A DNA stretch of 64,000 nt from Paracoccus sp. (in: a-proteobacteria) (lineage in GTDB: Bacteria > Pseudomonadota > Alphaproteobacteria > Rhodobacterales > Rhodobacteraceae): contig NZ_JBKBVD010000010.1 of assembly GCF_046289755.1 (NCBI RefSeq), positions 12,597-76,596 on the forward strand, read 5' to 3'. Below the pieces are notes generated by a model, which was not told the origin of the DNA, did not search any database, and saw only the letters and a program-made list of their open reading frames with translations. The position numbers and the translations under genes were made by a program. Shown here in pieces: positions 1 to 64,000 of this stretch; position 1 is the stretch's first letter; the number at the start of each line of letters is the position of its first letter.

Positions 1-2
1 TC

Positions 3-497
3 ACCGCCAGCGTGCTGACGGGCCGGCTGGCGCAGCTGGCGCAGGCCGGGGTGGTGGATCACGACGCGCGCCTTGGCCTTTACGCGCTGACCGATACCGG
101 GCGCGGCCTGCTGCCGGTGCTGGAGGCGTTGTGCCGGTGGGCGCTGACGGTGCCGGGCCATGATCCGGGGCGCTTTATCAGCCCCTCGGCGCTGATGATC
201 TCGATGGGAGTGACCCTGATGCGGGACGCGGCGCAGGGGCACGAGGCGCGGGCGGGGTTCGATTTCGGCAACGAGACCTTCGAGATGCGGCTGGCCGGGG
301 GACAGCTGCAGACCCGCCCGGTCGCACGGTCCGATGCGCCCTTTGTGCTGTCGGGCAGCGGCAATACGCTGGCGATTGCGGTCTATGGCGCGGTGCCACT
401 GGCCGATCTGGTCGTGGCTAGCGGGGTCGGGCTGCGCGGCGATATGGCGGCGGCTGCGGATTTTCTGCGCCTGTTCCGGCTGGCGCCGCAGGGGTGA
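3..497 (+). CDS. HxlR-family winged-helix regulator with C-terminal SCP2-like domain (5' truncated by window edge)
   Basis: Frame open from base 3; LTGRLAQLAQAGVV...YALTDTGRGLLPVLEALCRWA is the HxlR C-terminal wing/helix; the remainder resembles an SCP2/alkyl-sulfatase C-terminal fold. Confidence 0.7.
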   Translation, partial: TASVLTGRLAQLAQAGVVDHDARLGLYALTDTGRGLLPVLEALCRWALTVPGHDPGRFISPSALMISMGVTLMRDAAQGHEARAGFDFGNETFEMRLAGGQLQTRPVARSDAPFVLSGSGNTLAIAVYGAVPLADLVVASGVGLRGDMAAAADFLRLFRLAPQG

Positions 498-540
498 TTG
501 CCTATGCTCGGGGGTCTGAGGGCCACGAGATGAGACGCAG

Positions 541-1803
541 ATGAGCACCCCCCACCCCGATCCCCGCCGCTTTCTGACCGGCCTCTTCGAGGCCGCCGTC
601 GCGGCCGCCGATCCCCGGCAGGCGCTGGCCGCGCATCTGCCCGAGATGCCGCAGGGGCGTACCGTCGTCATCGGCGCGGGCAAGGGCGCGGCCCAGCTTG
701 CCCGCGCCTTCGAGGATCTGTGGCCAGGCCCCTGTTCGGGTGTGGTCGTGACCCGCTACGGATATGCCTGTCCCACGCGCCGGATCCGGGTGCTGGAGGC
801 CGCGCATCCGGTGCCCGATGCCGCCGGGCTGGTCGCCGCGCAGGCGCTGATGGCGGCAGTCTCGGGGCTGGGGCCGCAGGATCTGGTGGTGGCGCTGATC
901 TGCGGCGGCGGCTCGGCGCTGCTGCCGATGCCTGCCGGGGGGCTGACGCTTGACGATGAGGCGGATCTGAACCGGGTGCTGCTGGCCTCGGGCGCGCCGA
1001 TCGGGGGGATGAACGCGATCCGCAAGCAGTTTTCGGCCATCAAGGGCGGGCGGCTGGCGCTGGCGGCGCATCCGGCGCGGGTGGTCACGCTGGTCGTGTC
1101 GGACGTGCCGGGCGACGATCCGGCGCAGGTCGCATCCGGCCCGACGCTGGCCGATGCCACCACCCGCGAAGATGCGCGCCAGATGCTGCGCGACTATCGC
1201 ATCGACCTGCCGCCCCGGCTGCACGACCATCTGGCGGGCGAGGGGGCGCCCGCGCCGCTGCCCGATGATCCGCGCCTTGCAGGCCACCGGCACAGCGTCA
1301 TCGCCTCGGCCCGCCTGTCGCTGGAGGCAGCGGCTCAGGCGTCCGGGATGCCGGCGGCGATCCTGTCCGACAGCGTCGAGGGCGAGGCCGCCGATGTGGG
1401 TCGCGTCCACGCCGCCATCCTGCGCGAGATTGCCACGCGTGACCGGCCTTTCCGGCGCCCGGTGCTGCTGTTGTCGGGGGGCGAGACCACGGTCAGCATC
1501 CGCGATGGTTGCGGCAAAGGCGGGCGCAACAGCGAGTTTCTGCTGGCGCTGGCGCTGGCCGCCGAGGGGTGCCGCTTTCACGCGCTGGCCGCCGATACCG
1601 ACGGCATCGACGGGTCCGAGGCGAATGCGGGTGCCTTTGCCGATGGGACCACGGCGGCGCGGCTGCGCGCGCTTGGCCTGTCGCCGCGCGCGCTGCTGGC
1701 GGGGCATGACAGCTGGACCGCGTTCGACGCGCTTGGCGATCTGTTCCAGCCCGGCCCCACAGGCACGAATGTCAACGATTTCAGGGCTGTTCTGCTGGGC
1801 TGA
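541..1803 (+). CDS. Glycerate kinase type 2 (MOFRL family, TtuD-like)
   Basis: GAGKGAA, LICGGGSAL, VSDVPGDDPAQVASGPT, GGETTV, GGRNSE, DTDGIDG, TGTNVND motifs. Confidence 0.9.
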   Translation: MSTPHPDPRRFLTGLFEAAVAAADPRQALAAHLPEMPQGRTVVIGAGKGAAQLARAFEDLWPGPCSGVVVTRYGYACPTRRIRVLEAAHPVPDAAGLVAAQALMAAVSGLGPQDLVVALICGGGSALLPMPAGGLTLDDEADLNRVLLASGAPIGGMNAIRKQFSAIKGGRLALAAHPARVVTLVVSDVPGDDPAQVASGPTLADATTREDARQMLRDYRIDLPPRLHDHLAGEGAPAPLPDDPRLAGHRHSVIASARLSLEAAAQASGMPAAILSDSVEGEAADVGRVHAAILREIATRDRPFRRPVLLLSGGETTVSIRDGCGKGGRNSEFLLALALAAEGCRFHALAADTDGIDGSEANAGAFADGTTAARLRALGLSPRALLAGHDSWTAFDALGDLFQPGPTGTNVNDFRAVLLG

Positions 1804-2839
1804 GGGCGGGTTGATCCAGTGCGGCCTGCCATTCCGACAGCAGGCCCGCACGGCGCAGCCGGTCGCCATAGACCAGCAGGCCTGCATCCAGCCGGATCGG
1901 GCGCAATTGCGGGGCGGGGTCGGGGCCAGTGCCCTCGATCAGCGCCACGCCGCTGGCCCCGGCGATCAGTTCCTGCGCCGGGGGCGACAGCAGATAGGAC
2001 AGGAACCGCTCGCCGCCTTCGGGATCGGGCGCGTTCACCGGCAGGAAGGCGGACCGGATGATGGCCAGAATATAGTCATCCACAGCGATCTGAATCAGAT
2101 CGGGATCGTCGGGCCGGTAGCGCGCGGCATAGCTTGCGACCACATTATAGACCACCGACAGCTCGCCCGCGCGCAGATCGTCGATCATCTCACCCCAGCA
2201 GCAATACAGCTGCGCGTTCAGCCGCCCCATCACCTCGGCCAGCCGCCAGAACCCGTCCGAGACCTGATCGTCCTGCGACACGAGGAAATACCCCACGCCC
2301 GAGATCTGCGGATCATAGCTGCCGATCCGGCCCTGAAAGCGGTCGGGATGGGCGCGCAGGGTGGCGATCAGCTCGCGCCGCGTGCGCGGAATGGGCAGGC
2401 CCGCAAAGGCGCTGCGCGAGGCCAGCGTCACGACCGGCTCCAGCGCGATGCCCCATAGCTGATCGCGCCAGCGCGCCCAGTCGGGCAGACCGGCCGCCGG
2501 GGGCATGACCGGCGCGGCAAAGCCGTCATTCACCAGCCGCATCTGCAGATCCATCGCGGATGAGATGACCAGATCGAACCGCGCCCCCTCTTCGGCGATC
2601 GCCCGGTAGATCTGGGTCGACGACGCCTGCACATAGCGGATCGCATGACCCGGATGACGGGCCACGAAGTCCTCCAGCACCGGGGCAAAGGCCTGCATGT
2701 CGGTGGTCGACAGAACCGCGATACGGGGCGCGTCGTCGGGGCCAAAGACACGCTCGGCCTCGATTTCATAGCCATGGCCGGGGGCCGCAAGGGCCAGCGT
2801 CGCGGCGATCAGGCCAGCGGCAAGCTGAGCAAGGCGCAT
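1781..2839 (-). CDS. Periplasmic substrate-binding protein (AfuA/PgtC-like), co-operonic with the two-component system
   Basis: Signal peptide MRLAQLAAGLIAATLALAAPG; SSAMDLQMRLVNDG, YDPQISGVG, YNVVASYA; start overlaps sensor-kinase stop. Confidence 0.8.
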   Translation of the reverse strand: MRLAQLAAGLIAATLALAAPGHGYEIEAERVFGPDDAPRIAVLSTTDMQAFAPVLEDFVARHPGHAIRYVQASSTQIYRAIAEEGARFDLVISSAMDLQMRLVNDGFAAPVMPPAAGLPDWARWRDQLWGIALEPVVTLASRSAFAGLPIPRTRRELIATLRAHPDRFQGRIGSYDPQISGVGYFLVSQDDQVSDGFWRLAEVMGRLNAQLYCCWGEMIDDLRAGELSVVYNVVASYAARYRPDDPDLIQIAVDDYILAIIRSAFLPVNAPDPEGGERFLSYLLSPPAQELIAGASGVALIEGTGPDPAPQLRPIRLDAGLLVYGDRLRRAGLLSEWQAALDQPALSPAEQP

Positions 2840-4218
2840 GTTCCCCCCTCGGGTCGCGGGACCAGTTGAAAGCGGCCGCGATGGGCGGCGGCGACTTCGG
2901 ACACGATGGTCAGGCCCAGACCCGAGCCCGCCACATCACCGACATTGTCGCCCCTGCGGAACCGGGTGACAAGCAGCGCCGGATCGCCCGCCAGCCCGCG
3001 CCCGTCGTCGCGCAGGCTCAGCACGGCCTTGCCACCCGTCTGCGACAGGTCCAGCGCGATCACGCCCTCGGCGCGCGAATATTTCACGGCGTTGTCCAGA
3101 ATGTTGCGCAGGGCAATCTCCAGCATCCGCTCATCTCCGACGACGGGGCAGGGCGCGTCCAGCCCGGTTGCGGTGATGGTGATGTCGCGCATCTCGGCCA
3201 GAGGCTGCACCGCGCGCAGGACGGAGGCCGTCAGCACGCTCAGGTCCATGGCTGCTGCGTCGAACTGGTCGGTGCGATACATCACCATCGCATGATCCAG
3301 GATCTGGCTGGCCGAGCGGCTGCTTTCCCCGATGGCGCGCACCATGCGCCGCAGGCGGGTGCGGGTGGCCTCGTCTTGCGTTTCGGCCAGCGCCAGTTCC
3401 GCCTCGGTGCGCACCAGCGACAGGGGCGTGCGGATGCGGTGCGCGGCCTCGAAGATGAAGGTCTCGGCCAGATCGAGGGCGGCGCGCAGGCGCGCGATCA
3501 GCCCGTTCACGGATCGCAGCAAGGGCGCCAGTTCGCGCGGGGTGGGGTGGCGCACGGGCGACAGATCACGCGGGCCGCGCGCCGCGACCACCTGCGCCAG
3601 CCGCTGCACCGGCGCCAGCACCGCCTGCGCCGCCAGCAGCGCCACCGGCAGCGCCAGCGCCAGAAACCCCAGCGCCACCCAGGTCGCACCCAAAGCCGTC
3701 TCGCGCGCGATCGCGGCCTGCCCCTGCCGCGTCTGGCCAAGGATCACGGTCACCGGCGCGATGCGACCGTCGATCAGCATGGGCCGCGCGACCGCCGCAA
3801 GACGCAGTGCCGCGCCCTGATAGCTGTCGCCCCAGAACACCGGCGCCAGTCCCAAGGGCGGCTGTGGCGGCGGCGGCAGGCCCTCATAGCCGGTCACCAC
3901 CTGCCCGCCGACAAGCACGGCGTAAAAGATCCGCTCGTCCCCCATCGCGCCCAGCATCGAGAATGTCGCATAGGGCAGGTTCAGCTCCAGCCCCTCATCG
4001 ACGCTGCGCACGCCTTCGGCGATGGCGGTCACGGCAGCCCCCAGCACCGCATCCTGCGACGCGCGCGAGGCACGCTCGGCCACCCAGCCCACGGTCACGA
4101 ACAGCCCCGCGACCAGCAGCGTGGACAGGACCAGAAACTGCCAGACCAGACGCCGGCGCAGCGACCGGATGCGCGCAGGCTCCATCGCGCGGCGCAGGGC
4201 ACGGGTCGCGGCGCTCAT
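2809..4218 (-). CDS. tctE: Sensor histidine kinase, TctE-like
   Basis: Two TM segments; H-box EAAHRIRTPL, N-box NILDNAVKY, DDGRG, GSGLGLTIV; divergent from tctCBA. Confidence 0.85.
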   Translation of the reverse strand: MSAATRALRRAMEPARIRSLRRRLVWQFLVLSTLLVAGLFVTVGWVAERASRASQDAVLGAAVTAIAEGVRSVDEGLELNLPYATFSMLGAMGDERIFYAVLVGGQVVTGYEGLPPPPQPPLGLAPVFWGDSYQGAALRLAAVARPMLIDGRIAPVTVILGQTRQGQAAIARETALGATWVALGFLALALPVALLAAQAVLAPVQRLAQVVAARGPRDLSPVRHPTPRELAPLLRSVNGLIARLRAALDLAETFIFEAAHRIRTPLSLVRTEAELALAETQDEATRTRLRRMVRAIGESSRSASQILDHAMVMYRTDQFDAAAMDLSVLTASVLRAVQPLAEMRDITITATGLDAPCPVVGDERMLEIALRNILDNAVKYSRAEGVIALDLSQTGGKAVLSLRDDGRGLAGDPALLVTRFRRGDNVGDVAGSGLGLTIVSEVAAAHRGRFQLVPRPEGGTCALLSLPLA

Positions 4219-4880
4219 TCCGGGGTCAGCCGGTAGCCCACGCCGCGCAGCGTCTCGATCCGCGCGCCCGAGCCGTCCAGCTTGCGGCGCAACCGGCCCA
4301 CATAGACCTCGATCGCATTGTCGCTGACCTCTTCGTCGAAGGAAAACAGCCGGTCGATCAGATGCGATTTGGAATAGGCCTGACCGGGGCGCGACAGCAG
4401 GATTTCCAGCAGCCGCAATTCGCGCGCCCGCAATTCGCGGGTCTCGCCTGCCACGGTCACGCAGGCGGCCAGCGCGTCAAAGGTGAAGCCCGCGAAATGA
4501 CGGCGGCTGTCGGCGGCCCCCGCATGGCGGCGCAGAACGGCGCGGCAGCGGGCCTGCAATTCGGCGAAATCGAAGGGTTTGGTGATGTAATCGTCCGCCC
4601 CCTGATCCAGCGTGCCGACCCGGTCACTGACCGAGGCAGAGGCCGTCATCATGATCACCGGCGTGTCGCGTCGCGCGGCCCGTTCGCGCACCAGAAAGTC
4701 GCGACCGTCCCCGTCAGGCAAGGAAATATCAAGCAGGATCAGGTCGTAAGGCACGCTTTCCAGAAACAGCCGCGCATCGGCCAGCGTGGCGGCATGGTCC
4801 ACGCCATGCCCCTCTATCGCCAGCCGCGATGCGACGGCCTGTGCCAGTTCTGCGCTGTCTTCGACCAGTAAAAATCGCAT
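4215..4880 (-). CDS. tctD: OmpR-family response regulator, TctD-like
   Basis: LLVED, LDISLPDGDG, GADDYITKPF, VYVGRLRRKL, ETLRGVGY. Confidence 0.88.
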   Translation of the reverse strand: MRFLLVEDSAELAQAVASRLAIEGHGVDHAATLADARLFLESVPYDLILLDISLPDGDGRDFLVRERAARRDTPVIMMTASASVSDRVGTLDQGADDYITKPFDFAELQARCRAVLRRHAGAADSRRHFAGFTFDALAACVTVAGETRELRARELRLLEILLSRPGQAYSKSHLIDRLFSFDEEVSDNAIEVYVGRLRRKLDGSGARIETLRGVGYRLTPE

Positions 4881-4903
4881 CTGCCGGGTTTTTCGTCAGT
4901 CCG

Positions 4904-4919
4904 TGACAGGTTCGTGTCA
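4904..4919. promoter_or_regulatory. Inverted repeat TGACA-N6-TGTCA in the tctD/tctC divergent promoter (candidate TctD site)
   Basis: tgaca ggttcg tgtca read directly; the assignment to TctD is inference from position. Confidence 0.4.
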
Positions 4920-4985
4920 GCTTTTCACCAAATGCTGTGCCCCGCAAGCCCGCCATATCCCGTGCGGGCAGTCTGGGAGGACAGC

Positions 4986-5945
4986 ATGAAAAAATGGACC
5001 CGTGCAGCCGTGGCTGCACTGACGATGAGCGTCGCGACCCCGGCCTTGTCCGCCGAATGTATCGCACCGGCAAACCCCGGCGGTGGCTGGGACTTTACCT
5101 GCCGCCAGATCGGCCGGATCATGACCGAACTGGGGCTGGTCCCGAACATGGTGCAGGTGACCAACCTTGCCGGCGCGGGCGGCGGCGTGGCCTATACGCA
5201 GGTCGTCAGCAAGCGCGGCAGCGATCCGGAGGTGTTCGTGGCGGCATCCTCGGCCACCACGACCCGTCTGGCGCAGAACGCATTTGCCGGTGCGACCGCC
5301 GATCAGGTGCGGTGGGTCGGCTCGATCGGTGGCGATCCCGGCGTGATCGTCGTGGCGCAGAACAGCCCGTTCCAGTCGCTGACCGATCTGGTCGAGGCGG
5401 TGAAGGCCGATCCGGGCAGCGTGGCCTTTGCGGGCGGGTCCGCCGTGGGCGGGTTCGACCATCTCAAGGTGCTGATGACGATGGACAAGGCAGGCTTTGG
5501 CGATGCCCGCGCGATCAAGTATATCGGCCTTGACGGCGGTGCCGACGCGATCACCCAGACCGTCGGCGGGTTCGCGCAGGCGATGACCGGCGATCTGTCG
5601 GAAATCACCGGCTTTATCCGCTCGGGCGATGTGCGCCCCATCGCGGTTCTGTCGGAAAACCGCGTCACGGGTTTTGACGATGTGCCGACAGCCAAGGAAC
5701 AGGGCGTGGACATCGTGGCGATGAACTGGCGCGGCGTCTATGTGCCCAAGGACATCAGCGACGAAGACTATCAGAAATGGGTCGACATGCTGCGCCAGGT
5801 CGGGGAATCCGAGCAGTGGCAGTCGGTGATGGCCGAGAATGGTCTGGAATCCTACGCCCTGTTTGGCGAGGAATTCGAGACCTTCGTGAATGACAACATT
5901 GCCGAGGTGCAGGACATCTCGCGCGAGATCGGTCTGATCCAATGA
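4986..5945 (+). CDS. tctC: Tripartite tricarboxylate transporter substrate-binding protein TctC
   Basis: PANPGGGWDFTCR, NLAGAGGG, GGSAVGGFDH, NWRG; start at MKKW after GGGAGG RBS. Confidence 0.92.
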   Translation: MKKWTRAAVAALTMSVATPALSAECIAPANPGGGWDFTCRQIGRIMTELGLVPNMVQVTNLAGAGGGVAYTQVVSKRGSDPEVFVAASSATTTRLAQNAFAGATADQVRWVGSIGGDPGVIVVAQNSPFQSLTDLVEAVKADPGSVAFAGGSAVGGFDHLKVLMTMDKAGFGDARAIKYIGLDGGADAITQTVGGFAQAMTGDLSEITGFIRSGDVRPIAVLSENRVTGFDDVPTAKEQGVDIVAMNWRGVYVPKDISDEDYQKWVDMLRQVGESEQWQSVMAENGLESYALFGEEFETFVNDNIAEVQDISREIGLIQ

Positions 5946-6385
5946 TCAGAGGCGACCGCATCTTCGGAGCGTTCATGCTGGTCGTGGCGTTGGGGTATAT
6001 CCTCAGCGCCCGCAGCATCGCGACAAGCTTCATGTCCGATCCCGTCGGGCCGCGGGTGTTTCCCTATCTGGTCGCTGCGGTCGTCATCATCTCGGCGCTG
6101 GTGATGATCCTGCGCCCCGACCCCGACGAGGAATGGCCCGCAGGCCCGATGGTGGGCCAGCTTGGTCTCGCGCTGGTTGTGCTGGCGGGCTATTCGCAGG
6201 CGATCAGCCCGCTTGGCTTCCTGATCCCCACGACTGTCGTGGCGGGTATCCTCAGCTGGCAGATCGGCGGCAATCCGATGCGCTCGGCCCTGACGGGGCT
6301 GGGGCTGTCGGTGGGCCTGTTCGTGCTGTTCCGTATCATCCTGGGACTGGGCCTGCGCGGCCTGCCCGAAGGCATGGGGTTCTAG
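5942..6385 (+). CDS. tctB: TTT small membrane subunit TctB
   Basis: Four hydrophobic helices, DPVGPRVFP, LGFLIPT; ATGA overlap with tctC. Confidence 0.88.
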   Translation: MIRGDRIFGAFMLVVALGYILSARSIATSFMSDPVGPRVFPYLVAAVVIISALVMILRPDPDEEWPAGPMVGQLGLALVVLAGYSQAISPLGFLIPTTVVAGILSWQIGGNPMRSALTGLGLSVGLFVLFRIILGLGLRGLPEGMGF

Positions 6386-6389
6386 ATCA

Positions 6390-7919
6390 ATGGAAACACT
6401 AGCCAATCTGGCGATGGGATTTTCCATCGCCCTGACGCCCTATACCCTGATGCTGGCGATCATCGGCTGTTTCGTGGGCACGATCATCGGCGCGCTGCCG
6501 GGCCTTGGTCCGTCGAACGGCGTGGCGCTGCTGATCCCGATCTCGTTCTCGATGGGGCTGGACGCGATCTCGGCGCTGGTGCTGCTGACCTCGGTCTATT
6601 ACGGCGCGATGTATGGCGGGCGGATCAGTTCGATCCTGCTGAACATTCCGGGCGATGAGCCTGCGATGATGACGACGCTGGACGGCTATCCCATGGCCAA
6701 GCAAGGGAAGGCCGCTGAGGCGCTGGTCGTGTCGGGCGTGGCGTCCTTTGTGGGCGCGATGCTGGCCACGATCGGGCTGATGATCTTTGCGCCCTATCTG
6801 GCGCGGGTGGCCTATCAGTTCGGCCCGGCCGAGTATTTTGCCCTCTATATGCTGGCCTTCTGCACGCTTGGCGGGATCGGGTCCAGCAATCAGGCCAAGG
6901 CCGCCATGGCCGCCGCCATCGGTCTGGGCATTGCCATGATCGGCATGGACAAGACCACCGGCATGCCGCGCTTTACCTTTGGCGAGCTGCACCTGATGGA
7001 CGGGGTCGATTTCCTTGTCGCCATCGTCGGTCTGTTCGCGGTGGCCGAGGTGTTCCACTTTATCGAAAGCCACGGCAAGAACAGCGCCATCGGCGTCAAG
7101 CTGGGCAAGATCCTTGTCCCGTGGAAGATGCTGAAGCAAACGACCGGCGCCATGCTGCGCGGCACCGGTATCGGCTTTGTGGCGGGTGTTCTGCCCGGCG
7201 CGGGCGCATCGCTTGGTTCGTTTCTGGCCTATATGGCCGAGAAATCGGTCGCCAAGGACAAGGACAAGGCATCGTTCGGCAAGGGCAACCCCCGCGGCGT
7301 CGCAGCGCCCGAGGCAGGCAATAACGCCGCAGCCGGTGGCGCGCTGGTGCCGATGCTGACGCTTGGCGTGCCGGGCTCGGGCACGACCGCCGTGCTGCTG
7401 GCGCTGCTGCTGACGCTGAACATCACGCCCGGTCCGCTGCTGTTCGCCGAGCGCCCCGAGGTGGTGTGGTCGCTGATCGCGTCGCTGCTGATTGCCAACG
7501 TCGTGCTGCTGGTGATGAACGTTCCGATGGTCAAGGTGTTCGTGCGGATCCTGTCGGTGCCCGCATGGGTGCTGCTGCCGGGCGTGACGATGATCGCCTT
7601 TGTGGGGATCTATTCGCTGACCGGCTCCAGCTTTGACATGCTGCTGATGGTGGGTTTCGGCGTTCTGGGCTATGTCATGCGCAAGCTGGGCATTCCCACG
7701 GTCCCGGTGATCCTGGGCATCCTGCTGGGCAACGCGATGGAGGACAACCTGCGTCGTGCCATGGTGCTGTCGAACGGCGAGTGGTCCTATCTGCTGTCCT
7801 CGCCCATCGCTATCGGCTTGTGGGTCGCGGCGATTGTTGGTTTTGTCGCGCCGATCTTCCTGCGGCGCATTCTGAAGAAACCCGCGGTCCCCCACGACCC
7901 GACCCTGAACGAGGACTGA
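6390..7919 (+). CDS. tctA: TTT large permease TctA
   Basis: GALPGLGPSNGVALL, YYGAMYGG, NIPGDE, GVAAPEAGNNA, LTLGVPGS. Confidence 0.95.
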   Translation: METLANLAMGFSIALTPYTLMLAIIGCFVGTIIGALPGLGPSNGVALLIPISFSMGLDAISALVLLTSVYYGAMYGGRISSILLNIPGDEPAMMTTLDGYPMAKQGKAAEALVVSGVASFVGAMLATIGLMIFAPYLARVAYQFGPAEYFALYMLAFCTLGGIGSSNQAKAAMAAAIGLGIAMIGMDKTTGMPRFTFGELHLMDGVDFLVAIVGLFAVAEVFHFIESHGKNSAIGVKLGKILVPWKMLKQTTGAMLRGTGIGFVAGVLPGAGASLGSFLAYMAEKSVAKDKDKASFGKGNPRGVAAPEAGNNAAAGGALVPMLTLGVPGSGTTAVLLALLLTLNITPGPLLFAERPEVVWSLIASLLIANVVLLVMNVPMVKVFVRILSVPAWVLLPGVTMIAFVGIYSLTGSSFDMLLMVGFGVLGYVMRKLGIPTVPVILGILLGNAMEDNLRRAMVLSNGEWSYLLSSPIAIGLWVAAIVGFVAPIFLRRILKKPAVPHDPTLNED

Positions 7920-7920
7920 C

Positions 7921-9270
7921 ATGGCCACACGCGTATTGGTGCCCTCGGGCGTTCTGGGTCTCGGCTTTGACGCACAGGCGCTGGCACGCGGGGTGGCGAT
8001 GTCGCCCGACATCATCTGCATCGACGGAGGGTCCACCGACAGTGGGCCCTTCAGCCTTGGCGCGGGGGTGTCGAAATATTCCCGCGCCGCAACGAAATCG
8101 GAATGGCGCGCGCTGATGCTGGCCCGTGCGCAGGCCGGGGTGCCACTGGTCATCGGCACGGCGGGCACCTGCGGCACCGACAGCACCGTGGACTGGATGT
8201 TCGATCTGACGGTCGAGCTTGCGGCCGAGCTGGGCCAGTCCCTGTGCGTCGCACGGCTCTATTCCAGCCAGCCCGTGGCGCGTCTGGCCGAGGCGCAGGC
8301 CGGGGGCCGCATCGCACCCCTGACGCCCGCGCCCGAATTCCGGCTGGATGACCTGACCAATATCGTCGCACTGGCCGGGGCCGAGCAGATCCACGCCGCA
8401 CTGGCCACCGGCGCCGACATCATCATCGCGGGCCGCACCACCGACACCGCCACCATCGCCGCATTGCCGCTGTCGCGCGGCGCCCATCCCGGCGGCTGCT
8501 GGCATGGCGCCAAGATCGCCGAATGCGGGGCGCTGTGTTCGACCAACCCGACCTCGGGCGTGATCATGGTCGATTTCGACGCGGCGGGGTTCACCGTGAC
8601 CCCGCTGGCCGAGACCGCGCGCTGCACGCCGCATTCGGTCAGCGCGCATATGCTCTATGAGAATTCGGACCCGTTCCGCCTGTACGAGCCCGGCGGTTAT
8701 CTGGATGTGACCGCCGCGCGCTATGCCGCGCTGGACGATCGTCGCGTGCGGGTCGAGGGGTCCGAATGGGTGCCCGGCCCCTATACGGTCAAGCTGGAGG
8801 GCGCGCGGATCGCGGGCTATCAGACCACCATTCTGGCGATCCTGCGCAATGCCCATTACGCCGGGAATGCGCGCGCATGGGTCACGCGCCTGACCGGCTT
8901 TCTGCATGCCGAGATCGCGCGCCGGATGGGTCTGACGCAGGACGCCTACAGCATCGAATTTCGTCTGATCGGCGTCGATGGCGCGCTTGGGGGCCTTGAG
9001 AACCGCACGGGCGATCCCGTCGAGGTGGGCGTTCTGGGCATCGTCACCGCCCGCACGCAGGCCGAAGCTGCCGAAATCGGCAAGCTGATCAACCCGTTTG
9101 TGTTGCATTACCCGCTGACCGATGACGAGGAACTGCCGACCTTCGCATTTCCCTATTCCCCCGCGACCACCGATCGCGGCCCCTTGTATGAATTCGCGCT
9201 GAACCATGTGATGCAGCTCGACGATCCCATGTCGGCCTTCCGCCTGACCGTGACCGAGGTGACCCCATGA
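7921..9270 (+). CDS. AtuA-family (DUF1446) protein
   Basis: PSGVLGLG, DGGSTDSGP, GTAGTCG, GRTTDTA, WHGAKIAECGALC, HMLYENSDP. Confidence 0.85.
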   Translation: MATRVLVPSGVLGLGFDAQALARGVAMSPDIICIDGGSTDSGPFSLGAGVSKYSRAATKSEWRALMLARAQAGVPLVIGTAGTCGTDSTVDWMFDLTVELAAELGQSLCVARLYSSQPVARLAEAQAGGRIAPLTPAPEFRLDDLTNIVALAGAEQIHAALATGADIIIAGRTTDTATIAALPLSRGAHPGGCWHGAKIAECGALCSTNPTSGVIMVDFDAAGFTVTPLAETARCTPHSVSAHMLYENSDPFRLYEPGGYLDVTAARYAALDDRRVRVEGSEWVPGPYTVKLEGARIAGYQTTILAILRNAHYAGNARAWVTRLTGFLHAEIARRMGLTQDAYSIEFRLIGVDGALGGLENRTGDPVEVGVLGIVTARTQAEAAEIGKLINPFVLHYPLTDDEELPTFAFPYSPATTDRGPLYEFALNHVMQLDDPMSAFRLTVTEVTP

Positions 9271-9569
9271 CCACGCTTGGCGATCTTGTCCTGAAGGTGC
9301 GGTCCAAGAATGCCGGGCCGTTCTGGGTGACCATCGACGTGTTCTGCGACGAACCGGCGATCTTCCAGCGCCTGACACGCGATCTGACCAGCGACCGCGT
9401 GGCCGCGCTGTTCCACGTCGCGCCCCAGACGCTGAAGCGCTTTGACATTGCCGGTCTGCGGGTGATCAAGTTCAGCCTGCCGCGCCCGGTCGTGCAGGGA
9501 TCGGCCGCCGACCGCGACATGCACGGCGCCCAATATGCCGCCCTGCTGGAAGAGATGACGATTGACTAA
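9267..9569 (+). CDS. DUF4387 (AtuA-associated small protein)
   Basis: VRSKNAGPFWVTID and DMHGAQY motifs; ATGA overlap with upstream AtuA-like gene. Confidence 0.8.
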   Translation: MTTLGDLVLKVRSKNAGPFWVTIDVFCDEPAIFQRLTRDLTSDRVAALFHVAPQTLKRFDIAGLRVIKFSLPRPVVQGSAADRDMHGAQYAALLEEMTID

Positions 9570-10581
9570 AGCGCGCCTGACCACCTTTGTCGCAGCCCTT
9601 GCCGGGGCTGCGGTCTTTCTGCTGATCGGTCTGCCGCTGCCCTGGCTGCTGGGGCCGATGCTGGGCTGCGTGATCGTGGCGCTGGCGGGCGCGCGGATGG
9701 CGGGGGCGGGGCAGTTCGGCGTCTTCATGCGCACCTTTCTGGGGGTGGCCGTCGGTGCCTCGATCACCCCCGAGGTGCTGACGGGCCTGCCCGCCATCGC
9801 CGGGTCGCTGGCCATCGTGCCGGTCTTTATCGTGGTGATCGCGCTGATCGGCTATCCGCTGTTCCGCCGCGTCTTTGGCTTTGACCACCCGACCGCGTGG
9901 TATGCGGCCATGCCGGGCGGGCTGCAGGACATGCTGGTCTTTGGCGAAGAGGCGGGCGGCGACATCCGCGCCCTGTCGCTGATCCATGCGACGCGGATTC
10001 TGGTGATCGTGACCGTCGCGCCGCTGATCATGACGTTTTACTGGCAGGTCGATCTGACCCAGCCCCCCGGCGCGCCCCTGGCCTCGGTCGCGTGGGACCA
10101 GATCGCGCTGATGGTGGTGGCGGGCATCGCGGGCTGGAAGATCGGCGAGCGGGTGGGCCTGTTCGGCGCCTCGATCCTGGGGCCGATGATCCTGACGGCG
10201 GCTTTGTCGCTGACGGGCGTGATCCAGACCCGCCCCCCGGCCGAGATCATTCAGGCCGCGCAATTCTTTATCGGCATTGCGGTGGGCGCGAAATATGCGG
10301 GCATCACCGCCCGCGAATTGCGGGTCGATGTGACCGCGGGGCTGGTCTATTCGCTGATGCTGGCCGTGGTCAGCCTGATTTTCCTTGAGATCGTCTATCT
10401 GCTGGGGCTCGCGCCCGCGCTGGACGCGTTTCTGGCCTTTCTGCCCGGCGGGCAGGCCGAGATGGTGATTATCGCCATCATCGCGGGCGCCGATCTGGCC
10501 TATGTCGTCAGCCACCATATCCTGCGGATCGTGCTGGTGATCCTGCTGGCGCCGGTTGCCGCGCGGTTTCTGAACCGCTAG
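9562..10581 (+). CDS. AbrB-family (AidB regulator / ammonia-monooxygenase-like) membrane protein
   Basis: Duplicated LPWLLGPM / GASILGPM halves, AMPGGLQDM, LPGGQAEM, HHILRI; TTG start. Confidence 0.85.
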   Translation: MTKARLTTFVAALAGAAVFLLIGLPLPWLLGPMLGCVIVALAGARMAGAGQFGVFMRTFLGVAVGASITPEVLTGLPAIAGSLAIVPVFIVVIALIGYPLFRRVFGFDHPTAWYAAMPGGLQDMLVFGEEAGGDIRALSLIHATRILVIVTVAPLIMTFYWQVDLTQPPGAPLASVAWDQIALMVVAGIAGWKIGERVGLFGASILGPMILTAALSLTGVIQTRPPAEIIQAAQFFIGIAVGAKYAGITARELRVDVTAGLVYSLMLAVVSLIFLEIVYLLGLAPALDAFLAFLPGGQAEMVIIAIIAGADLAYVVSHHILRIVLVILLAPVAARFLNR

Positions 10582-11327
10582 CCGCGCAGCGCAGGCAGCC
10601 CCACCCCCGCCGCGTCGAAACCCCCGTCGGCGGCCAGGATCTGGCCGGTGACATAGCTGGCGCGGTCCGAGCACAGGAACACGATGGCCTCGGCAATCTC
10701 GGTCTCGCGCCCGTAGCGGTTCAGCGGGATCGCGTCGTGATAGGCCGCCCGGATCGCCGGGCTGTGCACCGCCAGCGCCAGCTTGGTATCGACCGGTCCC
10801 GGCGCCACGCAATTGGCGCGGATGCCCCATTCGCCCAGTTCCACCGCCTGCTGCCGCGTCAGATGGATCACCGCCGCCTTCGAGGTGCCGTAAGCCACCC
10901 GCAGCGTCGAGGCCCGCAGCCCCGAGATCGAGGCTACATTGACGATGGCGCCGCGCGTGGGTTTCAGATGCGGGATCACCGCCTGCGAGGTCAGGAAGAC
11001 CCCGTCCAGATTGGTCCCCATGACCCAGCGCCACGTTTCAAGATCGGTCTCGGCGAGGGGTCGGAAATCGGCCACGCCCGCATTGTTGACCAGCGCGTCG
11101 ATGCGACCCGCCCACTGCGCCACATCGGCCACCATGGCGGCGACCTGACCGGGATCAGAGATGTCGCAGGTCACGGCGCGGGTGCCGGGCAGGCTCGCCA
11201 CCTGCGCCAGTTCCTCGCCGTCCAGATCTACCATGGCCACACGCCAGCCCTGATCCAGCAGCAGCCGGGTGGTGGCCAGCCCGATGCCGCGCGCGGCGCC
11301 GGTGACGATGGCGGTCTTGTCAGTCAT
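10578..11327 (-). CDS. SDR-family oxidoreductase
   Basis: TGAARGIG, NNAG, YGTSK catalytic motif, PG; last gene of the TRAP unit. Confidence 0.9.
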   Translation of the reverse strand: MTDKTAIVTGAARGIGLATTRLLLDQGWRVAMVDLDGEELAQVASLPGTRAVTCDISDPGQVAAMVADVAQWAGRIDALVNNAGVADFRPLAETDLETWRWVMGTNLDGVFLTSQAVIPHLKPTRGAIVNVASISGLRASTLRVAYGTSKAAVIHLTRQQAVELGEWGIRANCVAPGPVDTKLALAVHSPAIRAAYHDAIPLNRYGRETEIAEAIVFLCSDRASYVTGQILAADGGFDAAGVGLPALRG

Positions 11328-11349
11328 GGGATCTCCTTTCGGGATGGGA

Positions 11350-12681
11350 CTAGCGCAGCCATTGCACCAGCGTCAGCGAGATCGAGGGGAAGGCCGCCAC
11401 CACCGCCAGACCCACAAGCGCAGCCGCCAGAAAGGGCAGGGCGCCACGGGCCACCCGCTCGATGCTGAGGTTGGCGGTGTTGGCGGCGACATAGAGGTTG
11501 ATGCCCACGGGCGGCGTGATCAGCCCGATGGCCAGGTTGATCATCACCACGACCCCGAACCAGACCGGGTCCCAGCCAAGGCTGCGCATGACCGGCAGCA
11601 CGATGGGCAGGGTGATGAACATGACGGTGATCGCATCCATGAACATGCCCGCGATCAACAGGATCAGCATGATGACGGCAAGGATCACCCATTGATTGTC
11701 GCTGATGCCCAGCAGGCCGCTGGAATAGGTGCCGACCAGATCCTCGACCGTGATGACCCAGCCGAACAGGGCCGCATAGGCCACCACCAGCATGACCGTG
11801 GCCGAGGATGCCGCCGCATCGCTCAGCGCCGCATACAGCCCGCGCAGGCTCAGGCTGCGATAGATCAGACCACCCACGGCCATGGCATAGACGGTGGCGA
11901 CCAGCGCGGCCTCGGTCGGTGTGAAGATGCCCGAATAGATGCCGCCAAGGATCACCACCGGCGTCATCAGCCCCCAGAAGGCGTCGCGGAACCCCAGCCA
12001 CAGCCGCCGCCCGTAAGCCGCGCCCACATAGGGGGCGGGCGACAAAGCGGCCAGTCCCGGCCCCGTAGCTGGCCCCCGCACATGACCGCGCCGCGCCAGC
12101 AGGGGCAGCACCGCCAGCATGGTCAGCCCCATGAACAGCCCCGGCAGGATCGCCGCCAGAAACAGCTGCGAGATCGAGACCTCGGCAATCACCCCGTAAA
12201 GGACCAGCCCGATCGAGGGCGGGATGACGATGGACAGCGCCGCCCCCGCGCAGACCAGACCCGCCGCATGGGCGCGGGAATAGCCGTCCTCCTCCATGCC
12301 CTTGATGATCATCGGCCCGATGGCCGCGACCGAGGCGGGCCCCGAGCCGCTGACCGCCCCCCAGAACAGGCAGACGACCGTGCCGACCAGCCCCATGCCG
12401 CCGGGCAATCCGCCCACCAGCACGCGGAAAAAGCGGATCATCCGCTCGGCGATGCCGGTGCTGCCCATCAGCGCGCCCGCAAGGATAAAGAACGGGATCG
12501 CCAGCAGCGAATAGCGCGCCACGCCCGCGCTGATCAGATCGCCCGCAAGATCGAGGCCAAAGCCGATCCGCCACATCGCATAGATCGCCGACAGGCCAAG
12601 CGCAAAGGCCACCGGCACCCGCAGCGCCAGCAGCGCGAAGAACAGCAGCACCATCTGCGTGCCCGCATCCAGATCAGGCAT
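11350..12681 (-). CDS. dctM: TRAP transporter large permease DctM
   Basis: LLAIPFFILAG, SGSGPASVAAIG, IPPSI, FTPTEAA, ITPPVG; start set at MPDLD. Confidence 0.92.
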   Translation of the reverse strand: MPDLDAGTQMVLLFFALLALRVPVAFALGLSAIYAMWRIGFGLDLAGDLISAGVARYSLLAIPFFILAGALMGSTGIAERMIRFFRVLVGGLPGGMGLVGTVVCLFWGAVSGSGPASVAAIGPMIIKGMEEDGYSRAHAAGLVCAGAALSIVIPPSIGLVLYGVIAEVSISQLFLAAILPGLFMGLTMLAVLPLLARRGHVRGPATGPGLAALSPAPYVGAAYGRRLWLGFRDAFWGLMTPVVILGGIYSGIFTPTEAALVATVYAMAVGGLIYRSLSLRGLYAALSDAAASSATVMLVVAYAALFGWVITVEDLVGTYSSGLLGISDNQWVILAVIMLILLIAGMFMDAITVMFITLPIVLPVMRSLGWDPVWFGVVVMINLAIGLITPPVGINLYVAANTANLSIERVARGALPFLAAALVGLAVVAAFPSISLTLVQWLR

Positions 12682-13168
12682 CACGGCCTCCGGTCTCTCC
12701 TGTCCCGCCATGGCGGAATTCCTCGACCGTGTGCTGCACAAAGCGCGCCGCGATCAGCAGAAAGGCAAAGGGCACCGCCGCCTGATAATACCACGCCGGA
12801 ATCCCCAGCGCGTAAGAGCGCAGGCCGTTGGCATAAAGGATCGTCAGCGATTGCCAGGCCAGCCAGCTGGACGCCAGCAGCAGCCCGACCGACAGCGCCG
12901 CCGACAGCACCACCACCGGCAGGCGCAAGGCGCCGGGCAGCAGATCGACCGCCGCCGTCACCGCCAGATGCTGGCCGCGCCGCGCCGCGATCGCCGCGCC
13001 AAAGACGGTCAGCAGCAGAAAGCCGTTGGTCAGCAGCTCTTCGGACGAGGCCAGCGAATAGTTCGTGCCATAGCGCACCACGACATTGGCAAAGCCCAAC
13101 AGCGTCATCCCCAGAAACAGGACCGCGCAGATCAGTTTTTCCGCCTCGCGGAACAGGAAGGCAAGCAT
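12674..13168 (-). CDS. dctQ: TRAP transporter small permease DctQ
   Basis: NVVVRY, SEEL, FGAAIAARRGQHLAV; four TM helices. Confidence 0.88.
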   Translation of the reverse strand: MLAFLFREAEKLICAVLFLGMTLLGFANVVVRYGTNYSLASSEELLTNGFLLLTVFGAAIAARRGQHLAVTAAVDLLPGALRLPVVVLSAALSVGLLLASSWLAWQSLTILYANGLRSYALGIPAWYYQAAVPFAFLLIAARFVQHTVEEFRHGGTGETGGRDA

Positions 13169-13249
13169 GAGCACCCCGGATGCGCTGGGGGCACGGCCGC
13201 GGCCGGGCCATGCCCCTGATGTCAGTTGTCGCCTGTCAGCTGGCGCGCC

Positions 13250-14257
13250 TCAGTTGGCGGTGGCGATGGCCTGCTGGAACGCCCCGACCAGATCCGGGCC
13301 GACACGCTCGGCCCATTGATCGAAGGCGGGCTGGGTCGCCTCGCGGAAGGCGGCGATTTCGTCGGCGCTGGCCTCGTGCACCTCCATCCCGCGTTCGCGT
13401 AGGAAGGCGATGCCGGTCTCGGTGCTCTCGCGGGTGATGTCCTTCTGATAGGCCATCGCCTCCAGCGCCACCTCGCGGATCATCGCTTGCTGCGCTTCGT
13501 CATAGCTGTCCCATTTCGCCTTTGAGATGCCAAGGAACACCGGGTCATAGGAATAATGCCAGGTGGTCAGATAGCGCTGCACCTCATAGACCTGCTGCGG
13601 GATGATGACGGCGCCGATGGGGTTTTCCTGCCCGTCCACCACGCCCTGCTGCAGCGCGGTCAGGGTCTCGGTCCACTGCATCTGCTGGGGATTGGCGCCA
13701 AGCGCGTTCATCACGTCGATATACATCGGCCCCGCGACGCGCATGTTCAGGCCGCGCATATCCTCGGGGCTGGTGATCGGGCGGACATTGTTGGTCACCT
13801 CGCGAAAGCCGTTCTCGCCCCAGGCCAGCACCATGATGCCCTGACCCTCAAGCAGCTCGGCCAGCCGGTCGGCGGGGCCGCCGGGCGCGGTCGTCGCATC
13901 GACCTGTTCATAGCCGGAATAGAGATAGGGCAGCGAGAACACCGCCATTTCGGGCACCAGCGGCGTGACGTTGATGGCCGAGGTCACGACCAGATCCAGC
14001 GCGCCGCGCCCGACCATATCGGCCTGCCGCATCTGGTCGCCACCGGCCAGCTGGGCGTTGGGGAAGACGCGCACGTCGATCTCGCCGCCCGAGCGTTCGG
14101 CCAGCAGTTCGCCGAATTTCTCGGCGCCCTTGTGCCATGTGGTGCCGTCGCCGGTATTGTGCGACAGGCGCAGCGTTTCCGCCGTCACCGCCCCCGCGCC
14201 AAGCGCAACCGCCATTGCCGTGGCCAGCGCGAAGCGGCCCAGTCCTGTGAATGTCAT
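13250..14257 (-). CDS. dctP: TRAP transporter substrate-binding protein DctP
   Basis: Signal peptide; FPNAQL, ENGFREVTN, GLNMRV (conserved carboxylate-binding Arg), LQQGVVDGQENP. Confidence 0.92.
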   Translation of the reverse strand: MTFTGLGRFALATAMAVALGAGAVTAETLRLSHNTGDGTTWHKGAEKFGELLAERSGGEIDVRVFPNAQLAGGDQMRQADMVGRGALDLVVTSAINVTPLVPEMAVFSLPYLYSGYEQVDATTAPGGPADRLAELLEGQGIMVLAWGENGFREVTNNVRPITSPEDMRGLNMRVAGPMYIDVMNALGANPQQMQWTETLTALQQGVVDGQENPIGAVIIPQQVYEVQRYLTTWHYSYDPVFLGISKAKWDSYDEAQQAMIREVALEAMAYQKDITRESTETGIAFLRERGMEVHEASADEIAAFREATQPAFDQWAERVGPDLVGAFQQAIATAN

Positions 14258-14325
14258 CGTGATCCCTCCCTCGGTGGCGCCTCCCTCTGGCGCCGGTTCA
14301 CATCATGGCGTGGTCGCAGCGGCTT

Positions 14326-14345
14326 TGGCAAGAATGAACTTGCCA
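14326..14345. promoter_or_regulatory. Perfect 7-bp inverted repeat TGGCAAG-N6-CTTGCCA between dctP and iclR (operator or back-to-back -35 boxes)
   Basis: Read directly; function is inference. Confidence 0.35.
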
Positions 14346-14405
14346 TTTGCAGATGTCTGCTCAATCCTGTGCGGCGCGATGAGGGCGAATACAGGGGTTC
14401 ACAAT

Positions 14406-15203
14406 ATGGACATGTCCGATCAGCCCGGCGGCACCCAAAGCGTCGACCGGGCGCTGGCGCTGCTGGATCTGATCGCACGCGGCCCCGATGAAGGGGTCGG
14501 GCTGGCCGCATTGGTGGCCGCTTCGGGGCTGAACAAGGCCACCGTGCGGCGGCTGGTGCTGGCGCTGATCCGGGGCGGGCTGGTGGCGCAGGATGCGGCC
14601 TCGCGGCTGTATCATCTGGGCGATCAGGCGCAGGTTCTGGGCGCGCGGGCTGTGCGCCATCCGGGGCTGGCGCGGGTCGCGGGCGAAAGCGTGATGCGGC
14701 TGGCGCAGGAGACGGGGGATGCGGCGCTGCTGTCGGTCCGGCGCGGCGCCTCGGCGCTGTGCCTGATGCGCGAAGAGGGGGCCTATCCGCTGCGCACCCA
14801 TGCGCTGATGCCCGGCCAGATGCACCCGCTTGGGGTCGGCGCGGGTTCGCTTGCGATGCTGGCGGCGCTGCCGGATGATGAGGCGCGGGCGGTCATCGCC
14901 GCCAATGCCGATCACCTCGCGCGCCACTATCCCGACTTTACCGCCCACGCGCTGACCGCGCAGATCGCGCAGGTCCGCGCGGCGGGCGTGGCGCTGAATC
15001 CGGGCCGGGTGATCGAGGGGTCATGGGGTCTGGGCATCGCGCTGCACCATCCCGGCGGGCGGCTGGCGGGCGCGCTGTCGGTGGCGGCGGTCGAGGCCCG
15101 GATGCGCCCCGACCGCCTGCCCGACCTGACCCGCCGCCTGCGCGCCGAGGCCGCGCGCATCGAAACACGGCTTGCGCAGGACGCGCAGAAAGGACCGACA
15201 TGA
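14406..15203 (+). CDS. IclR-family transcriptional regulator
   Basis: TQSVDRALALL HTH, GLNKATVRRL, PLGVGAGSLAML, GALSVAA. Confidence 0.9.
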   Translation: MDMSDQPGGTQSVDRALALLDLIARGPDEGVGLAALVAASGLNKATVRRLVLALIRGGLVAQDAASRLYHLGDQAQVLGARAVRHPGLARVAGESVMRLAQETGDAALLSVRRGASALCLMREEGAYPLRTHALMPGQMHPLGVGAGSLAMLAALPDDEARAVIAANADHLARHYPDFTAHALTAQIAQVRAAGVALNPGRVIEGSWGLGIALHHPGGRLAGALSVAAVEARMRPDRLPDLTRRLRAEAARIETRLAQDAQKGPT

Positions 15204-16369
15204 CCGATCCCGTCATCCTTGGCTGGGGCCACAGCCTCTTTGGCAAATCCCCGCATGAGGACACCGAAAGCCTGATGGCCGAGGTGGTGCCTGCCGCGCT
15301 GGACCATGCGGGCATCACGGCGGGCGATGTCGATGGCATCTTTGTGGGCGTGTTCAACAACGGTTTCTCGGCGCAGGATTTTCAGGCCGCATTGGTCGGC
15401 ATGGGCGATCCGGCGCTGGCCCAGATCCCCGCGACCCGGTTCGAGAATGCCTGCGCCACCGGATCGGCTGCCCTGTTCGGGGCTGCGGATTTCATCGCCT
15501 CGGGGCGGGGTCGGATCGCGCTGGTCGTGGGCGCCGAGAAGATGACCGCGACGCCCACGGCTGAGGTGGGCGAGATCCTGCTGGGCGCCAGCTATCGCCG
15601 CGAAGAGGCGTCGGTCGAGGCCGGGTTCGCGGGTCTCTTCGGCCAGATCGCGGCAGGCTATTTCCAGCGTTACGGTGATCGCTCGCAGGAACTGGCGATG
15701 ATCGCGGCCAAGAACCACGAAAACGGCATGCGCAATCCATACGCCCATATGCGCAAGGATCTGGGGGTGGAATTCTGCGCCACCATCAGCGACCGCAATC
15801 CGCGCGTGGCGGGACCGCTGCGGCGCAGCGACTGCTCGCTGATCTCGGACGGGGCGGCGGCTTTGGTGCTGGCCCATCCCGATCTGGCGGCGGATGCGCC
15901 GCGCGCCATCGGTTTTCGTGCCCGCGCGCAGGCCAATGACGTGATGGCCCTGTCGCGCCGCGATGTGCTGGAATTCCGCGGCGCCCGCCGCGCATGGGCG
16001 CAGGCGCTGGCGGCGGCGGGCGTGACGCTGGACGATCTGTCGCTGGTCGAGACGCATGACTGTTTCACCATCGCCGAGATGCTGGAATACGAGGCGATGG
16101 GGCTGGCCGAACCGGGGCAGGGGCATCGCGTCATCCGCGAGGGCCTGACCCATCGCGGCGGGCGGCTGCCGGTGAACCTGTCGGGCGGGCTGAAATCCAA
16201 GGGCCATCCCATCGGCGCCACCGGCGTCTCGCAGCATGTCATGGCCGCGATGCAACTGGCCGGTGAGGCGGGCGGGATGCAGCTTGCAGGCGCGACCATG
16301 GCGGGGGTCTTCAACATGGGGGGCGCTGCGGTCACGAACTATGTCTCGATCCTGGAGCGGCTGAGATGA
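15200..16369 (+). CDS. SCP2-type thiolase-family protein
   Basis: ENACATGSAA, ETHDCFTIAE, SGGLKSKGHPIGATG, NMGG; ATGA overlap with iclR. Confidence 0.88.
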   Translation: MTDPVILGWGHSLFGKSPHEDTESLMAEVVPAALDHAGITAGDVDGIFVGVFNNGFSAQDFQAALVGMGDPALAQIPATRFENACATGSAALFGAADFIASGRGRIALVVGAEKMTATPTAEVGEILLGASYRREEASVEAGFAGLFGQIAAGYFQRYGDRSQELAMIAAKNHENGMRNPYAHMRKDLGVEFCATISDRNPRVAGPLRRSDCSLISDGAAALVLAHPDLAADAPRAIGFRARAQANDVMALSRRDVLEFRGARRAWAQALAAAGVTLDDLSLVETHDCFTIAEMLEYEAMGLAEPGQGHRVIREGLTHRGGRLPVNLSGGLKSKGHPIGATGVSQHVMAAMQLAGEAGGMQLAGATMAGVFNMGGAAVTNYVSILERLR

Positions 16370-17937
16370 CGCCCGTTTCGACACGCGTGATGAACCTGTG
16401 CCATTTTCTGACCCAGACCGCCCGGCGCCTGCCCGACGCGCCCGCGCTGATCCATGGCGCGCGGGTCAGCACATGGGCCACGATGCAGGCGCGGGCGGGG
16501 GCGCTGGCCCATGCGCTGATCCATGATTACGGGCTGGGCAAGGGCGACCGGCTGCTGGTGCAATCGGCCAATTGCGGCCAGATGGTCGAGGCGATGTTTG
16601 CCTGCTGGCGCGTGGGCGCGGTCTGGGTGCCCGCCAATTCCCGGCTGGCCCCCGATGATCTGGCTTACCTCGCGCAATCCTCTGGCGCGGCGCTGATGCT
16701 GTGCGGCGCGGAATATCCGGGTCATGCGGCGGCCTGCGCGGATCATGTGGGCGCGGTCATCTCGATCGGGGTGTCGGATTTCGGCACCGATCAGGAGGCG
16801 CTGATCGCCCGCCATATGGGGCAGATGCCGCCCGAGGCGCCGGTTGACCGCGACGATCCCTGCTGGTTCTTCTTCACCTCGGGCACGACCGGGCGGCCCA
16901 AGGCTGCGGTGCTGACCCATGGCCAGATGGCCTTCGTGGTGACCAACCACCTGTGCGACCTGATGCCGGGCATGACCGAGGGGGATGCCTCGCTGGTGGT
17001 GGCACCGCTGTCGCATGGCGCGGGCATCCATCTGCTGTCGCAGGTGGCGCGCGGCGTGGCCTCGGTCCTGCCTGCGGGCGAGCGGTTCGACCCGGCGGAG
17101 ATCTGGGCGCTGGTCGAACGCCACCGCATCACCAACGCCTTTACCGTGCCCACAATCCTCAAGCTGCTGGTCGAACACGAGGCGGTGGACCGGGTCGACC
17201 ATTCCAGCCTGCGCCATGTGATCTATGCCGGTGCGCCGATGTATCGCGCCGACCAGATCCGGGCGCTGGACCGGCTGGGCGCGGTGCTGGTGCAGTATTT
17301 CGGGCTGGGCGAGGTCACCGGCAATATCACCGTCCTGCCGCCCGCGCTGCATTCGCCCGATGATGCGGTGATGCGCATCGGCACCTGCGGCTTCGCCCGC
17401 ACCGGCATGCAGGTCGAGGTGCAGGACGATCAGGGCCGCGCCCTGCCCGCGGGCGAGACGGGCGAGATTGCGGTGATCGGCCCCGCCGTCTTTGCCGGCT
17501 ATCACGACAACGCCCAGGCCAACGCCAAGAGCTTTCGCGACGGCTGGTTCCTGACCGGCGATCTGGGCCATCTGGACGCGCAGGGGTTTCTGTATCTGAC
17601 CGGCCGGTCCTCGGACATGTATATCTCGGGCGGCTCCAACATCTCTCCGCGCGAGGTCGAGGAAAAGCTGCTGGCCCATCCGGCGCTGGCCGAGGTGATC
17701 GTGCTGGGCGCCCCCGATCCGGTCTGGGGCGAGACGGGGCTGGCGGTCTGCGTGACGCGCGAGGGGCAGGCGCTGGAGGCCGAGGCGCTGCTGGGCTGGC
17801 TGGAGGGGCGGCTGGCGCGCTACAAGCAGCCGCGCCATGTTGTGTTCTGGGCGGCGCTGCCGAAATCGGCCTATGGCAAGATCACCCGCAAGATGGTGCG
17901 CGAGGAACTGATCGCGCGGGGGCAATGGCCCGGTTGA
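16366..17937 (+). CDS. Acyl-CoA synthetase (AMP-forming)
   Basis: FFTSGTTGRPK, YFGLGE, TGDLG, GRSSDMYISGG, LPKSAYGKI. Confidence 0.92.
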   Translation: MTPVSTRVMNLCHFLTQTARRLPDAPALIHGARVSTWATMQARAGALAHALIHDYGLGKGDRLLVQSANCGQMVEAMFACWRVGAVWVPANSRLAPDDLAYLAQSSGAALMLCGAEYPGHAAACADHVGAVISIGVSDFGTDQEALIARHMGQMPPEAPVDRDDPCWFFFTSGTTGRPKAAVLTHGQMAFVVTNHLCDLMPGMTEGDASLVVAPLSHGAGIHLLSQVARGVASVLPAGERFDPAEIWALVERHRITNAFTVPTILKLLVEHEAVDRVDHSSLRHVIYAGAPMYRADQIRALDRLGAVLVQYFGLGEVTGNITVLPPALHSPDDAVMRIGTCGFARTGMQVEVQDDQGRALPAGETGEIAVIGPAVFAGYHDNAQANAKSFRDGWFLTGDLGHLDAQGFLYLTGRSSDMYISGGSNISPREVEEKLLAHPALAEVIVLGAPDPVWGETGLAVCVTREGQALEAEALLGWLEGRLARYKQPRHVVFWAALPKSAYGKITRKMVREELIARGQWPG

Positions 17938-18755
17938 TGCGGGTGCTGACCCATCCCGGCCCGGTCGCAGCGCGGCGTCTGATCGCGGTGCCCTGCCGCG
18001 CGCAGACGGTCACATTGCCCCTGCGCGCGGGGCTGGCGCTGGACCGGGCGGTGGCCGGGGCATTCGCCGGGGCGGGGTTTCAGGCAGGTTATCTGCGTCT
18101 GGCCGCTCTGCCGTTGTCGGCGCTGGCCTGGGTGATCCCGGCGCGCGCGGCGCCCGGCAACCCCCGCGTCGCCTGGTTCAGCGACACCCGCCGCGCGGCG
18201 GGCGGCACGATCATCGCGGGCGGCCTGCATCTGGGCGCGCGCGACGGCCAGCCCTTCGTGCATTGCCACGGGCTCTGGCGCGACCCGGATGGCGCGCGTC
18301 ATGCGGGCCATCTGCGCGCCGACGAGACGGTTCTGGCACAGGACTGCACCGCCCAGGGCTGGGGCCTCAGCGGCGCCCGTTTCGAGGTGCAGCACGACCC
18401 CGAGACCGGCTTTCCCCTGTTCACCCCGCAGCCCTTCGGCGCCATGGGACCGGGCGAACCCGCGACACTGCAGCGCCTTTGCCCCAATCAGGACCTGTCC
18501 CGTGCGCTGGACGGCCTGCCCGACGGCACGCGGATCGAGGGCATTGGCAGCCTGATCGGCACCCGCTTCGACGACGCGCCCCCGATCGACGGCCCCGCGA
18601 CCGAGATCTGGCTGCGCGAGGGGCGCATCGCCCAAGGCACAGCCCGGCTGCGCGCGGTCTCGGTCGGCATGGACGGCACCGCGCAGGAGGGCTGGCTGAG
18701 CCGCGACGAAAACGCCGTCTGCGTCACCGCCGAACTGCTGATCCTGCCCGCCTAG
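17937..18755 (+). CDS. Tandem PPC/DUF296-like domain protein
   Basis: VHCHGLW...AGHL motif in domain 1; IEGIGSL...AELLI degenerate domain 2; TGATG coupling to the ligase. Confidence 0.65.
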   Translation: MRVLTHPGPVAARRLIAVPCRAQTVTLPLRAGLALDRAVAGAFAGAGFQAGYLRLAALPLSALAWVIPARAAPGNPRVAWFSDTRRAAGGTIIAGGLHLGARDGQPFVHCHGLWRDPDGARHAGHLRADETVLAQDCTAQGWGLSGARFEVQHDPETGFPLFTPQPFGAMGPGEPATLQRLCPNQDLSRALDGLPDGTRIEGIGSLIGTRFDDAPPIDGPATEIWLREGRIAQGTARLRAVSVGMDGTAQEGWLSRDENAVCVTAELLILPA

Positions 18756-19072
18756 CCCTGCCGCGCCTTGGTCTGGATCGCGTTGAATCCCTCGAATTTC
18801 GGCGCCCCTGCATGCAGCTTGCGCGCCTCACCCGCCCGCGCATGCGAGGCGCGGAACTGGTCCGAGGTGGTCCAGCCCCGGAACGCCTCTTCCGATGCCC
18901 AGACCGTGTGCGAGGCGTACAGCCGGTGGCCGTCCTGTTCCGGGCCTTTCAGCATGTGAAACTCGACAAAGCCCGGCATTTCGTGCAGGCGGCTTTCGCG
19001 GTTCAGCCACAGCGCCTCGAATTCCTCGGCGTTTTCCAGCGGCACGGTAAAGCGGTTCATGGCAAGATACAT
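18752..19072 (-). CDS. ABM-domain monooxygenase, IsdG/HmuQ heme-degrading type
   Basis: AMNRF, PGF, YASHTVW, W67 and H77 plus N6 in IsdG-like spacing. Confidence 0.85.
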   Translation of the reverse strand: MYLAMNRFTVPLENAEEFEALWLNRESRLHEMPGFVEFHMLKGPEQDGHRLYASHTVWASEEAFRGWTTSDQFRASHARAGEARKLHAGAPKFEGFNAIQTKARQG

Positions 19073-19225
19073 GGGGCACTCCTGTCAGGTGGCAATGTCC
19101 GGGGGGATGGCTCGCTGCTCCGGGGTTGAGGAGAGAGGCTGGCTGCGCGCAGACATGACGCGGGGCGGCGCCAAGGTCAAGGCGCGGTCTTGCAGCGGAC
19201 ACAACCCCGCATTAACCTGGCCGCC

Positions 19226-19504
19226 ATGACCGACCGGCCCCGCATCACCATTCAATATTGCACCCGCTGCAACTGGCTGCTGCGCGCGGGCTGGATCGCG
19301 CAAGAGATGTTGCAGACCTTCGGGCAGGATCTGGGCGAGGTCGCGCTGATCCCCGGCGATGGCGGCATCTACCGGATCGAGGTCGACGGCACCCTGATCT
19401 GGGACCGCAAGACCGATGGCGGCTTTCCCGGCCCGGCCGAGATCAAGCAACGCCTGCGCGACGTGATCGCCCCCGGGCGCGATCTGGGGCATGTCGACCG
19501 CTGA
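19226..19504 (+). CDS. SelT/SelW/SelH (Rdx) family protein, Cys form
   Basis: ITIQYCTRCNWLLRA, WDRKTDGGFP, IKQRLRD. Confidence 0.88.
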   Translation: MTDRPRITIQYCTRCNWLLRAGWIAQEMLQTFGQDLGEVALIPGDGGIYRIEVDGTLIWDRKTDGGFPGPAEIKQRLRDVIAPGRDLGHVDR

Positions 19505-19543
19505 GGGGCGGGCTGCACCGGACAGGCTGGACCTGGTCCTGCG

Positions 19544-20860
19544 CTATAATTCCACATGTCCCTGCGTCCGGAGTGCGATGCTCAGCGACAAGGGAAATCC
19601 GGAACATGCCTGTTTCAAACCCGGCTGGCTTGTGCTTCGGACCGGCACCTCACGGATGAACAACAAGACACAGCTGAACGCCCCCGATTTCAGCGGTCTC
19701 AGCCGCGCGGGTCCGTCTGCACGATCTTCGATGGGTGGATGGGTGGTAGGCAACCCTTTGCCTTGGCGCAAATATCCCGCGGGGGTCCGGGGGCGCGAAG
19801 CCCCCGGCCATCGCCGGTTTCGTCCGAAACCGGCCTTGATGCGCTCGAACTCGGCCAGCTGCCGCAGGCGCTGCTCGGGATCGGTCGGGGTCTGCGCCAG
19901 AACCGGCACGTCCAGCTCGCCCAGCCCCTCGATCACCGCCGGATCATCGGCAATCGTCGCCATCGCCTCGTTCGAGGTATGGCCATAGCCGATCGCATCC
20001 AGCAGCCCGCGCCCGGCCGAGGGCTCCAGCCAGGCATTGATGAAATCATAGGCCTTGTCTTCGCTGCCCGGCCCGTTGACCAGATTGATGAAGCCGCAGA
20101 AAAACGTCGACGAACCCTCTTCGGGCGCGCGCTGAAAGCCGACCGGATAATTGTCCTCTTGCAGATAGACCACGCCGTCATTCCAGGACCAGGCCACATC
20201 CACCAGCCCCGAGGCCATCAGCTGCGCCTGTTCGGACGGGTCCGACCAATAGGCCGCGACATTCTGATGCGCCTGCCGCAGCCAGTCGGCGGCGGCCTGA
20301 AACTGTTCGTCGGTCACATCGTCCCAGTCGGTGGTGCCGGTCGCCAGATAGCCAAGCGCCCAGACATCATCGGCGCTGTCGGGCAGCGAGGTGCGGCCCT
20401 GATAGGCCGGGTTCACGAAGATCTGCAGGGTCGAGACATCCTCGGTGGGCACGGTCTCGGTGTTATAGGCGATGGCGGTGGCGCCCCAGTCGGTGGGAAT
20501 GAACCAGACACCCTGTTCGTCGCGGAAAATCTCGCTGTCCAGAAACTGCGCGTCGATCTTGTCGAAATTGGGGATGCGCGCGACATCCCAGGGCTCGATC
20601 AGGCCGGCATCGCGATACTTGCCGACCATCTGGCTGCAGGGATGCGCGACATCGGCGCGAAAGCCGGATGCGATCTTCTGAAACGCCTCGTCGTCATCGC
20701 CGAAAAAGGCAAAGGTCGGCGACTGGCCGTGCTGGTCGACATAGGCCTGAAAAATCTCGGGCACCTCAAAGCCGGCCCAGTCAAAGACGGTCAGTTCAGG
20801 ATCGGCGGCCAGCGCGGGCAGGGCGGATGCGGCCAGAATCGTGGATGTCAGCAGGCGCAT
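19544..20860 (-). CDS. PotD/PotF-like ABC substrate-binding protein with anomalous ~92-aa C-terminal extension
   Basis: LTVFDWAG, DDDEAFQKI, PTDWG, WSWNDG; recognisable domain ends at EFERIKAGF (~19820) but the frame continues to 19544. Confidence 0.85.
   Translation of the reverse strand: MRLLTSTILAASALPALAADPELTVFDWAGFEVPEIFQAYVDQHGQSPTFAFFGDDDEAFQKIASGFRADVAHPCSQMVGKYRDAGLIEPWDVARIPNFDKIDAQFLDSEIFRDEQGVWFIPTDWGATAIAYNTETVPTEDVSTLQIFVNPAYQGRTSLPDSADDVWALGYLATGTTDWDDVTDEQFQAAADWLRQAHQNVAAYWSDPSEQAQLMASGLVDVAWSWNDGVVYLQEDNYPVGFQRAPEEGSSTFFCGFINLVNGPGSEDKAYDFINAWLEPSAGRGLLDAIGYGHTSNEAMATIADDPAVIEGLGELDVPVLAQTPTDPEQRLRQLAEFERIKAGFGRNRRWPGASRPRTPAGYLRQGKGLPTTHPPIEDRADGPARLRPLKSGAFSCVLLFIREVPVRSTSQPGLKQACSGFPLSLSIALRTQGHVEL
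19557..19722 (+). ncRNA. Candidate structured non-coding RNA (long irregular hairpin with central bubble)
   Basis: TATAAT at 19545-19550; manual pairing of 19563-19582 with 19701-19721; inner hairpin GCTGAA(19673-78)/TTCAGC(19689-94); no credible ORF on this strand; no family match recognised. Confidence 0.3.
19755..19810 (+). repeat. REP-like intergenic element (AAATATCCC-GGGGG plus GC hairpin), copy 1
   Basis: aaatatcccgcggggg then ccggggg-cgcgaag-cccccgg; shares core with the element at 50655-50720. Confidence 0.5.
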
Positions 20861-20955
20861 GAAATCAGAACCTTCCTGTTGCGGTATTTCCCCCGACGCT
20901 AGTTGCGCGGCCCATGCAACGCAAGCCTCGGTCCCCCGGTTTTGTCGGCACTTGC

Positions 20956-21846
20956 CTAGCCGCGCAGCATCTCGGGACCGCCGGTGATCTGCGGGTCGGG
21001 CAGGCCGATCACGGCATCATCACGCCCGGCAAAATCGACCGCGCGCAGGATCGTCTGGATCACGGCGATCCGGGCGCGGCGCTTGTCATCGGCGCGGATC
21101 ACGGTCCAGGGCGCGATGGGCGAATGCGACTGGCTCAGCGTTTCGCGGATGGCGTCGCTGTAGGCGTCCCATTTCGCCAGACCCTCGACGTCGATGGAGC
21201 TCAGCTTCCACTGCTTCAGCGGATCGGCCTCGCGGTCCAGAAAGCGGCGCAGCTGCTCGGCCCGGCCCACATTCAGCCACAGCTTGACCAGAATGACCCC
21301 GTCATCGACCAGCATCTGCTCGAACGCCGGCAGCTGGCGGAAAAACGCGTGGCGCTGCGCGTCGGTGCAAAAGCCGAAGACACGTTCCACCACCCCGCGA
21401 TTGTACCAGCTGCGGTCGAACAGCGCGATCTCGCCCCCGGCGGGCAGCCAGTCGACATAGCGCTGGAAATACCACTGCCCCGCCTCGCGATCCGTGGGTT
21501 TGGGCAGGGCCACGACATAGGCCGAACGCGGGTTGAGATTGGCGCTGACCCGGCTGATGGCGCCGCCCTTGCCCGCCGCATCGCGCCCCTCGAAGACCAC
21601 GACCACACGCTTTTTGTCGGCGATCACGCCGTGGATCATCCGCACCAGCTGCAACTGCAGCCGCGCCAGCGTCGCCTCGTATTCGGCCTTGTCCATCACC
21701 TGGTCATAGGGGAAGGCCTCGTCCAGTATCTCGCGCTTGCGGCCCTGTTCGATGGCCTTGCGCAGATCCTTGGGGGCGCCGTTGTCCAGATAGTCGGTGA
21801 TCCTGCCGACCAGCGGCAGTTCGGGAATGGCGGCAGGGCGGGTCAT
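20956..21846 (-). CDS. ppk2: Polyphosphate kinase 2
   Basis: [41 protein letters not shown]. Confidence 0.95.
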
Positions 21847-22775
21847 GGCTGCGGATCTCCGATGCGGGACATGTCATACCAGGTGGTCTGATACAGTTCA
21901 TTGATCCAGTTACCGTAAAGCAGATGCGCATGGCTGCGCCAGCGGTTCGCGGGCATCTGCGCGGGATCGTCGTGGGGATAGTAATTGGCCGGGATCGCGA
22001 TCGGGCGGCCCGCCGCGACATCGCGGTCATATTCCTCTTTCAGCGTCGTGCTGTCATATTCCAGATGGTTGAAGATATAGAGCGCGCGATGCCCCGGATC
22101 GGCCAGCAGGCAGGGCCCGACCTCGGGGCTGGCCAGCAGCGTGTGCAGGCCGGGGCGGGCATCGACCTCGGGCTGGCGCACCTCGGTCCAGCGGCTGACC
22201 GGGACCAGCACATCATCAGAGAAGCCGCGCAGATAGGGCGAGGCGGGTTCCAGGTTCCGGTGCCGGAAGCAGCCAAAGGCCTTGGCGGGCAGGGGGTGCT
22301 TGGGCAGGCCGTGGAAATGCCAGGCCATCGCCATCCCGCCCCAGCAGACGCCAAAGGTCGAATGCACATGGGTCTGCGTCCATGCGAACACGCGGGTCAG
22401 TTCCTCCCAATAGGTGACCTGATCAAAGGGCAGCTGTTCGACCGGGGCGCCGGTGATGACGAGGCCGTCGAATTTCTCGCCCGTGGCCTCGACCTCGCGG
22501 AAGGGGCGATAGAAGCTGGCCAGATGATCGGCGGCGGTGTTGCGGCTTTCGTGATCCGACATGCGGATCAGCTGAAAGTCGATCTGCAGCGGCGTCGCGC
22601 CGATCAGCCGGGCAAACTGGTTCTCGGTCTGGATCTTCTTGGGCATCAGGTTCAGCAGCCCGATGCGCAGGGGGCGGATGTCCTGCGTGGCCGCGCGGCC
22701 CGGCGACATGACCATCACGCCCTCATCGGACAGGATGCGATAGGCGGGCAGGTTCTCGTTGAGGGTAATCGGCAT
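21843..22775 (-). CDS. metA: Homoserine O-acyltransferase, MetA family (probably acetyl-specific)
   Basis: [48 protein letters not shown]. Confidence 0.95.
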
Positions 22776-22778
22776 GGG

Positions 22779-23642
22779 TCAGGTATCCTTGCGCGCAATG
22801 GCGCGGGCAATCAGATCGTCGAAATCGGCGGGCGCGCGGACCTGCGCCACCTCTTCGGCCAGCACGGTCACGCCGCGCCGGGCCATCGCCTGATAGCGCG
22901 GCTGGCGGTGGGCCAGCGCGCGGGCATAGGTCCAGCGGATGAAATCGTCGGGATTGACCTGATCCGCCTCCAGCCCCTTTTCGACGCGATAGGCGATCCA
23001 GGCGCGTTCCAGAAACTGCGGCTGGTAATACATCGGCTTGGGCGCGCGATCAAAGCGGCGCACCAGCTCGGCGGTATGGGCGTCGCTGCCCCTGATCCAG
23101 ACCATCAGCAGATCGCGAGACAGCGCCGACAGCACCGGGTCGGCGGGATCGTCCGGGTCCACCACCTCGCAGATCGAGCCGCCGCTGTCGCAGACGAAAT
23201 GCGGGATCGCATAGATGTCCTGCGCGCGGTCCATGAAATGGCGTGTGTCCAGCAGCGAGGCGATCTCGGCCCGGCGGTGCTGGTTCTGGCGCAGGCCGTA
23301 TTCGTCGAAATCCAGCCCCCCGCGCGAGGGGCTGCCGGGCTTGCCCAGATAGGTCGACAGCGGCGCCAGATTGTCGAAGGTGATGTTGGAGGCGATATAG
23401 ACGCTGTCAGACATCAGCAGATCGCGCAGGAACGGCACCTTCATCGCCTCGCGCTTGAAGTTGTCGGCGATGTATTCGCCCATATAGCGGGTGCCGATGC
23501 GGTAATCGACGCTGTAGTGAAACCAGTCGCCTGTGCCGCGCAGCATCGAGGCCAGATAGGTCTTGCCCAGACCCGACATGCCGAACAGCACGATCCGCTT
23601 CGATGCGGCGGCCCGCCAGTCCTCTGCGCTGCGATAGATCAT
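22779..23642 (-). CDS. Conserved P-loop NTPase of unknown function
   Basis: LFGMSGLGKT Walker A, YSVDYRIGTRY, DSGGSICEVVD, RAPKPMYY. Confidence 0.8.
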   Translation of the reverse strand: MIYRSAEDWRAAASKRIVLFGMSGLGKTYLASMLRGTGDWFHYSVDYRIGTRYMGEYIADNFKREAMKVPFLRDLLMSDSVYIASNITFDNLAPLSTYLGKPGSPSRGGLDFDEYGLRQNQHRRAEIASLLDTRHFMDRAQDIYAIPHFVCDSGGSICEVVDPDDPADPVLSALSRDLLMVWIRGSDAHTAELVRRFDRAPKPMYYQPQFLERAWIAYRVEKGLEADQVNPDDFIRWTYARALAHRQPRYQAMARRGVTVLAEEVAQVRAPADFDDLIARAIARKDT

Positions 23643-23715
23643 CGGTGTCCCCCTGCTGTCGCGTCCCTAGCTAACCCTGCCGCCGCCCCTTGAAAAGAGC
23701 CACCCCGCAACGCCA

Positions 23716-23743
23716 GACGGCCCCGCATCGCTGCGGGGCCGTC
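23716..23743 (-). terminator. Perfect 12-bp GC hairpin downstream of the fadL-like gene
   Basis: gacggccccgca-tcgc-tgcggggccgtc; no clear U-tract. Confidence 0.65.
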
Positions 23744-23771
23744 CAACCTGCGCGGTCCTGCCAGACCGGCT

Positions 23772-24893
23772 TCAGAAGCTGTAGCCGACGCGGATGCCGA
23801 TGCCCCAGATGTCGCTGTCTTCCATCTGCGCGCGCGCCACGCCGCCGGTCTGCGGACGGGCATCGCCCAGCCGGGAATAGTTGATGCCGGTCGTGATCTT
23901 GATGTTGTCCATCGTATAGACAGCCGCCACGGTGATGCCCTTGCGGCCATTCGTCGGCGCCAGCGGCGAGACCAGATCGTCGTTTTCCGGCTCATAGACC
24001 AGCGAGACCGAGCCTGACCACGCATCGCTAAAGCGCCGCCCCACCCCGATCGTATAGGTGGTGGTGTCTTCAAGCGCCACGAGGCCCGCGCCCGTCGCTG
24101 CCGTGAAGGCCAGCGGATCGACCTTGAACTCGGACCATTTCACCCAGCGGATCGAGCCGAAGACCAGCGTGTCGGCGGCAACGCCCGTCTGCCCCTCCAG
24201 CGTCAGCGACCGCGGCGTGTCGACCGAGGTGGTGGTGACGGCGCCGGGGTTGATGTTCTCGCGCGTGTCGAAATCATGCGTGATCTTGGAGTTGTAGGTC
24301 AGCGAGATGCGGCCCGCGATCTCGGGGATCTCATAGGCGGCGCCGATCACATAGCCGGTGCCCCATGCCGGATCCACGCGCACATTATAGCCCGCGATGC
24401 CGCCATATCCCAGCCCGTTCAGCCCCACCTCGGCCTCGGCGCGCGAGGCCCGGATGCCGCCATGGAACGAGACGTTGTTGTCCAGCCGGTAGCGGGCCAG
24501 CGCGGTCACGGTGGTCGAATCCACCCGCGCCAGCGTACCGCCCAGCAGGACCGAGCCGTCTGCCGAAGGGTCGGGCATCATGCCGGGCTGTGTCGGATAC
24601 AGCACATCAGCGCCAAAGGGCTGCTCGACGATCACACCGACCGAGAGGTTTTCGTCGATCTGATGCTTGTAGGCCAGCCCGACAAAGCCATAGCCCTGCG
24701 CGACATCGCCGGTGCGGAACCCGGCACTGTCGCGGCCGCTGACGGTCGGGTCTGCGCCGCCAAAGCTCAGCTCGACATAATTGCCCGGCTCGAACAGCGC
24801 GGCCAGCGATTGCGGCGCCCGCTCGATGCCGCCCGACAGGGCCGGTGTCGCCCCCAGCATCAGTGCGGCCACGCCGCCAAATGTCTTTTTCAT
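23772..24893 (-). CDS. OmpP1/FadL/TodX-family outer-membrane transporter
   Basis: Signal peptide, GGIERAPQS hatch, QPFGAD, YEIPEIAGRISLTYNS, C-terminal VGYSF. Confidence 0.85.
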   Translation of the reverse strand: MKKTFGGVAALMLGATPALSGGIERAPQSLAALFEPGNYVELSFGGADPTVSGRDSAGFRTGDVAQGYGFVGLAYKHQIDENLSVGVIVEQPFGADVLYPTQPGMMPDPSADGSVLLGGTLARVDSTTVTALARYRLDNNVSFHGGIRASRAEAEVGLNGLGYGGIAGYNVRVDPAWGTGYVIGAAYEIPEIAGRISLTYNSKITHDFDTRENINPGAVTTTSVDTPRSLTLEGQTGVAADTLVFGSIRWVKWSEFKVDPLAFTAATGAGLVALEDTTTYTIGVGRRFSDAWSGSVSLVYEPENDDLVSPLAPTNGRKGITVAAVYTMDNIKITTGINYSRLGDARPQTGGVARAQMEDSDIWGIGIRVGYSF

Positions 24894-24970
24894 TGTTTCC
24901 TCCCTTGGCTGGCCCCTCGGCCATCGTGGCAGAGTAACGCACGCCGGGATCCATTCAATTACCCGCAGGG

Positions 24971-24992
24971 GTTGACGTGACGTTCACGTAAC
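24971..24992. promoter_or_regulatory. Palindrome with three ACGT units upstream of the fadL-like gene (LiuR/MerR-type operator candidate)
   Basis: GTTGACGTGACGTTCACGTAAC; ACGTGA-N3-TCACGT is a perfect inverted repeat. Confidence 0.4.
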
Positions 24993-25071
24993 ACCCCGAC
25001 GCTTGCCGTGGCATCTGCGCAACGCTTTCGACGTCGTCACGGGCGGGCTGGACAAAAGCGCGCGCCCGTGA

Positions 25072-26562
<1,491 letters not shown>

Positions 26563-26577
26563 GCCCGTGCCGACCGC

Positions 26578-27276
26578 TTAGCGAAAGCGGTCGGCCAGCG
26601 ACCGCAGGCGGTCGGAAAGCCCGGTTGACTGCGGCGGCTCGGCAGGTTTTTCGGCCTTTGGCTTTGCCGCCGGTTTCTCCGCAGACGGGGTGCTGCCTGA
26701 ATTGCGGGCAGGCACCATCCGCGCTGCGACCGCGTTCTGAAACCGCCCGCCATCGCCCGAGGCCAGCGCCGCCGCCCCGTCCGAGATGCCGCGCAGCAGA
26801 TCGTCCAGCCAGTCCTGATCGGCCTTGGCGAAATCCGACAGCACCCAGCCCGCGACCCGGTCCTTGTGGCCGGGATGGCCGATTCCCAGCCGCACCCGGC
26901 CATAATTCTCGCCGATATGCTGGTGGATCGAGCGCAGCCCGTTATGGCCCGCATGCCCGCCGCCCTGCTTGAGGCGGCATTTCCCGGGCGCCAGATCCAG
27001 CTCGTCATGCAGCACGATCACGTCATCGGGGGTCAGCTTCAGATAGCGCATCGCCTCGCCCACGGATTGCCCCGACAGGTTCATGAAGGTCTGCGGCTTG
27101 AGCAGCGCCACCCGCGCATCCCCGATCCGGCCCTCGGCCATCAGCCCCTGAAACCGTGCCTTCCACGGCCCCGGACTGTGATCCCCGGCGATCCGGTCCA
27201 GCGCCATGAAGCCGATATTGTGACGATTCGACGCATATTTCGCGCCCGGATTGCCAAGCCCCACAATCAGTTTCAT
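26578..27276 (-). CDS. pth: Peptidyl-tRNA hydrolase
   Basis: VGLGNPG, RHNIGF, KPQTFMNLSG, HDELD, GGHNGLRS, RVRLGIGHP. Confidence 0.96.
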   Translation of the reverse strand: MKLIVGLGNPGAKYASNRHNIGFMALDRIAGDHSPGPWKARFQGLMAEGRIGDARVALLKPQTFMNLSGQSVGEAMRYLKLTPDDVIVLHDELDLAPGKCRLKQGGGHAGHNGLRSIHQHIGENYGRVRLGIGHPGHKDRVAGWVLSDFAKADQDWLDDLLRGISDGAAALASGDGGRFQNAVAARMVPARNSGSTPSAEKPAAKPKAEKPAEPPQSTGLSDRLRSLADRFR

Positions 27277-27331
27277 GTGCTGCTCCTGCCATGGTTCAGG
27301 CCCCGCGCGGGGGCATTTCTGCTCTGCGTCC

Positions 27332-27360
27332 CTTGCGGCGGACCTTGCCGGTTACTAAGA
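27332..27360 (+). promoter_or_regulatory. Candidate clpP promoter CTTGCG-N17-CTAAGA
   Basis: Resembles the alphaproteobacterial CTTGAC-N17-CTATAT consensus; untested. Confidence 0.35.
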
Positions 27361-27442
27361 CTCTGTCAACCTTTCGCGGCTAAGACAGGGGTCAAGACCC
27401 GGACGAATCGCGGGGACAGGGACGAACAGGCAAGGACAGAAG

Positions 27443-28075
27443 ATGAGCGATCCGGCAGAATTCTACATGAACACCCTTGTTCCCATGGTGGTCGAACAGA
27501 CCTCTCGCGGGGAACGGGCCTATGACATCTTCTCGCGTTTGCTGAAAGAACGGATCATTTTCGTCTCGGGCCCGGTCCATGACGGGATGTCGACGCTGAT
27601 CTGCGCGCAACTGCTGTTTCTTGAGGCGGAAAACCCCTCGAAAGACATCAGCATGTATATCAACAGCCCCGGCGGCGTGGTGACCTCGGGCCTGTCGATC
27701 TATGACACGATGCAGTATATCCGGCCGCGCGTCTCGACGCTGGTGGTGGGGCAGGCGGCCTCGATGGGCTCGCTGTTGCTGGCGGCGGGCCAGCCGGGGC
27801 TGCGCTATTCGCTGCCCAACAGCCGGGTGATGGTGCACCAGCCCTCGGGCGGGTTCCAGGGTCAGGCGACCGACATCCTGATCCACGCGCGCGAAACCGA
27901 AAAGCTCAAGCGCCGCCTGAACGAGATTTACGTCACCCATACCGGCAGAACGCTGGCCGAGGTCGAAGAGGCGCTGGAACGTGACCGCTTCATGTCGCCG
28001 CAAGAGGCACAGGACTGGGGCCTGATCGACGAGGTTGTCGCACCGCGCGGCAAGGTCGACCCGGAAAAGAAATAG
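27443..28075 (+). CDS. clpP: ATP-dependent Clp protease proteolytic subunit
   Basis: [39 protein letters not shown]. Confidence 0.98.
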
Positions 28076-28087
28076 CCCCGTTGGGGA

Positions 28088-28116
28088 TTGTGACGGGCCT
28101 TGCTGGTCCTTAACAT
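28088..28116 (+). promoter_or_regulatory. Candidate internal clpX promoter TTGTGA-N17-TAACAT
   Basis: Sigma70-like hexamers with exact 17-nt spacer in the clpP-clpX gap. Confidence 0.35.
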
Positions 28117-28236
28117 AGAAAGATGATCCCGGCGCGGCCTCTGGCGGTGCCGGGTAACCAGAACATGCGGGCTGCGGCAGGTGCCGGGTCCGCCCGTCAG
28201 CCGGAGCGCCGGCGGCGGAATTGAAGGAAGTGGACG

Positions 28237-29502
28237 ATGGCGAACCAGTCCGGCGGTGACAGCAAGAACACGCTCTATTGCAGCTTTTGCGGCAAGAGCC
28301 AGCATGAGGTGCGCAAGCTGATTGCGGGTCCGACCGTGTTCATCTGCGACGAATGCGTCGAGCTGTGCATGGACATCATCCGCGAAGAGACGAAATCGAC
28401 CGGGCTGAAATCCGGCGACGGCGTGCCGACCCCGCGCGAGATCTGTGCCGTTCTTGACGATTATGTGATCGGTCAGGAACATGCCAAGCGGGTTCTGTCG
28501 GTGGCGGTCCACAACCACTACAAGCGCCTCAACCACGGCGGCAAGGGCGAGATCGAGCTGGCCAAGTCCAACATCCTGCTGATCGGCCCGACCGGCTGCG
28601 GCAAGACGCTGCTGGCGCAGACGCTGGCCCGCATCCTCGATGTGCCCTTCACCATGGCCGATGCGACCACGCTGACCGAGGCGGGCTATGTCGGCGAGGA
28701 TGTCGAGAACATCATCCTCAAGCTGTTGCAGGCCAGCGAATACAACGTCGAACGGGCGCAGCGCGGCATCGTCTATATCGACGAGGTCGACAAGATCACG
28801 CGCAAGTCCGACAATCCCTCGATCACCCGCGACGTGTCGGGCGAGGGCGTGCAGCAGGCGCTGCTGAAGATCATGGAGGGCACGGTCGCCAGCGTCCCCC
28901 CGCAGGGCGGGCGCAAGCATCCGCAGCAGGAATTCCTGCAGGTCGACACGACCAATATCCTGTTCATCTGCGGCGGCGCCTTTGCCGGCCTCGACCGGAT
29001 CATCGCGCAGCGCAACAAGGGCACGGCGATGGGCTTTGGTGCGGCGGTCAAGGAAAAGGACGACCGCGGCGTCGGCGAGATGTTCAAGGAACTTGAGCCG
29101 GAAGACCTGCTGAAATTCGGCCTGATCCCGGAATTCGTCGGCCGTCTGCCGGTTCTGGCCACCCTGACCGACCTTGATGAGGATGCGCTGATCATCATCC
29201 TGACCAAGCCCAAGAACGCGCTGGTCAAGCAGTACCAGCGTCTGTTCGATCTGGAAGGCGTGCAGCTGACCTTTACCGAGGATGCGCTGACCGCCATCGC
29301 CAAGCGCGCCATCAAGCGCAAGACCGGCGCGCGGGGCCTGCGCTCGATCATGGAAGAGATACTGCTGGACACGATGTTCGAACTGCCCGGTCTGGACAGC
29401 GTCGTCGAGGTGGTCGTGAACGAGGATGCGGTCGAGAATATGGCCGTGAAACCGCTGCTGATCCACACCGACACCAAAAAGGAAAGCGCCTCGGCGGGCT
29501 GA
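28237..29502 (+). CDS. clpX: ATP-dependent Clp protease ATP-binding subunit ClpX
   Basis: CSFCGK zinc finger, [31 protein letters not shown]. Confidence 0.98.
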
Positions 29503-29536
29503 CGCCCGGCAGGGCCCTGACGGCGCGGTGACAGTC

Positions 29537-29568
29537 AAACGGCCTGCCCCGTCCGGGGCGGGCCGTTT
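29537..29568 (+). terminator. Intrinsic terminator after clpX (possibly bidirectional)
   Basis: aaacggcctgcccc-gtcc-ggggcgggccgttt. Confidence 0.7.
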
Positions 29569-29764
29569 CGCATCCGGGCGCAGACCACCGGATGCGGCCT
29601 TTTCACCGATCGCCAGCCAGAGAAACCGCAGCGCCATTGAGGGCATCCATGCGTGCGGTCCGGGTCCCCGGCGGGTCCGGCGCGCCAGCGCCACAGGCAT
29701 CCCGGCCACAGCGGAACTCCCCGCGACCGTCAGCGGCGCGACGCCTCTGGCGCGGTTTCTCGGG

Positions 29765-29810
29765 CGAAGATCACGGGGTGCGAAGATCACGGGGTGCAAA
29801 AATCATGGGG
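29765..29810. repeat. 16-bp tandem repeat, two exact copies plus one degenerate
   Basis: cgaagatcacggggtg / cgaagatcacggggtg / caaaaatcatgggg. Confidence 0.8.
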
Positions 29811-29927
29811 CGCCGGGGTCCTGCGCCTCGGATCGGCTCTATGCGGGTTCGCATCCCCGCGCGCGGAGATTCTGCCTGCCCCGGCCCCCGCATGCCCCCC
29901 CTTGCTTTCCCCCGTGTCATCCGCTCG

Positions 29928-30896
29928 TCACCCGCCCGGACGTGGACGCCGTTCACCCGCGATCCAGGGGGCAGCCTTTGCGATGACCCGTTTCTGCATC
30001 CGCAGCGCCAGCATCGACAGCGGGCGGCGGCGCAGGTTCAGCATGTAATAGGGCGCGACGCGGATGTCCTGCATGCTGGACAGAACGGCGAAATCGGCGC
30101 TGACGGGCGGGTTCATCAGCAGCTGCGCGACCTCTTCCGACACCGGGGCGATGGCGTCGCTCTGCGCCAGATAGGCGATGGTGAACAGGATCGAGGGGCT
30201 GTTGACGATATTGCCCGGCTCGGACAGTCCGGCAGCGGCGAAGGCCTCCAGCGTGGCCTCGCGGATCGGGGCGCCGCGGCTCTGCATGATCCATTCGCTG
30301 TCGACCAGCTCGCCCAACGCGACCGCGGGTTTGTGCGCCAGAGGATGCCGGGCGCGCACGCAAAAGGTGACCTTTTCGTCGCGCATCGGCAGGATCTCGA
30401 AATCGCGGCTGTCGAATTCGGGCAGGATCCGGCCCAGCACGAAATCCATATCCCCCGTCACCAGATGGCCCAGCAACTCGCGCGAGGGCATGACATCGAC
30501 GGTGATGTCGGCGTCGGGCGTCTCGTGCTTGATCTCGCGGATGGCCGAGGCGAGATAGCCGACCGCAGGCCCGGTGACCGCCCCCACCCGCACCGACCCG
30601 GCCAGCCCCCCGCGCAGCGCGCTGACATCCTCGGCCATGCTGCTGGTTTCGCGCAGAATGACACGGGCGCGGCGCAGGATGGTCTGGCCCAGCTCGGTCG
30701 GCACCATCCCTTTGGGCTGGCGCAGAAACAGCGGTGCGCCGATCTGACGCTCGGTCTCGGCCAGCATGCGCGAGGCGGCGGGCTGCGCGATGCCGCAAAC
30801 CGCCGCTGCCTGTTGCAACTGGCCGCTGTCGGCGATTTCGACGATCAGACGCAGTTGCGCGGGCTTGAGCAAAAAGCGGGCCGGGGGGTTCAGCAT
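29928..30896 (-). CDS. gbpR: LysR-family regulator, GbpR-like
   Basis: LysR HTH ([14 protein letters not shown]...[12 protein letters not shown]); divergent from chvE as in Agrobacterium. Confidence 0.85.
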
Positions 30897-30919
30897 ATCA
30901 ATTCCGTTATGCAGATTAC

Positions 30920-30938
30920 TGATAATATCATTTTATCA
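30920..30938. promoter_or_regulatory. LysR-type operator TGATAA-N7-TTATCA
   Basis: AT-rich inverted repeat just upstream of the LysR start codon. Confidence 0.55.
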
Positions 30939-31028
30939 TTATGTCCCAACATTGCTATCCTTCTGTTGCGCCCCCTTGCCGGGGCATCAACTGGGGTGGC
31001 GGGCAAACCCGTCACGGGGGGAGGATAC

Positions 31029-32084
31029 ATGAAAACCAAAACCGCCGCGGTCGCGCTGGCGATCGGAGTGTCGTGGCTGGCCATCAGTGCGTCGGCTGAA
31101 ACCGTCGGGATCTCGATGCCGACGCAGTCGTCGGCCCGCTGGATTGATGACGGCAACAATATGGTCCGGCTGTTCGAAGAGGCCGGCTATGACACCGACC
31201 TGCAATATGCCGAGGATGACATCCCGAACCAGCTGGCCCAGGTCGAGAACATGATCACCAAGGGCGTCGATGTGCTGGTGATCGCCGCCATCGACGGCAC
31301 CACCCTGTCGAACGCGCTGGCCAATGCCGCCGCATCCGACATCAAGGTGATCGCCTATGACCGGCTGATCCGCGACACGCCCGATGTCAGCTATTACGCG
31401 ACCTTTGACAACTTCAAGGTGGGGGTCGAGCAGGCCAGTTCGCTGGTCCGGGGCCTGGAAGAGCGGTTCGCCGACACCCAGCCCTGGAATGTCGAGCTGT
31501 TCGGCGGCAGCCCCGACGACAACAACGCCTATTTCTTCTATGACGGCGCCATGTCGATCCTGCAGCCGCTGATCGACGAGGGCCGCATCGTGATCCTGTC
31601 CGGGCAGGAAGGCATGGCCACGGTCGGCACGCTGCGCTGGGACGGATCGGCCGCGCAGGCGCGGATGGATAACCTGCTCTCGGCCAATTACACCGATGCG
31701 CAGGTCCATGGCGTGCTGTCGCCCTATGACGGCATCTCGATCGGGATTCTGTCGTCGCTGAAAGGCGTCGGCTATGGCTCGGGCGATCAGCCCATGCCCA
31801 TCGTGACCGGTCAGGACGCCGAGGTGCAGTCGGTCAAGTCGATCCAGGCGGGCGAGCAGTATTCGACCGTGTTCAAGGACACGCGCGAGCTGGCCCGCGT
31901 CACTGTCGGCATGGTCGATGCCATGATCAAGGGGACCGAGCCCGAGGTGAACGACACCGAGACCTATGACAATGGCGTCAAGGTCGTGCCCTCCTACCTG
32001 CTGGAGCCGGTGCCGGTCGACGGTTCGAACTGGCAAGAGGTGCTGATCGACAGCGGCTATTACACCCTCGAACAGCTGCAATAA
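31029..32084 (+). CDS. chvE: Multiple-sugar-binding periplasmic protein ChvE
   Basis: [56 protein letters not shown]. Confidence 0.95.
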
Positions 32085-32091
32085 GCCATGC

Positions 32092-32120
32092 GAACCGTCC
32101 CCTTTCGCGGGGGGCGGTTC
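32092..32120 (+). other. Intercistronic stem-loop after chvE (mRNA stabiliser/attenuator)
   Basis: gaaccgtcccc-tttcgcg-gggggcggttc, typical position after a binding-protein gene. Confidence 0.5.
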
Positions 32121-32138
32121 CACAGCAGGAACGAACCG

Positions 32139-33659
32139 ATGACCGCACTTCTGGAAATGCGCCGCATCACCAAGACCTTTCCGGGGGTCAAGGCGCTGGA
32201 CGATGTCAGCCTGTCCGTGGCCAAGGGAGAGATCCACGCCATCTGCGGCGAAAACGGCGCCGGGAAATCCACGCTGATGAAGGTGCTGTCGGGCGTCTAT
32301 CCGGTCGGCAGCTATGAGGGCGACATCATCTATGACGGCAAGCCCGCCGCCTTCCGCACGATCCGCGACAGCGAGGATCTGGGCATCATCATCATCCATC
32401 AGGAGCTGGCGCTGGTGCCGCTGCTGACCATCGCCGAGAACATCTTTCTGGGCAATGAACGCAGCCACCGTGGCGTGTTCGACTGGCCCGAGACCTTTCG
32501 CCAGACCGAGGGGCTGCTGGCCAAGGTCGGCCTGCGCGAGACACCGGGCACCAAAGTCGAGGCGCTTGGCGTCGGCAAGCAGCAGCTGGTCGAGATCGCC
32601 AAGGCCCTGTCCAAGAACGTCCGCCTGCTGATTCTGGACGAGCCGACTGCCGCCCTGTCCGAGGGAGACAGTCAGGCGCTGCTGGACCTGCTGCTGGAGC
32701 TGAAGGCGCAGGGTGTCACCAGCATCATCATCAGCCACAAGCTGAACGAGGTCCGCCGGGTGGCCGACAGCGTGACGGTGATCCGCGACGGGGCCACGAT
32801 TTCGACCATCGACGCGCGGGCGGGCGATCTGACCGAAGACCGCATCGTGCGCGACATGGTGGGCCGCGACATGGCGCATCGCTATCCCGACCGCGACAGG
32901 CGCGCGGGCGAGGTGGTGTTCGAACTGTCCGGCTGGAATGTGGGGCATCCCGAGCATCGCGACCGCCGGATGATCCGCGATCTGTCGATGAATGTGCGCG
33001 CGGGCGAGGTGGTGGGCATCGCGGGCCTGATGGGCGCGGGCCGGACCGAGCTGGCGATGAGCATTTTCGGCAAAAGCTATGGCCGCGACATTTCCGGCAC
33101 GGTGCGGATGCACGGGCAGGTGGTCGATGTCTCGACCGTGGACCGGGCGATTGCCGCCGGGCTGGCCTATGTCACCGAGGACCGCAAGACGCTTGGCCTG
33201 ATCCTGGATGAGACGATCCGGCGCAATACCGTGCTGGCCAATCTGGGCGCGGTCGCCACGCGCGGCGTCGTCGATGACGGGCGCGAGACCGAGGTGGCCG
33301 AGACCTACCGCCGCAGCCTGCGCATCCGCACGCCCTCGGTGTTTCAGAAGGTGATGAACCTGTCGGGCGGCAATCAGCAGAAGGTGGTGCTGGCCAAATG
33401 GCTGTTCACCAATCCCGAGCTGCTGATTCTGGACGAACCCACGCGCGGCATCGACGTGGGCGCGAAATACGAAATCTACAACATTATCAACGACCTCAGC
33501 GCCGCCGGAAAGGCCGTCATCATGATCTCGTCCGAGATGCCCGAACTCTTGGGCATGTGCGACCGGGTCTATGTGATGAATCAGGGCCGGTTCGTGGGGG
33601 AACTGACCTCGGACGAGGCCAGTCAGGAAGCGATCATGTCGCTGATCGTCAGGGAATAG
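32139..33659 (+). CDS. gguA: Sugar ABC transporter ATP-binding protein GguA/MmsA
   Basis: [14 protein letters not shown] twice, LSGGNQQKV; two ABC domains. Confidence 0.93.
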
Positions 33660-33668
33660 GGGACAACC

Positions 33669-34859
33669 ATGGTGGAACAGACCGAACACGCGCCGGCCAT
33701 GAGCATCGGCGCCTATGTGGCGCGGCATATCCGCGAATACGGGCTGCTGTTCGCGCTGATCGCGATCATGGCGTTTTTCCAGATCGTGACCGGAGGCGTG
33801 CTGCTGCGGCCCGTCAACATCACCAACCTGTTCCTGCAGAACAGCTATATCATCATCATGGCGCTTGGCATGTTGCTGGTGATCGTGGCGGGCCATATCG
33901 ACCTGTCGGTCGGCTCGGTCATGGGGTTCATCGGCGCGCTGGCGGCGGTGATGATCGTGACGATGGGCATGCCGGTCTGGGCGGCGATGGCGATCTGTAT
34001 CGTTGCAGGCATGGCGATCGGGGCGGTGCAGGGCTATTTCGTCGCCTATTGGAAGATCCCGTCATTCATCGTCACGCTGGCGGGGATGCTGGTCTTTCGC
34101 GGGCTGTCGCTGTGGCTGCTGGCGGGCCAGTCGGTCGGGCCGTTCCCGGCGAACTTCCAGCTGCTGTCCACCGGCTTCATTCCTGATATTCTGGGCATCG
34201 GCCGCCCCAACGGGCTGGCGCTGGCCTCGGGCGTGCTGGCGGTGTCGCTGATCCTGTGGATCGGGTTGCGCGCCCGCGCCCGCAGCGCCCGCTATGGCAT
34301 CGGCGATGAGCCCTTTGCGCTGTTCCTGATCCGCAACGGCATCGTCGCCGCCGCGATCCTGTTCGTGACCTGGAAGCTGGCCTGGTTCCGGGGCCTGCCC
34401 AATGTGCTGCTGTCGATGGTCATCCTGACGGTGATCTATGTGTTCCTGACCGAGCGCACCACCATCGGGCGGCGGATCTATGCGGTGGGCGGCAATGCCA
34501 AGGCCGCGAAATTGTCGGGCATCCGCACGGAACGGCTGACCTTTCTGGCCTTTGTGAATATGGGGATGCTGGCCGCTTTGGCCGGGCTGATCTTTGCCGC
34601 CCGGCTGAACACCGCCACCCCCCGCGCCGGTTTCGCGGTCGAACTCGACGTGATCGCGGCGGTCTTTATCGGCGGGGCGTCCATGTCGGGCGGCGTGGGC
34701 CGGATCGTGGGGGCGGTCACCGGCGCCTTCATCATGGGGGTGATGAACAACGGCATGTCCATCATGGGCATCGGCATTGATTACCAGCAGGTGATCAAGG
34801 GTCTGGTGCTGCTGGCCGCCGTCTTCTTCGACGTTTACAACAAAAACCGCGAGGCCTGA
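33669..34859 (+). CDS. gguB: Sugar ABC transporter permease GguB/MmsB
   Basis: IDLSVGS, PSFIVTLAGML, GRRIYAVGGNAKAAKLSGI, ELDVIAAVFIGG. Confidence 0.93.
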   Translation: MVEQTEHAPAMSIGAYVARHIREYGLLFALIAIMAFFQIVTGGVLLRPVNITNLFLQNSYIIIMALGMLLVIVAGHIDLSVGSVMGFIGALAAVMIVTMGMPVWAAMAICIVAGMAIGAVQGYFVAYWKIPSFIVTLAGMLVFRGLSLWLLAGQSVGPFPANFQLLSTGFIPDILGIGRPNGLALASGVLAVSLILWIGLRARARSARYGIGDEPFALFLIRNGIVAAAILFVTWKLAWFRGLPNVLLSMVILTVIYVFLTERTTIGRRIYAVGGNAKAAKLSGIRTERLTFLAFVNMGMLAALAGLIFAARLNTATPRAGFAVELDVIAAVFIGGASMSGGVGRIVGAVTGAFIMGVMNNGMSIMGIGIDYQQVIKGLVLLAAVFFDVYNKNREA

Positions 34860-34862
34860 GCC

Positions 34863-35852
34863 ATGCTGCTGTCGCAACTGAACCTGCCTGACGGCACCCG
34901 CGCCGTCGCCGCCCGGACCGATGGCGGCGCCCATCTGGTCCCCGGCGTGACCTCGACCCGCGATCTTGCGCTGGCCGCGCTGGCGGCGGGCCGCAGCCTG
35001 AAGGCCGAGGTGGCCGCGCGCGGCGCAGGCGATCCGGTCGATCTGGAGGGCGCGCTGCGCGATGGCCGGTTGCTGGTGCCGCTGGACCATCCCGATCCGG
35101 CGCATCTGCATCTGACCGGCACCGGCCTGACCCATCTGGGCAGCGCTGCCACCCGCGACGCGATGCACAAGAACCCCGACCCGCAATCCATGACCGACAG
35201 CATGAAGATGTTCCGCATGGGGGTCGAGGGCGGCAAGCCCGCGTCGGGCCAGACCGGCGCCCAGCCCGAATGGTTCTACAAGGGCAACGGCCATGCGGCG
35301 GTGGCGCCGGGTGCGGCGCTGACCTCGCCCGCCTTCGCGCTGGATGCGGGCGAAGAGCCCGAGATTGCCGGGCTTTACATGATCGCGCCGGACGGGCGCC
35401 CGGTGCGGCTGGGCTTTGCGCTGGCCAATGAATTCTCGGACCATGTGACCGAGCGCGGCAACTATCTGTGGCTGGCCCATTCCAAGCTGCGCCCCGCCAG
35501 TTTCGGCCCCGAGATGCGGGTGGGCGATCTGCCCGGCCATGTCGAGGGCACCAGCCGCCTGATCCGCGACGGCGCCGTGATCTGGGAAAAGCCCTTCCTG
35601 TCGGGCGAGGCGAACATGTCCCACAGCCTGGCCAATCTGGAACATCACCACTTCAAATATGACATCTTCCGCCAGCCCGGCGATGTGCATGTGCATTTCT
35701 TCGGCACCGCCACGCTGTCCTTCGCTGACGGGATCACCACGCAGCAGGGCGACCGCTTTCAGATTGAATGCCCGGATTTCGGCCTGCCGCTGGAAAACCC
35801 CCTGACCCAAGACACAGCCGACGCGCGCCCGCGTGCCGTCGCCGCCCTGTAA
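34863..35852 (+). CDS. AraD1/GguC-family (FAH superfamily) protein
   Basis: GTGLTHLGSA, QPEWFYKG, GEEPEIAG, NEFSDH, NYLWLAHSKLR. Confidence 0.85.
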   Translation: MLLSQLNLPDGTRAVAARTDGGAHLVPGVTSTRDLALAALAAGRSLKAEVAARGAGDPVDLEGALRDGRLLVPLDHPDPAHLHLTGTGLTHLGSAATRDAMHKNPDPQSMTDSMKMFRMGVEGGKPASGQTGAQPEWFYKGNGHAAVAPGAALTSPAFALDAGEEPEIAGLYMIAPDGRPVRLGFALANEFSDHVTERGNYLWLAHSKLRPASFGPEMRVGDLPGHVEGTSRLIRDGAVIWEKPFLSGEANMSHSLANLEHHHFKYDIFRQPGDVHVHFFGTATLSFADGITTQQGDRFQIECPDFGLPLENPLTQDTADARPRAVAAL

Positions 35853-35863
35853 GGTTTCGCGCC

Positions 35864-37606
35864 ATGAGTTTCACCCCCGCCCCCTGGCCCCGCAAACTGC
35901 GCTCGCAAGAATGGTATGGCGGCACGTCCCGCGATACGATCTATCATCGAGGCTGGATGAAGAATCAGGGCTATCCGCATGATCTGTTTGACGGAAGGCC
36001 GATCATCGGCATCCTGAACACCTGGTCGGACCTGACGCCCTGCAACGGCCATCTGCGCGAACTGGCCGAAAAGGTCAAAGCCGGGATATGGGAGGCCGGG
36101 GGCTTTCCTGTCGAGGTGCCGGTGTTTTCGGCCAGCGAGAACACCTTTCGCCCCTCGGCCATGATGTTCCGCAATCTGGCGGCGCTGGCGATCGAGGAAA
36201 CCATCCGCGGACAGCCGATGGACGGCGCCGTGCTGCTGGTCGGCTGCGACAAGACCACGCCCAGCCTGCTGATGGCGGCGGCAAGCTGCGACATTCCCTC
36301 GATCGTGGTCACCGGTGGGCCGATGCTGAACGGTTATTTCCGGGGGGAACGGGTCGGGTCGGGCACCCATCTGTGGAAGTTCAGCGAGGCCGTGAAGGCC
36401 GGAGAGATGACACAGGACGAGTTTGTCGAGGCCGAGGCGTCGATGTCGCGGTCCTCGGGCACCTGCAACACAATGGGCACGGCCTCCACCATGGCTTCGA
36501 TGGCCGAGGCGTTTGGCATGGCGCTGTCGGGCAATGCCGCGATCCCGGCGGTGGACAGTCGCCGCCGGGTGATGGCGCAGATGTCGGGGCGGCGCATCGT
36601 GCAGATGGTCAAGGATGATCTGAAACCGTCCGACATCATGACGAAAGCGGCGTTCGAGAATGCCATCCGCGTCAATGGCGCCATCGGTGGCTCGACCAAT
36701 GCGGTGGTCCATCTGCTGGCCATGGCGGGGCGCGTGGGCGTCGATGTGACGCTGGATGACTGGGACCGCTGCGGGCGCGACGTGGCGACCATCGTGAACC
36801 TGATGCCCTCGGGCAAATACCTGATGGAAGAGTTCTTCTATGCCGGCGGCCTGCCCGTGGTCATCAAGCGGCTGGCCGAGGCGGGGCAGTTGCACCGTGA
36901 TGCGCTGACGGTCAGCGGCGCGACCATCTGGGACGAGGTCCGCGATGTGGTGAACTGGAACGAGGATGTGATCCGTCCCGCCGATAATCCGCTGACCCCG
37001 CAGGGCGGCATTGCGGTGCTGCGCGGCAATCTGGCGCCCAAGGGGGCGGTGCTGAAACCCTCGGCGGCCAGCCCGCATCTGCTGACCCATCGGGGCCGGG
37101 CGGTCGTCTTCGAGGATATCGACGACTACAAGGCGCGGATCGAGGATGAGGCGCTGGACATCGACGAGACCTGCGTGATGGTGCTGAAGAACTGCGGCCC
37201 CAAAGGCTATCCGGGCATGGCCGAGGTCGGCAATATGGGCCTGCCGCCCAAGGTTCTGCGCAAGGGCATCACCGATATGATCCGCATCTCGGATGCGCGC
37301 ATGTCGGGCACGGCTTACGGGACCGTCGTGCTGCACACCTCGCCCGAGGCGGCGGCGGGCGGGCCTCTGGCCGTCGTGCAGAACGGCGACATGATCGAGC
37401 TGGACGTGCCGAACCGCAGGTTGCATCTGGACATCTCTGACGCGGAACTGGCCACGCGTCTGGCCGCCTGGCAGCCGCTGCCCGACCAGCCGACCAGCGG
37501 TTACGCCTTCCTGCATCAGCAGCATGTGATGGGGGCCGATACCGGCGCCGACATGGACTTTCTCGTCGGCTGCCGGGGCAATGCGGTCGGAAAGGACAGC
37601 CACTGA
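35864..37606 (+). CDS. IlvD/Edd-family sugar-acid dehydratase (L-arabinonate/D-galactonate type)
   Basis: NTWSDLTPCNGH, GCDKTTP, GTCNTMGTAST, GGSTNA, SDARMSGT. Confidence 0.9.
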   Translation: MSFTPAPWPRKLRSQEWYGGTSRDTIYHRGWMKNQGYPHDLFDGRPIIGILNTWSDLTPCNGHLRELAEKVKAGIWEAGGFPVEVPVFSASENTFRPSAMMFRNLAALAIEETIRGQPMDGAVLLVGCDKTTPSLLMAAASCDIPSIVVTGGPMLNGYFRGERVGSGTHLWKFSEAVKAGEMTQDEFVEAEASMSRSSGTCNTMGTASTMASMAEAFGMALSGNAAIPAVDSRRRVMAQMSGRRIVQMVKDDLKPSDIMTKAAFENAIRVNGAIGGSTNAVVHLLAMAGRVGVDVTLDDWDRCGRDVATIVNLMPSGKYLMEEFFYAGGLPVVIKRLAEAGQLHRDALTVSGATIWDEVRDVVNWNEDVIRPADNPLTPQGGIAVLRGNLAPKGAVLKPSAASPHLLTHRGRAVVFEDIDDYKARIEDEALDIDETCVMVLKNCGPKGYPGMAEVGNMGLPPKVLRKGITDMIRISDARMSGTAYGTVVLHTSPEAAAGGPLAVVQNGDMIELDVPNRRLHLDISDAELATRLAAWQPLPDQPTSGYAFLHQQHVMGADTGADMDFLVGCRGNAVGKDSH

Positions 37607-38517
37607 TGAAACTGGCGCTTGTGGGCATCGGAAAGATCGCGCTGGACCAGCATGTGCCCGCGCTGGCCGACAGCCCGGACTGGGAACTGGCCGCGACCGT
37701 CTCGCGCAGCGGCACGGTGCCGGGGGTGGACAGCTTTACCGACATCGGCACGATGCTGGACACCCACCCCGAGATCGGCACCGTCAGCCTGTGCCTGCCG
37801 CCGGTTCCGCGCTTTGCGGCGGCGGTGGCGGTGCTGCGCGCGGGCCGTCACCTGATGCTGGAAAAACCCCCCGGCGCGACCCTGTCCGAGGTGCATATCC
37901 TGCATGATCTGGCCCGCGCGCAGGGGGTCAGCCTGTTTGCCACATGGCATTCGCGCATGGCCCATGGGGTGGCGGCGGCCAGGGCATGGCTGGCCGACAA
38001 GACCATCCGCGAAGGCCGCATCATCTGGCGCGAGGACATCCGCAAATGGCATCCCGGTCAGGACTGGATCCTTGAGGCGGGCGGCATGGGCGTCTTTGAT
38101 CCCGGCATCAACGCCCTGTCGATCCTGACCGAAATCCTGCCGCGCCCCGTGCATCTGACCGGCGCTGAACTGGACATGCCCGCCAACCGGCAGGCGCCGA
38201 TCGCCGCCCGGCTGCGCCTGTCGGACCAGATCACCGCGGACTTCGATTTCCTCCAGCAGGGCCCGCAGACATGGGACATGGAGTTCCAGACCGATGCGGG
38301 TCCTCTGGCCCTGCGCATGGGTGGCAATATTCTGGAAATCGACGGCCAGCCGGTCGAGGGCCGGAACAGCATCATGGGCGAATATCCGGCGCTTTACGCC
38401 CGCATGGCGGATCTGGTGCGGCAGGGGGCGTCCGATGTCGATCTGTCGCCCATGGTGCTGGTCGCGGACGCGTTCACTCTGGGCCGCCGCCGCATCGTCG
38501 AGACTTTTGAATTCTGA
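37606..38517 (+). CDS. Gfo/Idh/MocA aldose 1-dehydrogenase (D-galactose/L-arabinose)
   Basis: VGIGKIA, LEKPPGAT, WREDIRKWHPGQ, GVFDPGINALS. Confidence 0.88.
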   Translation: MKLALVGIGKIALDQHVPALADSPDWELAATVSRSGTVPGVDSFTDIGTMLDTHPEIGTVSLCLPPVPRFAAAVAVLRAGRHLMLEKPPGATLSEVHILHDLARAQGVSLFATWHSRMAHGVAAARAWLADKTIREGRIIWREDIRKWHPGQDWILEAGGMGVFDPGINALSILTEILPRPVHLTGAELDMPANRQAPIAARLRLSDQITADFDFLQQGPQTWDMEFQTDAGPLALRMGGNILEIDGQPVEGRNSIMGEYPALYARMADLVRQGASDVDLSPMVLVADAFTLGRRRIVETFEF

Positions 38518-38527
38518 AGGAAGACCA

Positions 38528-40036
38528 ATGACCCAAGAGACGCATGGCAAGCATCTGATCGCAGGCGACTGGCTGGACGGCGAGGGCGTGTTCCAATCCT
38601 CCCCGGCGACCGGATCGCCAGCCTCTTACGCCTCGGGCAGCCCGGCGCTGGTGGACCGTGCCGTACAGGCCGCCGAGGCCGCTTTCCCGGCCTTTGCCGC
38701 CACCCCGCGCGCCGACCGGGCCGCGTTTCTGGACGCCATTGCCGATCAGATCGAGGCCCGCGCCGAGGCGATCACCGCCATAGGCCACGCCGAGACCGGC
38801 CTGCCCGAGGCGCGCCTGCAAGGCGAGCGGGGCCGCACCACCGGCCAGTTGCGCCTGTTCGCGGACCATATCCGGCAAGGCGATTATCTGGACCGCCGCC
38901 ATGACGCGGCGCTGCCCGACCGTCAGCCGCTGCCGCGCCCCGACCTGCGCATGATCCAGCGGCCCATCGGGCCGGTGGCGGTGTTCGGCGCCTCGAACTT
39001 TCCGCTGGCCTTCTCGACGGCGGGGGGCGACACGGCCTCGGCGCTGGCGGCGGGCTGCCCGGTCGTGGTCAAGGGCCACCCGGCCCATCCCGGCACCGGC
39101 CAGATCGTGGCCGAGGCCGTGGACGCCGCCATCCGCCAGACCGGCATGCCCGCAGGCGTGTTCAGCTTTATCCACGGCGACACGCATGAGGTCGGGCAGG
39201 CGCTTGTCCAGCATCCGCTGATCAAGGCGGTGGGCTTTACCGGGTCGTTGCGCGGGGGCCGGGCGCTTTATGATCTGTGCGCCGCGCGCCCTGAACCGAT
39301 CCCGTTTTTCGGCGAGCTGGGCAGCGTCAATCCCTGCTTCCTGTTGCCCGAGGCGATAGCTGCGCGCGGGGACCAGATCGCCAAGGGCTGGGTCGCCAGC
39401 CTGACCATGGGCGCGGGGCAGTTCTGCACCAATCCCGGCATCGTGATCCTGCCCGCCGGGGACGCCGACGCCTTCACCGATACCGCCACCGCCGCGCTGG
39501 CTGATGCGCCCGCGCAGGTCATGCTGGCGGATGGCATTGCCGAGGGGTATCGCGCCGGGCTGGCCCGGATGGCCGGGGCCGCCGCGCCGGTCGCCATGGG
39601 CGACAACAGCGGGCGTAAGGCACGCCCGGCGCTGTTCCGCGCCACGGCGGCGCAGTTTCTGGCCAACCCGGCGCTGGCGCATGAGGTCTTTGGCCCGGCG
39701 GGGCTGATCGTCACCGCCGACAGCGACGACCAGATGCTGGATCTGGCCCGCGCGCTTGAGGGGCAGCTGACCGTCACCCTGCAGCTGGACGAGGGCGATC
39801 TCGCGCTGGCCGCGCGGCTGATGCCGGTGCTGGAACGCAAGGCGGGCCGCATTCTGGCCAATGGCTGGCCCACCGGGGTCGAGGTGGCCGATGCGATGGT
39901 GCATGGCGGCCCCTATCCCGCATCCACGAATTTCGGCGCAACCAGCGTCGGCACTCTGGCGATCCGGCGTTTTCTGCGCCCGGTCAGTTTCCAGAACCTG
40001 CCGGGCGCCCTGCTGCCCCCCGATTTGCGCGACTGA
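38528..40036 (+). CDS. NADP-dependent aldehyde dehydrogenase, 2-ketoglutarate semialdehyde dehydrogenase type
   Basis: GASNFPLAFS, KGHPAHPGT, GFTGS, ELGSVNP, GQFCTNPG, HGGPYPAS. Confidence 0.9.
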   Translation: MTQETHGKHLIAGDWLDGEGVFQSSPATGSPASYASGSPALVDRAVQAAEAAFPAFAATPRADRAAFLDAIADQIEARAEAITAIGHAETGLPEARLQGERGRTTGQLRLFADHIRQGDYLDRRHDAALPDRQPLPRPDLRMIQRPIGPVAVFGASNFPLAFSTAGGDTASALAAGCPVVVKGHPAHPGTGQIVAEAVDAAIRQTGMPAGVFSFIHGDTHEVGQALVQHPLIKAVGFTGSLRGGRALYDLCAARPEPIPFFGELGSVNPCFLLPEAIAARGDQIAKGWVASLTMGAGQFCTNPGIVILPAGDADAFTDTATAALADAPAQVMLADGIAEGYRAGLARMAGAAAPVAMGDNSGRKARPALFRATAAQFLANPALAHEVFGPAGLIVTADSDDQMLDLARALEGQLTVTLQLDEGDLALAARLMPVLERKAGRILANGWPTGVEVADAMVHGGPYPASTNFGATSVGTLAIRRFLRPVSFQNLPGALLPPDLRD

Positions 40037-40085
40037 GAGGGAACAGGCGCGCGAAAACACGACCACAACTTCAAGGGAGGTTACT

Positions 40086-41036
40086 ATGACCAGAACATTG
40101 ATGACGACGGCGGCGGTGCTTGCACTCTGCGGCACGGCGGCGCTCGCGCAGACCGTGGGATTCTCGCAGATCGGCTCGGAATCGGGCTGGCGGGCGGCGG
40201 AAACCACGCTGACGCGCCAACAGGCCGAAGAACGCGGCTATACGCTGCAATTCTCGGATGCGCAGCAGCGGCAGGAAAACCAGATCGCCGCGATCCGGTC
40301 CTTTGTGGCGCAGGGCGTCGATGCGATCCTGCTGGCGCCGGTCGTGGCGACCGGCTGGGATTCGGTGCTGGAAGAGGCCGCCGAGGCCGAGATCCCGGTC
40401 GTGCTGCTGGACCGCCGCGTGGACAGCGATGACAGCCTCTATCTGACCGCCGTCGGCTCGGATCTGGTGCATGAGGGTCAGGTCGCGGGCCAGTGGCTGG
40501 TCGATGAGGTCGCGGGCGCCGACTGCCGCATCGTCGAATTGCAGGGCACGACCGGATCGAGCCCCGCCATCGACCGCAAGACCGGGTTCGAGAACGCCAT
40601 CGCAGGCCATGACAATCTGGAGATCGTGCGCAGCCAGACCGGCGATTTCACCCGTGCCCTGGGCAAAGAGGTGATGGAAAGCTTCCTTCAGGCCGAAAAC
40701 GGCGGGCGCGACATCTGCGCGCTTTATGCCCATAACGACGACATGGCGGTGGGCGCCATTCAGGCCATCAAAGAGGCGGGTCTTGCGCCGGGCACTGACA
40801 TTCTGGTCGTGTCCATCGACGCCGTGCCCGACATCTTTCAGGCGATCGCGGCGGGCGAGGCGAATGCCACGGTCGAGCTGACCCCGAACATGGCCGGTCC
40901 CGCCTTTGACGTGCTGGAGGCGTTCTGGGCCGACGGCACCCTGCCCGAAAAGTTCATCCAGACCGAATCGAAGCTGTACACCGCAGCCGATGATCCGCAG
41001 GGCGAATACGACCGCCGCAAGGATCTGGGTTACTGA
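40086..41036 (+). CDS. ytfQ: Galactofuranose-type ABC substrate-binding protein YtfQ
   Basis: GFSQIGSESGWRAAET, QENQIAAIRSF, LQGTTGSSPAIDR, YAHNDDMA. Confidence 0.9.
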   Translation: MTRTLMTTAAVLALCGTAALAQTVGFSQIGSESGWRAAETTLTRQQAEERGYTLQFSDAQQRQENQIAAIRSFVAQGVDAILLAPVVATGWDSVLEEAAEAEIPVVLLDRRVDSDDSLYLTAVGSDLVHEGQVAGQWLVDEVAGADCRIVELQGTTGSSPAIDRKTGFENAIAGHDNLEIVRSQTGDFTRALGKEVMESFLQAENGGRDICALYAHNDDMAVGAIQAIKEAGLAPGTDILVVSIDAVPDIFQAIAAGEANATVELTPNMAGPAFDVLEAFWADGTLPEKFIQTESKLYTAADDPQGEYDRRKDLGY

Positions 41037-41091
41037 TCGCCTCTGGTCGGGCGGCATTGCCCGCCCGGCCAACCCCATGAAGGGACTGCCC

Positions 41092-42591
41092 ATGCTGTTG
41101 TCGATCCGCTCGCTGAGCAAGGTCTTTCCCGGCACCCGCGCGCTGGACGATGTCGATCTGGACATTGCGGCGGGCGAGGTTCACGCCCTGCTGGGCGAGA
41201 ATGGTGCCGGCAAATCGACGCTGATCAAATGCCTGACCGGCGCCTATCTGCGCGACGGCGGCACGATCACTCTGGAGGGGGTGCCCATCGACCCCCGATC
41301 CACACTTGAGGCGCAGGAACTGGGCATCGGCACCGTCTATCAGGAGGTGAACCTGCTGCCGAACCTGACCGTGGCGCAGAACCTGATGTTCGGACGAGAG
41401 CCGCGCCGTTTCGGGCTGATCGACAGCCGCGCCACGCGGGTCGCTGCGCGGGACACGCTGCGCCGGTATGGCCTGCAGATCGACGTGGACCGCGATCTGG
41501 GCAGCTATTCGGTCGCCATCCAGCAGATCATCGCCATCGCGCGGGCGGTCGAGATTTCGGGCAAGGTGCTGATCCTCGATGAGCCGACGGCCAGTCTGGA
41601 CGCGCGCGAGGTGCGCATGGTCTTTGACGTGGTGCGCGATCTGCGCGCGCGCGGCATGGCGATCATCTTCGTGTCGCATTTTCTGGATCAGGTGTTTGAA
41701 CTGGCCGATCAGGTGACGGTGCTGCGCAATGGCCGCAAGGTGGCCAGCCAGCCGACCGCCAGCCTTGGCCGCATGTCGCTGGTCGAACAGATGCTGGGCC
41801 GCGCGCTGGAAGAGGCCGTGGCCACCCCCCGCGCCGACGGCCACACAGCCACCCTGCCGCCGTTGCTGCAGGTCGAAGGCATGGGCCGGACCGGTGTGGT
41901 CGATCCGTTCGACCTGAGGGTGGGCGTGGGCGAGGTGGTCGGGCTGGCGGGGCTGCTGGGCTCGGGCCGCACCGAAACCGCCGAAATGCTGTTTGGCATC
42001 CGCCCGGCGCAGACCGGCCAGGTGCGCGACAGTGCCGGGCCTGTGGACCTGCGCACGCCCCGCGCGGCGATTGCGGCGGGCTTTGGCTTTGCCCCCGAGG
42101 ACCGCAAGACCGACGGCATCGTGGCCGACCTGTCGATCCGCGAGAACATCATTCTGGGTCTTCAGGCCCGCCGGGGCTGGGCGCGCCCGATCCCGCGCGC
42201 CGAACAGAACCGGCTGGCCGATGACTATATCAAGCGGCTCGACATCCGCACCTCGGGCCGCGAAAAACCCATCGGAGAGCTGTCGGGCGGCAATCAGCAA
42301 AAAGTCGTTCTGGCCCGCTGGCTGGCGATGAACCCGCGCTTTCTGATCCTTGATGAACCGACGCGCGGCATTGATGTCGGCGCGCATGCCGAAATCCTGC
42401 GCCTGATCCAGACGCTGACGACCGGGGGCATGTCGGTGCTGGTCATCAGCAGCGAGCTGGACGAGATGGTCGCCGTGGCCGACCGCGTGATCGTGCTGCG
42501 CGACCGCGCCCATGTCGCTGAACTGACCGGTATGCAGGTCAGTGCCGACGCCATCATGCGCGCCATCGCAACGCCGGGAGAGGCCGCATGA
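41092..42591 (+). CDS. ytfR: Sugar ABC ATP-binding protein YtfR
   Basis: [14 protein letters not shown] twice, [16 protein letters not shown]. Confidence 0.88.
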   Translation: MLLSIRSLSKVFPGTRALDDVDLDIAAGEVHALLGENGAGKSTLIKCLTGAYLRDGGTITLEGVPIDPRSTLEAQELGIGTVYQEVNLLPNLTVAQNLMFGREPRRFGLIDSRATRVAARDTLRRYGLQIDVDRDLGSYSVAIQQIIAIARAVEISGKVLILDEPTASLDAREVRMVFDVVRDLRARGMAIIFVSHFLDQVFELADQVTVLRNGRKVASQPTASLGRMSLVEQMLGRALEEAVATPRADGHTATLPPLLQVEGMGRTGVVDPFDLRVGVGEVVGLAGLLGSGRTETAEMLFGIRPAQTGQVRDSAGPVDLRTPRAAIAAGFGFAPEDRKTDGIVADLSIRENIILGLQARRGWARPIPRAEQNRLADDYIKRLDIRTSGREKPIGELSGGNQQKVVLARWLAMNPRFLILDEPTRGIDVGAHAEILRLIQTLTTGGMSVLVISSELDEMVAVADRVIVLRDRAHVAELTGMQVSADAIMRAIATPGEAA

Positions 42592-43595
42592 CCCTGTTGA
42601 CCCGCATCGCCCCGCAACTGATCGCGCTGGCGGCGCTGATTGCGCTGATCTCGGTCTTTTATCCGGGGTTTCTGTCGATCCATCATGACGGCGGGCGGCT
42701 GGTCGGCCCGGTCATCGACATCCTGAAACGTGCAGCCCCGGTGGCGTTGCTGGCGGTCGGCATGACGCTGGTGATCGCCACGCGCGGCATTGATCTGTCG
42801 GTCGGCGCGATCATGGCGATCTGCGGCGCGGTGGCGGCGCTGACGGTCGCCTCGGGGCAGGGGATGGCCATGGCGCTGCTGCTGGCGCTGGCCGCAGGCG
42901 CCATGGCGGGGCTGTGGAACGGCGTGCTGGTCGCGGTCATCGGCATCCAGCCGTTTGTCGCGACGCTGATCCTGATGACCATGGGCCGTGGTGTCGCGCA
43001 GCTGATCACCGAGGGGCGCATTCTGACCTTCACCGATCCGGGCTTTGCCTGGCTTGGCTCGGGGACCGCGCTTGGCCTGCCGGTGCCGGTCTGGATCTGG
43101 CTGGCCACCGCCATTGCGGTCGCGGCGCTGATGCGGCGCACGGCGCTTGGCCTGCTGATCGAGGCGGTGGGCATCAACCGCCGTGCCGCGCGGCTGGCCG
43201 GGGTGAATGCGACCGTGCTGCTGGTCGCGGTCTATGTCGCCAGCGGCATCTGCGCGGCCTTCGCGGGCATTATCGTCACCGCCGACATCCGCGGCGCCGA
43301 CGCCAACAATGCCGGGCTGTGGCTGGAGCTGGACGCGATCCTTGCCGTGGTCATCGGCGGCAATTCCCTGCTGGGCGGGCGGTTCTCGATTGCGGCCTCG
43401 GTGCTGGGGGCGCTGATCATCCAGACCATCGGCGCGGGCATCCTGCTGGCGGGGTTTCCGTCGGAATACAATCTGATCATCAAGGCCGGGCTGGTGCTGG
43501 TCATCCTGATCCTGCAATCGCCGCGCATCGCCGCGGAATGGCGGCTGTGGCGCGACAGCCACCGCACGCAAGCCGCCAGAGAGGGCCGCACATGA
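42588..43595 (+). CDS. ytfT: Sugar ABC permease YtfT
   Basis: GIDLSVGA, IQPFVATL, ADANNAGLWLELDAI. Confidence 0.88.
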   Translation: MTLLTRIAPQLIALAALIALISVFYPGFLSIHHDGGRLVGPVIDILKRAAPVALLAVGMTLVIATRGIDLSVGAIMAICGAVAALTVASGQGMAMALLLALAAGAMAGLWNGVLVAVIGIQPFVATLILMTMGRGVAQLITEGRILTFTDPGFAWLGSGTALGLPVPVWIWLATAIAVAALMRRTALGLLIEAVGINRRAARLAGVNATVLLVAVYVASGICAAFAGIIVTADIRGADANNAGLWLELDAILAVVIGGNSLLGGRFSIAASVLGALIIQTIGAGILLAGFPSEYNLIIKAGLVLVILILQSPRIAAEWRLWRDSHRTQAAREGRT

Positions 43596-44566
43596 ACACC
43601 CGTGCCCTGCCGCTTTATGCGACGATCCTGATCTTTCTGGTGGCCTATGGTCTGGCCTGGACGCAGTTTCCCAATATCCTGTCCACGCGGGTCATCGGCA
43701 ACCTGCTGACCGACAATGCCTATCTGGGCATCGTCGCGGTGGGGATGACGCTGGTGATCCTGTCGGGCGGGATTGATCTGTCGGTGGGCTCGGTCATCGC
43801 CTTTTCGGGCGTGTTCATCGCGGTGATGCTGCGCGACACCGGCCTGCACCCGCTGGTGATCTTTGCGCTGCTGCTGGCGCTGACGGCGGCATTCGGCGGC
43901 GCGATGGGGTTTCTGATCCACCGGCTGACGATGCCCGCCTTTATCGTCACGCTGGCGGGGATGTTTCTGGCGCGCGGCGCGGCCTATATGCTGTCGGTCC
44001 AGTCGGTGCCGATCGTGCATCCCTTTTACCGCACGCTGCAGAACGCCTATGTCCTGATGCCGGGCCGGGGGCGGCTGACGCTGATCGGGGTGCTGATGCT
44101 GCTGGTCGTGGTGACCGGCATGGTGATCGCGCATCGCACCCGCTTTGGCGCCAGCGTCTATGCGCTTGGCGGCGGCGAGCAGACCGCGCGGCTGATGGGC
44201 GTGCAGCAGGGGCGCACGACGGTGCTGGTCTATGCGTTCTCGGGGCTGATGGCGGGGCTGTCGGGAATCGTGTTTTCGGTCTACACTGGCTCGGGCTATT
44301 CGCTGGCGACGGTGGGGACCGAGCTGACCGCGATTGCCGCCGTGGTCATTGGCGGCACGCTGCTGTCGGGCGGGGCGGGCTATGTCTTTGGCACTCTGGT
44401 CGGCGTGTTGACCATGGGGCTGATCCAGACCTACATCGTCTTTGACGGCTCGCTGTCCAGCTGGTGGACCAAGATCGTGATCGGCCTGCTGCTGCTGGCC
44501 TTCATCCTGCTGCAAAAGGGGTTGCTGATGCTGTCGCAAAGCCGTGCCCAGGGGCAGTCGTCGTGA
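43592..44566 (+). CDS. yjfF: Sugar ABC permease YjfF
   Basis: NLLTDNAYLG, GGIDLSVGS, FIVTLAGMFLARG, SSWWTKI. Confidence 0.88.
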   Translation: MNTRALPLYATILIFLVAYGLAWTQFPNILSTRVIGNLLTDNAYLGIVAVGMTLVILSGGIDLSVGSVIAFSGVFIAVMLRDTGLHPLVIFALLLALTAAFGGAMGFLIHRLTMPAFIVTLAGMFLARGAAYMLSVQSVPIVHPFYRTLQNAYVLMPGRGRLTLIGVLMLLVVVTGMVIAHRTRFGASVYALGGGEQTARLMGVQQGRTTVLVYAFSGLMAGLSGIVFSVYTGSGYSLATVGTELTAIAAVVIGGTLLSGGAGYVFGTLVGVLTMGLIQTYIVFDGSLSSWWTKIVIGLLLLAFILLQKGLLMLSQSRAQGQSS

Positions 44567-45543
44567 CCCCGGCGGACCATTTCGGAACCCTGCCCGACGG
44601 GCGCGAGATCGGCTGCGTCACCCTGCGCGACGGGGCGCTGAGCGCGCGGGTGCTGACCCTTGGTGCCATCGTGCAGGATCTGCGGCTGGAGGGCGTGGAA
44701 CACCCGCTGGTGCTGGGATGCCCGGACCCGGTGCAATATCTGGACAAGGGCCGCTATTTCGGCGCCATCGTCGGGCGCTTTGCCAACCGCATCGGCGGCG
44801 GGCGCTTTGTCCTCGACGGGCAGGACTATCGGACCGACCGCAATTTCCGGGGCCGCCACACGCTGCATGGCGGTGCGATGGGCACGGATATGCACCTGTG
44901 GCAGATCGAGGCGCGGACCGATGCGGGCGTCATCCTGTCGCTGCGGCTGGAAGACGGCGATATGGGCTTTCCCGGCGCCATCGACATCATGGCCGTGATC
45001 GCGCTGTCCGAGAATGGGCTGAGCATCTCGCTGTCGGCGCGCAGCGACCGGGCCACGCCCTGCAGCCTGACCCATCACGGCTATTTCGATCTGGACGGGC
45101 GCGGTGACATCCGCAACCACCGGCTGATGATCAATGCCGAGCATTACCTGCCCGTCGATGACGACCTGATCCCGGAAGGCTATATCGAGCCGGTCGCGGG
45201 CAACGATTTCGATTTCCGCCAGCCGCGCGCCATCGGCGATGCGGGATATGACCACAATTTCTGCCTGTCGCAGGCGCCCGGTGCGCTGCGCACGGTGGCG
45301 CGGCTGACCGGCGCGTCGGGCCTGTCGATGCGGGTCCAGACGACCGCCTGCGGGCTGCAGCTGTATGACGGGGCGCATCTGCGCGACATTCCCGGCCTCG
45401 ACGGGCGGGTCTATGGCCCTCATGCCGGTGTGGCGCTTGAGGCCCAGCACTGGCCCGACGCACCCAACCATCCGGGCTTTCCCGACGCGATCCTGCGGCC
45501 CGGCCAGCTGTATGCGGCGCGGACCTGCTATCATTTCGGCTGA
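44563..45543 (+). CDS. galM: Aldose 1-epimerase (galactose mutarotase)
   Basis: [44 protein letters not shown]; GTG start overlapping yjfF stop. Confidence 0.9.
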
Positions 45544-45570
45544 TGCGGCACGGGCCGGGGCCGGGGGCCA

Positions 45571-45599
45571 CTGGACCTTGGCGCCGTTCTGGGCCATAT
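45571..45599 (+). promoter_or_regulatory. Candidate promoter CTGGAC-N17-CCATAT for NDUFA12-mlaD-DUF2155
   Basis: Close to the alphaproteobacterial CTTGAC-N17-CTATAT consensus. Confidence 0.45.
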
Positions 45600-45635
45600 C
45601 CCTTGGGGATCGACCGTTCAATGAGGTGGCTGCCC

Positions 45636-46010
45636 ATGTCCTTTCTGTTGCGCTTTCTGACCTGGTGGAACAGCCAGACGCTCAACACCCAGTTCTGGAC
45701 CTGGCGGAACGGGAAAAAGGTCGGCGAGGATGCCGGGGGCAACATCTTTTACCAGACCGCCGACGGCAAGCGCCGCTGGGTGATCTATAACGGCGAGGCC
45801 GAGGCCAGCCGCATCACGCCGGAATGGCATGGCTGGCTGCACCACACCTGGAACGAGCCGCCGACCGAACAGCCGCTGATCCACAAACCGTGGGAGCAGC
45901 CCCATATCCCCAACCTGACCGGCACGCCTGCGGCCTATGCGCCCGAAGGCTCGTTGATGCGGGCGCAGCCTGCGGCGCGGCGCGACTATGATGCGTGGCA
46001 GCCGGAGTAA
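45636..46010 (+). CDS. NADH:ubiquinone oxidoreductase subunit NDUFA12 (B17.2-like)
   Basis: [37 protein letters not shown]. Confidence 0.92.
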
Positions 46011-46517
46011 ATGACCGCCCCGGTGCAACAGGTGGCGTCCCGGCAGGGCAGCGAGGCGCGGGCCGAGCTGATCGCCGGGGGTGTCGTTCTGGCGGTGGCT
46101 GCGGGCTTTCTGGCCTGGGCTGCGGGCGGATGGATGATGCCCGGCAGCGGCTATGAGGTCACGGCCTCGTTCCCCGATGTCGACGGAGTCAGCGTCGGCA
46201 CCGAGATCCGGCTGGCGGGTGTGCCCGTTGGCCGCGTTTCGGCCATCGCGCTGAACCCGCAGACCTATATGGCCGATGCCGTGCTGCGCCTGCCGCAGGG
46301 CATCGTGCTGCCCGCCGACAGCGCCGCGATCATCCAGTCCGACGGGCTGCTGGGCGGCGCCTATATCCAGATCCAGCCGGGCGGCAGCATGGACAACCTC
46401 GCCCCCGGAGACGAGATCGAAGAGGTGCAGGGCGCCGTCAGCCTGCTGCAGCTGATGATGAAATTCGTCGACAGTCAGGGCGGTGCCGGGGACAGCGCCG
46501 GGGATGATGCGCCATGA
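46011..46517 (+). CDS. mlaD: MCE/MlaD-domain protein
   Basis: N-terminal TM; DGVSVGTEIRLAGVPVGRV, SDGLLGGAYI, PGG. Confidence 0.85.
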   Translation: MTAPVQQVASRQGSEARAELIAGGVVLAVAAGFLAWAAGGWMMPGSGYEVTASFPDVDGVSVGTEIRLAGVPVGRVSAIALNPQTYMADAVLRLPQGIVLPADSAAIIQSDGLLGGAYIQIQPGGSMDNLAPGDEIEEVQGAVSLLQLMMKFVDSQGGAGDSAGDDAP

Positions 46518-46900
46518 GGTTGCTGGCCGCTGCCCTGTCGGCCTGTCTTGCAGCGACGGTTGCGCTGGCACAGGACGAGGCTCCCGTGCCGCCGTCTGGC
46601 CCGGAAACAGCACGGGCCACGGGTGCCCTGTTGCGTGGGCTGGACAAGGTGTCGGGCCGCAGCATGGACCTGCCGCTTGGCGTGGGCGAGGCGGTCCGCT
46701 ACGGGCGGCTTGAGATCCGGCTGGGCGAATGCCGCTATCCCGCAGCCAATCCCAGCGAAGACGCCTATGCACAACTGACCATCATCGACCTGCGCCAGAA
46801 CGCACAGGTCTTTGCCGGATGGATGCTGGCCAGCTCGCCCGCTTTGTCGGCGCTGGACGATGCCCGCTATGATGTCTGGGTGATTTCCTGCCAAAGCTGA
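46514..46900 (+). CDS. DUF2155 domain protein
   Basis: LRGLDKVSG, FAGWMLASSPALSALDDARYDVWVISC. Confidence 0.85.
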   Translation: MRLLAAALSACLAATVALAQDEAPVPPSGPETARATGALLRGLDKVSGRSMDLPLGVGEAVRYGRLEIRLGECRYPAANPSEDAYAQLTIIDLRQNAQVFAGWMLASSPALSALDDARYDVWVISCQS

Positions 46901-47496
46901 CCGGCATCGGGCAGGTCCGCGCCCCGGAAATCGGCGCGCCTGCGGATCGCCTGCGCCAGTTGACACCGATAGCTGTCGCGCGGAATCTCGATCCCGCCCA
47001 TGCGCGCCAGATGCGGCGTCAGGAACTGCGTGTCAAACAGCCTGAACCCGCAGCGCCGCAGATGTGACGAGGCCCAGAGCAGCGCCATTTTCGAGCCGTT
47101 GGTCTGGGTCGAGAACATCGACTCGCCAAAGAACGCGGCCCCCAGCGTGACACCGAATATGCCCCCGGCGCAGCGGCCGTTGTGCCGGATCTTGATCGCA
47201 TGGGCGTGGCCCGTCAGGTGCAGCCGATGATACAATGCGGACAGCGGGGCGTTGATCCATGTCGTGTCCCGCGCGGCACAGGCGGCCACCACAGCGTCGA
47301 AATCAGCGTCCCGATGCGCCGACCAGCCGCCGCGCCGCAGATCGCGCAGCAGCGAGCGAGAGGCATGCACGCCCCCCACCGGCAGCACCCCGCGCATCGG
47401 CGGATCGACCCAGAACAGCCGGTCATCCTCGGCGCTGTCAGCCATGGGGAAAATGCCCCGCGCATAACCATCCAGCAGGCGCGCGGGGCCAATCAC
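46867..47496 (-). CDS. aat: Leucyl/phenylalanyl-tRNA--protein transferase
   Basis: YARGIFPM, TWIN, GGIFGVTLGAAFFGESMFS, NGSK, FDTQFLTPHL. Confidence 0.93.
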   Translation of the reverse strand: MIGPARLLDGYARGIFPMADSAEDDRLFWVDPPMRGVLPVGGVHASRSLLRDLRRGGWSAHRDADFDAVVAACAARDTTWINAPLSALYHRLHLTGHAHAIKIRHNGRCAGGIFGVTLGAAFFGESMFSTQTNGSKMALLWASSHLRRCGFRLFDTQFLTPHLARMGGIEIPRDSYRCQLAQAIRRRADFRGADLPDAGQLWQEITQTS

Positions 47497-47503
47497 GCGG
47501 GCC

Positions 47504-48850
47504 TCAGGCGTAGTGCTTTTCCAGCCAGCGTTCCAGCCAGTGGATCGAGTAATCCCCCGTCTGGATGTCGGGCTCGTCCAGCAGCGCCCTGAACAGCGGC
47601 ACGGTCGTATCGACGCCGTCCACGATCAGCTCGCCCAGGGCACGCGACAGACGCGCCAGGGCCTCGTCGCGGTCGCGGCCATGCACGATCAGCTTGCCGA
47701 TCAGGCTGTCGTAATAGGGTGGGATCGAATAGCCCTGATACAGTGCCGAATCCATCCGCACGCCCAGACCGCCGGGGGCGTGATACTGGGTGATGCGACC
47801 GGGGCAGGGCGAGAAGCCGGGCACTTTTTCGGCGTTGATGCGCACCTCGATCGAGTGGCCGTTGATGACCAGATCTTCCTGATGGAACTCCATCGGCATG
47901 CCGGCGGCGACGCGGATCTGCTGGCGGACCAGATCGACACCGAAAATCGCCTCGGTCACAGGGTGTTCGACCTGAAGGCGGGTGTTCATCTCGATGAAAT
48001 AGAACTCGCCGTCTTCATAGAGAAATTCGATCGTGCCCGCGCCGGAATAGCCGATCTTGGCAATCGCATCGGCGCAAACCTTGCCGATGCGGTCGCGTTC
48101 CTCGGGGCTGATCGCGGGGCCGGGGGCCTCTTCCAGCACCTTCTGGTGGCGGCGCTGCAGCGAACAGTCGCGTTCGCCCAGATGCACGGCGCGACCGCGA
48201 CCGTCACCAAAGACCTGAATCTCGATATGGCGGGGGCGTTGCAGGTATTTCTCAAGGTAGACATCGGGATTGCCGAAGGCCGATTTCGCCTCGGCCCGTG
48301 CGGTGCGGAAGGCCACTTCCAGCCCGGCCTCGTTCTCGGCCACCTTCATGCCGCGCCCGCCGCCGCCTGCGGTGGCCTTGATGATCACCGGATAGCCGAT
48401 TTCAGCGGCGACCGCCTTGGCCTCATCGACATCGTTCACGCCACCCTCGCTGCCGGGCACGCAGGGCACGCCAAGCGCCTTCATCGTGTCCTTGGCGGTG
48501 ATCTTGTCGCCCATGATGCGGATATGTTCCGCGCGCGGGCCGATGAAGGTGATGTCGTGATCTTCCAGCATCTGCACGAAGCCGGCGTTTTCCGACAGGA
48601 AGCCATAGCCGGGATGGATCGCCTGCGCGCCGGTGATCTCGCAGGCCGAGATCAGCGCGGGCATCGACAGATAGGACAGCGTTGACGACGGCGGGCCGAT
48701 GCAGACCGATTCGTCGGCCATGCGCACATGCATCGCATCGGCATCGGCGGTGGAATGGACCGCGACGGATGCGATGCCCATCTCGCGGCAGGCCCGGATC
48801 ACGCGCAGCGCGATCTCGCCCCGGTTGGCGATAAGGATCTTGTCGAACAT
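47504..48850 (-). CDS. accC: Acetyl-CoA carboxylase biotin carboxylase subunit
   Basis: [48 protein letters not shown]. Confidence 0.98.
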
Positions 48851-48854
48851 GGGC

Positions 48855-49364
48855 TTACTCGACGATCATCAGCAGGGTGCCGAATTCGACCGGGCTGCCG
48901 TCATCGACCAGAATGCGCTTGACCGTGCCCGCGCGGGGCGAGGGGATGTGGTTCATGGTCTTCATCGCCTCGACGATCATCAGCGTCTCGCCCTCGGCCA
49001 CGGCCTGCCCGATCTGCACGAAGGCGGCAGCGCCCGGCTCGGCCGACAGATAGGCGGTGCCGACCATGGGCGAGGCCACCGCGCCCGGATGGCTGGCCAG
49101 ATCCTCGCCTGCGGCAGGGGCGGCCAGCGCGGGGACGCCAGCGGCGGGCGCGGCGGCGGCGGGGGCTGCCTGCGGCGCGGGGGCTGAGGCATAGACGACC
49201 TGCTTGCCCTGCTTGGTCAGGCTGATGGTCAGGCGGTCATGTTCGCCATATTCGCGTTTGACCGAGATCTCGTTCAGCTCGCTTGCATTCAGCAATTCGG
49301 CCAGCGACCGGATAAAGGCCACATCGCCCTCGTGGTGCTTGCCGTCGTTGGAATCGTTGCTCAT
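48855..49364 (-). CDS. accB: Biotin carboxyl carrier protein
   Basis: [15 protein letters not shown] biotinylation motif; start chosen after GAGGA. Confidence 0.96.
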
Positions 49365-49515
49365 GCCGTCCTCTGCCATGTTCTGGTCTGGCCGCTTTCT
49401 GTGCGGCGATTGCAGGGCTTATAGCCTTTCCGGCTGCCCAAGGGGAAGGGTCTGGCGGCGCCCCGGACGCATCAGGCCCGGATTTGGCCGCAGATTGGCC
49501 GCAGAGCCGTCATGT

Positions 49516-49830
49516 TCAGCCGTCGCGCGCGGCTTTTTCGGCCAGTCCCGAGACGCCTTCGCGGCGCGAAAGCTCGGCCTCGACATCGGCCAGGCTGACA
49601 TCGCGGGCGGCCAGCATCACCAGCAGGTGAAAGATCACATCGGCGGCCTCGGCGGTCAGGCGGGCGCGGTCGCCGCGCACGGCCTCGATCACCGCCTCGA
49701 TGGCCTCTTCGCCGAATTTCTCGGCGCATTTCTCGGGGCCTTTGGCCAGCAGTTTGGCGGTCCAGCTGCTGTCCGGGTCGGCGTCGCGGCGGGTCTGGAT
49801 GGTGGCGGCAAGCCGTTCGATCGCGTTCAT
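49516..49830 (-). CDS. hisE: Phosphoribosyl-ATP diphosphatase
   Basis: [31 protein letters not shown]. Confidence 0.95.
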
Positions 49831-50588
49831 GTCAGCCTCATGGGAATACCTGCGGCGGCCATATGGGCCTTGGCCTCGGCGATGGTATGGGTGCCGAAAT
49901 GAAAGATGCTGGCGGCCAGAACGGCGCTGGCATGCCCCTCGGTCACGCCCTCGACCAGGTGATCCAGCGTGCCGACTCCGCCCGAGGCGATGACGGGGAT
50001 GTTGACCGCATCGGCAATCGCGCGGGTGAGGGGAAGGTTGAAGCCCGCCCGCGTGCCGTCGCGGTCCATCGAGGTCAGCAGGATCTCTCCGGCGCCTTTC
50101 GCCTCGACCAGACGGGCGAATTCGACCGCGTCGATGCCGGTGGGCTTGCGCCCGCCATGGGTGAAGATCTGCCATTGCCCCGGCGCCACGGTCTTGGCGT
50201 CGATGGCCACGACAATGCACTGGCTGCCGAATCGGTCGGCGGCGGCGGCCACGACATCGGGGTCCGCGACAGCGGCCGAGTTGAAGCTGACCTTGTCGGC
50301 CCCCGCCAGCAGCAGCGCGCGCACGTCCAGATGGCTGCGCACCCCGCCGCCCACGGTCAGCGGCACGAAGCATTGTTCCGCCGTGCGGGTCACCAGATCG
50401 AACATGGTGCCGCGGTTTTCATGGGTGGCATGGATGTCGAGAAAGCAGATCTCGTCGGCACCGGCGGCGTCATAGGCACGGGCGGCCTCGACCGGGTCAC
50501 CGGCGTCGATCAGGTCGACGAAGTTCACGCCCTTGACCACGCGGCCATCGGCCACGTCGAGGCAGGGGATGATGCGGGTCTTGAGCAT
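49827..50588 (-). CDS. hisF: Imidazole glycerol phosphate synthase subunit HisF
   Basis: [42 protein letters not shown]. Confidence 0.98.
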
Positions 50589-50654
50589 CGGGTGCGCCTT
50601 TGGCTTGGGCTGTCGGGGGGCTTTTAGCGCAGGCTGGCGCGGGGGGCCAGCGGG

Positions 50655-50720
50655 GAGGGGGGGCGCTGCCCCCCATCGCGCGAAGGGCGCGATTCCCCCC
50701 GGGATATTTTCGTGAAGAAG
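50655..50720 (-). repeat. REP-like intergenic element, copy 2, between hisA and hisF
   Basis: Minus strand cttcttcacgaaaatatcccgggggg-atcgcgcccttcgcgcgat-gggggg-cagcg-ccccccc; same core as 19755-19810. Confidence 0.5.
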
Positions 50721-50726
50721 AGGGGG

Positions 50727-51443
50727 TCAGGCGAGGGCGGCGAGGGCCTCGCGCAGGTCGAGCGCGCCGTCGTAGAGGGCGCGGCCCGAGATGGCGCCCG
50801 CGATGACGCCGGTGGCGGCCAGGGCCTGCAGGTCGGCCAGCGACGAGACCCCGCCCGAGGCGATGACCGGGATGGCGACGGCGCGGGCCAGCGCCTCGGT
50901 CGCGGCGAGATTGGGGCCGCCCATGGCGCCGTCGCGGTCGATGTCGGTGTAGATGATGGCAGCGACGCCTGCGTCCTGGAAGCGGCGGGCGAGGTCGGTG
51001 GCGTCGATCTCGGTCTCGGTCGCCCAGCCACGGGTGGCGACGCGGCCCTTGCGGGCGTCGATGCCCACCGCGATGCGGCCCGGAAAGGCGGCGGCGGCCT
51101 CGGTCACCAAGGCCGGGTTCTCGACCGCCACCGTGCCCAGGATCACCCGGTCGAGGCCGCGTGCCAGCCAGGTCTCGATGGTGGCCATGTCGCGGATGCC
51201 GCCGCCCAACTGGGCGGGGATCGAGGTGGCGCCGAGGATCGCCTCGACGGCCGCCGCATTGACCGGGTGGCCTGCAAAGGCGCCGTTCAGGTCGACGAGG
51301 TGCAGGTATTGTGCCCCCGCATCCTGGAAGGCGCGGGCCTGTGCGGCCGGATCGGTGCCGAAGACGGTGGCCTTGTGCATGTCGCCGCGCAGCAGGCGGA
51401 CGCAGTTGCCGTCCTTGAGGTCAATGGCGGGGTAGAGGATCAT
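50727..51443 (-). CDS. hisA: ProFAR isomerase HisA
   Basis: [44 protein letters not shown]. Confidence 0.97.
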
Positions 51444-51584
51444 GGCGCGCTCCGGTCGGGTCTGGGGATCGGGCTGTCTTTGGCATGCGGGGTGGCCGCG
51501 CGTAAAGGGGCGGCGGACCTGACGTCATGCTTGCCAGCCGGAAGGGCATGCGCGCAATCTGGGCCATCCTGAGGAGGAGGAACC

Positions 51585-51968
51585 ATGCGTCATATCATTC
51601 TGGCCGGTGCTTTTGTGCTGGGGGCGGGCGCGGCGAGCGCCGACCCGATCGAAGGGATATGGCAGACCCAGCCCGATGAGGGCAGTTTCGCCCATGTGAC
51701 GGTTGCGCCTTGTGGCGGCGCCTATTGTGGCACCATCACCCGCACATTCCGCGATCAGGCCGAGTACCCCTCGCCCAATCTTGGCCTGCAGATCGTCATC
51801 GACATGGCCGCGACGGGCGGCGGCAATTATCAGGGCCGGGTCTGGCGCCCGGCGAATGACCGCATCTATGCCGGCAAGGCCGCTGTGTCCGGTGACAGGA
51901 TGAGCCTGTCGGGATGTGTCGCGGGCGGGCTGCTGTGCAAGAGCCAGACCTGGGTCCGGGTACAGTAA
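51585..51968 (+). CDS. DUF2147 domain secreted protein
   Basis: Signal peptide; DPIEGIWQT, CGGAYCG, GCVAGGLLCKSQTW; strong GAGGAGG RBS. Confidence 0.88.
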   Translation: MRHIILAGAFVLGAGAASADPIEGIWQTQPDEGSFAHVTVAPCGGAYCGTITRTFRDQAEYPSPNLGLQIVIDMAATGGGNYQGRVWRPANDRIYAGKAAVSGDRMSLSGCVAGGLLCKSQTWVRVQ

Positions 51969-52003
51969 CGCCGTCGGGACCGGGTTTCAGACCCGGGCGC
52001 GCC

Positions 52004-52672
52004 TCAGGCCGGGCGGGGGCGGTGCATATTGTCCAGATGCACCGCAATCGCCTCTTCGACATCGTCGAAATAGCTGAGCTGCCCGTTTTCGAGCACCGCG
52101 CCGCAATCGCAGATTTCGCGGATCAGTCCCATCGAGTGGCTGACCACCACCGCCCCGGCATTCGCAAGGCGGTTCTTGAAGATCCGGTTGGATTTCGCCT
52201 TGAAGGACGCGTCGCCTACGGCGGAAACCTCGTCGACCAGATAGGTGTCGAAGGGGACGGCCATCGACACGCCAAAGGCCAGGCGCGATTTCATCCCCGA
52301 GGAATAGGTGCGGATCGGCAGGTTGAAATGCTCGCCCAGTTCGGCGAAGTCCTTGACGAAGTTGATCAGTTCGTCGGTATCCACGGCATAGATCCGGGCG
52401 ACGAACCGGCAGTTCTGTTCGCCCGTCAGCTCGCCATTGAAACTGCCGCCGAACCCCACCGGCCAGCTGATCGTTCCGGTCGACAGGATGCGCCCCGATG
52501 TCGGCAGCATCGCCCCCGAGATCATCCGCAGAAGCGACGATTTCCCCGCCCCGTTGCGTCCCAGCAGGGCCAATGATGATCCCGTCGGAAAGGTCATGGT
52601 GATATTGTCGGCCACCACCTGATGGCGGCCGTTCAATGTGTAGGTCTTGCAGAGCCGGTCGAGATGGATCAT
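52004..52672 (-). CDS. kpsT: Capsular polysaccharide ABC exporter ATPase, KpsT-like
   Basis: GRNGAGKS, ISWPVG, ELTGEQN, YSSGMKSRLAFG, YLVDE, VVSHS. Confidence 0.9.
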   Translation of the reverse strand: MIHLDRLCKTYTLNGRHQVVADNITMTFPTGSSLALLGRNGAGKSSLLRMISGAMLPTSGRILSTGTISWPVGFGGSFNGELTGEQNCRFVARIYAVDTDELINFVKDFAELGEHFNLPIRTYSSGMKSRLAFGVSMAVPFDTYLVDEVSAVGDASFKAKSNRIFKNRLANAGAVVVSHSMGLIREICDCGAVLENGQLSYFDDVEEAIAVHLDNMHRPRPA

Positions 52673-54144
52673 CGCCGGTCGCGCAGGCTGTAAAACACCA
52701 GCGTTCCGATAATCCACAAGAGCAGGATGAACCCGGCGATCATGGCCAGCAGGTTTTCGCGCTGCGGGAACTCGGCGTCCTGAGCCAGGGTCGGGCGGAT
52801 ATAGGGCGCCAGATAACGCGACTGGCGCACGGCCTCGGCCCGCGCCCCCTCATAGCTGGCCAGAGCGGCGGTATAGGTGGTTTCGGCGAACTGACGGTCG
52901 ACGGCCAGCGTCTCGAACTGGCCGACCAGATCCGACAGCGCGATTTCCCCATTCATCGAGCCGAACTTCTGCCGCTCGGCGTCGATCTGTTCGCGGATCA
53001 CGTCGATGCGCAGCTCGGTCTGGCTGATGCGCGGATCGTTGGGCTGGGCATTGGCCCGCAGAAGCCCAAGCGAGACCAGCTGTTCGGCCAGCTGCTGCTG
53101 AAGCGAGCTGACAACGCCGACCTGCCCCTGAACGTCCGCCGCCGGGTCGACCAGCTGATAGCGATTGCGGAACTCGGTCATGTCGGCGCGGGCGGAGCGC
53201 AGGCGGGTTTCGGCGCGTTCCAGCTCTTCGCGGGCATAGCGCAGCGCATCCTCTCGGGCGATATCGTTCAGCTCGTTGATCAGCGAGCCACCTTCCAGCA
53301 TGATCGCCTCGGCGATCGCCTGGGCGTCGCGCGGTTCGAACGCCAGAATGCGCAGGTCGATCATGCCCGAATCGTAATGCACGCGGATCTTGCGGTCCCA
53401 CTCGTTGGCCAGACCCTCCAGTGTCTGATCGCCGCGAAAGCGAAAGACCGGATCGTCGGGGGCCTTGGACCATATCTCGCGCAGATCCATGCGGTTGTTG
53501 ACCCGCTCGACCAGATCGCGGCTCTGGATGAACTTGAACAGGATATCGGCATCGCTCGTCGAGTTCGCGGTCACCCCGACCAGCGAGCCAAGCCCGCCCA
53601 GCAGTTCCGATGCGCCGGGCGCCGATTCGCTGCGAACCGAAAATCCGACGAAAGACGCATATTGATCGGCGGCGCGCGCATACAGGTACCAGGCGCTGAC
53701 CAGCACCGGCAATATGACGACGATCACAAAGCTGATCAGCATGCCATAGTGACGCTTTTGCATGGTCGCGGGGTTCGCCGCAGGCAGGATGGGCGGTTTC
53801 GGCGCGGCCGGGCGGGCCGGACCGCCCGGCTTGTTGCCGCCGGGACCGGAGTTGGCGCCAGGTTTCGGGGCGGCAGGCTTTGGAGCTTCGGGTTTGGACT
53901 CGGCCTGTTTTGCTGCGAGGGGCTTTGCTTCGGCCTGTTTTGCTTCGGCAGGTTTTATGGCCGACGGCTTCGGTTCAGTCGGTTGAGGGCTGGCCGGTGT
54001 CGGCTCGGCCTGCTTTGCCTCGGCGGGTTTCGGGGCCGCGACCTTTGGGTTTTCCTGTGTTGGTTCGACCGGTTTGGGCGTGGGGCCCGATTCGGCGACG
54101 GGCTTGGCCGACGCGGCTGCGGGGCTGGTCTGAGGAGCGGACAT
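52669..54144 (-). CDS. kpsE: Capsule export inner-membrane protein, KpsE-like, with long Pro/Ala/Lys-rich N-terminus
   Basis: Two TM helices flanking a coiled-coil periplasmic region; YLYARAADQYAS, FIQSRDL, RQSRYL, YSLRDRR end. Confidence 0.88.
   Translation of the reverse strand: MSAPQTSPAAASAKPVAESGPTPKPVEPTQENPKVAAPKPAEAKQAEPTPASPQPTEPKPSAIKPAEAKQAEAKPLAAKQAESKPEAPKPAAPKPGANSGPGGNKPGGPARPAAPKPPILPAANPATMQKRHYGMLISFVIVVILPVLVSAWYLYARAADQYASFVGFSVRSESAPGASELLGGLGSLVGVTANSTSDADILFKFIQSRDLVERVNNRMDLREIWSKAPDDPVFRFRGDQTLEGLANEWDRKIRVHYDSGMIDLRILAFEPRDAQAIAEAIMLEGGSLINELNDIAREDALRYAREELERAETRLRSARADMTEFRNRYQLVDPAADVQGQVGVVSSLQQQLAEQLVSLGLLRANAQPNDPRISQTELRIDVIREQIDAERQKFGSMNGEIALSDLVGQFETLAVDRQFAETTYTAALASYEGARAEAVRQSRYLAPYIRPTLAQDAEFPQRENLLAMIAGFILLLWIIGTLVFYSLRDRR
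53862..54035 (-). repeat. Imperfect 15-bp coding repeats (KPAEA/KQAEx pentapeptides) in the kpsE 5' region
   Basis: PKPAEAKQAEP...KPAEAKQAEAKPLAAKQAESKPEAPKPAAPKP. Confidence 0.7.
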
Positions 54145-54265
54145 GCGCGCGGTCCCGCCTTGCATTGTTGATCTCTTGGTCGCCCTCATACATAAGCGCT
54201 TCGAACAGTTCCAGCACCGATCCCCCAAAGGATCGTGAGCCGCGTCAGGCGGAAGGCCCGCGTCC

Positions 54266-55138
54266 ATGTCCGACATGCCCCATCCCGGCCCTGTGCCGAA
54301 ACAACAGGCACCTTTGCCACAGCGCCGTTCGCCCGCGCCGGGCGATGGCAGGCTGCAAGAGGTGCGCAAACATCGCAGCTTTGCCAGCATGCGCGCGATC
54401 GGCGCGCTGATGCTGCGTGAGATGGCGACCAGCCATGGCCGCCGGGCAGGTGGCTATCTGTGGACCATCGCCGAGCCTGTGGGCGGGATCGTGCTGCTGA
54501 CGCTGATCTTTTCGGTTGGCTTCCGAAAGCCCCCCATGGGCACGAATTTCGCGATCTTTTATGCGACGGGCGTGGTGCCCTTCATGATGTATCTGGATAT
54601 GTCTGGTAAGGTGGCGGGCTCGGTGCGGTACTCCAAATCGCTGCTGACCTATCCGGCCGTGACCTTCGTTGACGCGCTGCTGGCGCGGATCCTGTTCAAT
54701 ACTATCACACAGGCCGTGGTCATGATTCTGATCTTTACCGGCATTGTGATGACAATGGACACGCGCACCGATCCGCAGATTCTGCATATCGCGCTTGGTT
54801 TTGCGATGACGGTGCTGATTGCCTCTGCCGTAGGGGTGGTGAACTGCTTCCTGTTCGAGGCCTTCACCTGGTGGCAATCGGTCTGGAGCATCCTGATGCG
54901 GCCGCTGTTCCTGCTGTCGTGCATCTTCTTTGTCTTCGACACGATCCCGCAACCCTATCGCGACTGGCTGTGGTGGAACCCGCTGGTGCATCTGGTCGGC
55001 CAGATGCGGATGGCGTTCTATCCGGCCTATCACGCGGATTACATCAGCTATATCTATGTGTTTGCGCTAGGTCTGGGGCTGTTTGCGCTGGGGCTGGCGT
55101 TGCTGGTGCGCTATCACCGCGATCTGCAGAACAGCTGA
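54266..55138 (+). CDS. kpsM: Capsular polysaccharide ABC exporter permease, KpsM-like
   Basis: ALMLREM, GYLWTIAEP, FYATGVVPF, NPLVHLVGQMR; true start may be downstream near MRAIG. Confidence 0.88.
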   Translation: MSDMPHPGPVPKQQAPLPQRRSPAPGDGRLQEVRKHRSFASMRAIGALMLREMATSHGRRAGGYLWTIAEPVGGIVLLTLIFSVGFRKPPMGTNFAIFYATGVVPFMMYLDMSGKVAGSVRYSKSLLTYPAVTFVDALLARILFNTITQAVVMILIFTGIVMTMDTRTDPQILHIALGFAMTVLIASAVGVVNCFLFEAFTWWQSVWSILMRPLFLLSCIFFVFDTIPQPYRDWLWWNPLVHLVGQMRMAFYPAYHADYISYIYVFALGLGLFALGLALLVRYHRDLQNS

Positions 55139-55147
55139 GGCGCCCCC

Positions 55148-56170
55148 TCAGCCGCCCGCAGGCCGCGCCAGCCGCGCAAGGACCCTGCGCCGCGTGACCT
55201 GCCCGCCGCCCACCAGCGGCAGCGCGTCATGGTCCGACAGCCGCTCCATCACCGCGCGCAGCGGCAGATCGCGGGGCAGGGGCACGCCCTGCGCCCCTGC
55301 CGGATCGCCGGGCTCTGCGACATCCTCGGCGGTCAGCACCGCCAGTGGGTTCATATGGGCCACGAAATCGGCAACATAGCCATTGGCCGGATCGGCGATG
55401 ATCTGGCGCGCCGTGCCGGTCTGCACGATCCGCCCCCCCTCCATCAGCGCGATGCGGTTGCCCAGCTTGAACGCCTCGTCCAGATCATGGCTGACGAAGA
55501 TGATCGTGCGGCCGGTGCGCGATTGCAGGTCCAGCAATTCATCCTGCAACCGGGCGCGGATCAGCGGGTCCAGCGCGCTGAACGGCTCGTCCATTAGCAG
55601 CACGGGCGCCTCGGTCGCGAAGGCGCGGGCAAGGCCCACGCGCTGCTGCATGCCGCCCGACAATTCGCCCACCCGCCTGTCGGCCCAGTCCGACAGGCCC
55701 ACGATGCCGAGATGCTGGTCCACCCGCGCGCGGCGTTCGGCGGTAGGCAGGCCCGCCAGTTCCAGCCCCAGCCCCACATTCTCGCGCACGCTGCGCCAGG
55801 GCAGCAGGCCGAATTGCTGGAACACCATCGCCACCGTGCGCAGCCGGATTTCCCGCAGGTTGCGCGCGCCCGCGCCCGTCACGCTGATCATCCGCTCACC
55901 CTGCCGCAGCCGCACCTCGCCCCGGCAGACCGGGTTCAGCGCATTCACCGCCCGCAGCAACGTCGATTTGCCCGATCCCGACAGGCCCATCAGCACGAGG
56001 ATCTCGCCCTCGGCCACCGATAGCGAGCAGTCATGCACACCCAGAACCTGCCCCGTCTCGGTCTTGATCGGGCCACGGTCCAGCCCTGCATCCATCAGCG
56101 GCAGGGCACGGTCGGGATGATCGCCAAAGACGATGCTGACCCGGTCGAATTCCACGGCATTGCGGGTCAT
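55148..56170 (-). CDS. choV: Choline ABC transporter ATP-binding protein
   Basis: GLSGSGKST, FQQFGLLPWR, LSGGMQQRVGLARA, DEPFSALDP. Confidence 0.92.
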   Translation of the reverse strand: MTRNAVEFDRVSIVFGDHPDRALPLMDAGLDRGPIKTETGQVLGVHDCSLSVAEGEILVLMGLSGSGKSTLLRAVNALNPVCRGEVRLRQGERMISVTGAGARNLREIRLRTVAMVFQQFGLLPWRSVRENVGLGLELAGLPTAERRARVDQHLGIVGLSDWADRRVGELSGGMQQRVGLARAFATEAPVLLMDEPFSALDPLIRARLQDELLDLQSRTGRTIIFVSHDLDEAFKLGNRIALMEGGRIVQTGTARQIIADPANGYVADFVAHMNPLAVLTAEDVAEPGDPAGAQGVPLPRDLPLRAVMERLSDHDALPLVGGGQVTRRRVLARLARPAGG

Positions 56171-57015
56171 TTGCGGCCCTCCATCCGCAGCATCCGGTCG
56201 AGGATGATGGCCACGACCACGATCACCAGCCCCGATTCAAAGCCAAGCGCGGTGTTGACGCTGTTCAGCGCCCGCACGACCGGCACCCCCAGCCCCGAGG
56301 CGCCGACCAACGCCGCGATCACCACCATCGACAGCGACAGCATGATGGTCTGGTTCAGCCCGGCCATGATCTGCGGCAGGGCGCTTGGCAGTTCGACCTT
56401 CCACAGAAGCTGGCGCTTCGTGGCGCCAAAGGCGGTGGCTGCCTCGACCAGCGCGGGCGGAGTCGAGGCGATCCCCAGCTGCGTCAGCCGGATCGGCGCG
56501 GGCAGCACGAAGATGACGGTGGCCAGCAGGCCGGGCACCATGCCGATGCCGAAAAAGACAATCGCCGGGATCAGATAGACGAAGGTGGGCAGGGTCTGCA
56601 TCAGATCCAGCACCGGGCGCATCCACGCGTAAAGGCGGGGCCGGTGCGCGGCAGCGATGCCGATGGGCACGCCCAGCCCCATGCAGACGATGCAGGCCGA
56701 CAGCACCAGCGTCAGCGATTGCATCATCTCGGACCAGTAACCCTGATTGAGCACGAACAGCAGCCCCACCGCGACCAGCAGACACACGGTCAGCCGCCGT
56801 TGCAGCGCGAAGGTCAGCGCCACCGCCAGCGCGATGAAGATCAGCGGATGCGGCGCCTGCAACGCGCCCAGAATCGCGCCGATCAGCCCGTTCATCGCGT
56901 CCGAAATCACGTCGAACACCCATCCCGCATTGGCGTTCAGCCAGTCAAAACCGGCCTTGGCCGTGCGGCCCACCGGGATCTTGTTGTCGGTGATCCAGCC
57001 TGTCAGCTGCTCCAT
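56167..57015 (-). CDS. choW: Choline ABC transporter permease
   Basis: KIPVG, LDLMQTLPTFVYLIP, IMAGLNQTIMLSLSMVVIAALVG. Confidence 0.92.
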   Translation of the reverse strand: MEQLTGWITDNKIPVGRTAKAGFDWLNANAGWVFDVISDAMNGLIGAILGALQAPHPLIFIALAVALTFALQRRLTVCLLVAVGLLFVLNQGYWSEMMQSLTLVLSACIVCMGLGVPIGIAAAHRPRLYAWMRPVLDLMQTLPTFVYLIPAIVFFGIGMVPGLLATVIFVLPAPIRLTQLGIASTPPALVEAATAFGATKRQLLWKVELPSALPQIMAGLNQTIMLSLSMVVIAALVGASGLGVPVVRALNSVNTALGFESGLVIVVVAIILDRMLRMEGRK

Positions 57016-57032
57016 GCGCGCTCCTGTTCATC

Positions 57033-57070
57033 GCACCGGCGGTGCACCCGCGGTGCACCAGCGGGGCACC
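57033..57070. repeat. 11-bp period tandem repeat of a self-palindromic unit (GCGGTGCACC-N)
   Basis: gcacc recurs at 57033, 57044, 57055 and 57066 in the choX-choW gap. Confidence 0.75.
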
Positions 57071-57088
57071 GGCGAGGTGGGGCCGGTC

Positions 57089-58030
57089 TCAGCCCTCCAG
57101 CGCCGCCATCAGCGCGTCTTCGGCGTCATTACCTGCGGTGGTGGTGACATCCGCCAGCCAGCCGCGCGCGGCATCCGGATTGGCCGACAGCCAGTCGCGG
57201 GCGGCGGCCATCGGGTCCTGCCCGTCATTCAGGATCGCGCCCATCACCTCATTCTCCATCGCCAGGGTGAATTCGAGGTTTTGCAGGAACTGCCCGACAT
57301 TGGGGCATTCCTCGACATAGCCCGCGCGGGTGTTGGTGCGCACCTCGGCGCCGCCCAGATCGGGGCCGAAAATATCGTCGCCGCCGGTCAGATAGGTCAT
57401 CCGGATCTGGGCGTTCATCGGATGCGGCTCCCATCCCAGAAAGACCACCGGCGTGTCGCGGTCCGAGGCGCGCGCGACCTGCGCCAGCATCCCCTGTTCG
57501 CTGGATTCCACGATCTCGAACGTACCCAGACCGAACTGGTCCATGGCCACCATCTCCAGCAGCAGGCGGTTGCCGTCATTGCCCGGCTCGATGCCATAGA
57601 TCTTGCCGTCCAGCGCCTCTTTCTGATCGGCGATCGAGGCGAAATCGGTGATGCCCAGATCGGCGCCCGCCTGATTGGTGGCCAGCGTGTATTTGGCGCC
57701 GGTCAGATTGGTGCGCACCGTGTCGACCGTGCCGGTGTCGCGATAGGGGGCGATGTCGGCCTCCATCGTGGGCATCCAGTTGCCCAGAAACACATCGACG
57801 TCATCGGTGGACAGCGCGGTATAGGTCACCGGCACCGACAGGATGCGGGTCTCGGTCTCATAGCCAAGCGCCCCCAGCACGGTCGAGGCCAGCGCCGTCG
57901 TCGCCGTGATGTCCGACCAGCCGACATCGGAAAACACCACCTTGCGGCAATGCTCGGGCTCTTGCGCGAAGGCGGGCTGGGCCAGAACGGCGCAGGCGGC
58001 AAGGACAGATACGGGGCGGAAATACATCAT
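57089..58030 (-). CDS. choX: Choline ABC transporter substrate-binding protein
   Basis: FSDVGWSDI, FLGNWMP, YGIEPGNDGN, FLGWEPHPMN. Confidence 0.93.
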   Translation of the reverse strand: MMYFRPVSVLAACAVLAQPAFAQEPEHCRKVVFSDVGWSDITATTALASTVLGALGYETETRILSVPVTYTALSTDDVDVFLGNWMPTMEADIAPYRDTGTVDTVRTNLTGAKYTLATNQAGADLGITDFASIADQKEALDGKIYGIEPGNDGNRLLLEMVAMDQFGLGTFEIVESSEQGMLAQVARASDRDTPVVFLGWEPHPMNAQIRMTYLTGGDDIFGPDLGGAEVRTNTRAGYVEECPNVGQFLQNLEFTLAMENEVMGAILNDGQDPMAAARDWLSANPDAARGWLADVTTTAGNDAEDALMAALEG

Positions 58031-58046
58031 CGGAGACTCCCTGTTC

Positions 58047-58062
58047 TTGATTGGTCAGTCAA
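58047..58062. promoter_or_regulatory. BetI operator candidate TTGATTGGTCAGTCAA
   Basis: Imperfect palindrome in the choX/betI divergent promoter, resembling known BetI boxes. Confidence 0.65.
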
Positions 58063-58115
58063 TTAACGTTACATAGGACCGGCAAGGCAACAGAAATCTT
58101 GAACGCAGGTGCATC

Positions 58116-58682
58116 ATGCCGAAGCTTGGGGCAGAGCCTATCCGAAAAGCCGCGCTGATCAACGCTGCCATCTACGAGGTGGGCCGCGCAGGCTCACTGG
58201 ACGTGACTGTGGCGCAGATCGCCAAGCGTGCGGGCATGTCGCCTGCGCTGGCGCATCACTATTTCGGCTCCAAGGACCAGATGTTTCTGGCGGCGATGCG
58301 CTATATCCTGCGCACTTATGGCGAGACGGTGCGGCAGGCGCTGCCGGGGCAGGGCCCGCGCGGGCGGCTGGAGGCCATCGTGGCGGCCAGCTTCGCGCCG
58401 GTGAATTTTCAGCGCGAGACGGTCAGCGCCTGGCTGAATTTTTACGCGCTGGCGCTGATCAACCCCGAGGCCCGCCGCCTGCTGAATGTCTATCACCGCC
58501 GGTTGCGGTCCAATCTGATCGTGGCGCTGCGGGGGCTGACCCCCGATCCCGCGCAGGTGGCCGACACGCTGGGGGCGCTGATCGACGGCGTCTATCTGCG
58601 CACCGTGCTGACCCCCGGCCCGACCGATGGCGGCATCGCCCGCCATGTCATTGAAACCTATCTCGACGAGGCCCTCACATGA
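58116..58682 (+). CDS. betI: Choline-responsive TetR repressor BetI
   Basis: [39 protein letters not shown]. Confidence 0.95.
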
Positions 58683-60136
58683 GCCAGCAGAGCGCGCATT
58701 CCGCCCAGCCCACCGCCAGCCTGTTCATCGATGGCCAGCCGGTCGAGGGGCAGGGTGATCCGCTGCCCGTCCGCTATACCTATACCGGCGAGGTGATCGC
58801 CACCCTGCTTGAGGCGTCCGCCGCACAGGTCGCGCAGGCCTGCGCCACCGCCCGCGCCGCGCAACCCGCATGGGCCGCGCTGGCGCCGCTGGAGCGGGGC
58901 CGCATCCTGGGCCGTGCCGCCGCCATCATCATGGAGCGAAACGAGGAACTGGCCCGGCTGGAGACGCTGGACACCGGCAAGCCGATTCAGGAAACGCTGG
59001 TCGCGGACTGGCCCTCGGGGGCGGCGGCGCTGGAATATTTCGCCGGGCTGGCCGCGACGCTGACCGGCCAGATGATCCCGATGGGGCAGGACTGGGCCTA
59101 TACCCGGCGCGAGGCTCTGGGCGTCTGTGCGGGCATCGGGGCGTGGAACTATCCCAGCCAGATCGCCTGCTGGAAGGCCGCGCCCGCGCTGGTCATGGGC
59201 AATACGATGGTCTTCAAGCCGTCCGAGGAAACGCCGCTGGGGGCGCTGAAACTGGCCGAGATCTTCATTCAGGCCGGGATGCCGCCGGGTGTCTTCAATG
59301 TGGTGCAGGGGCGCGGCGCGGTCGGCGCGGCGCTGGTCACCAATCCCGATGTGGCCAAGGTCTCGCTGACCGGCTCGGTGCCCACGGGGCGGCGCGTCTA
59401 TGCCGCCGCCGCCGAGGGGATGCGCCATGTGACGATGGAGCTGGGCGGTAAATCCCCGATGATCGTCTTTGACGACGCCAATCTGGAAGATGCCGTCAGC
59501 GCGGCGATTCTGGCGAATTTCTACAGTTCGGGGCAGGTCTGCTCGAACGGGACGCGGGTGTTTCTGCAACAGGGGATCCGGGACGCGTTCCTTGACCGTC
59601 TGGCCGAGCGGGTGCGGCAGGTCCGCATGGGCGATCCGCTGGACCCGGCCACGAATCACGGCCCCATCATCAACCCCGCGCAGGCCGCCAAGATCCGCGC
59701 CGCCATCGAGGGCGGGCTTGCGGCAGGTGCGCGGCTGGTCTGCGGCGGGCCGGGCGAGGGGGCGTTCATCCCGCCCACGGTTCTGGCCGACGCCACCGAC
59801 GACATGGCCATCGCCACCGACGAGATTTTCGGCCCGGTGATGACGGCGCTGAGCTTTGTCGATGAGGACGAGGCCATCACCCGCGCCAATGGCACCGGCT
59901 TTGGCCTTGCGGCGGGCGTCTTCACCCGCGATCTGACCCGCGCCCATCGGGTGATCGCGCGGCTTGAGGCGGGCACCTGCTGGATCAACACCTATAACCT
60001 GACGCCGGTGCAGATGCCCTTTGGCGGCGTCAAGCTGTCGGGTCTGGGGCGCGAGAATTCGGCGGCCGCGATCGAGCATTACTCGCAGCTGAAATCCGTC
60101 TATGTCGCCATGGGAGGCGTCGATGCGCCCTACTGA
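58679..60136 (+). CDS. betB: Betaine aldehyde dehydrogenase
   Basis: [44 protein letters not shown]. Confidence 0.96.
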
Positions 60137-61739
60137 CACCCCCTCCAGCGACTATGTCATCATCGGCGCGGGCAGCGCGGGCTGTGCGCTGGCCTATCGG
60201 CTGACCGAGGCCGGGCGCACCGTCACGCTGATCGAATTCGGCGGCAGCGATATGGGCCCGTTCATCCAGATGCCCGGTGCGCTGTCCTATCCGATGAACA
60301 TGCCGCGCTATGACTGGGGCTTTGCCACCCAGCCCGAACCGCATCTGGGCGGTCGCAGGCTGGCCACGCCGCGCGGCAAGGTGCTGGGCGGGTCGTCCTC
60401 GATCAATGGCATGGTCTTTGTGCGCGGCAACCCGAAGGATTTCGACCATTGGGCCGAGATGGGCGCGACCGGCTGGGATTATGCCGGCGTGCTGCCCTAT
60501 TTCAAGCGGATGGAGACATGGCACGGCGAGGCGCCCTCGACCCTGCGCGGCACCGACGGGCCGCTGCACATCACGCGCGGCAAGCGCAAGAACCCGCTGT
60601 TCAACACCTTCATCGAGGCGGGGGCGCAGGCGGGCTGGCCGCGCACCGTCGACTATAACGGCGCCCAGCAGGAGGGGTTCGGCCCGATGGAGGCGACGAT
60701 CTGGAAGGGCCGCCGCTGGTCCGCCGCCAATGCCTATCTGCGGCCCGCGAAAAAGACCGGGCGTCTGACGGTGATCCGCGCCATGGCGCGACGGGTGCTG
60801 TTCGACGGCAACCGCGCCACCGGCGTCGAGATCGCGCGCAAGGGCCGGATCGAGGCGGTGCTGGCGGGCCGCGAGGTGATCATCTCGGCCAGTTCGATCA
60901 ACACGCCCAAGATCCTGATGCTGTCAGGCATAGGCCCCGCAGATCACCTGCGCGACCATGGCATCACGCCTCTGGCCGACCGGCCCGGCGTCGGCGCGAA
61001 CCTTCAGGATCACCTTGAAATCTATATGCAATACAAGTCGCTGAAGCCGGTGACGCTGTATACCTATTACAGCCTGCTGGGCAAGGGCCGGGTGGGGCTG
61101 GAATGGCTGTTGCAGAAGACCGGGCTGGGCGCCTCGAACCAGTTCGAAAGCTGCGGCTTCATCCGGTCGTCCGATGCGGTCGATTATCCCGACATCCAGT
61201 ATCACTTCCTGCCGCTGGCGGTGCGCTATGACGGCAAGGCGGCGGCCAAGGGGCACGGGTTTCAGGCCCATGTCGGCCCGATGCGGTCTAAATCGCGCGG
61301 CACGGTGCGGCTGACCGGCCCCGATCCCGAGGCCGCGCCCGAGATCCGCTTCAACTACATGTCCCATCCCGATGACTGGGCCGAGTTCCGCGCCTGCGTC
61401 CGCCACACCCGGCGCATCTTTGACCAGCCCGCCTTTGCCCCCTATCGCGGGGACGAGATCCAGCCGGGCGATGATGTGCAGACCGACGATCAGATCGACG
61501 CCTTCATCCGCGAGCATGCCGAATCGGCCTATCACCCCTGCGGCACCGCCCGCATGGGCGCGGCCCATGATGCGGGCGCCGTGGTCGATCCCGATCTGCG
61601 CGTGATCGGCGTCGAGGGGCTGCGCGTGGCCGACAGTTCGGTCTTTCCGCGCGTCACCAATGGCAATCTCAACGGGCCGTCGATCATGGTCGGCGAAAAG
61701 GCCGCCGATCACATTCTGGGGCGGCTCTCTGCCAGCTGA
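60123..61739 (+). CDS. betA: Choline dehydrogenase
   Basis: [39 protein letters not shown]; start set at MRPTD. Confidence 0.97.
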
Positions 61740-62128
61740 GGCGCATCCGCAGGCAGCATCTGCGGCAGCTTGACCTCGACCCAGTCGGCCAGCGCGCCGA
61801 CAAGGGCTGCCGCCTCGCGGCCCAGAGGCGTCAGCGAATATTCGGTCTGCGGCGGCACCACCGGATAGGCCACCCGGTTGACCAGCCCATGCGCCTCAAG
61901 CCGTTTCAGCGTCTCGGCCAGCATCCGCTCGCTGACGCCGCCCACCCGGCGGCGCAGCGCGCTGAAGCGATGCGTGCCCTCGGTCAGCACCATCAGCACC
62001 AGCACCCCCCATTGGCTTGTCACCACCCGCAGCACCGCGCGCGAAGGGCAGGCCGCCGACAGCACCTGCCCGCGGCGAAGATGCTCACTGATGGGCAGGG
62101 GGGCGGTCGTCTGATCGGGGGATTTCAT
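61709..62128 (-). CDS. HxlR-family regulator, QorR/YtfH-like
   Basis: CPSRAVL with N-terminal Cys, [25 protein letters not shown]. Confidence 0.9.
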
Positions 62129-62138
62129 CGCATCTCCA

Positions 62139-62173
62139 TACTTACAACAATGTGCGTACTTACTTGAAGTAAG
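62139..62173. promoter_or_regulatory. Operator candidate: palindrome CTTACTT-G-AAGTAAG plus upstream TACTTAC half-site
   Basis: Palindrome at 62159-62173; tacttac at 62139 and 62157; between hxlR and the oxidoreductase. Confidence 0.55.
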
Positions 62174-62176
62174 CCG

Positions 62177-63829
62177 TTACGCCATATCTGGCAAGCACAG
62201 AGTTCGCAGACAGGAGACTTGACCATGACCATCGCAATCACCGGCGCCAGCGGCCAGCTGGGCCGCCTGATCATCGACCAGCTGATTGCCCGGCAGGGCG
62301 CGGCGGATCTGATCGGTCTGGCGCGTGCGCCCGAGGCCGCCAACCTGCCGGTCCGGACCCGCGCCGCCGATTACGACCACCCCGGAACGCTTGGGCCTGC
62401 ATTGGCCGGGGTCGACACGCTGATGCTGATTTCGGGCAACGAGATCGGGCGCCGCACGCCCCAGCACCGCGCCGTGATCGAGGCCGCGCAGGCGGCGGGC
62501 GTCCGCCGCATCGTCTATACCAGCCTGCTGCATGCCGACCGCTCGCCCCTCAGCCTGGCGGACGAGCACCGCGAAACCGAGGCGATGCTGCACGCATCCG
62601 GGCTGGCCGTGACGATCCTGCGCAATGGCTGGTATCAGGAGAATCACACCGGCAGCATTCCCGCCACGCTGTCGCTTGGCACGCTTTACGGCGCCGCAGG
62701 CGCGGGCCGGATCGCCGCCGCCGCCCGCGCGGATTACGCCGAGGCCGCCGCCGTGGTGCTGACCGGCGCGTGGCATGAGGGCCAGACCTACGAGCTGGCG
62801 GGCGCGCCTGCCTTCACGCTTGCCGAACTGGCCGCCGAAATCTCGCGCCAGACCGGGCGCGAGATCCCCTTTGTGAACCTGCCCGAGGCGGATTACGCGG
62901 CGGCACTGGCCGGGGCAGGCGTGCCCGCAGGCTTTGCCGCCAAGCTGGCCAGCTTTGACGCGCTGGCGGCCGATGGCGCGCTGATGGGCGATGGCACGGT
63001 GCTGGCGCGGCTGATCGGGCGTCCGTCGCGCCCGCTGGCCGATGCGGTCGCGGCTGCGCTGCCGGAGTAACCACCCCGCCGCGAGGGGGTAGGACCCCGC
63101 GCGGACGGCCTCGAGGCTGGCGGCCAGACCGGCGCGGGGCATGCCACGCAGCATCTGATCGCCGATGACAAAGGCAGGCGTGCCCCGGACACCCAGAGTG
63201 GCGGCAAGTTCCTGGTTGGCGCGCAGGACCGAGCTGACCGATTCGGTCTGCATCCGGTTCATCACCTCGTCAGAATCGACCCCGATCTGACCCGCAAGCG
63301 CCGCAAGGCTCTGGGCGGTGATGCCGCCGCGCATGCCGCCCATCAGCGCGTTATGGGCGGCCAGATAGGCCTCGTCGCCCGCGATCTGAAGCACCGCGAC
63401 GGTAAAGCGTGCGGCCAGTTCGCTTTCCTCGCCAAGAATCGGAAGTTCTTTCAGAATCAGCCGGATATTGCCATCATTCTCGACAGTTTCCTGAACCTCG
63501 GGGTTGAACTGCTGGCAATAGGTGCAGCGATAGTCGATGAATTCGACCACATCCAGTTCGCCCTCGGGGTTGCCGCCGACCCAGCTTGCGCCATCCTCGA
63601 AAATGGCGTCGTGGTTGGCGGCGACCAGCGCGCGGTCATTCTCGACCCCCGCCTCGGCCTGCCGCTCCTCCAGCGCATTGATCGCCTCGACCAGCACCTG
63701 CGGATTTTCCATCAGATAGTCGCGCACCGCGCTGCCAAAGGCCGCGCGCTCGGTTTCGGTCATCGCGGACAGGTCCAGGGCTGCGGCAGGCGTGGCGGAC
63801 AGCAGCAGCGCGGCAATCAGGCGTTTCAT
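62177..63829 (-). CDS. DsbA-family thiol:disulfide oxidoreductase; domain ends near 63085 but the ORF has no stop until 62177
   Basis: Signal peptide MKRLIAALLL, VRDYLMENP, EFIDYRCTYC, KELPILG, GTPAFVIG. Confidence 0.85.
   Translation of the reverse strand: MKRLIAALLLSATPAAALDLSAMTETERAAFGSAVRDYLMENPQVLVEAINALEERQAEAGVENDRALVAANHDAIFEDGASWVGGNPEGELDVVEFIDYRCTYCQQFNPEVQETVENDGNIRLILKELPILGEESELAARFTVAVLQIAGDEAYLAAHNALMGGMRGGITAQSLAALAGQIGVDSDEVMNRMQTESVSSVLRANQELAATLGVRGTPAFVIGDQMLRGMPRAGLAASLEAVRAGSYPLAAGWLLRQRSRDRIGQRARRTPDQPRQHRAIAHQRAIGRQRVKAGQLGGKACGHACPGQCRRVIRLGQVHKGDLAPGLARDFGGQFGKREGRRARQLVGLALMPRAGQHHGGGLGVIRAGGGGDPARACGAVKRAKRQRGGNAAGVILLIPAIAQDRHGQPGCVQHRLGFAVLVRQAEGRAVGMQQAGIDDAADARRLRGLDHGAVLGRAAPDLVARNQHQRVDPGQCRPKRSGVVVIGGAGPDRQVGGLGRTRQTDQIRRALPGNQLVDDQAAQLAAGAGDCDGHGQVSCLRTLCLPDMA
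62225..63070 (+). CDS. NAD(P)H:quinone oxidoreductase, YtfG/QorB-like (NmrA-type SDR)
   Basis: ITGASGQLG, ADYD, IVYTSLL, LRNGWYQEN, AARADYAEAAA. Confidence 0.9.
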   Translation: MTIAITGASGQLGRLIIDQLIARQGAADLIGLARAPEAANLPVRTRAADYDHPGTLGPALAGVDTLMLISGNEIGRRTPQHRAVIEAAQAAGVRRIVYTSLLHADRSPLSLADEHRETEAMLHASGLAVTILRNGWYQENHTGSIPATLSLGTLYGAAGAGRIAAAARADYAEAAAVVLTGAWHEGQTYELAGAPAFTLAELAAEISRQTGREIPFVNLPEADYAAALAGAGVPAGFAAKLASFDALAADGALMGDGTVLARLIGRPSRPLADAVAAALPE

Positions 63830-64000
63830 CGGCACTCTTTCCCGTGTTCGGTCGCGGGCAGAGTGCCGCCCCGGCGCCGCGAAGGCAAGCAAGCGACGAT
63901 CAGCTTCCCGCGATCTGGCCTTTCGCGCGCAAAGAACTGGTTTGGCCGGGCAAGCCGCGCTAAACCGCAGGGAAAAAGGAAGGTCGGGCAGATGCGGCAG

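Follow-up and report, generated by a model that had tools for sequence, protein, structure and literature searches.

A predicted sense-import-cleave module with a CmlAB-type lyase pair in Paracoccus sp.

A six-gene unit of Paracoccus sp. and the sensor operon divergent from it are likely to form a self-contained module for sensing, importing and cleaving a hydroxy di- or tricarboxylic acid, which the lyase would split into acetate and a 2-oxo acid. The module, which may be horizontally mobile, would operate in three steps. A TctE-like kinase would detect the acid in the periplasm, probably aided by an orphan periplasmic binding protein, and a TctD-like regulator would bind a GTGACA-N5-GTGTCA repeat and switch on the six-gene operon. 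The acid would be taken up via TctCBA, and an AbrB-family protein, where present, would serve as a further carrier of either that acid or a product. Cleavage would fall to a C-C lyase of the CmlAB type, a nucleotide-binding heteromer of an AtuA-family and a DUF4387 protein that requires neither CoA nor ACP. Acetate and the 2-oxo acid would both pass straight into central metabolism, which would explain why the module contains no dehydrogenase, CoA-transferase or other enzyme.

The six-gene unit and its conservation in relatives

The window, that is, the whole stretch of 64,000 nucleotides analyzed, carries six consecutive genes on the + strand that were assigned by Pfam family to tctC, tctB, tctA, the AtuA family, DUF4387 and AbrB. 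The first three together encode a TTT importer, comprising the periplasmic binding protein TctC (4986..5945; 94 bits), the small membrane subunit TctB (5942..6385) and the large permease subunit TctA (6390..7919; 502 bits), and each of the corresponding families (PF03401, PF07331 and PF01970) scored above its cut-off. The tctC ORF extends over 4914-5945, and its probable start is the ATG at 4986, which has GGGAGG ahead of it and is followed by a signal peptide. Downstream lie the genes for a CmlA-like lyase large subunit (7921..9270; Pfam AtuA/DUF1446 family, 81 bits), a CmlB-like lyase small subunit (9267..9569; Pfam DUF4387, 88 bits) and an AbrB-family polytopic membrane protein predicted to be a secondary transporter (9562..10581). 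ATGA overlaps join tctC to tctB and the AtuA-family gene to the DUF4387 gene, the DUF4387 and AbrB genes overlap by 8 nt, and gaps of 4 nt and 1 nt separate tctB from tctA and tctA from the AtuA-family gene, respectively. All terminator-like matches fall within coding regions. Judged by their spacing, the six genes are probably co-transcribed. An earlier note on this DNA had described six tightly coupled genes with a dedicated sensor, and the Pfam families and junction distances bear this out.

The neighborhood was surveyed in 80 related loci, with denominators that differ per gene. DUF4387 adjoins the large-subunit gene in 74 of 74 loci. The lyase gene is immediately preceded by tctA in 60 of 72 loci and TctC is present in 54 of 68, whereas AbrB was found in 31 of 68, in two different arrangements. 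The two-component system is retained in about 75% of cases (response regulator, 50/66; histidine kinase, 46/62). No additional conserved enzyme recurs across the 80 loci. Because the six-gene arrangement is recurrent in dozens of species, it is far beyond chance, and the RefSeq annotation of a P. seriniphilus megaplasmid contains the same module. Several variants were also observed: in three loci (L082, L085 and L089) the lyase genes and tctCBA-abrB form two divergent units, and in a rearranged locus (L120) the lyase genes lie within the operon of response regulator, histidine kinase and solute-binding protein (SBP), the SBP still being linked. About 12 orthologues (68-76% identity) adjoin genes for hydantoinase/oxoprolinase, class IV aminotransferase, GGT, DAO or TauD rather than a TTT system, so that uptake of the substrate as such is not universal.

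The AbrB-family protein matches PF05145 with 263 bits over positions 1-313 of its 314 residues, and TIGR03082 with 167 bits (cut-off, 94.7) in two stretches, as expected of a duplicated domain. PF05145 belongs to the CPA/AT reentrant-fold class of the CitS/GltS type and has been modelled on CitS (PMC8396727). The protein is probably a transporter and a lineage-variable, accessory part of the module. The role of accessory transporter, one of those previously suggested for it, is plausible with such a fold.

The AtuA-family/DUF4387 pair and its predicted reaction

From their homology, the AtuA-family and DUF4387 proteins most likely constitute a two-subunit lyase of the CmlAB type that acts on the imported acid. 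The structures 9ERQ and 9EVF, released in October 2025, represent the citramalate lyase CmlA/CmlB heterocomplex (chains A and B), 9EVF being the complex with ADP and pyruvate, and CmlAB has been employed as a CoA-independent citramalate lyase (bioRxiv 10.64898/2026.01.16.699985). In phmmer searches, the large subunit matched 9erq_A ("Citramalate lyase, subunit A") over residues 4-449 with an E value of 7.5e-71 and the small subunit matched 9erq_B ("Citramalate lyase, subunit B") with 1.6e-11, the homology being full-length in both subunits. The AF2 model of the large subunit (pLDDT 90) was matched by Foldseek to 9evf_A (TM 0.92, E 1.7e-50), which was the only fold match at E<=0.001. The pair consequently combines the features of a CmlAB-type lyase, namely, a large subunit with full-length homology to CmlA and the same fold, and an adjacent DUF4387 subunit homologous to CmlB.

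These data change the status of several statements made from the sequence before. That the pair is a two-subunit enzyme agrees with the 9ERQ/9EVF heterocomplex, with the adjacency in 74/74 loci and with the occurrence of AtuA+DUF4387 fusion proteins among family members. The statement that the DUF1446/DUF4387 pair also follows methylaspartate-pathway genes was likewise correct, and this link is documented (PMC4682846). In contrast, the view that the unit holds no lyase of known function is overturned by the homology to the solved CmlAB, and the description of AtuA as lacking an assigned reaction and of DUF4387 as uncharacterized has been outdated since the two structures and the preprint cited above. 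A lyase, a hydratase or an isomerase acting on an imported carboxylate had been proposed; the solved homologue backs the lyase, whereas the other two options have no such backing. Nor is the pathway wholly undescribed, as had been suggested: the enzyme type is already known through CmlAB, and what is new is an uncharacterized subfamily, the TTT-linked group, and its context.

The degree of divergence from CmlAB is considerable. Clustering at 50% identity divides the AtuA family, which is very large and deep, into 1842 clusters, and the TTT and Cml clades, each with 100% support, lie in opposite halves of the family tree; sister clades (37-41% identity) are likewise TTT-linked. CmlA orthologues proper keep at least 62% identity across phyla, whereas the Paracoccus large subunit is 36% identical to CmlA. 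The Cml clade has 190 invariant columns, of which 90 are identical and likewise invariant in the TTT-linked clade, and the shared polar motifs include D35-G-G-S-T-D40, R55, R172/D175, H195/K198/E201/C202, H243/Y246/E247, K291/E293 and H396. At 62 Cml-invariant positions, however, other residues are fixed in the clade (for example, R233A, R301Q, K248N and H348R), and the substrate, conceivably even the chemistry, may therefore differ. Glutamate mutase, methylaspartate ammonia-lyase and mesaconase are absent from the neighborhood of the window and from the 80 related loci, and MAAL_C (methylaspartase) had zero matches across the genome. On the grounds of identity, separate and fully supported clade and lack of methylaspartate-pathway context, the assignment as a CmlAB orthologue was rejected.

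Rather unlikely, for these reasons, is a plain citramalate lyase with the substrate of CmlAB, which would serve growth on (S)-citramalate supplied from outside or on mesaconate that fumarase has hydrated. The lost arginines among the changed positions, the identity far below that among CmlA orthologues, the genome without a methylaspartate pathway and the orthologues beside enzymes for nitrogen compounds, which do not suggest citramalate, have to be set against the fact that the sole characterized relative is a citramalate lyase, whose products pyruvate and acetate require no added enzymes, as the neighborhood shows. The C4-C6 carboxylates are, moreover, the cargo of TTT systems. We consider it quite possible, if slightly short of probable, that the enzymes of the TTT-linked clade have a new specificity and, as nucleotide-assisted lyases independent of CoA, cleave for example citrate, (R)-citramalate, 3-hydroxy-3-methylglutarate or a different 2-substituted malate instead of (S)-citramalate. 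If one compound had to be named, it would tentatively and with low confidence be citramalate, in the (S)- or (R)-form; overall, analogues (for instance, citrate, 3-hydroxy-3-methylglutarate or a further 2-substituted malate) are more likely than citramalate itself. If a new specificity is confirmed, a one-enzyme catabolic route would exist across hundreds of species, and the AbrB family (PF05145) would receive its first substrate assignment for a transporter.

It is improbable that the CmlAB fold supports a non-cleaving chemistry here, be it ATP-dependent activation by a kinase or ligase, or isomerization or hydration, with enzymes encoded elsewhere completing the pathway. The polar motif residues common with CmlA are nearly all kept, and the product would need dedicated enzymes, none of which is conserved in the 80 loci. 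The depth of the family and the numerous clade-specific substitutions would fit such a function, as would the ADP bound by CmlAB and the recurrent location of close and distant homologues beside ATP-dependent HyuAB enzymes and 2-hydroxyacid dehydrogenases.

The database name of the large subunit implies a role in the utilization of acyclic terpenes (citronellol/geraniol), and public records carry this name. The Pfam AtuA match of 81 bits (threshold, 22.8) spans part of the model only. A terpene function is contradicted by the gene context and may practically be dismissed: conserved along with the large subunit are a carboxylate importer and the sensor of that importer, the surroundings hold genes for a transporter, a sensor, an SDR and a TRAP system, and no atu/liu genes (geranyl-CoA carboxylase, acyl-CoA dehydrogenase, hydratase) were found in the neighborhood of the window or in the 80 loci.

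The sensor operon, its orphan binding protein and the promoter repeat

Three genes on the - strand form the divergent regulator operon. The first encodes an OmpR/PhoB-type response regulator (4215..4880; Pfam Response_reg and Trans_reg_C) that is closest to TctD, its top NCBIfam match, and the second a TctE-like sensor histidine kinase (2809..4218) with the periplasmic domain 2CSK_N followed by HisKA and HATPase_c. A citrate Tct system of the Salmonella type was considered and rejected: the TctD match (NF012023) reached 186 bits, under the 337-bit equivalog cut-off, and the PDB relatives of TctC reach at most 109 bits, none of them permitting the ligand to be inferred. The final gene of the operon (1781..2839), overlooked in the earlier note, whose description of the sensor was incomplete in this respect, encodes an orphan periplasmic SBP of 352 aa with a signal peptide, Pfam matches SBP_bac_11 and SBP_bac_1, and an FbpA/ModA-type fold. 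It follows the histidine kinase gene in 47 of 61 related loci, and its P. seriniphilus counterpart is named "substrate-binding domain-containing protein" in RefSeq. This gene linkage suggests that the SBP is likely to be the co-sensor of the kinase, which, if true, would provide a TctE-type kinase requiring an FbpA-fold periplasmic binding protein.

The PDB relatives of the orphan SBP, 3c9h (8.7e-46) followed by FbpA-type iron-binding proteins (~1e-29), raise the question of whether the module handles metal-carboxylate chelates, with the SBP sensing an iron complex, TctCBA importing it and the lyase destroying the chelator to free the metal. One pair of a sister clade indeed has genes for a TonB-dependent receptor and a PepSY_TM protein as neighbors. 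However, 3c9h itself has no iron annotation, conservation across the 80 loci extends neither to an iron-regulation element nor to another iron gene, and we know of no TTT system that imports iron chelates, and we regard this function as very improbable.

The region between the divergent operons contains the direct repeat GTGACAGGTTCGTGTCA (4903..4919), 67 nt upstream of the tctC ATG. This is the single match within the 64-kb window, compared with 0.02 expected. With up to 2 mismatches, the repeat was found upstream of tctC in 41 of 50 related loci, and the two strands of the loci, 1.34 Mb in all, contain 131 matches in total. It is a candidate operator of the response regulator.

Comparison with known systems

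The Paracoccus large subunit and AtuA of Pseudomonas aeruginosa belong to a common Pfam family, but in Paracoccus the subunits are encoded by separate genes, which are coupled to those of a carboxylate importer and lie outside any atu/liu context. With lyases of the CitDEF type, which cleave citrate or citramalate by an ACP-bound thioester mechanism, the pair shares the predicted net cleavage of a 2-hydroxy-2-substituted succinate into acetate and a 2-oxo acid. The Paracoccus proteins are nevertheless unrelated to them and lack an acyl carrier subunit, genes for prosthetic-group synthesis and CoA chemistry, and their solved relative CmlAB binds ADP.

CmlAB is an enzyme of the methylaspartate pathway of Raoultella planticola and other enterobacteria. 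Like it, the Paracoccus pair consists of a large AtuA-family and a small DUF4387 subunit encoded by overlapping genes, has full-length homology, the same predicted fold and conserved polar motifs in common, and is predicted to need neither CoA, ACP nor additional pathway enzymes. Unlike CmlAB, it belongs to a separate deep clade with the low identity and altered invariant positions described above, and it is tied to a TTT importer, a two-component sensor and AbrB instead of glutamate mutase, methylaspartase and mesaconase, in an aerobic alphaproteobacterium without methylaspartase.

TorT/TorS, LuxP/LuxQ, ChvE/VirA and BctC/BctE are examples of histidine kinases assisted by binding proteins. 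In Paracoccus, too, a permease-less periplasmic binding protein is encoded and conserved together with a kinase carrying a periplasmic domain, but it is of the FbpA/ModA fold class, and its putative interaction with the kinase is suggested by gene linkage. Close parallels are the citrate systems TctCBA/TctDE of Salmonella and BctCBA/BctDE of Bordetella, which have the same three transporter families and a divergently transcribed response regulator and 2CSK_N-type kinase. The Paracoccus locus differs in that the sensor operon adds the orphan binding protein, and the transporter operon is extended by the lyase and the AbrB-family carrier.

Gene content and conserved neighbourhood of the module

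Six forward-strand genes were confirmed in the window by ORF listing and by Pfam and NCBIfam scans: tctC (4986-5945, with an ATG start preceded by GGGAGG and a product carrying a signal peptide), tctB (5942-6385), tctA (6390-7919), the genes for an AtuA-family (DUF1446) protein (7921-9270) and a DUF4387 protein (9267-9569), and that for an AbrB-family membrane protein (PF05145/TIGR03082; 9562-10581). ATGA overlaps join tctC to tctB and the AtuA-family gene to the DUF4387 gene, gaps of 4 and 1 nt separate tctB from tctA and tctA from the AtuA-family gene, and the DUF4387 and AbrB genes overlap by 8 nt. A window scan that covered the intergenic stretches found no terminator-like sites between the module genes. 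Divergent from tctC is an operon for an OmpR-type response regulator, whose best match is TctD but which scores under the TctD cut-off, and a 2CSK_N-type kinase (Pfam). The tight six-gene unit under a dedicated sensor that the earlier note had read from the sequence is therefore confirmed by gene calls, domain scans and junction spacing. The window DNA is high-GC, and the closest proteins are all from Paracoccus. A PDB search for solved TctC relatives gave a best match of 109 bits, which is too distant to infer the TctC ligand.

A scan of a collection containing one genome per species gave 568 relatives, and the best 80 of these (65-88% identity) were analyzed. Their neighbourhoods were determined by two routes, namely, GC3-based gene calls followed by clustering and, separately, tblastn with the window proteins; the denominator for each neighbour comprises only loci with sufficient flanking sequence. 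DUF4387 was present in 74/74 loci, followed by TctA (60/72), TctB (55/70), TctC (54/68), the response regulator (50/66) and the kinase (46/62), and clustering of the 1312 predicted proteins revealed no other recurring enzyme across the 80 loci. The same architecture appeared in independently made gene calls with Pfam labels and in the RefSeq annotation of a Paracoccus seriniphilus megaplasmid. The linkage outlasts rearrangement: in one locus (L120) the lyase genes lie inside the regulator-kinase-binding protein operon and face a distant TTT paralogue, and three others (L082, L085 and L089) have tctC-tctB-tctA-abrB and the lyase genes in divergent orientation. Sister clades with 37-41% identity are likewise TTT-linked.

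The module is single-copy in this genome (assembly of 3.86 Mb in 102 contigs). In a sample of 24 further Paracoccus species only 2 carried it, and an even sampling of 400 genomes from the class gave only 3 carriers (E <= 1e-120); across the genome collection, the clade was matched in at least 568 stretches. Pannonibacter sequences are nested within the Paracoccus branch, the GC content of the module is 64% as compared to 72% at the 5' end of the window and 66-70% downstream, in one related genome the module is interrupted, after tctA and before the lyase gene, by a YhgA-like transposase gene (L018, 7599-8936), and one copy resides on the mobilizable megaplasmid of P. seriniphilus. From this distribution, nesting, GC content, transposase insertion and megaplasmid location, we conclude that the module is accessory and moves horizontally. 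Carriers include culturable type strains, one of which has the module on a megaplasmid.

The genes flanking the module were also inspected. An operon convergent with it (10578-14257, reverse strand) encodes an SDR (10578-11327) and the TRAP proteins DctM (11350-12741) and DctP (13250-14257); the stops of the SDR and AbrB genes overlap by 4 nt, so the two units adjoin with no space in which a terminator could lie. A separate forward-strand unit, at 15023-18755, has no relation to the module; it encodes a thiolase-like protein, an acyl-CoA synthetase of the AMP-binding type and a protein of 276 aa that matches no Pfam family. On the other side, a glycerate 2-kinase gene (DUF4147 and MOFRL; 541-1803, forward strand) converges on the gene for an orphan periplasmic binding protein (SBP), their ends overlapping by 23 nt. 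This kinase was considered as a hint of a hydroxypyruvate-forming substrate and rejected, since a homologue was present within 10 kb in 0/80 loci.

A probable citramalate lyase-type enzyme distinct from CmlAB

The AtuA-family and DUF4387 proteins are homologous to the two subunits of citramalate lyase, CmlAB, and share their fold. The AtuA-family protein matched chain A of PDB 9ERQ/9EVF over its full length (E 7.5e-71), titled by the depositors "Citramalate lyase, subunit A (cmlA)", and the DUF4387 protein matched chain B, "subunit B (cmlB)" (E 1.6e-11). The AlphaFold model of the large subunit has a pLDDT of 90, and its sole significant structural neighbour in the PDB is 9evf_A (TM 0.92), entitled "Citramalate lyase - ADP - pyruvate complex" and released on 2025-10-08. 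Fused AtuA and DUF4387 proteins exist among the family representatives and the DUF4387 gene adjoins the AtuA-family gene in every context examined, which argues that the pair forms a heteromer. The two-subunit enzyme proposed in the earlier note is thus supported by the two chains, the fusions and the constant adjacency; its description as an undescribed pathway was overstated, as the enzyme type has been known since 2025. The pair nevertheless belongs to an uncharacterised clade, with an uncharacterised substrate, AbrB partner and putative sensor assisted by a binding protein. One family representative (P0314, 1096 aa) joins AtuA and DUF4387 to a family III CoA-transferase domain in a single chain, suggesting that some family members may act on, or next to, CoA esters.

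A full-text literature search on CmlAB found only a 2026 preprint in which the enzyme from Raoultella planticola, provided by the Berg laboratory, was used (bioRxiv 10.64898/2026.01.16.699985), and a 2015 article from that laboratory reporting that in Enterobacteriaceae and Dictyoglomus the gene for methylaspartase is followed by a DUF1446 gene (PMC4682846). The latter verifies the link of DUF1446 to methylaspartate-pathway genes given in the earlier note.

The pair is not a CmlAB orthologue. In a search with the 9erq_A sequence, rebuilt from its printed alignment with the window protein, CmlA orthologues kept at least 62% identity from Enterobacteria to Riflebacteria and Lentisphaerae, whereas the large subunit from the window is only 36% identical to them. 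The very large AtuA/DUF4387 family falls into 1842 clusters in the representative library at a threshold of 50% identity, and a tree built from 113 members places the clade of the window and the clade of true CmlA orthologues in different halves, each with 100% support. Of 190 columns invariant in the latter clade, 90 have the same invariant residue in the clade of the window, including most conserved polar motifs, whereas at 62 further columns the clade of the window has fixed another residue, as in Y45S, H89T, Y174T, R233A, R301Q, K248N and H348R. This pattern suggests that the machinery is that of CmlAB and that the ligand is probably different. No methylaspartate ammonia-lyase was found in the genome. 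To our knowledge, citramalate lyase is the only biochemically assigned member of the family, for which the clade of the window is the simplest setting for finding a second specificity.

Sensing and the AbrB-family protein

The orphan SBP (1781-2839, reverse strand) is the third gene product of the regulator-kinase operon and lies outside the segment considered in the earlier note. It has a signal peptide and an FbpA/ModA-type fold, and it lacks a permease or ATPase partner. Its best PDB match is 3c9h, an unnamed entry, and a literature search found no paper citing it. As the gene is found behind the kinase in 47/61 loci, the protein is probably a co-sensor for the kinase, by analogy with TorT/TorS or BctC/BctE. 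The divergent promoter region of 105 nt contains the direct repeat GTGACAGGTTCGTGTCA at 4903-4919, which has a single match in the window, where 0.02 would be expected. Allowing up to 2 mismatches, 41 of 50 related loci also have it upstream of tctC. Its periodicity of 11 bp suits an OmpR-family regulator. The repeat is a candidate operator of the TctD-like regulator.

The Pfam name AbrB for PF05145 is a misnomer: these proteins are duplicated, polytopic membrane proteins that have been classed with the CPA/AT reentrant-fold transporters and modelled on the citrate carrier CitS, with GltS being closest (PMC8396727). The gene is optional in the module (31/68 loci), yet it occurs in two distinct arrangements, and two loci (L095 and L032) keep the lyase-AbrB association without a nearby TTT system. 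The protein is predicted to transport, and we favour a role as a second substrate carrier over the alternative of product export. None of the other AbrB paralogues in the genome is TTT-linked, and they offer no functional hint. At the AbrB position, the P. seriniphilus megaplasmid p599725 carries an MbcA/ParS-type antitoxin and RES-family toxin pair (L121, 9739-10601).

Possible substrates, mechanism and relevance

Since sensor, importer and enzyme are encoded together, a single molecule is expected to be inducer, TctC ligand and lyase substrate. As the module contains no downstream enzyme, both products are probably central metabolites, the candidates being acetate together with pyruvate, oxaloacetate, glyoxylate or acetoacetate. 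A Shinella plasmid (pShin-02; L122, 7081-15339) carries a pair with 64% identity in a differently ordered operon, namely, GntR, AtuA, DUF4387, TctC, TctB, TctA, an Ldh-family oxidoreductase, a TIM-barrel protein and a cupin; in this lineage, the proteins encoded by the extra genes may act further on the oxo acid formed.

About 12 orthologues (68-76% identity), interspersed in the tree, have no TTT system alongside and instead adjoin genes for HyuAB (hydantoinase/oxoprolinase), a class IV aminotransferase, a GGT-family hydrolase, DAO or TauD, and betaproteobacterial homologues (45-50% identity) show the recurrent order HyuB-HyuA-2-hydroxyacid dehydrogenase-AtuA-DUF4387-TctC. Contexts of these kinds, with ATP-dependent HyuAB or the other enzymes named, were seen at L086 (1878-12563), L093 (6021-11668), L124 and L125. 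The acid may therefore also arise intracellularly from nitrogen-containing precursors, and these contexts appear to represent an uncharacterised nitrogen-compound pathway ending in the same lyase type.

Solving the module would assign a function to the membrane family misnamed AbrB, put right the "acyclic terpene utilization" annotation, which is misleading yet propagated on these genes, and yield a tool for CoA-free one-step cleavage in pathway engineering, as CmlAB already is. The pair would split a C-C bond to give acetate and a 2-oxo acid, and it may make use of a nucleotide site like that of the 9EVF structure. In chemical terms, a free carboxylate serves poorly as the electron sink in such a cleavage. 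We speculate that a transient acyl-phosphate could do here the job that the thioester does in the classical citrate and citramalate lyases.
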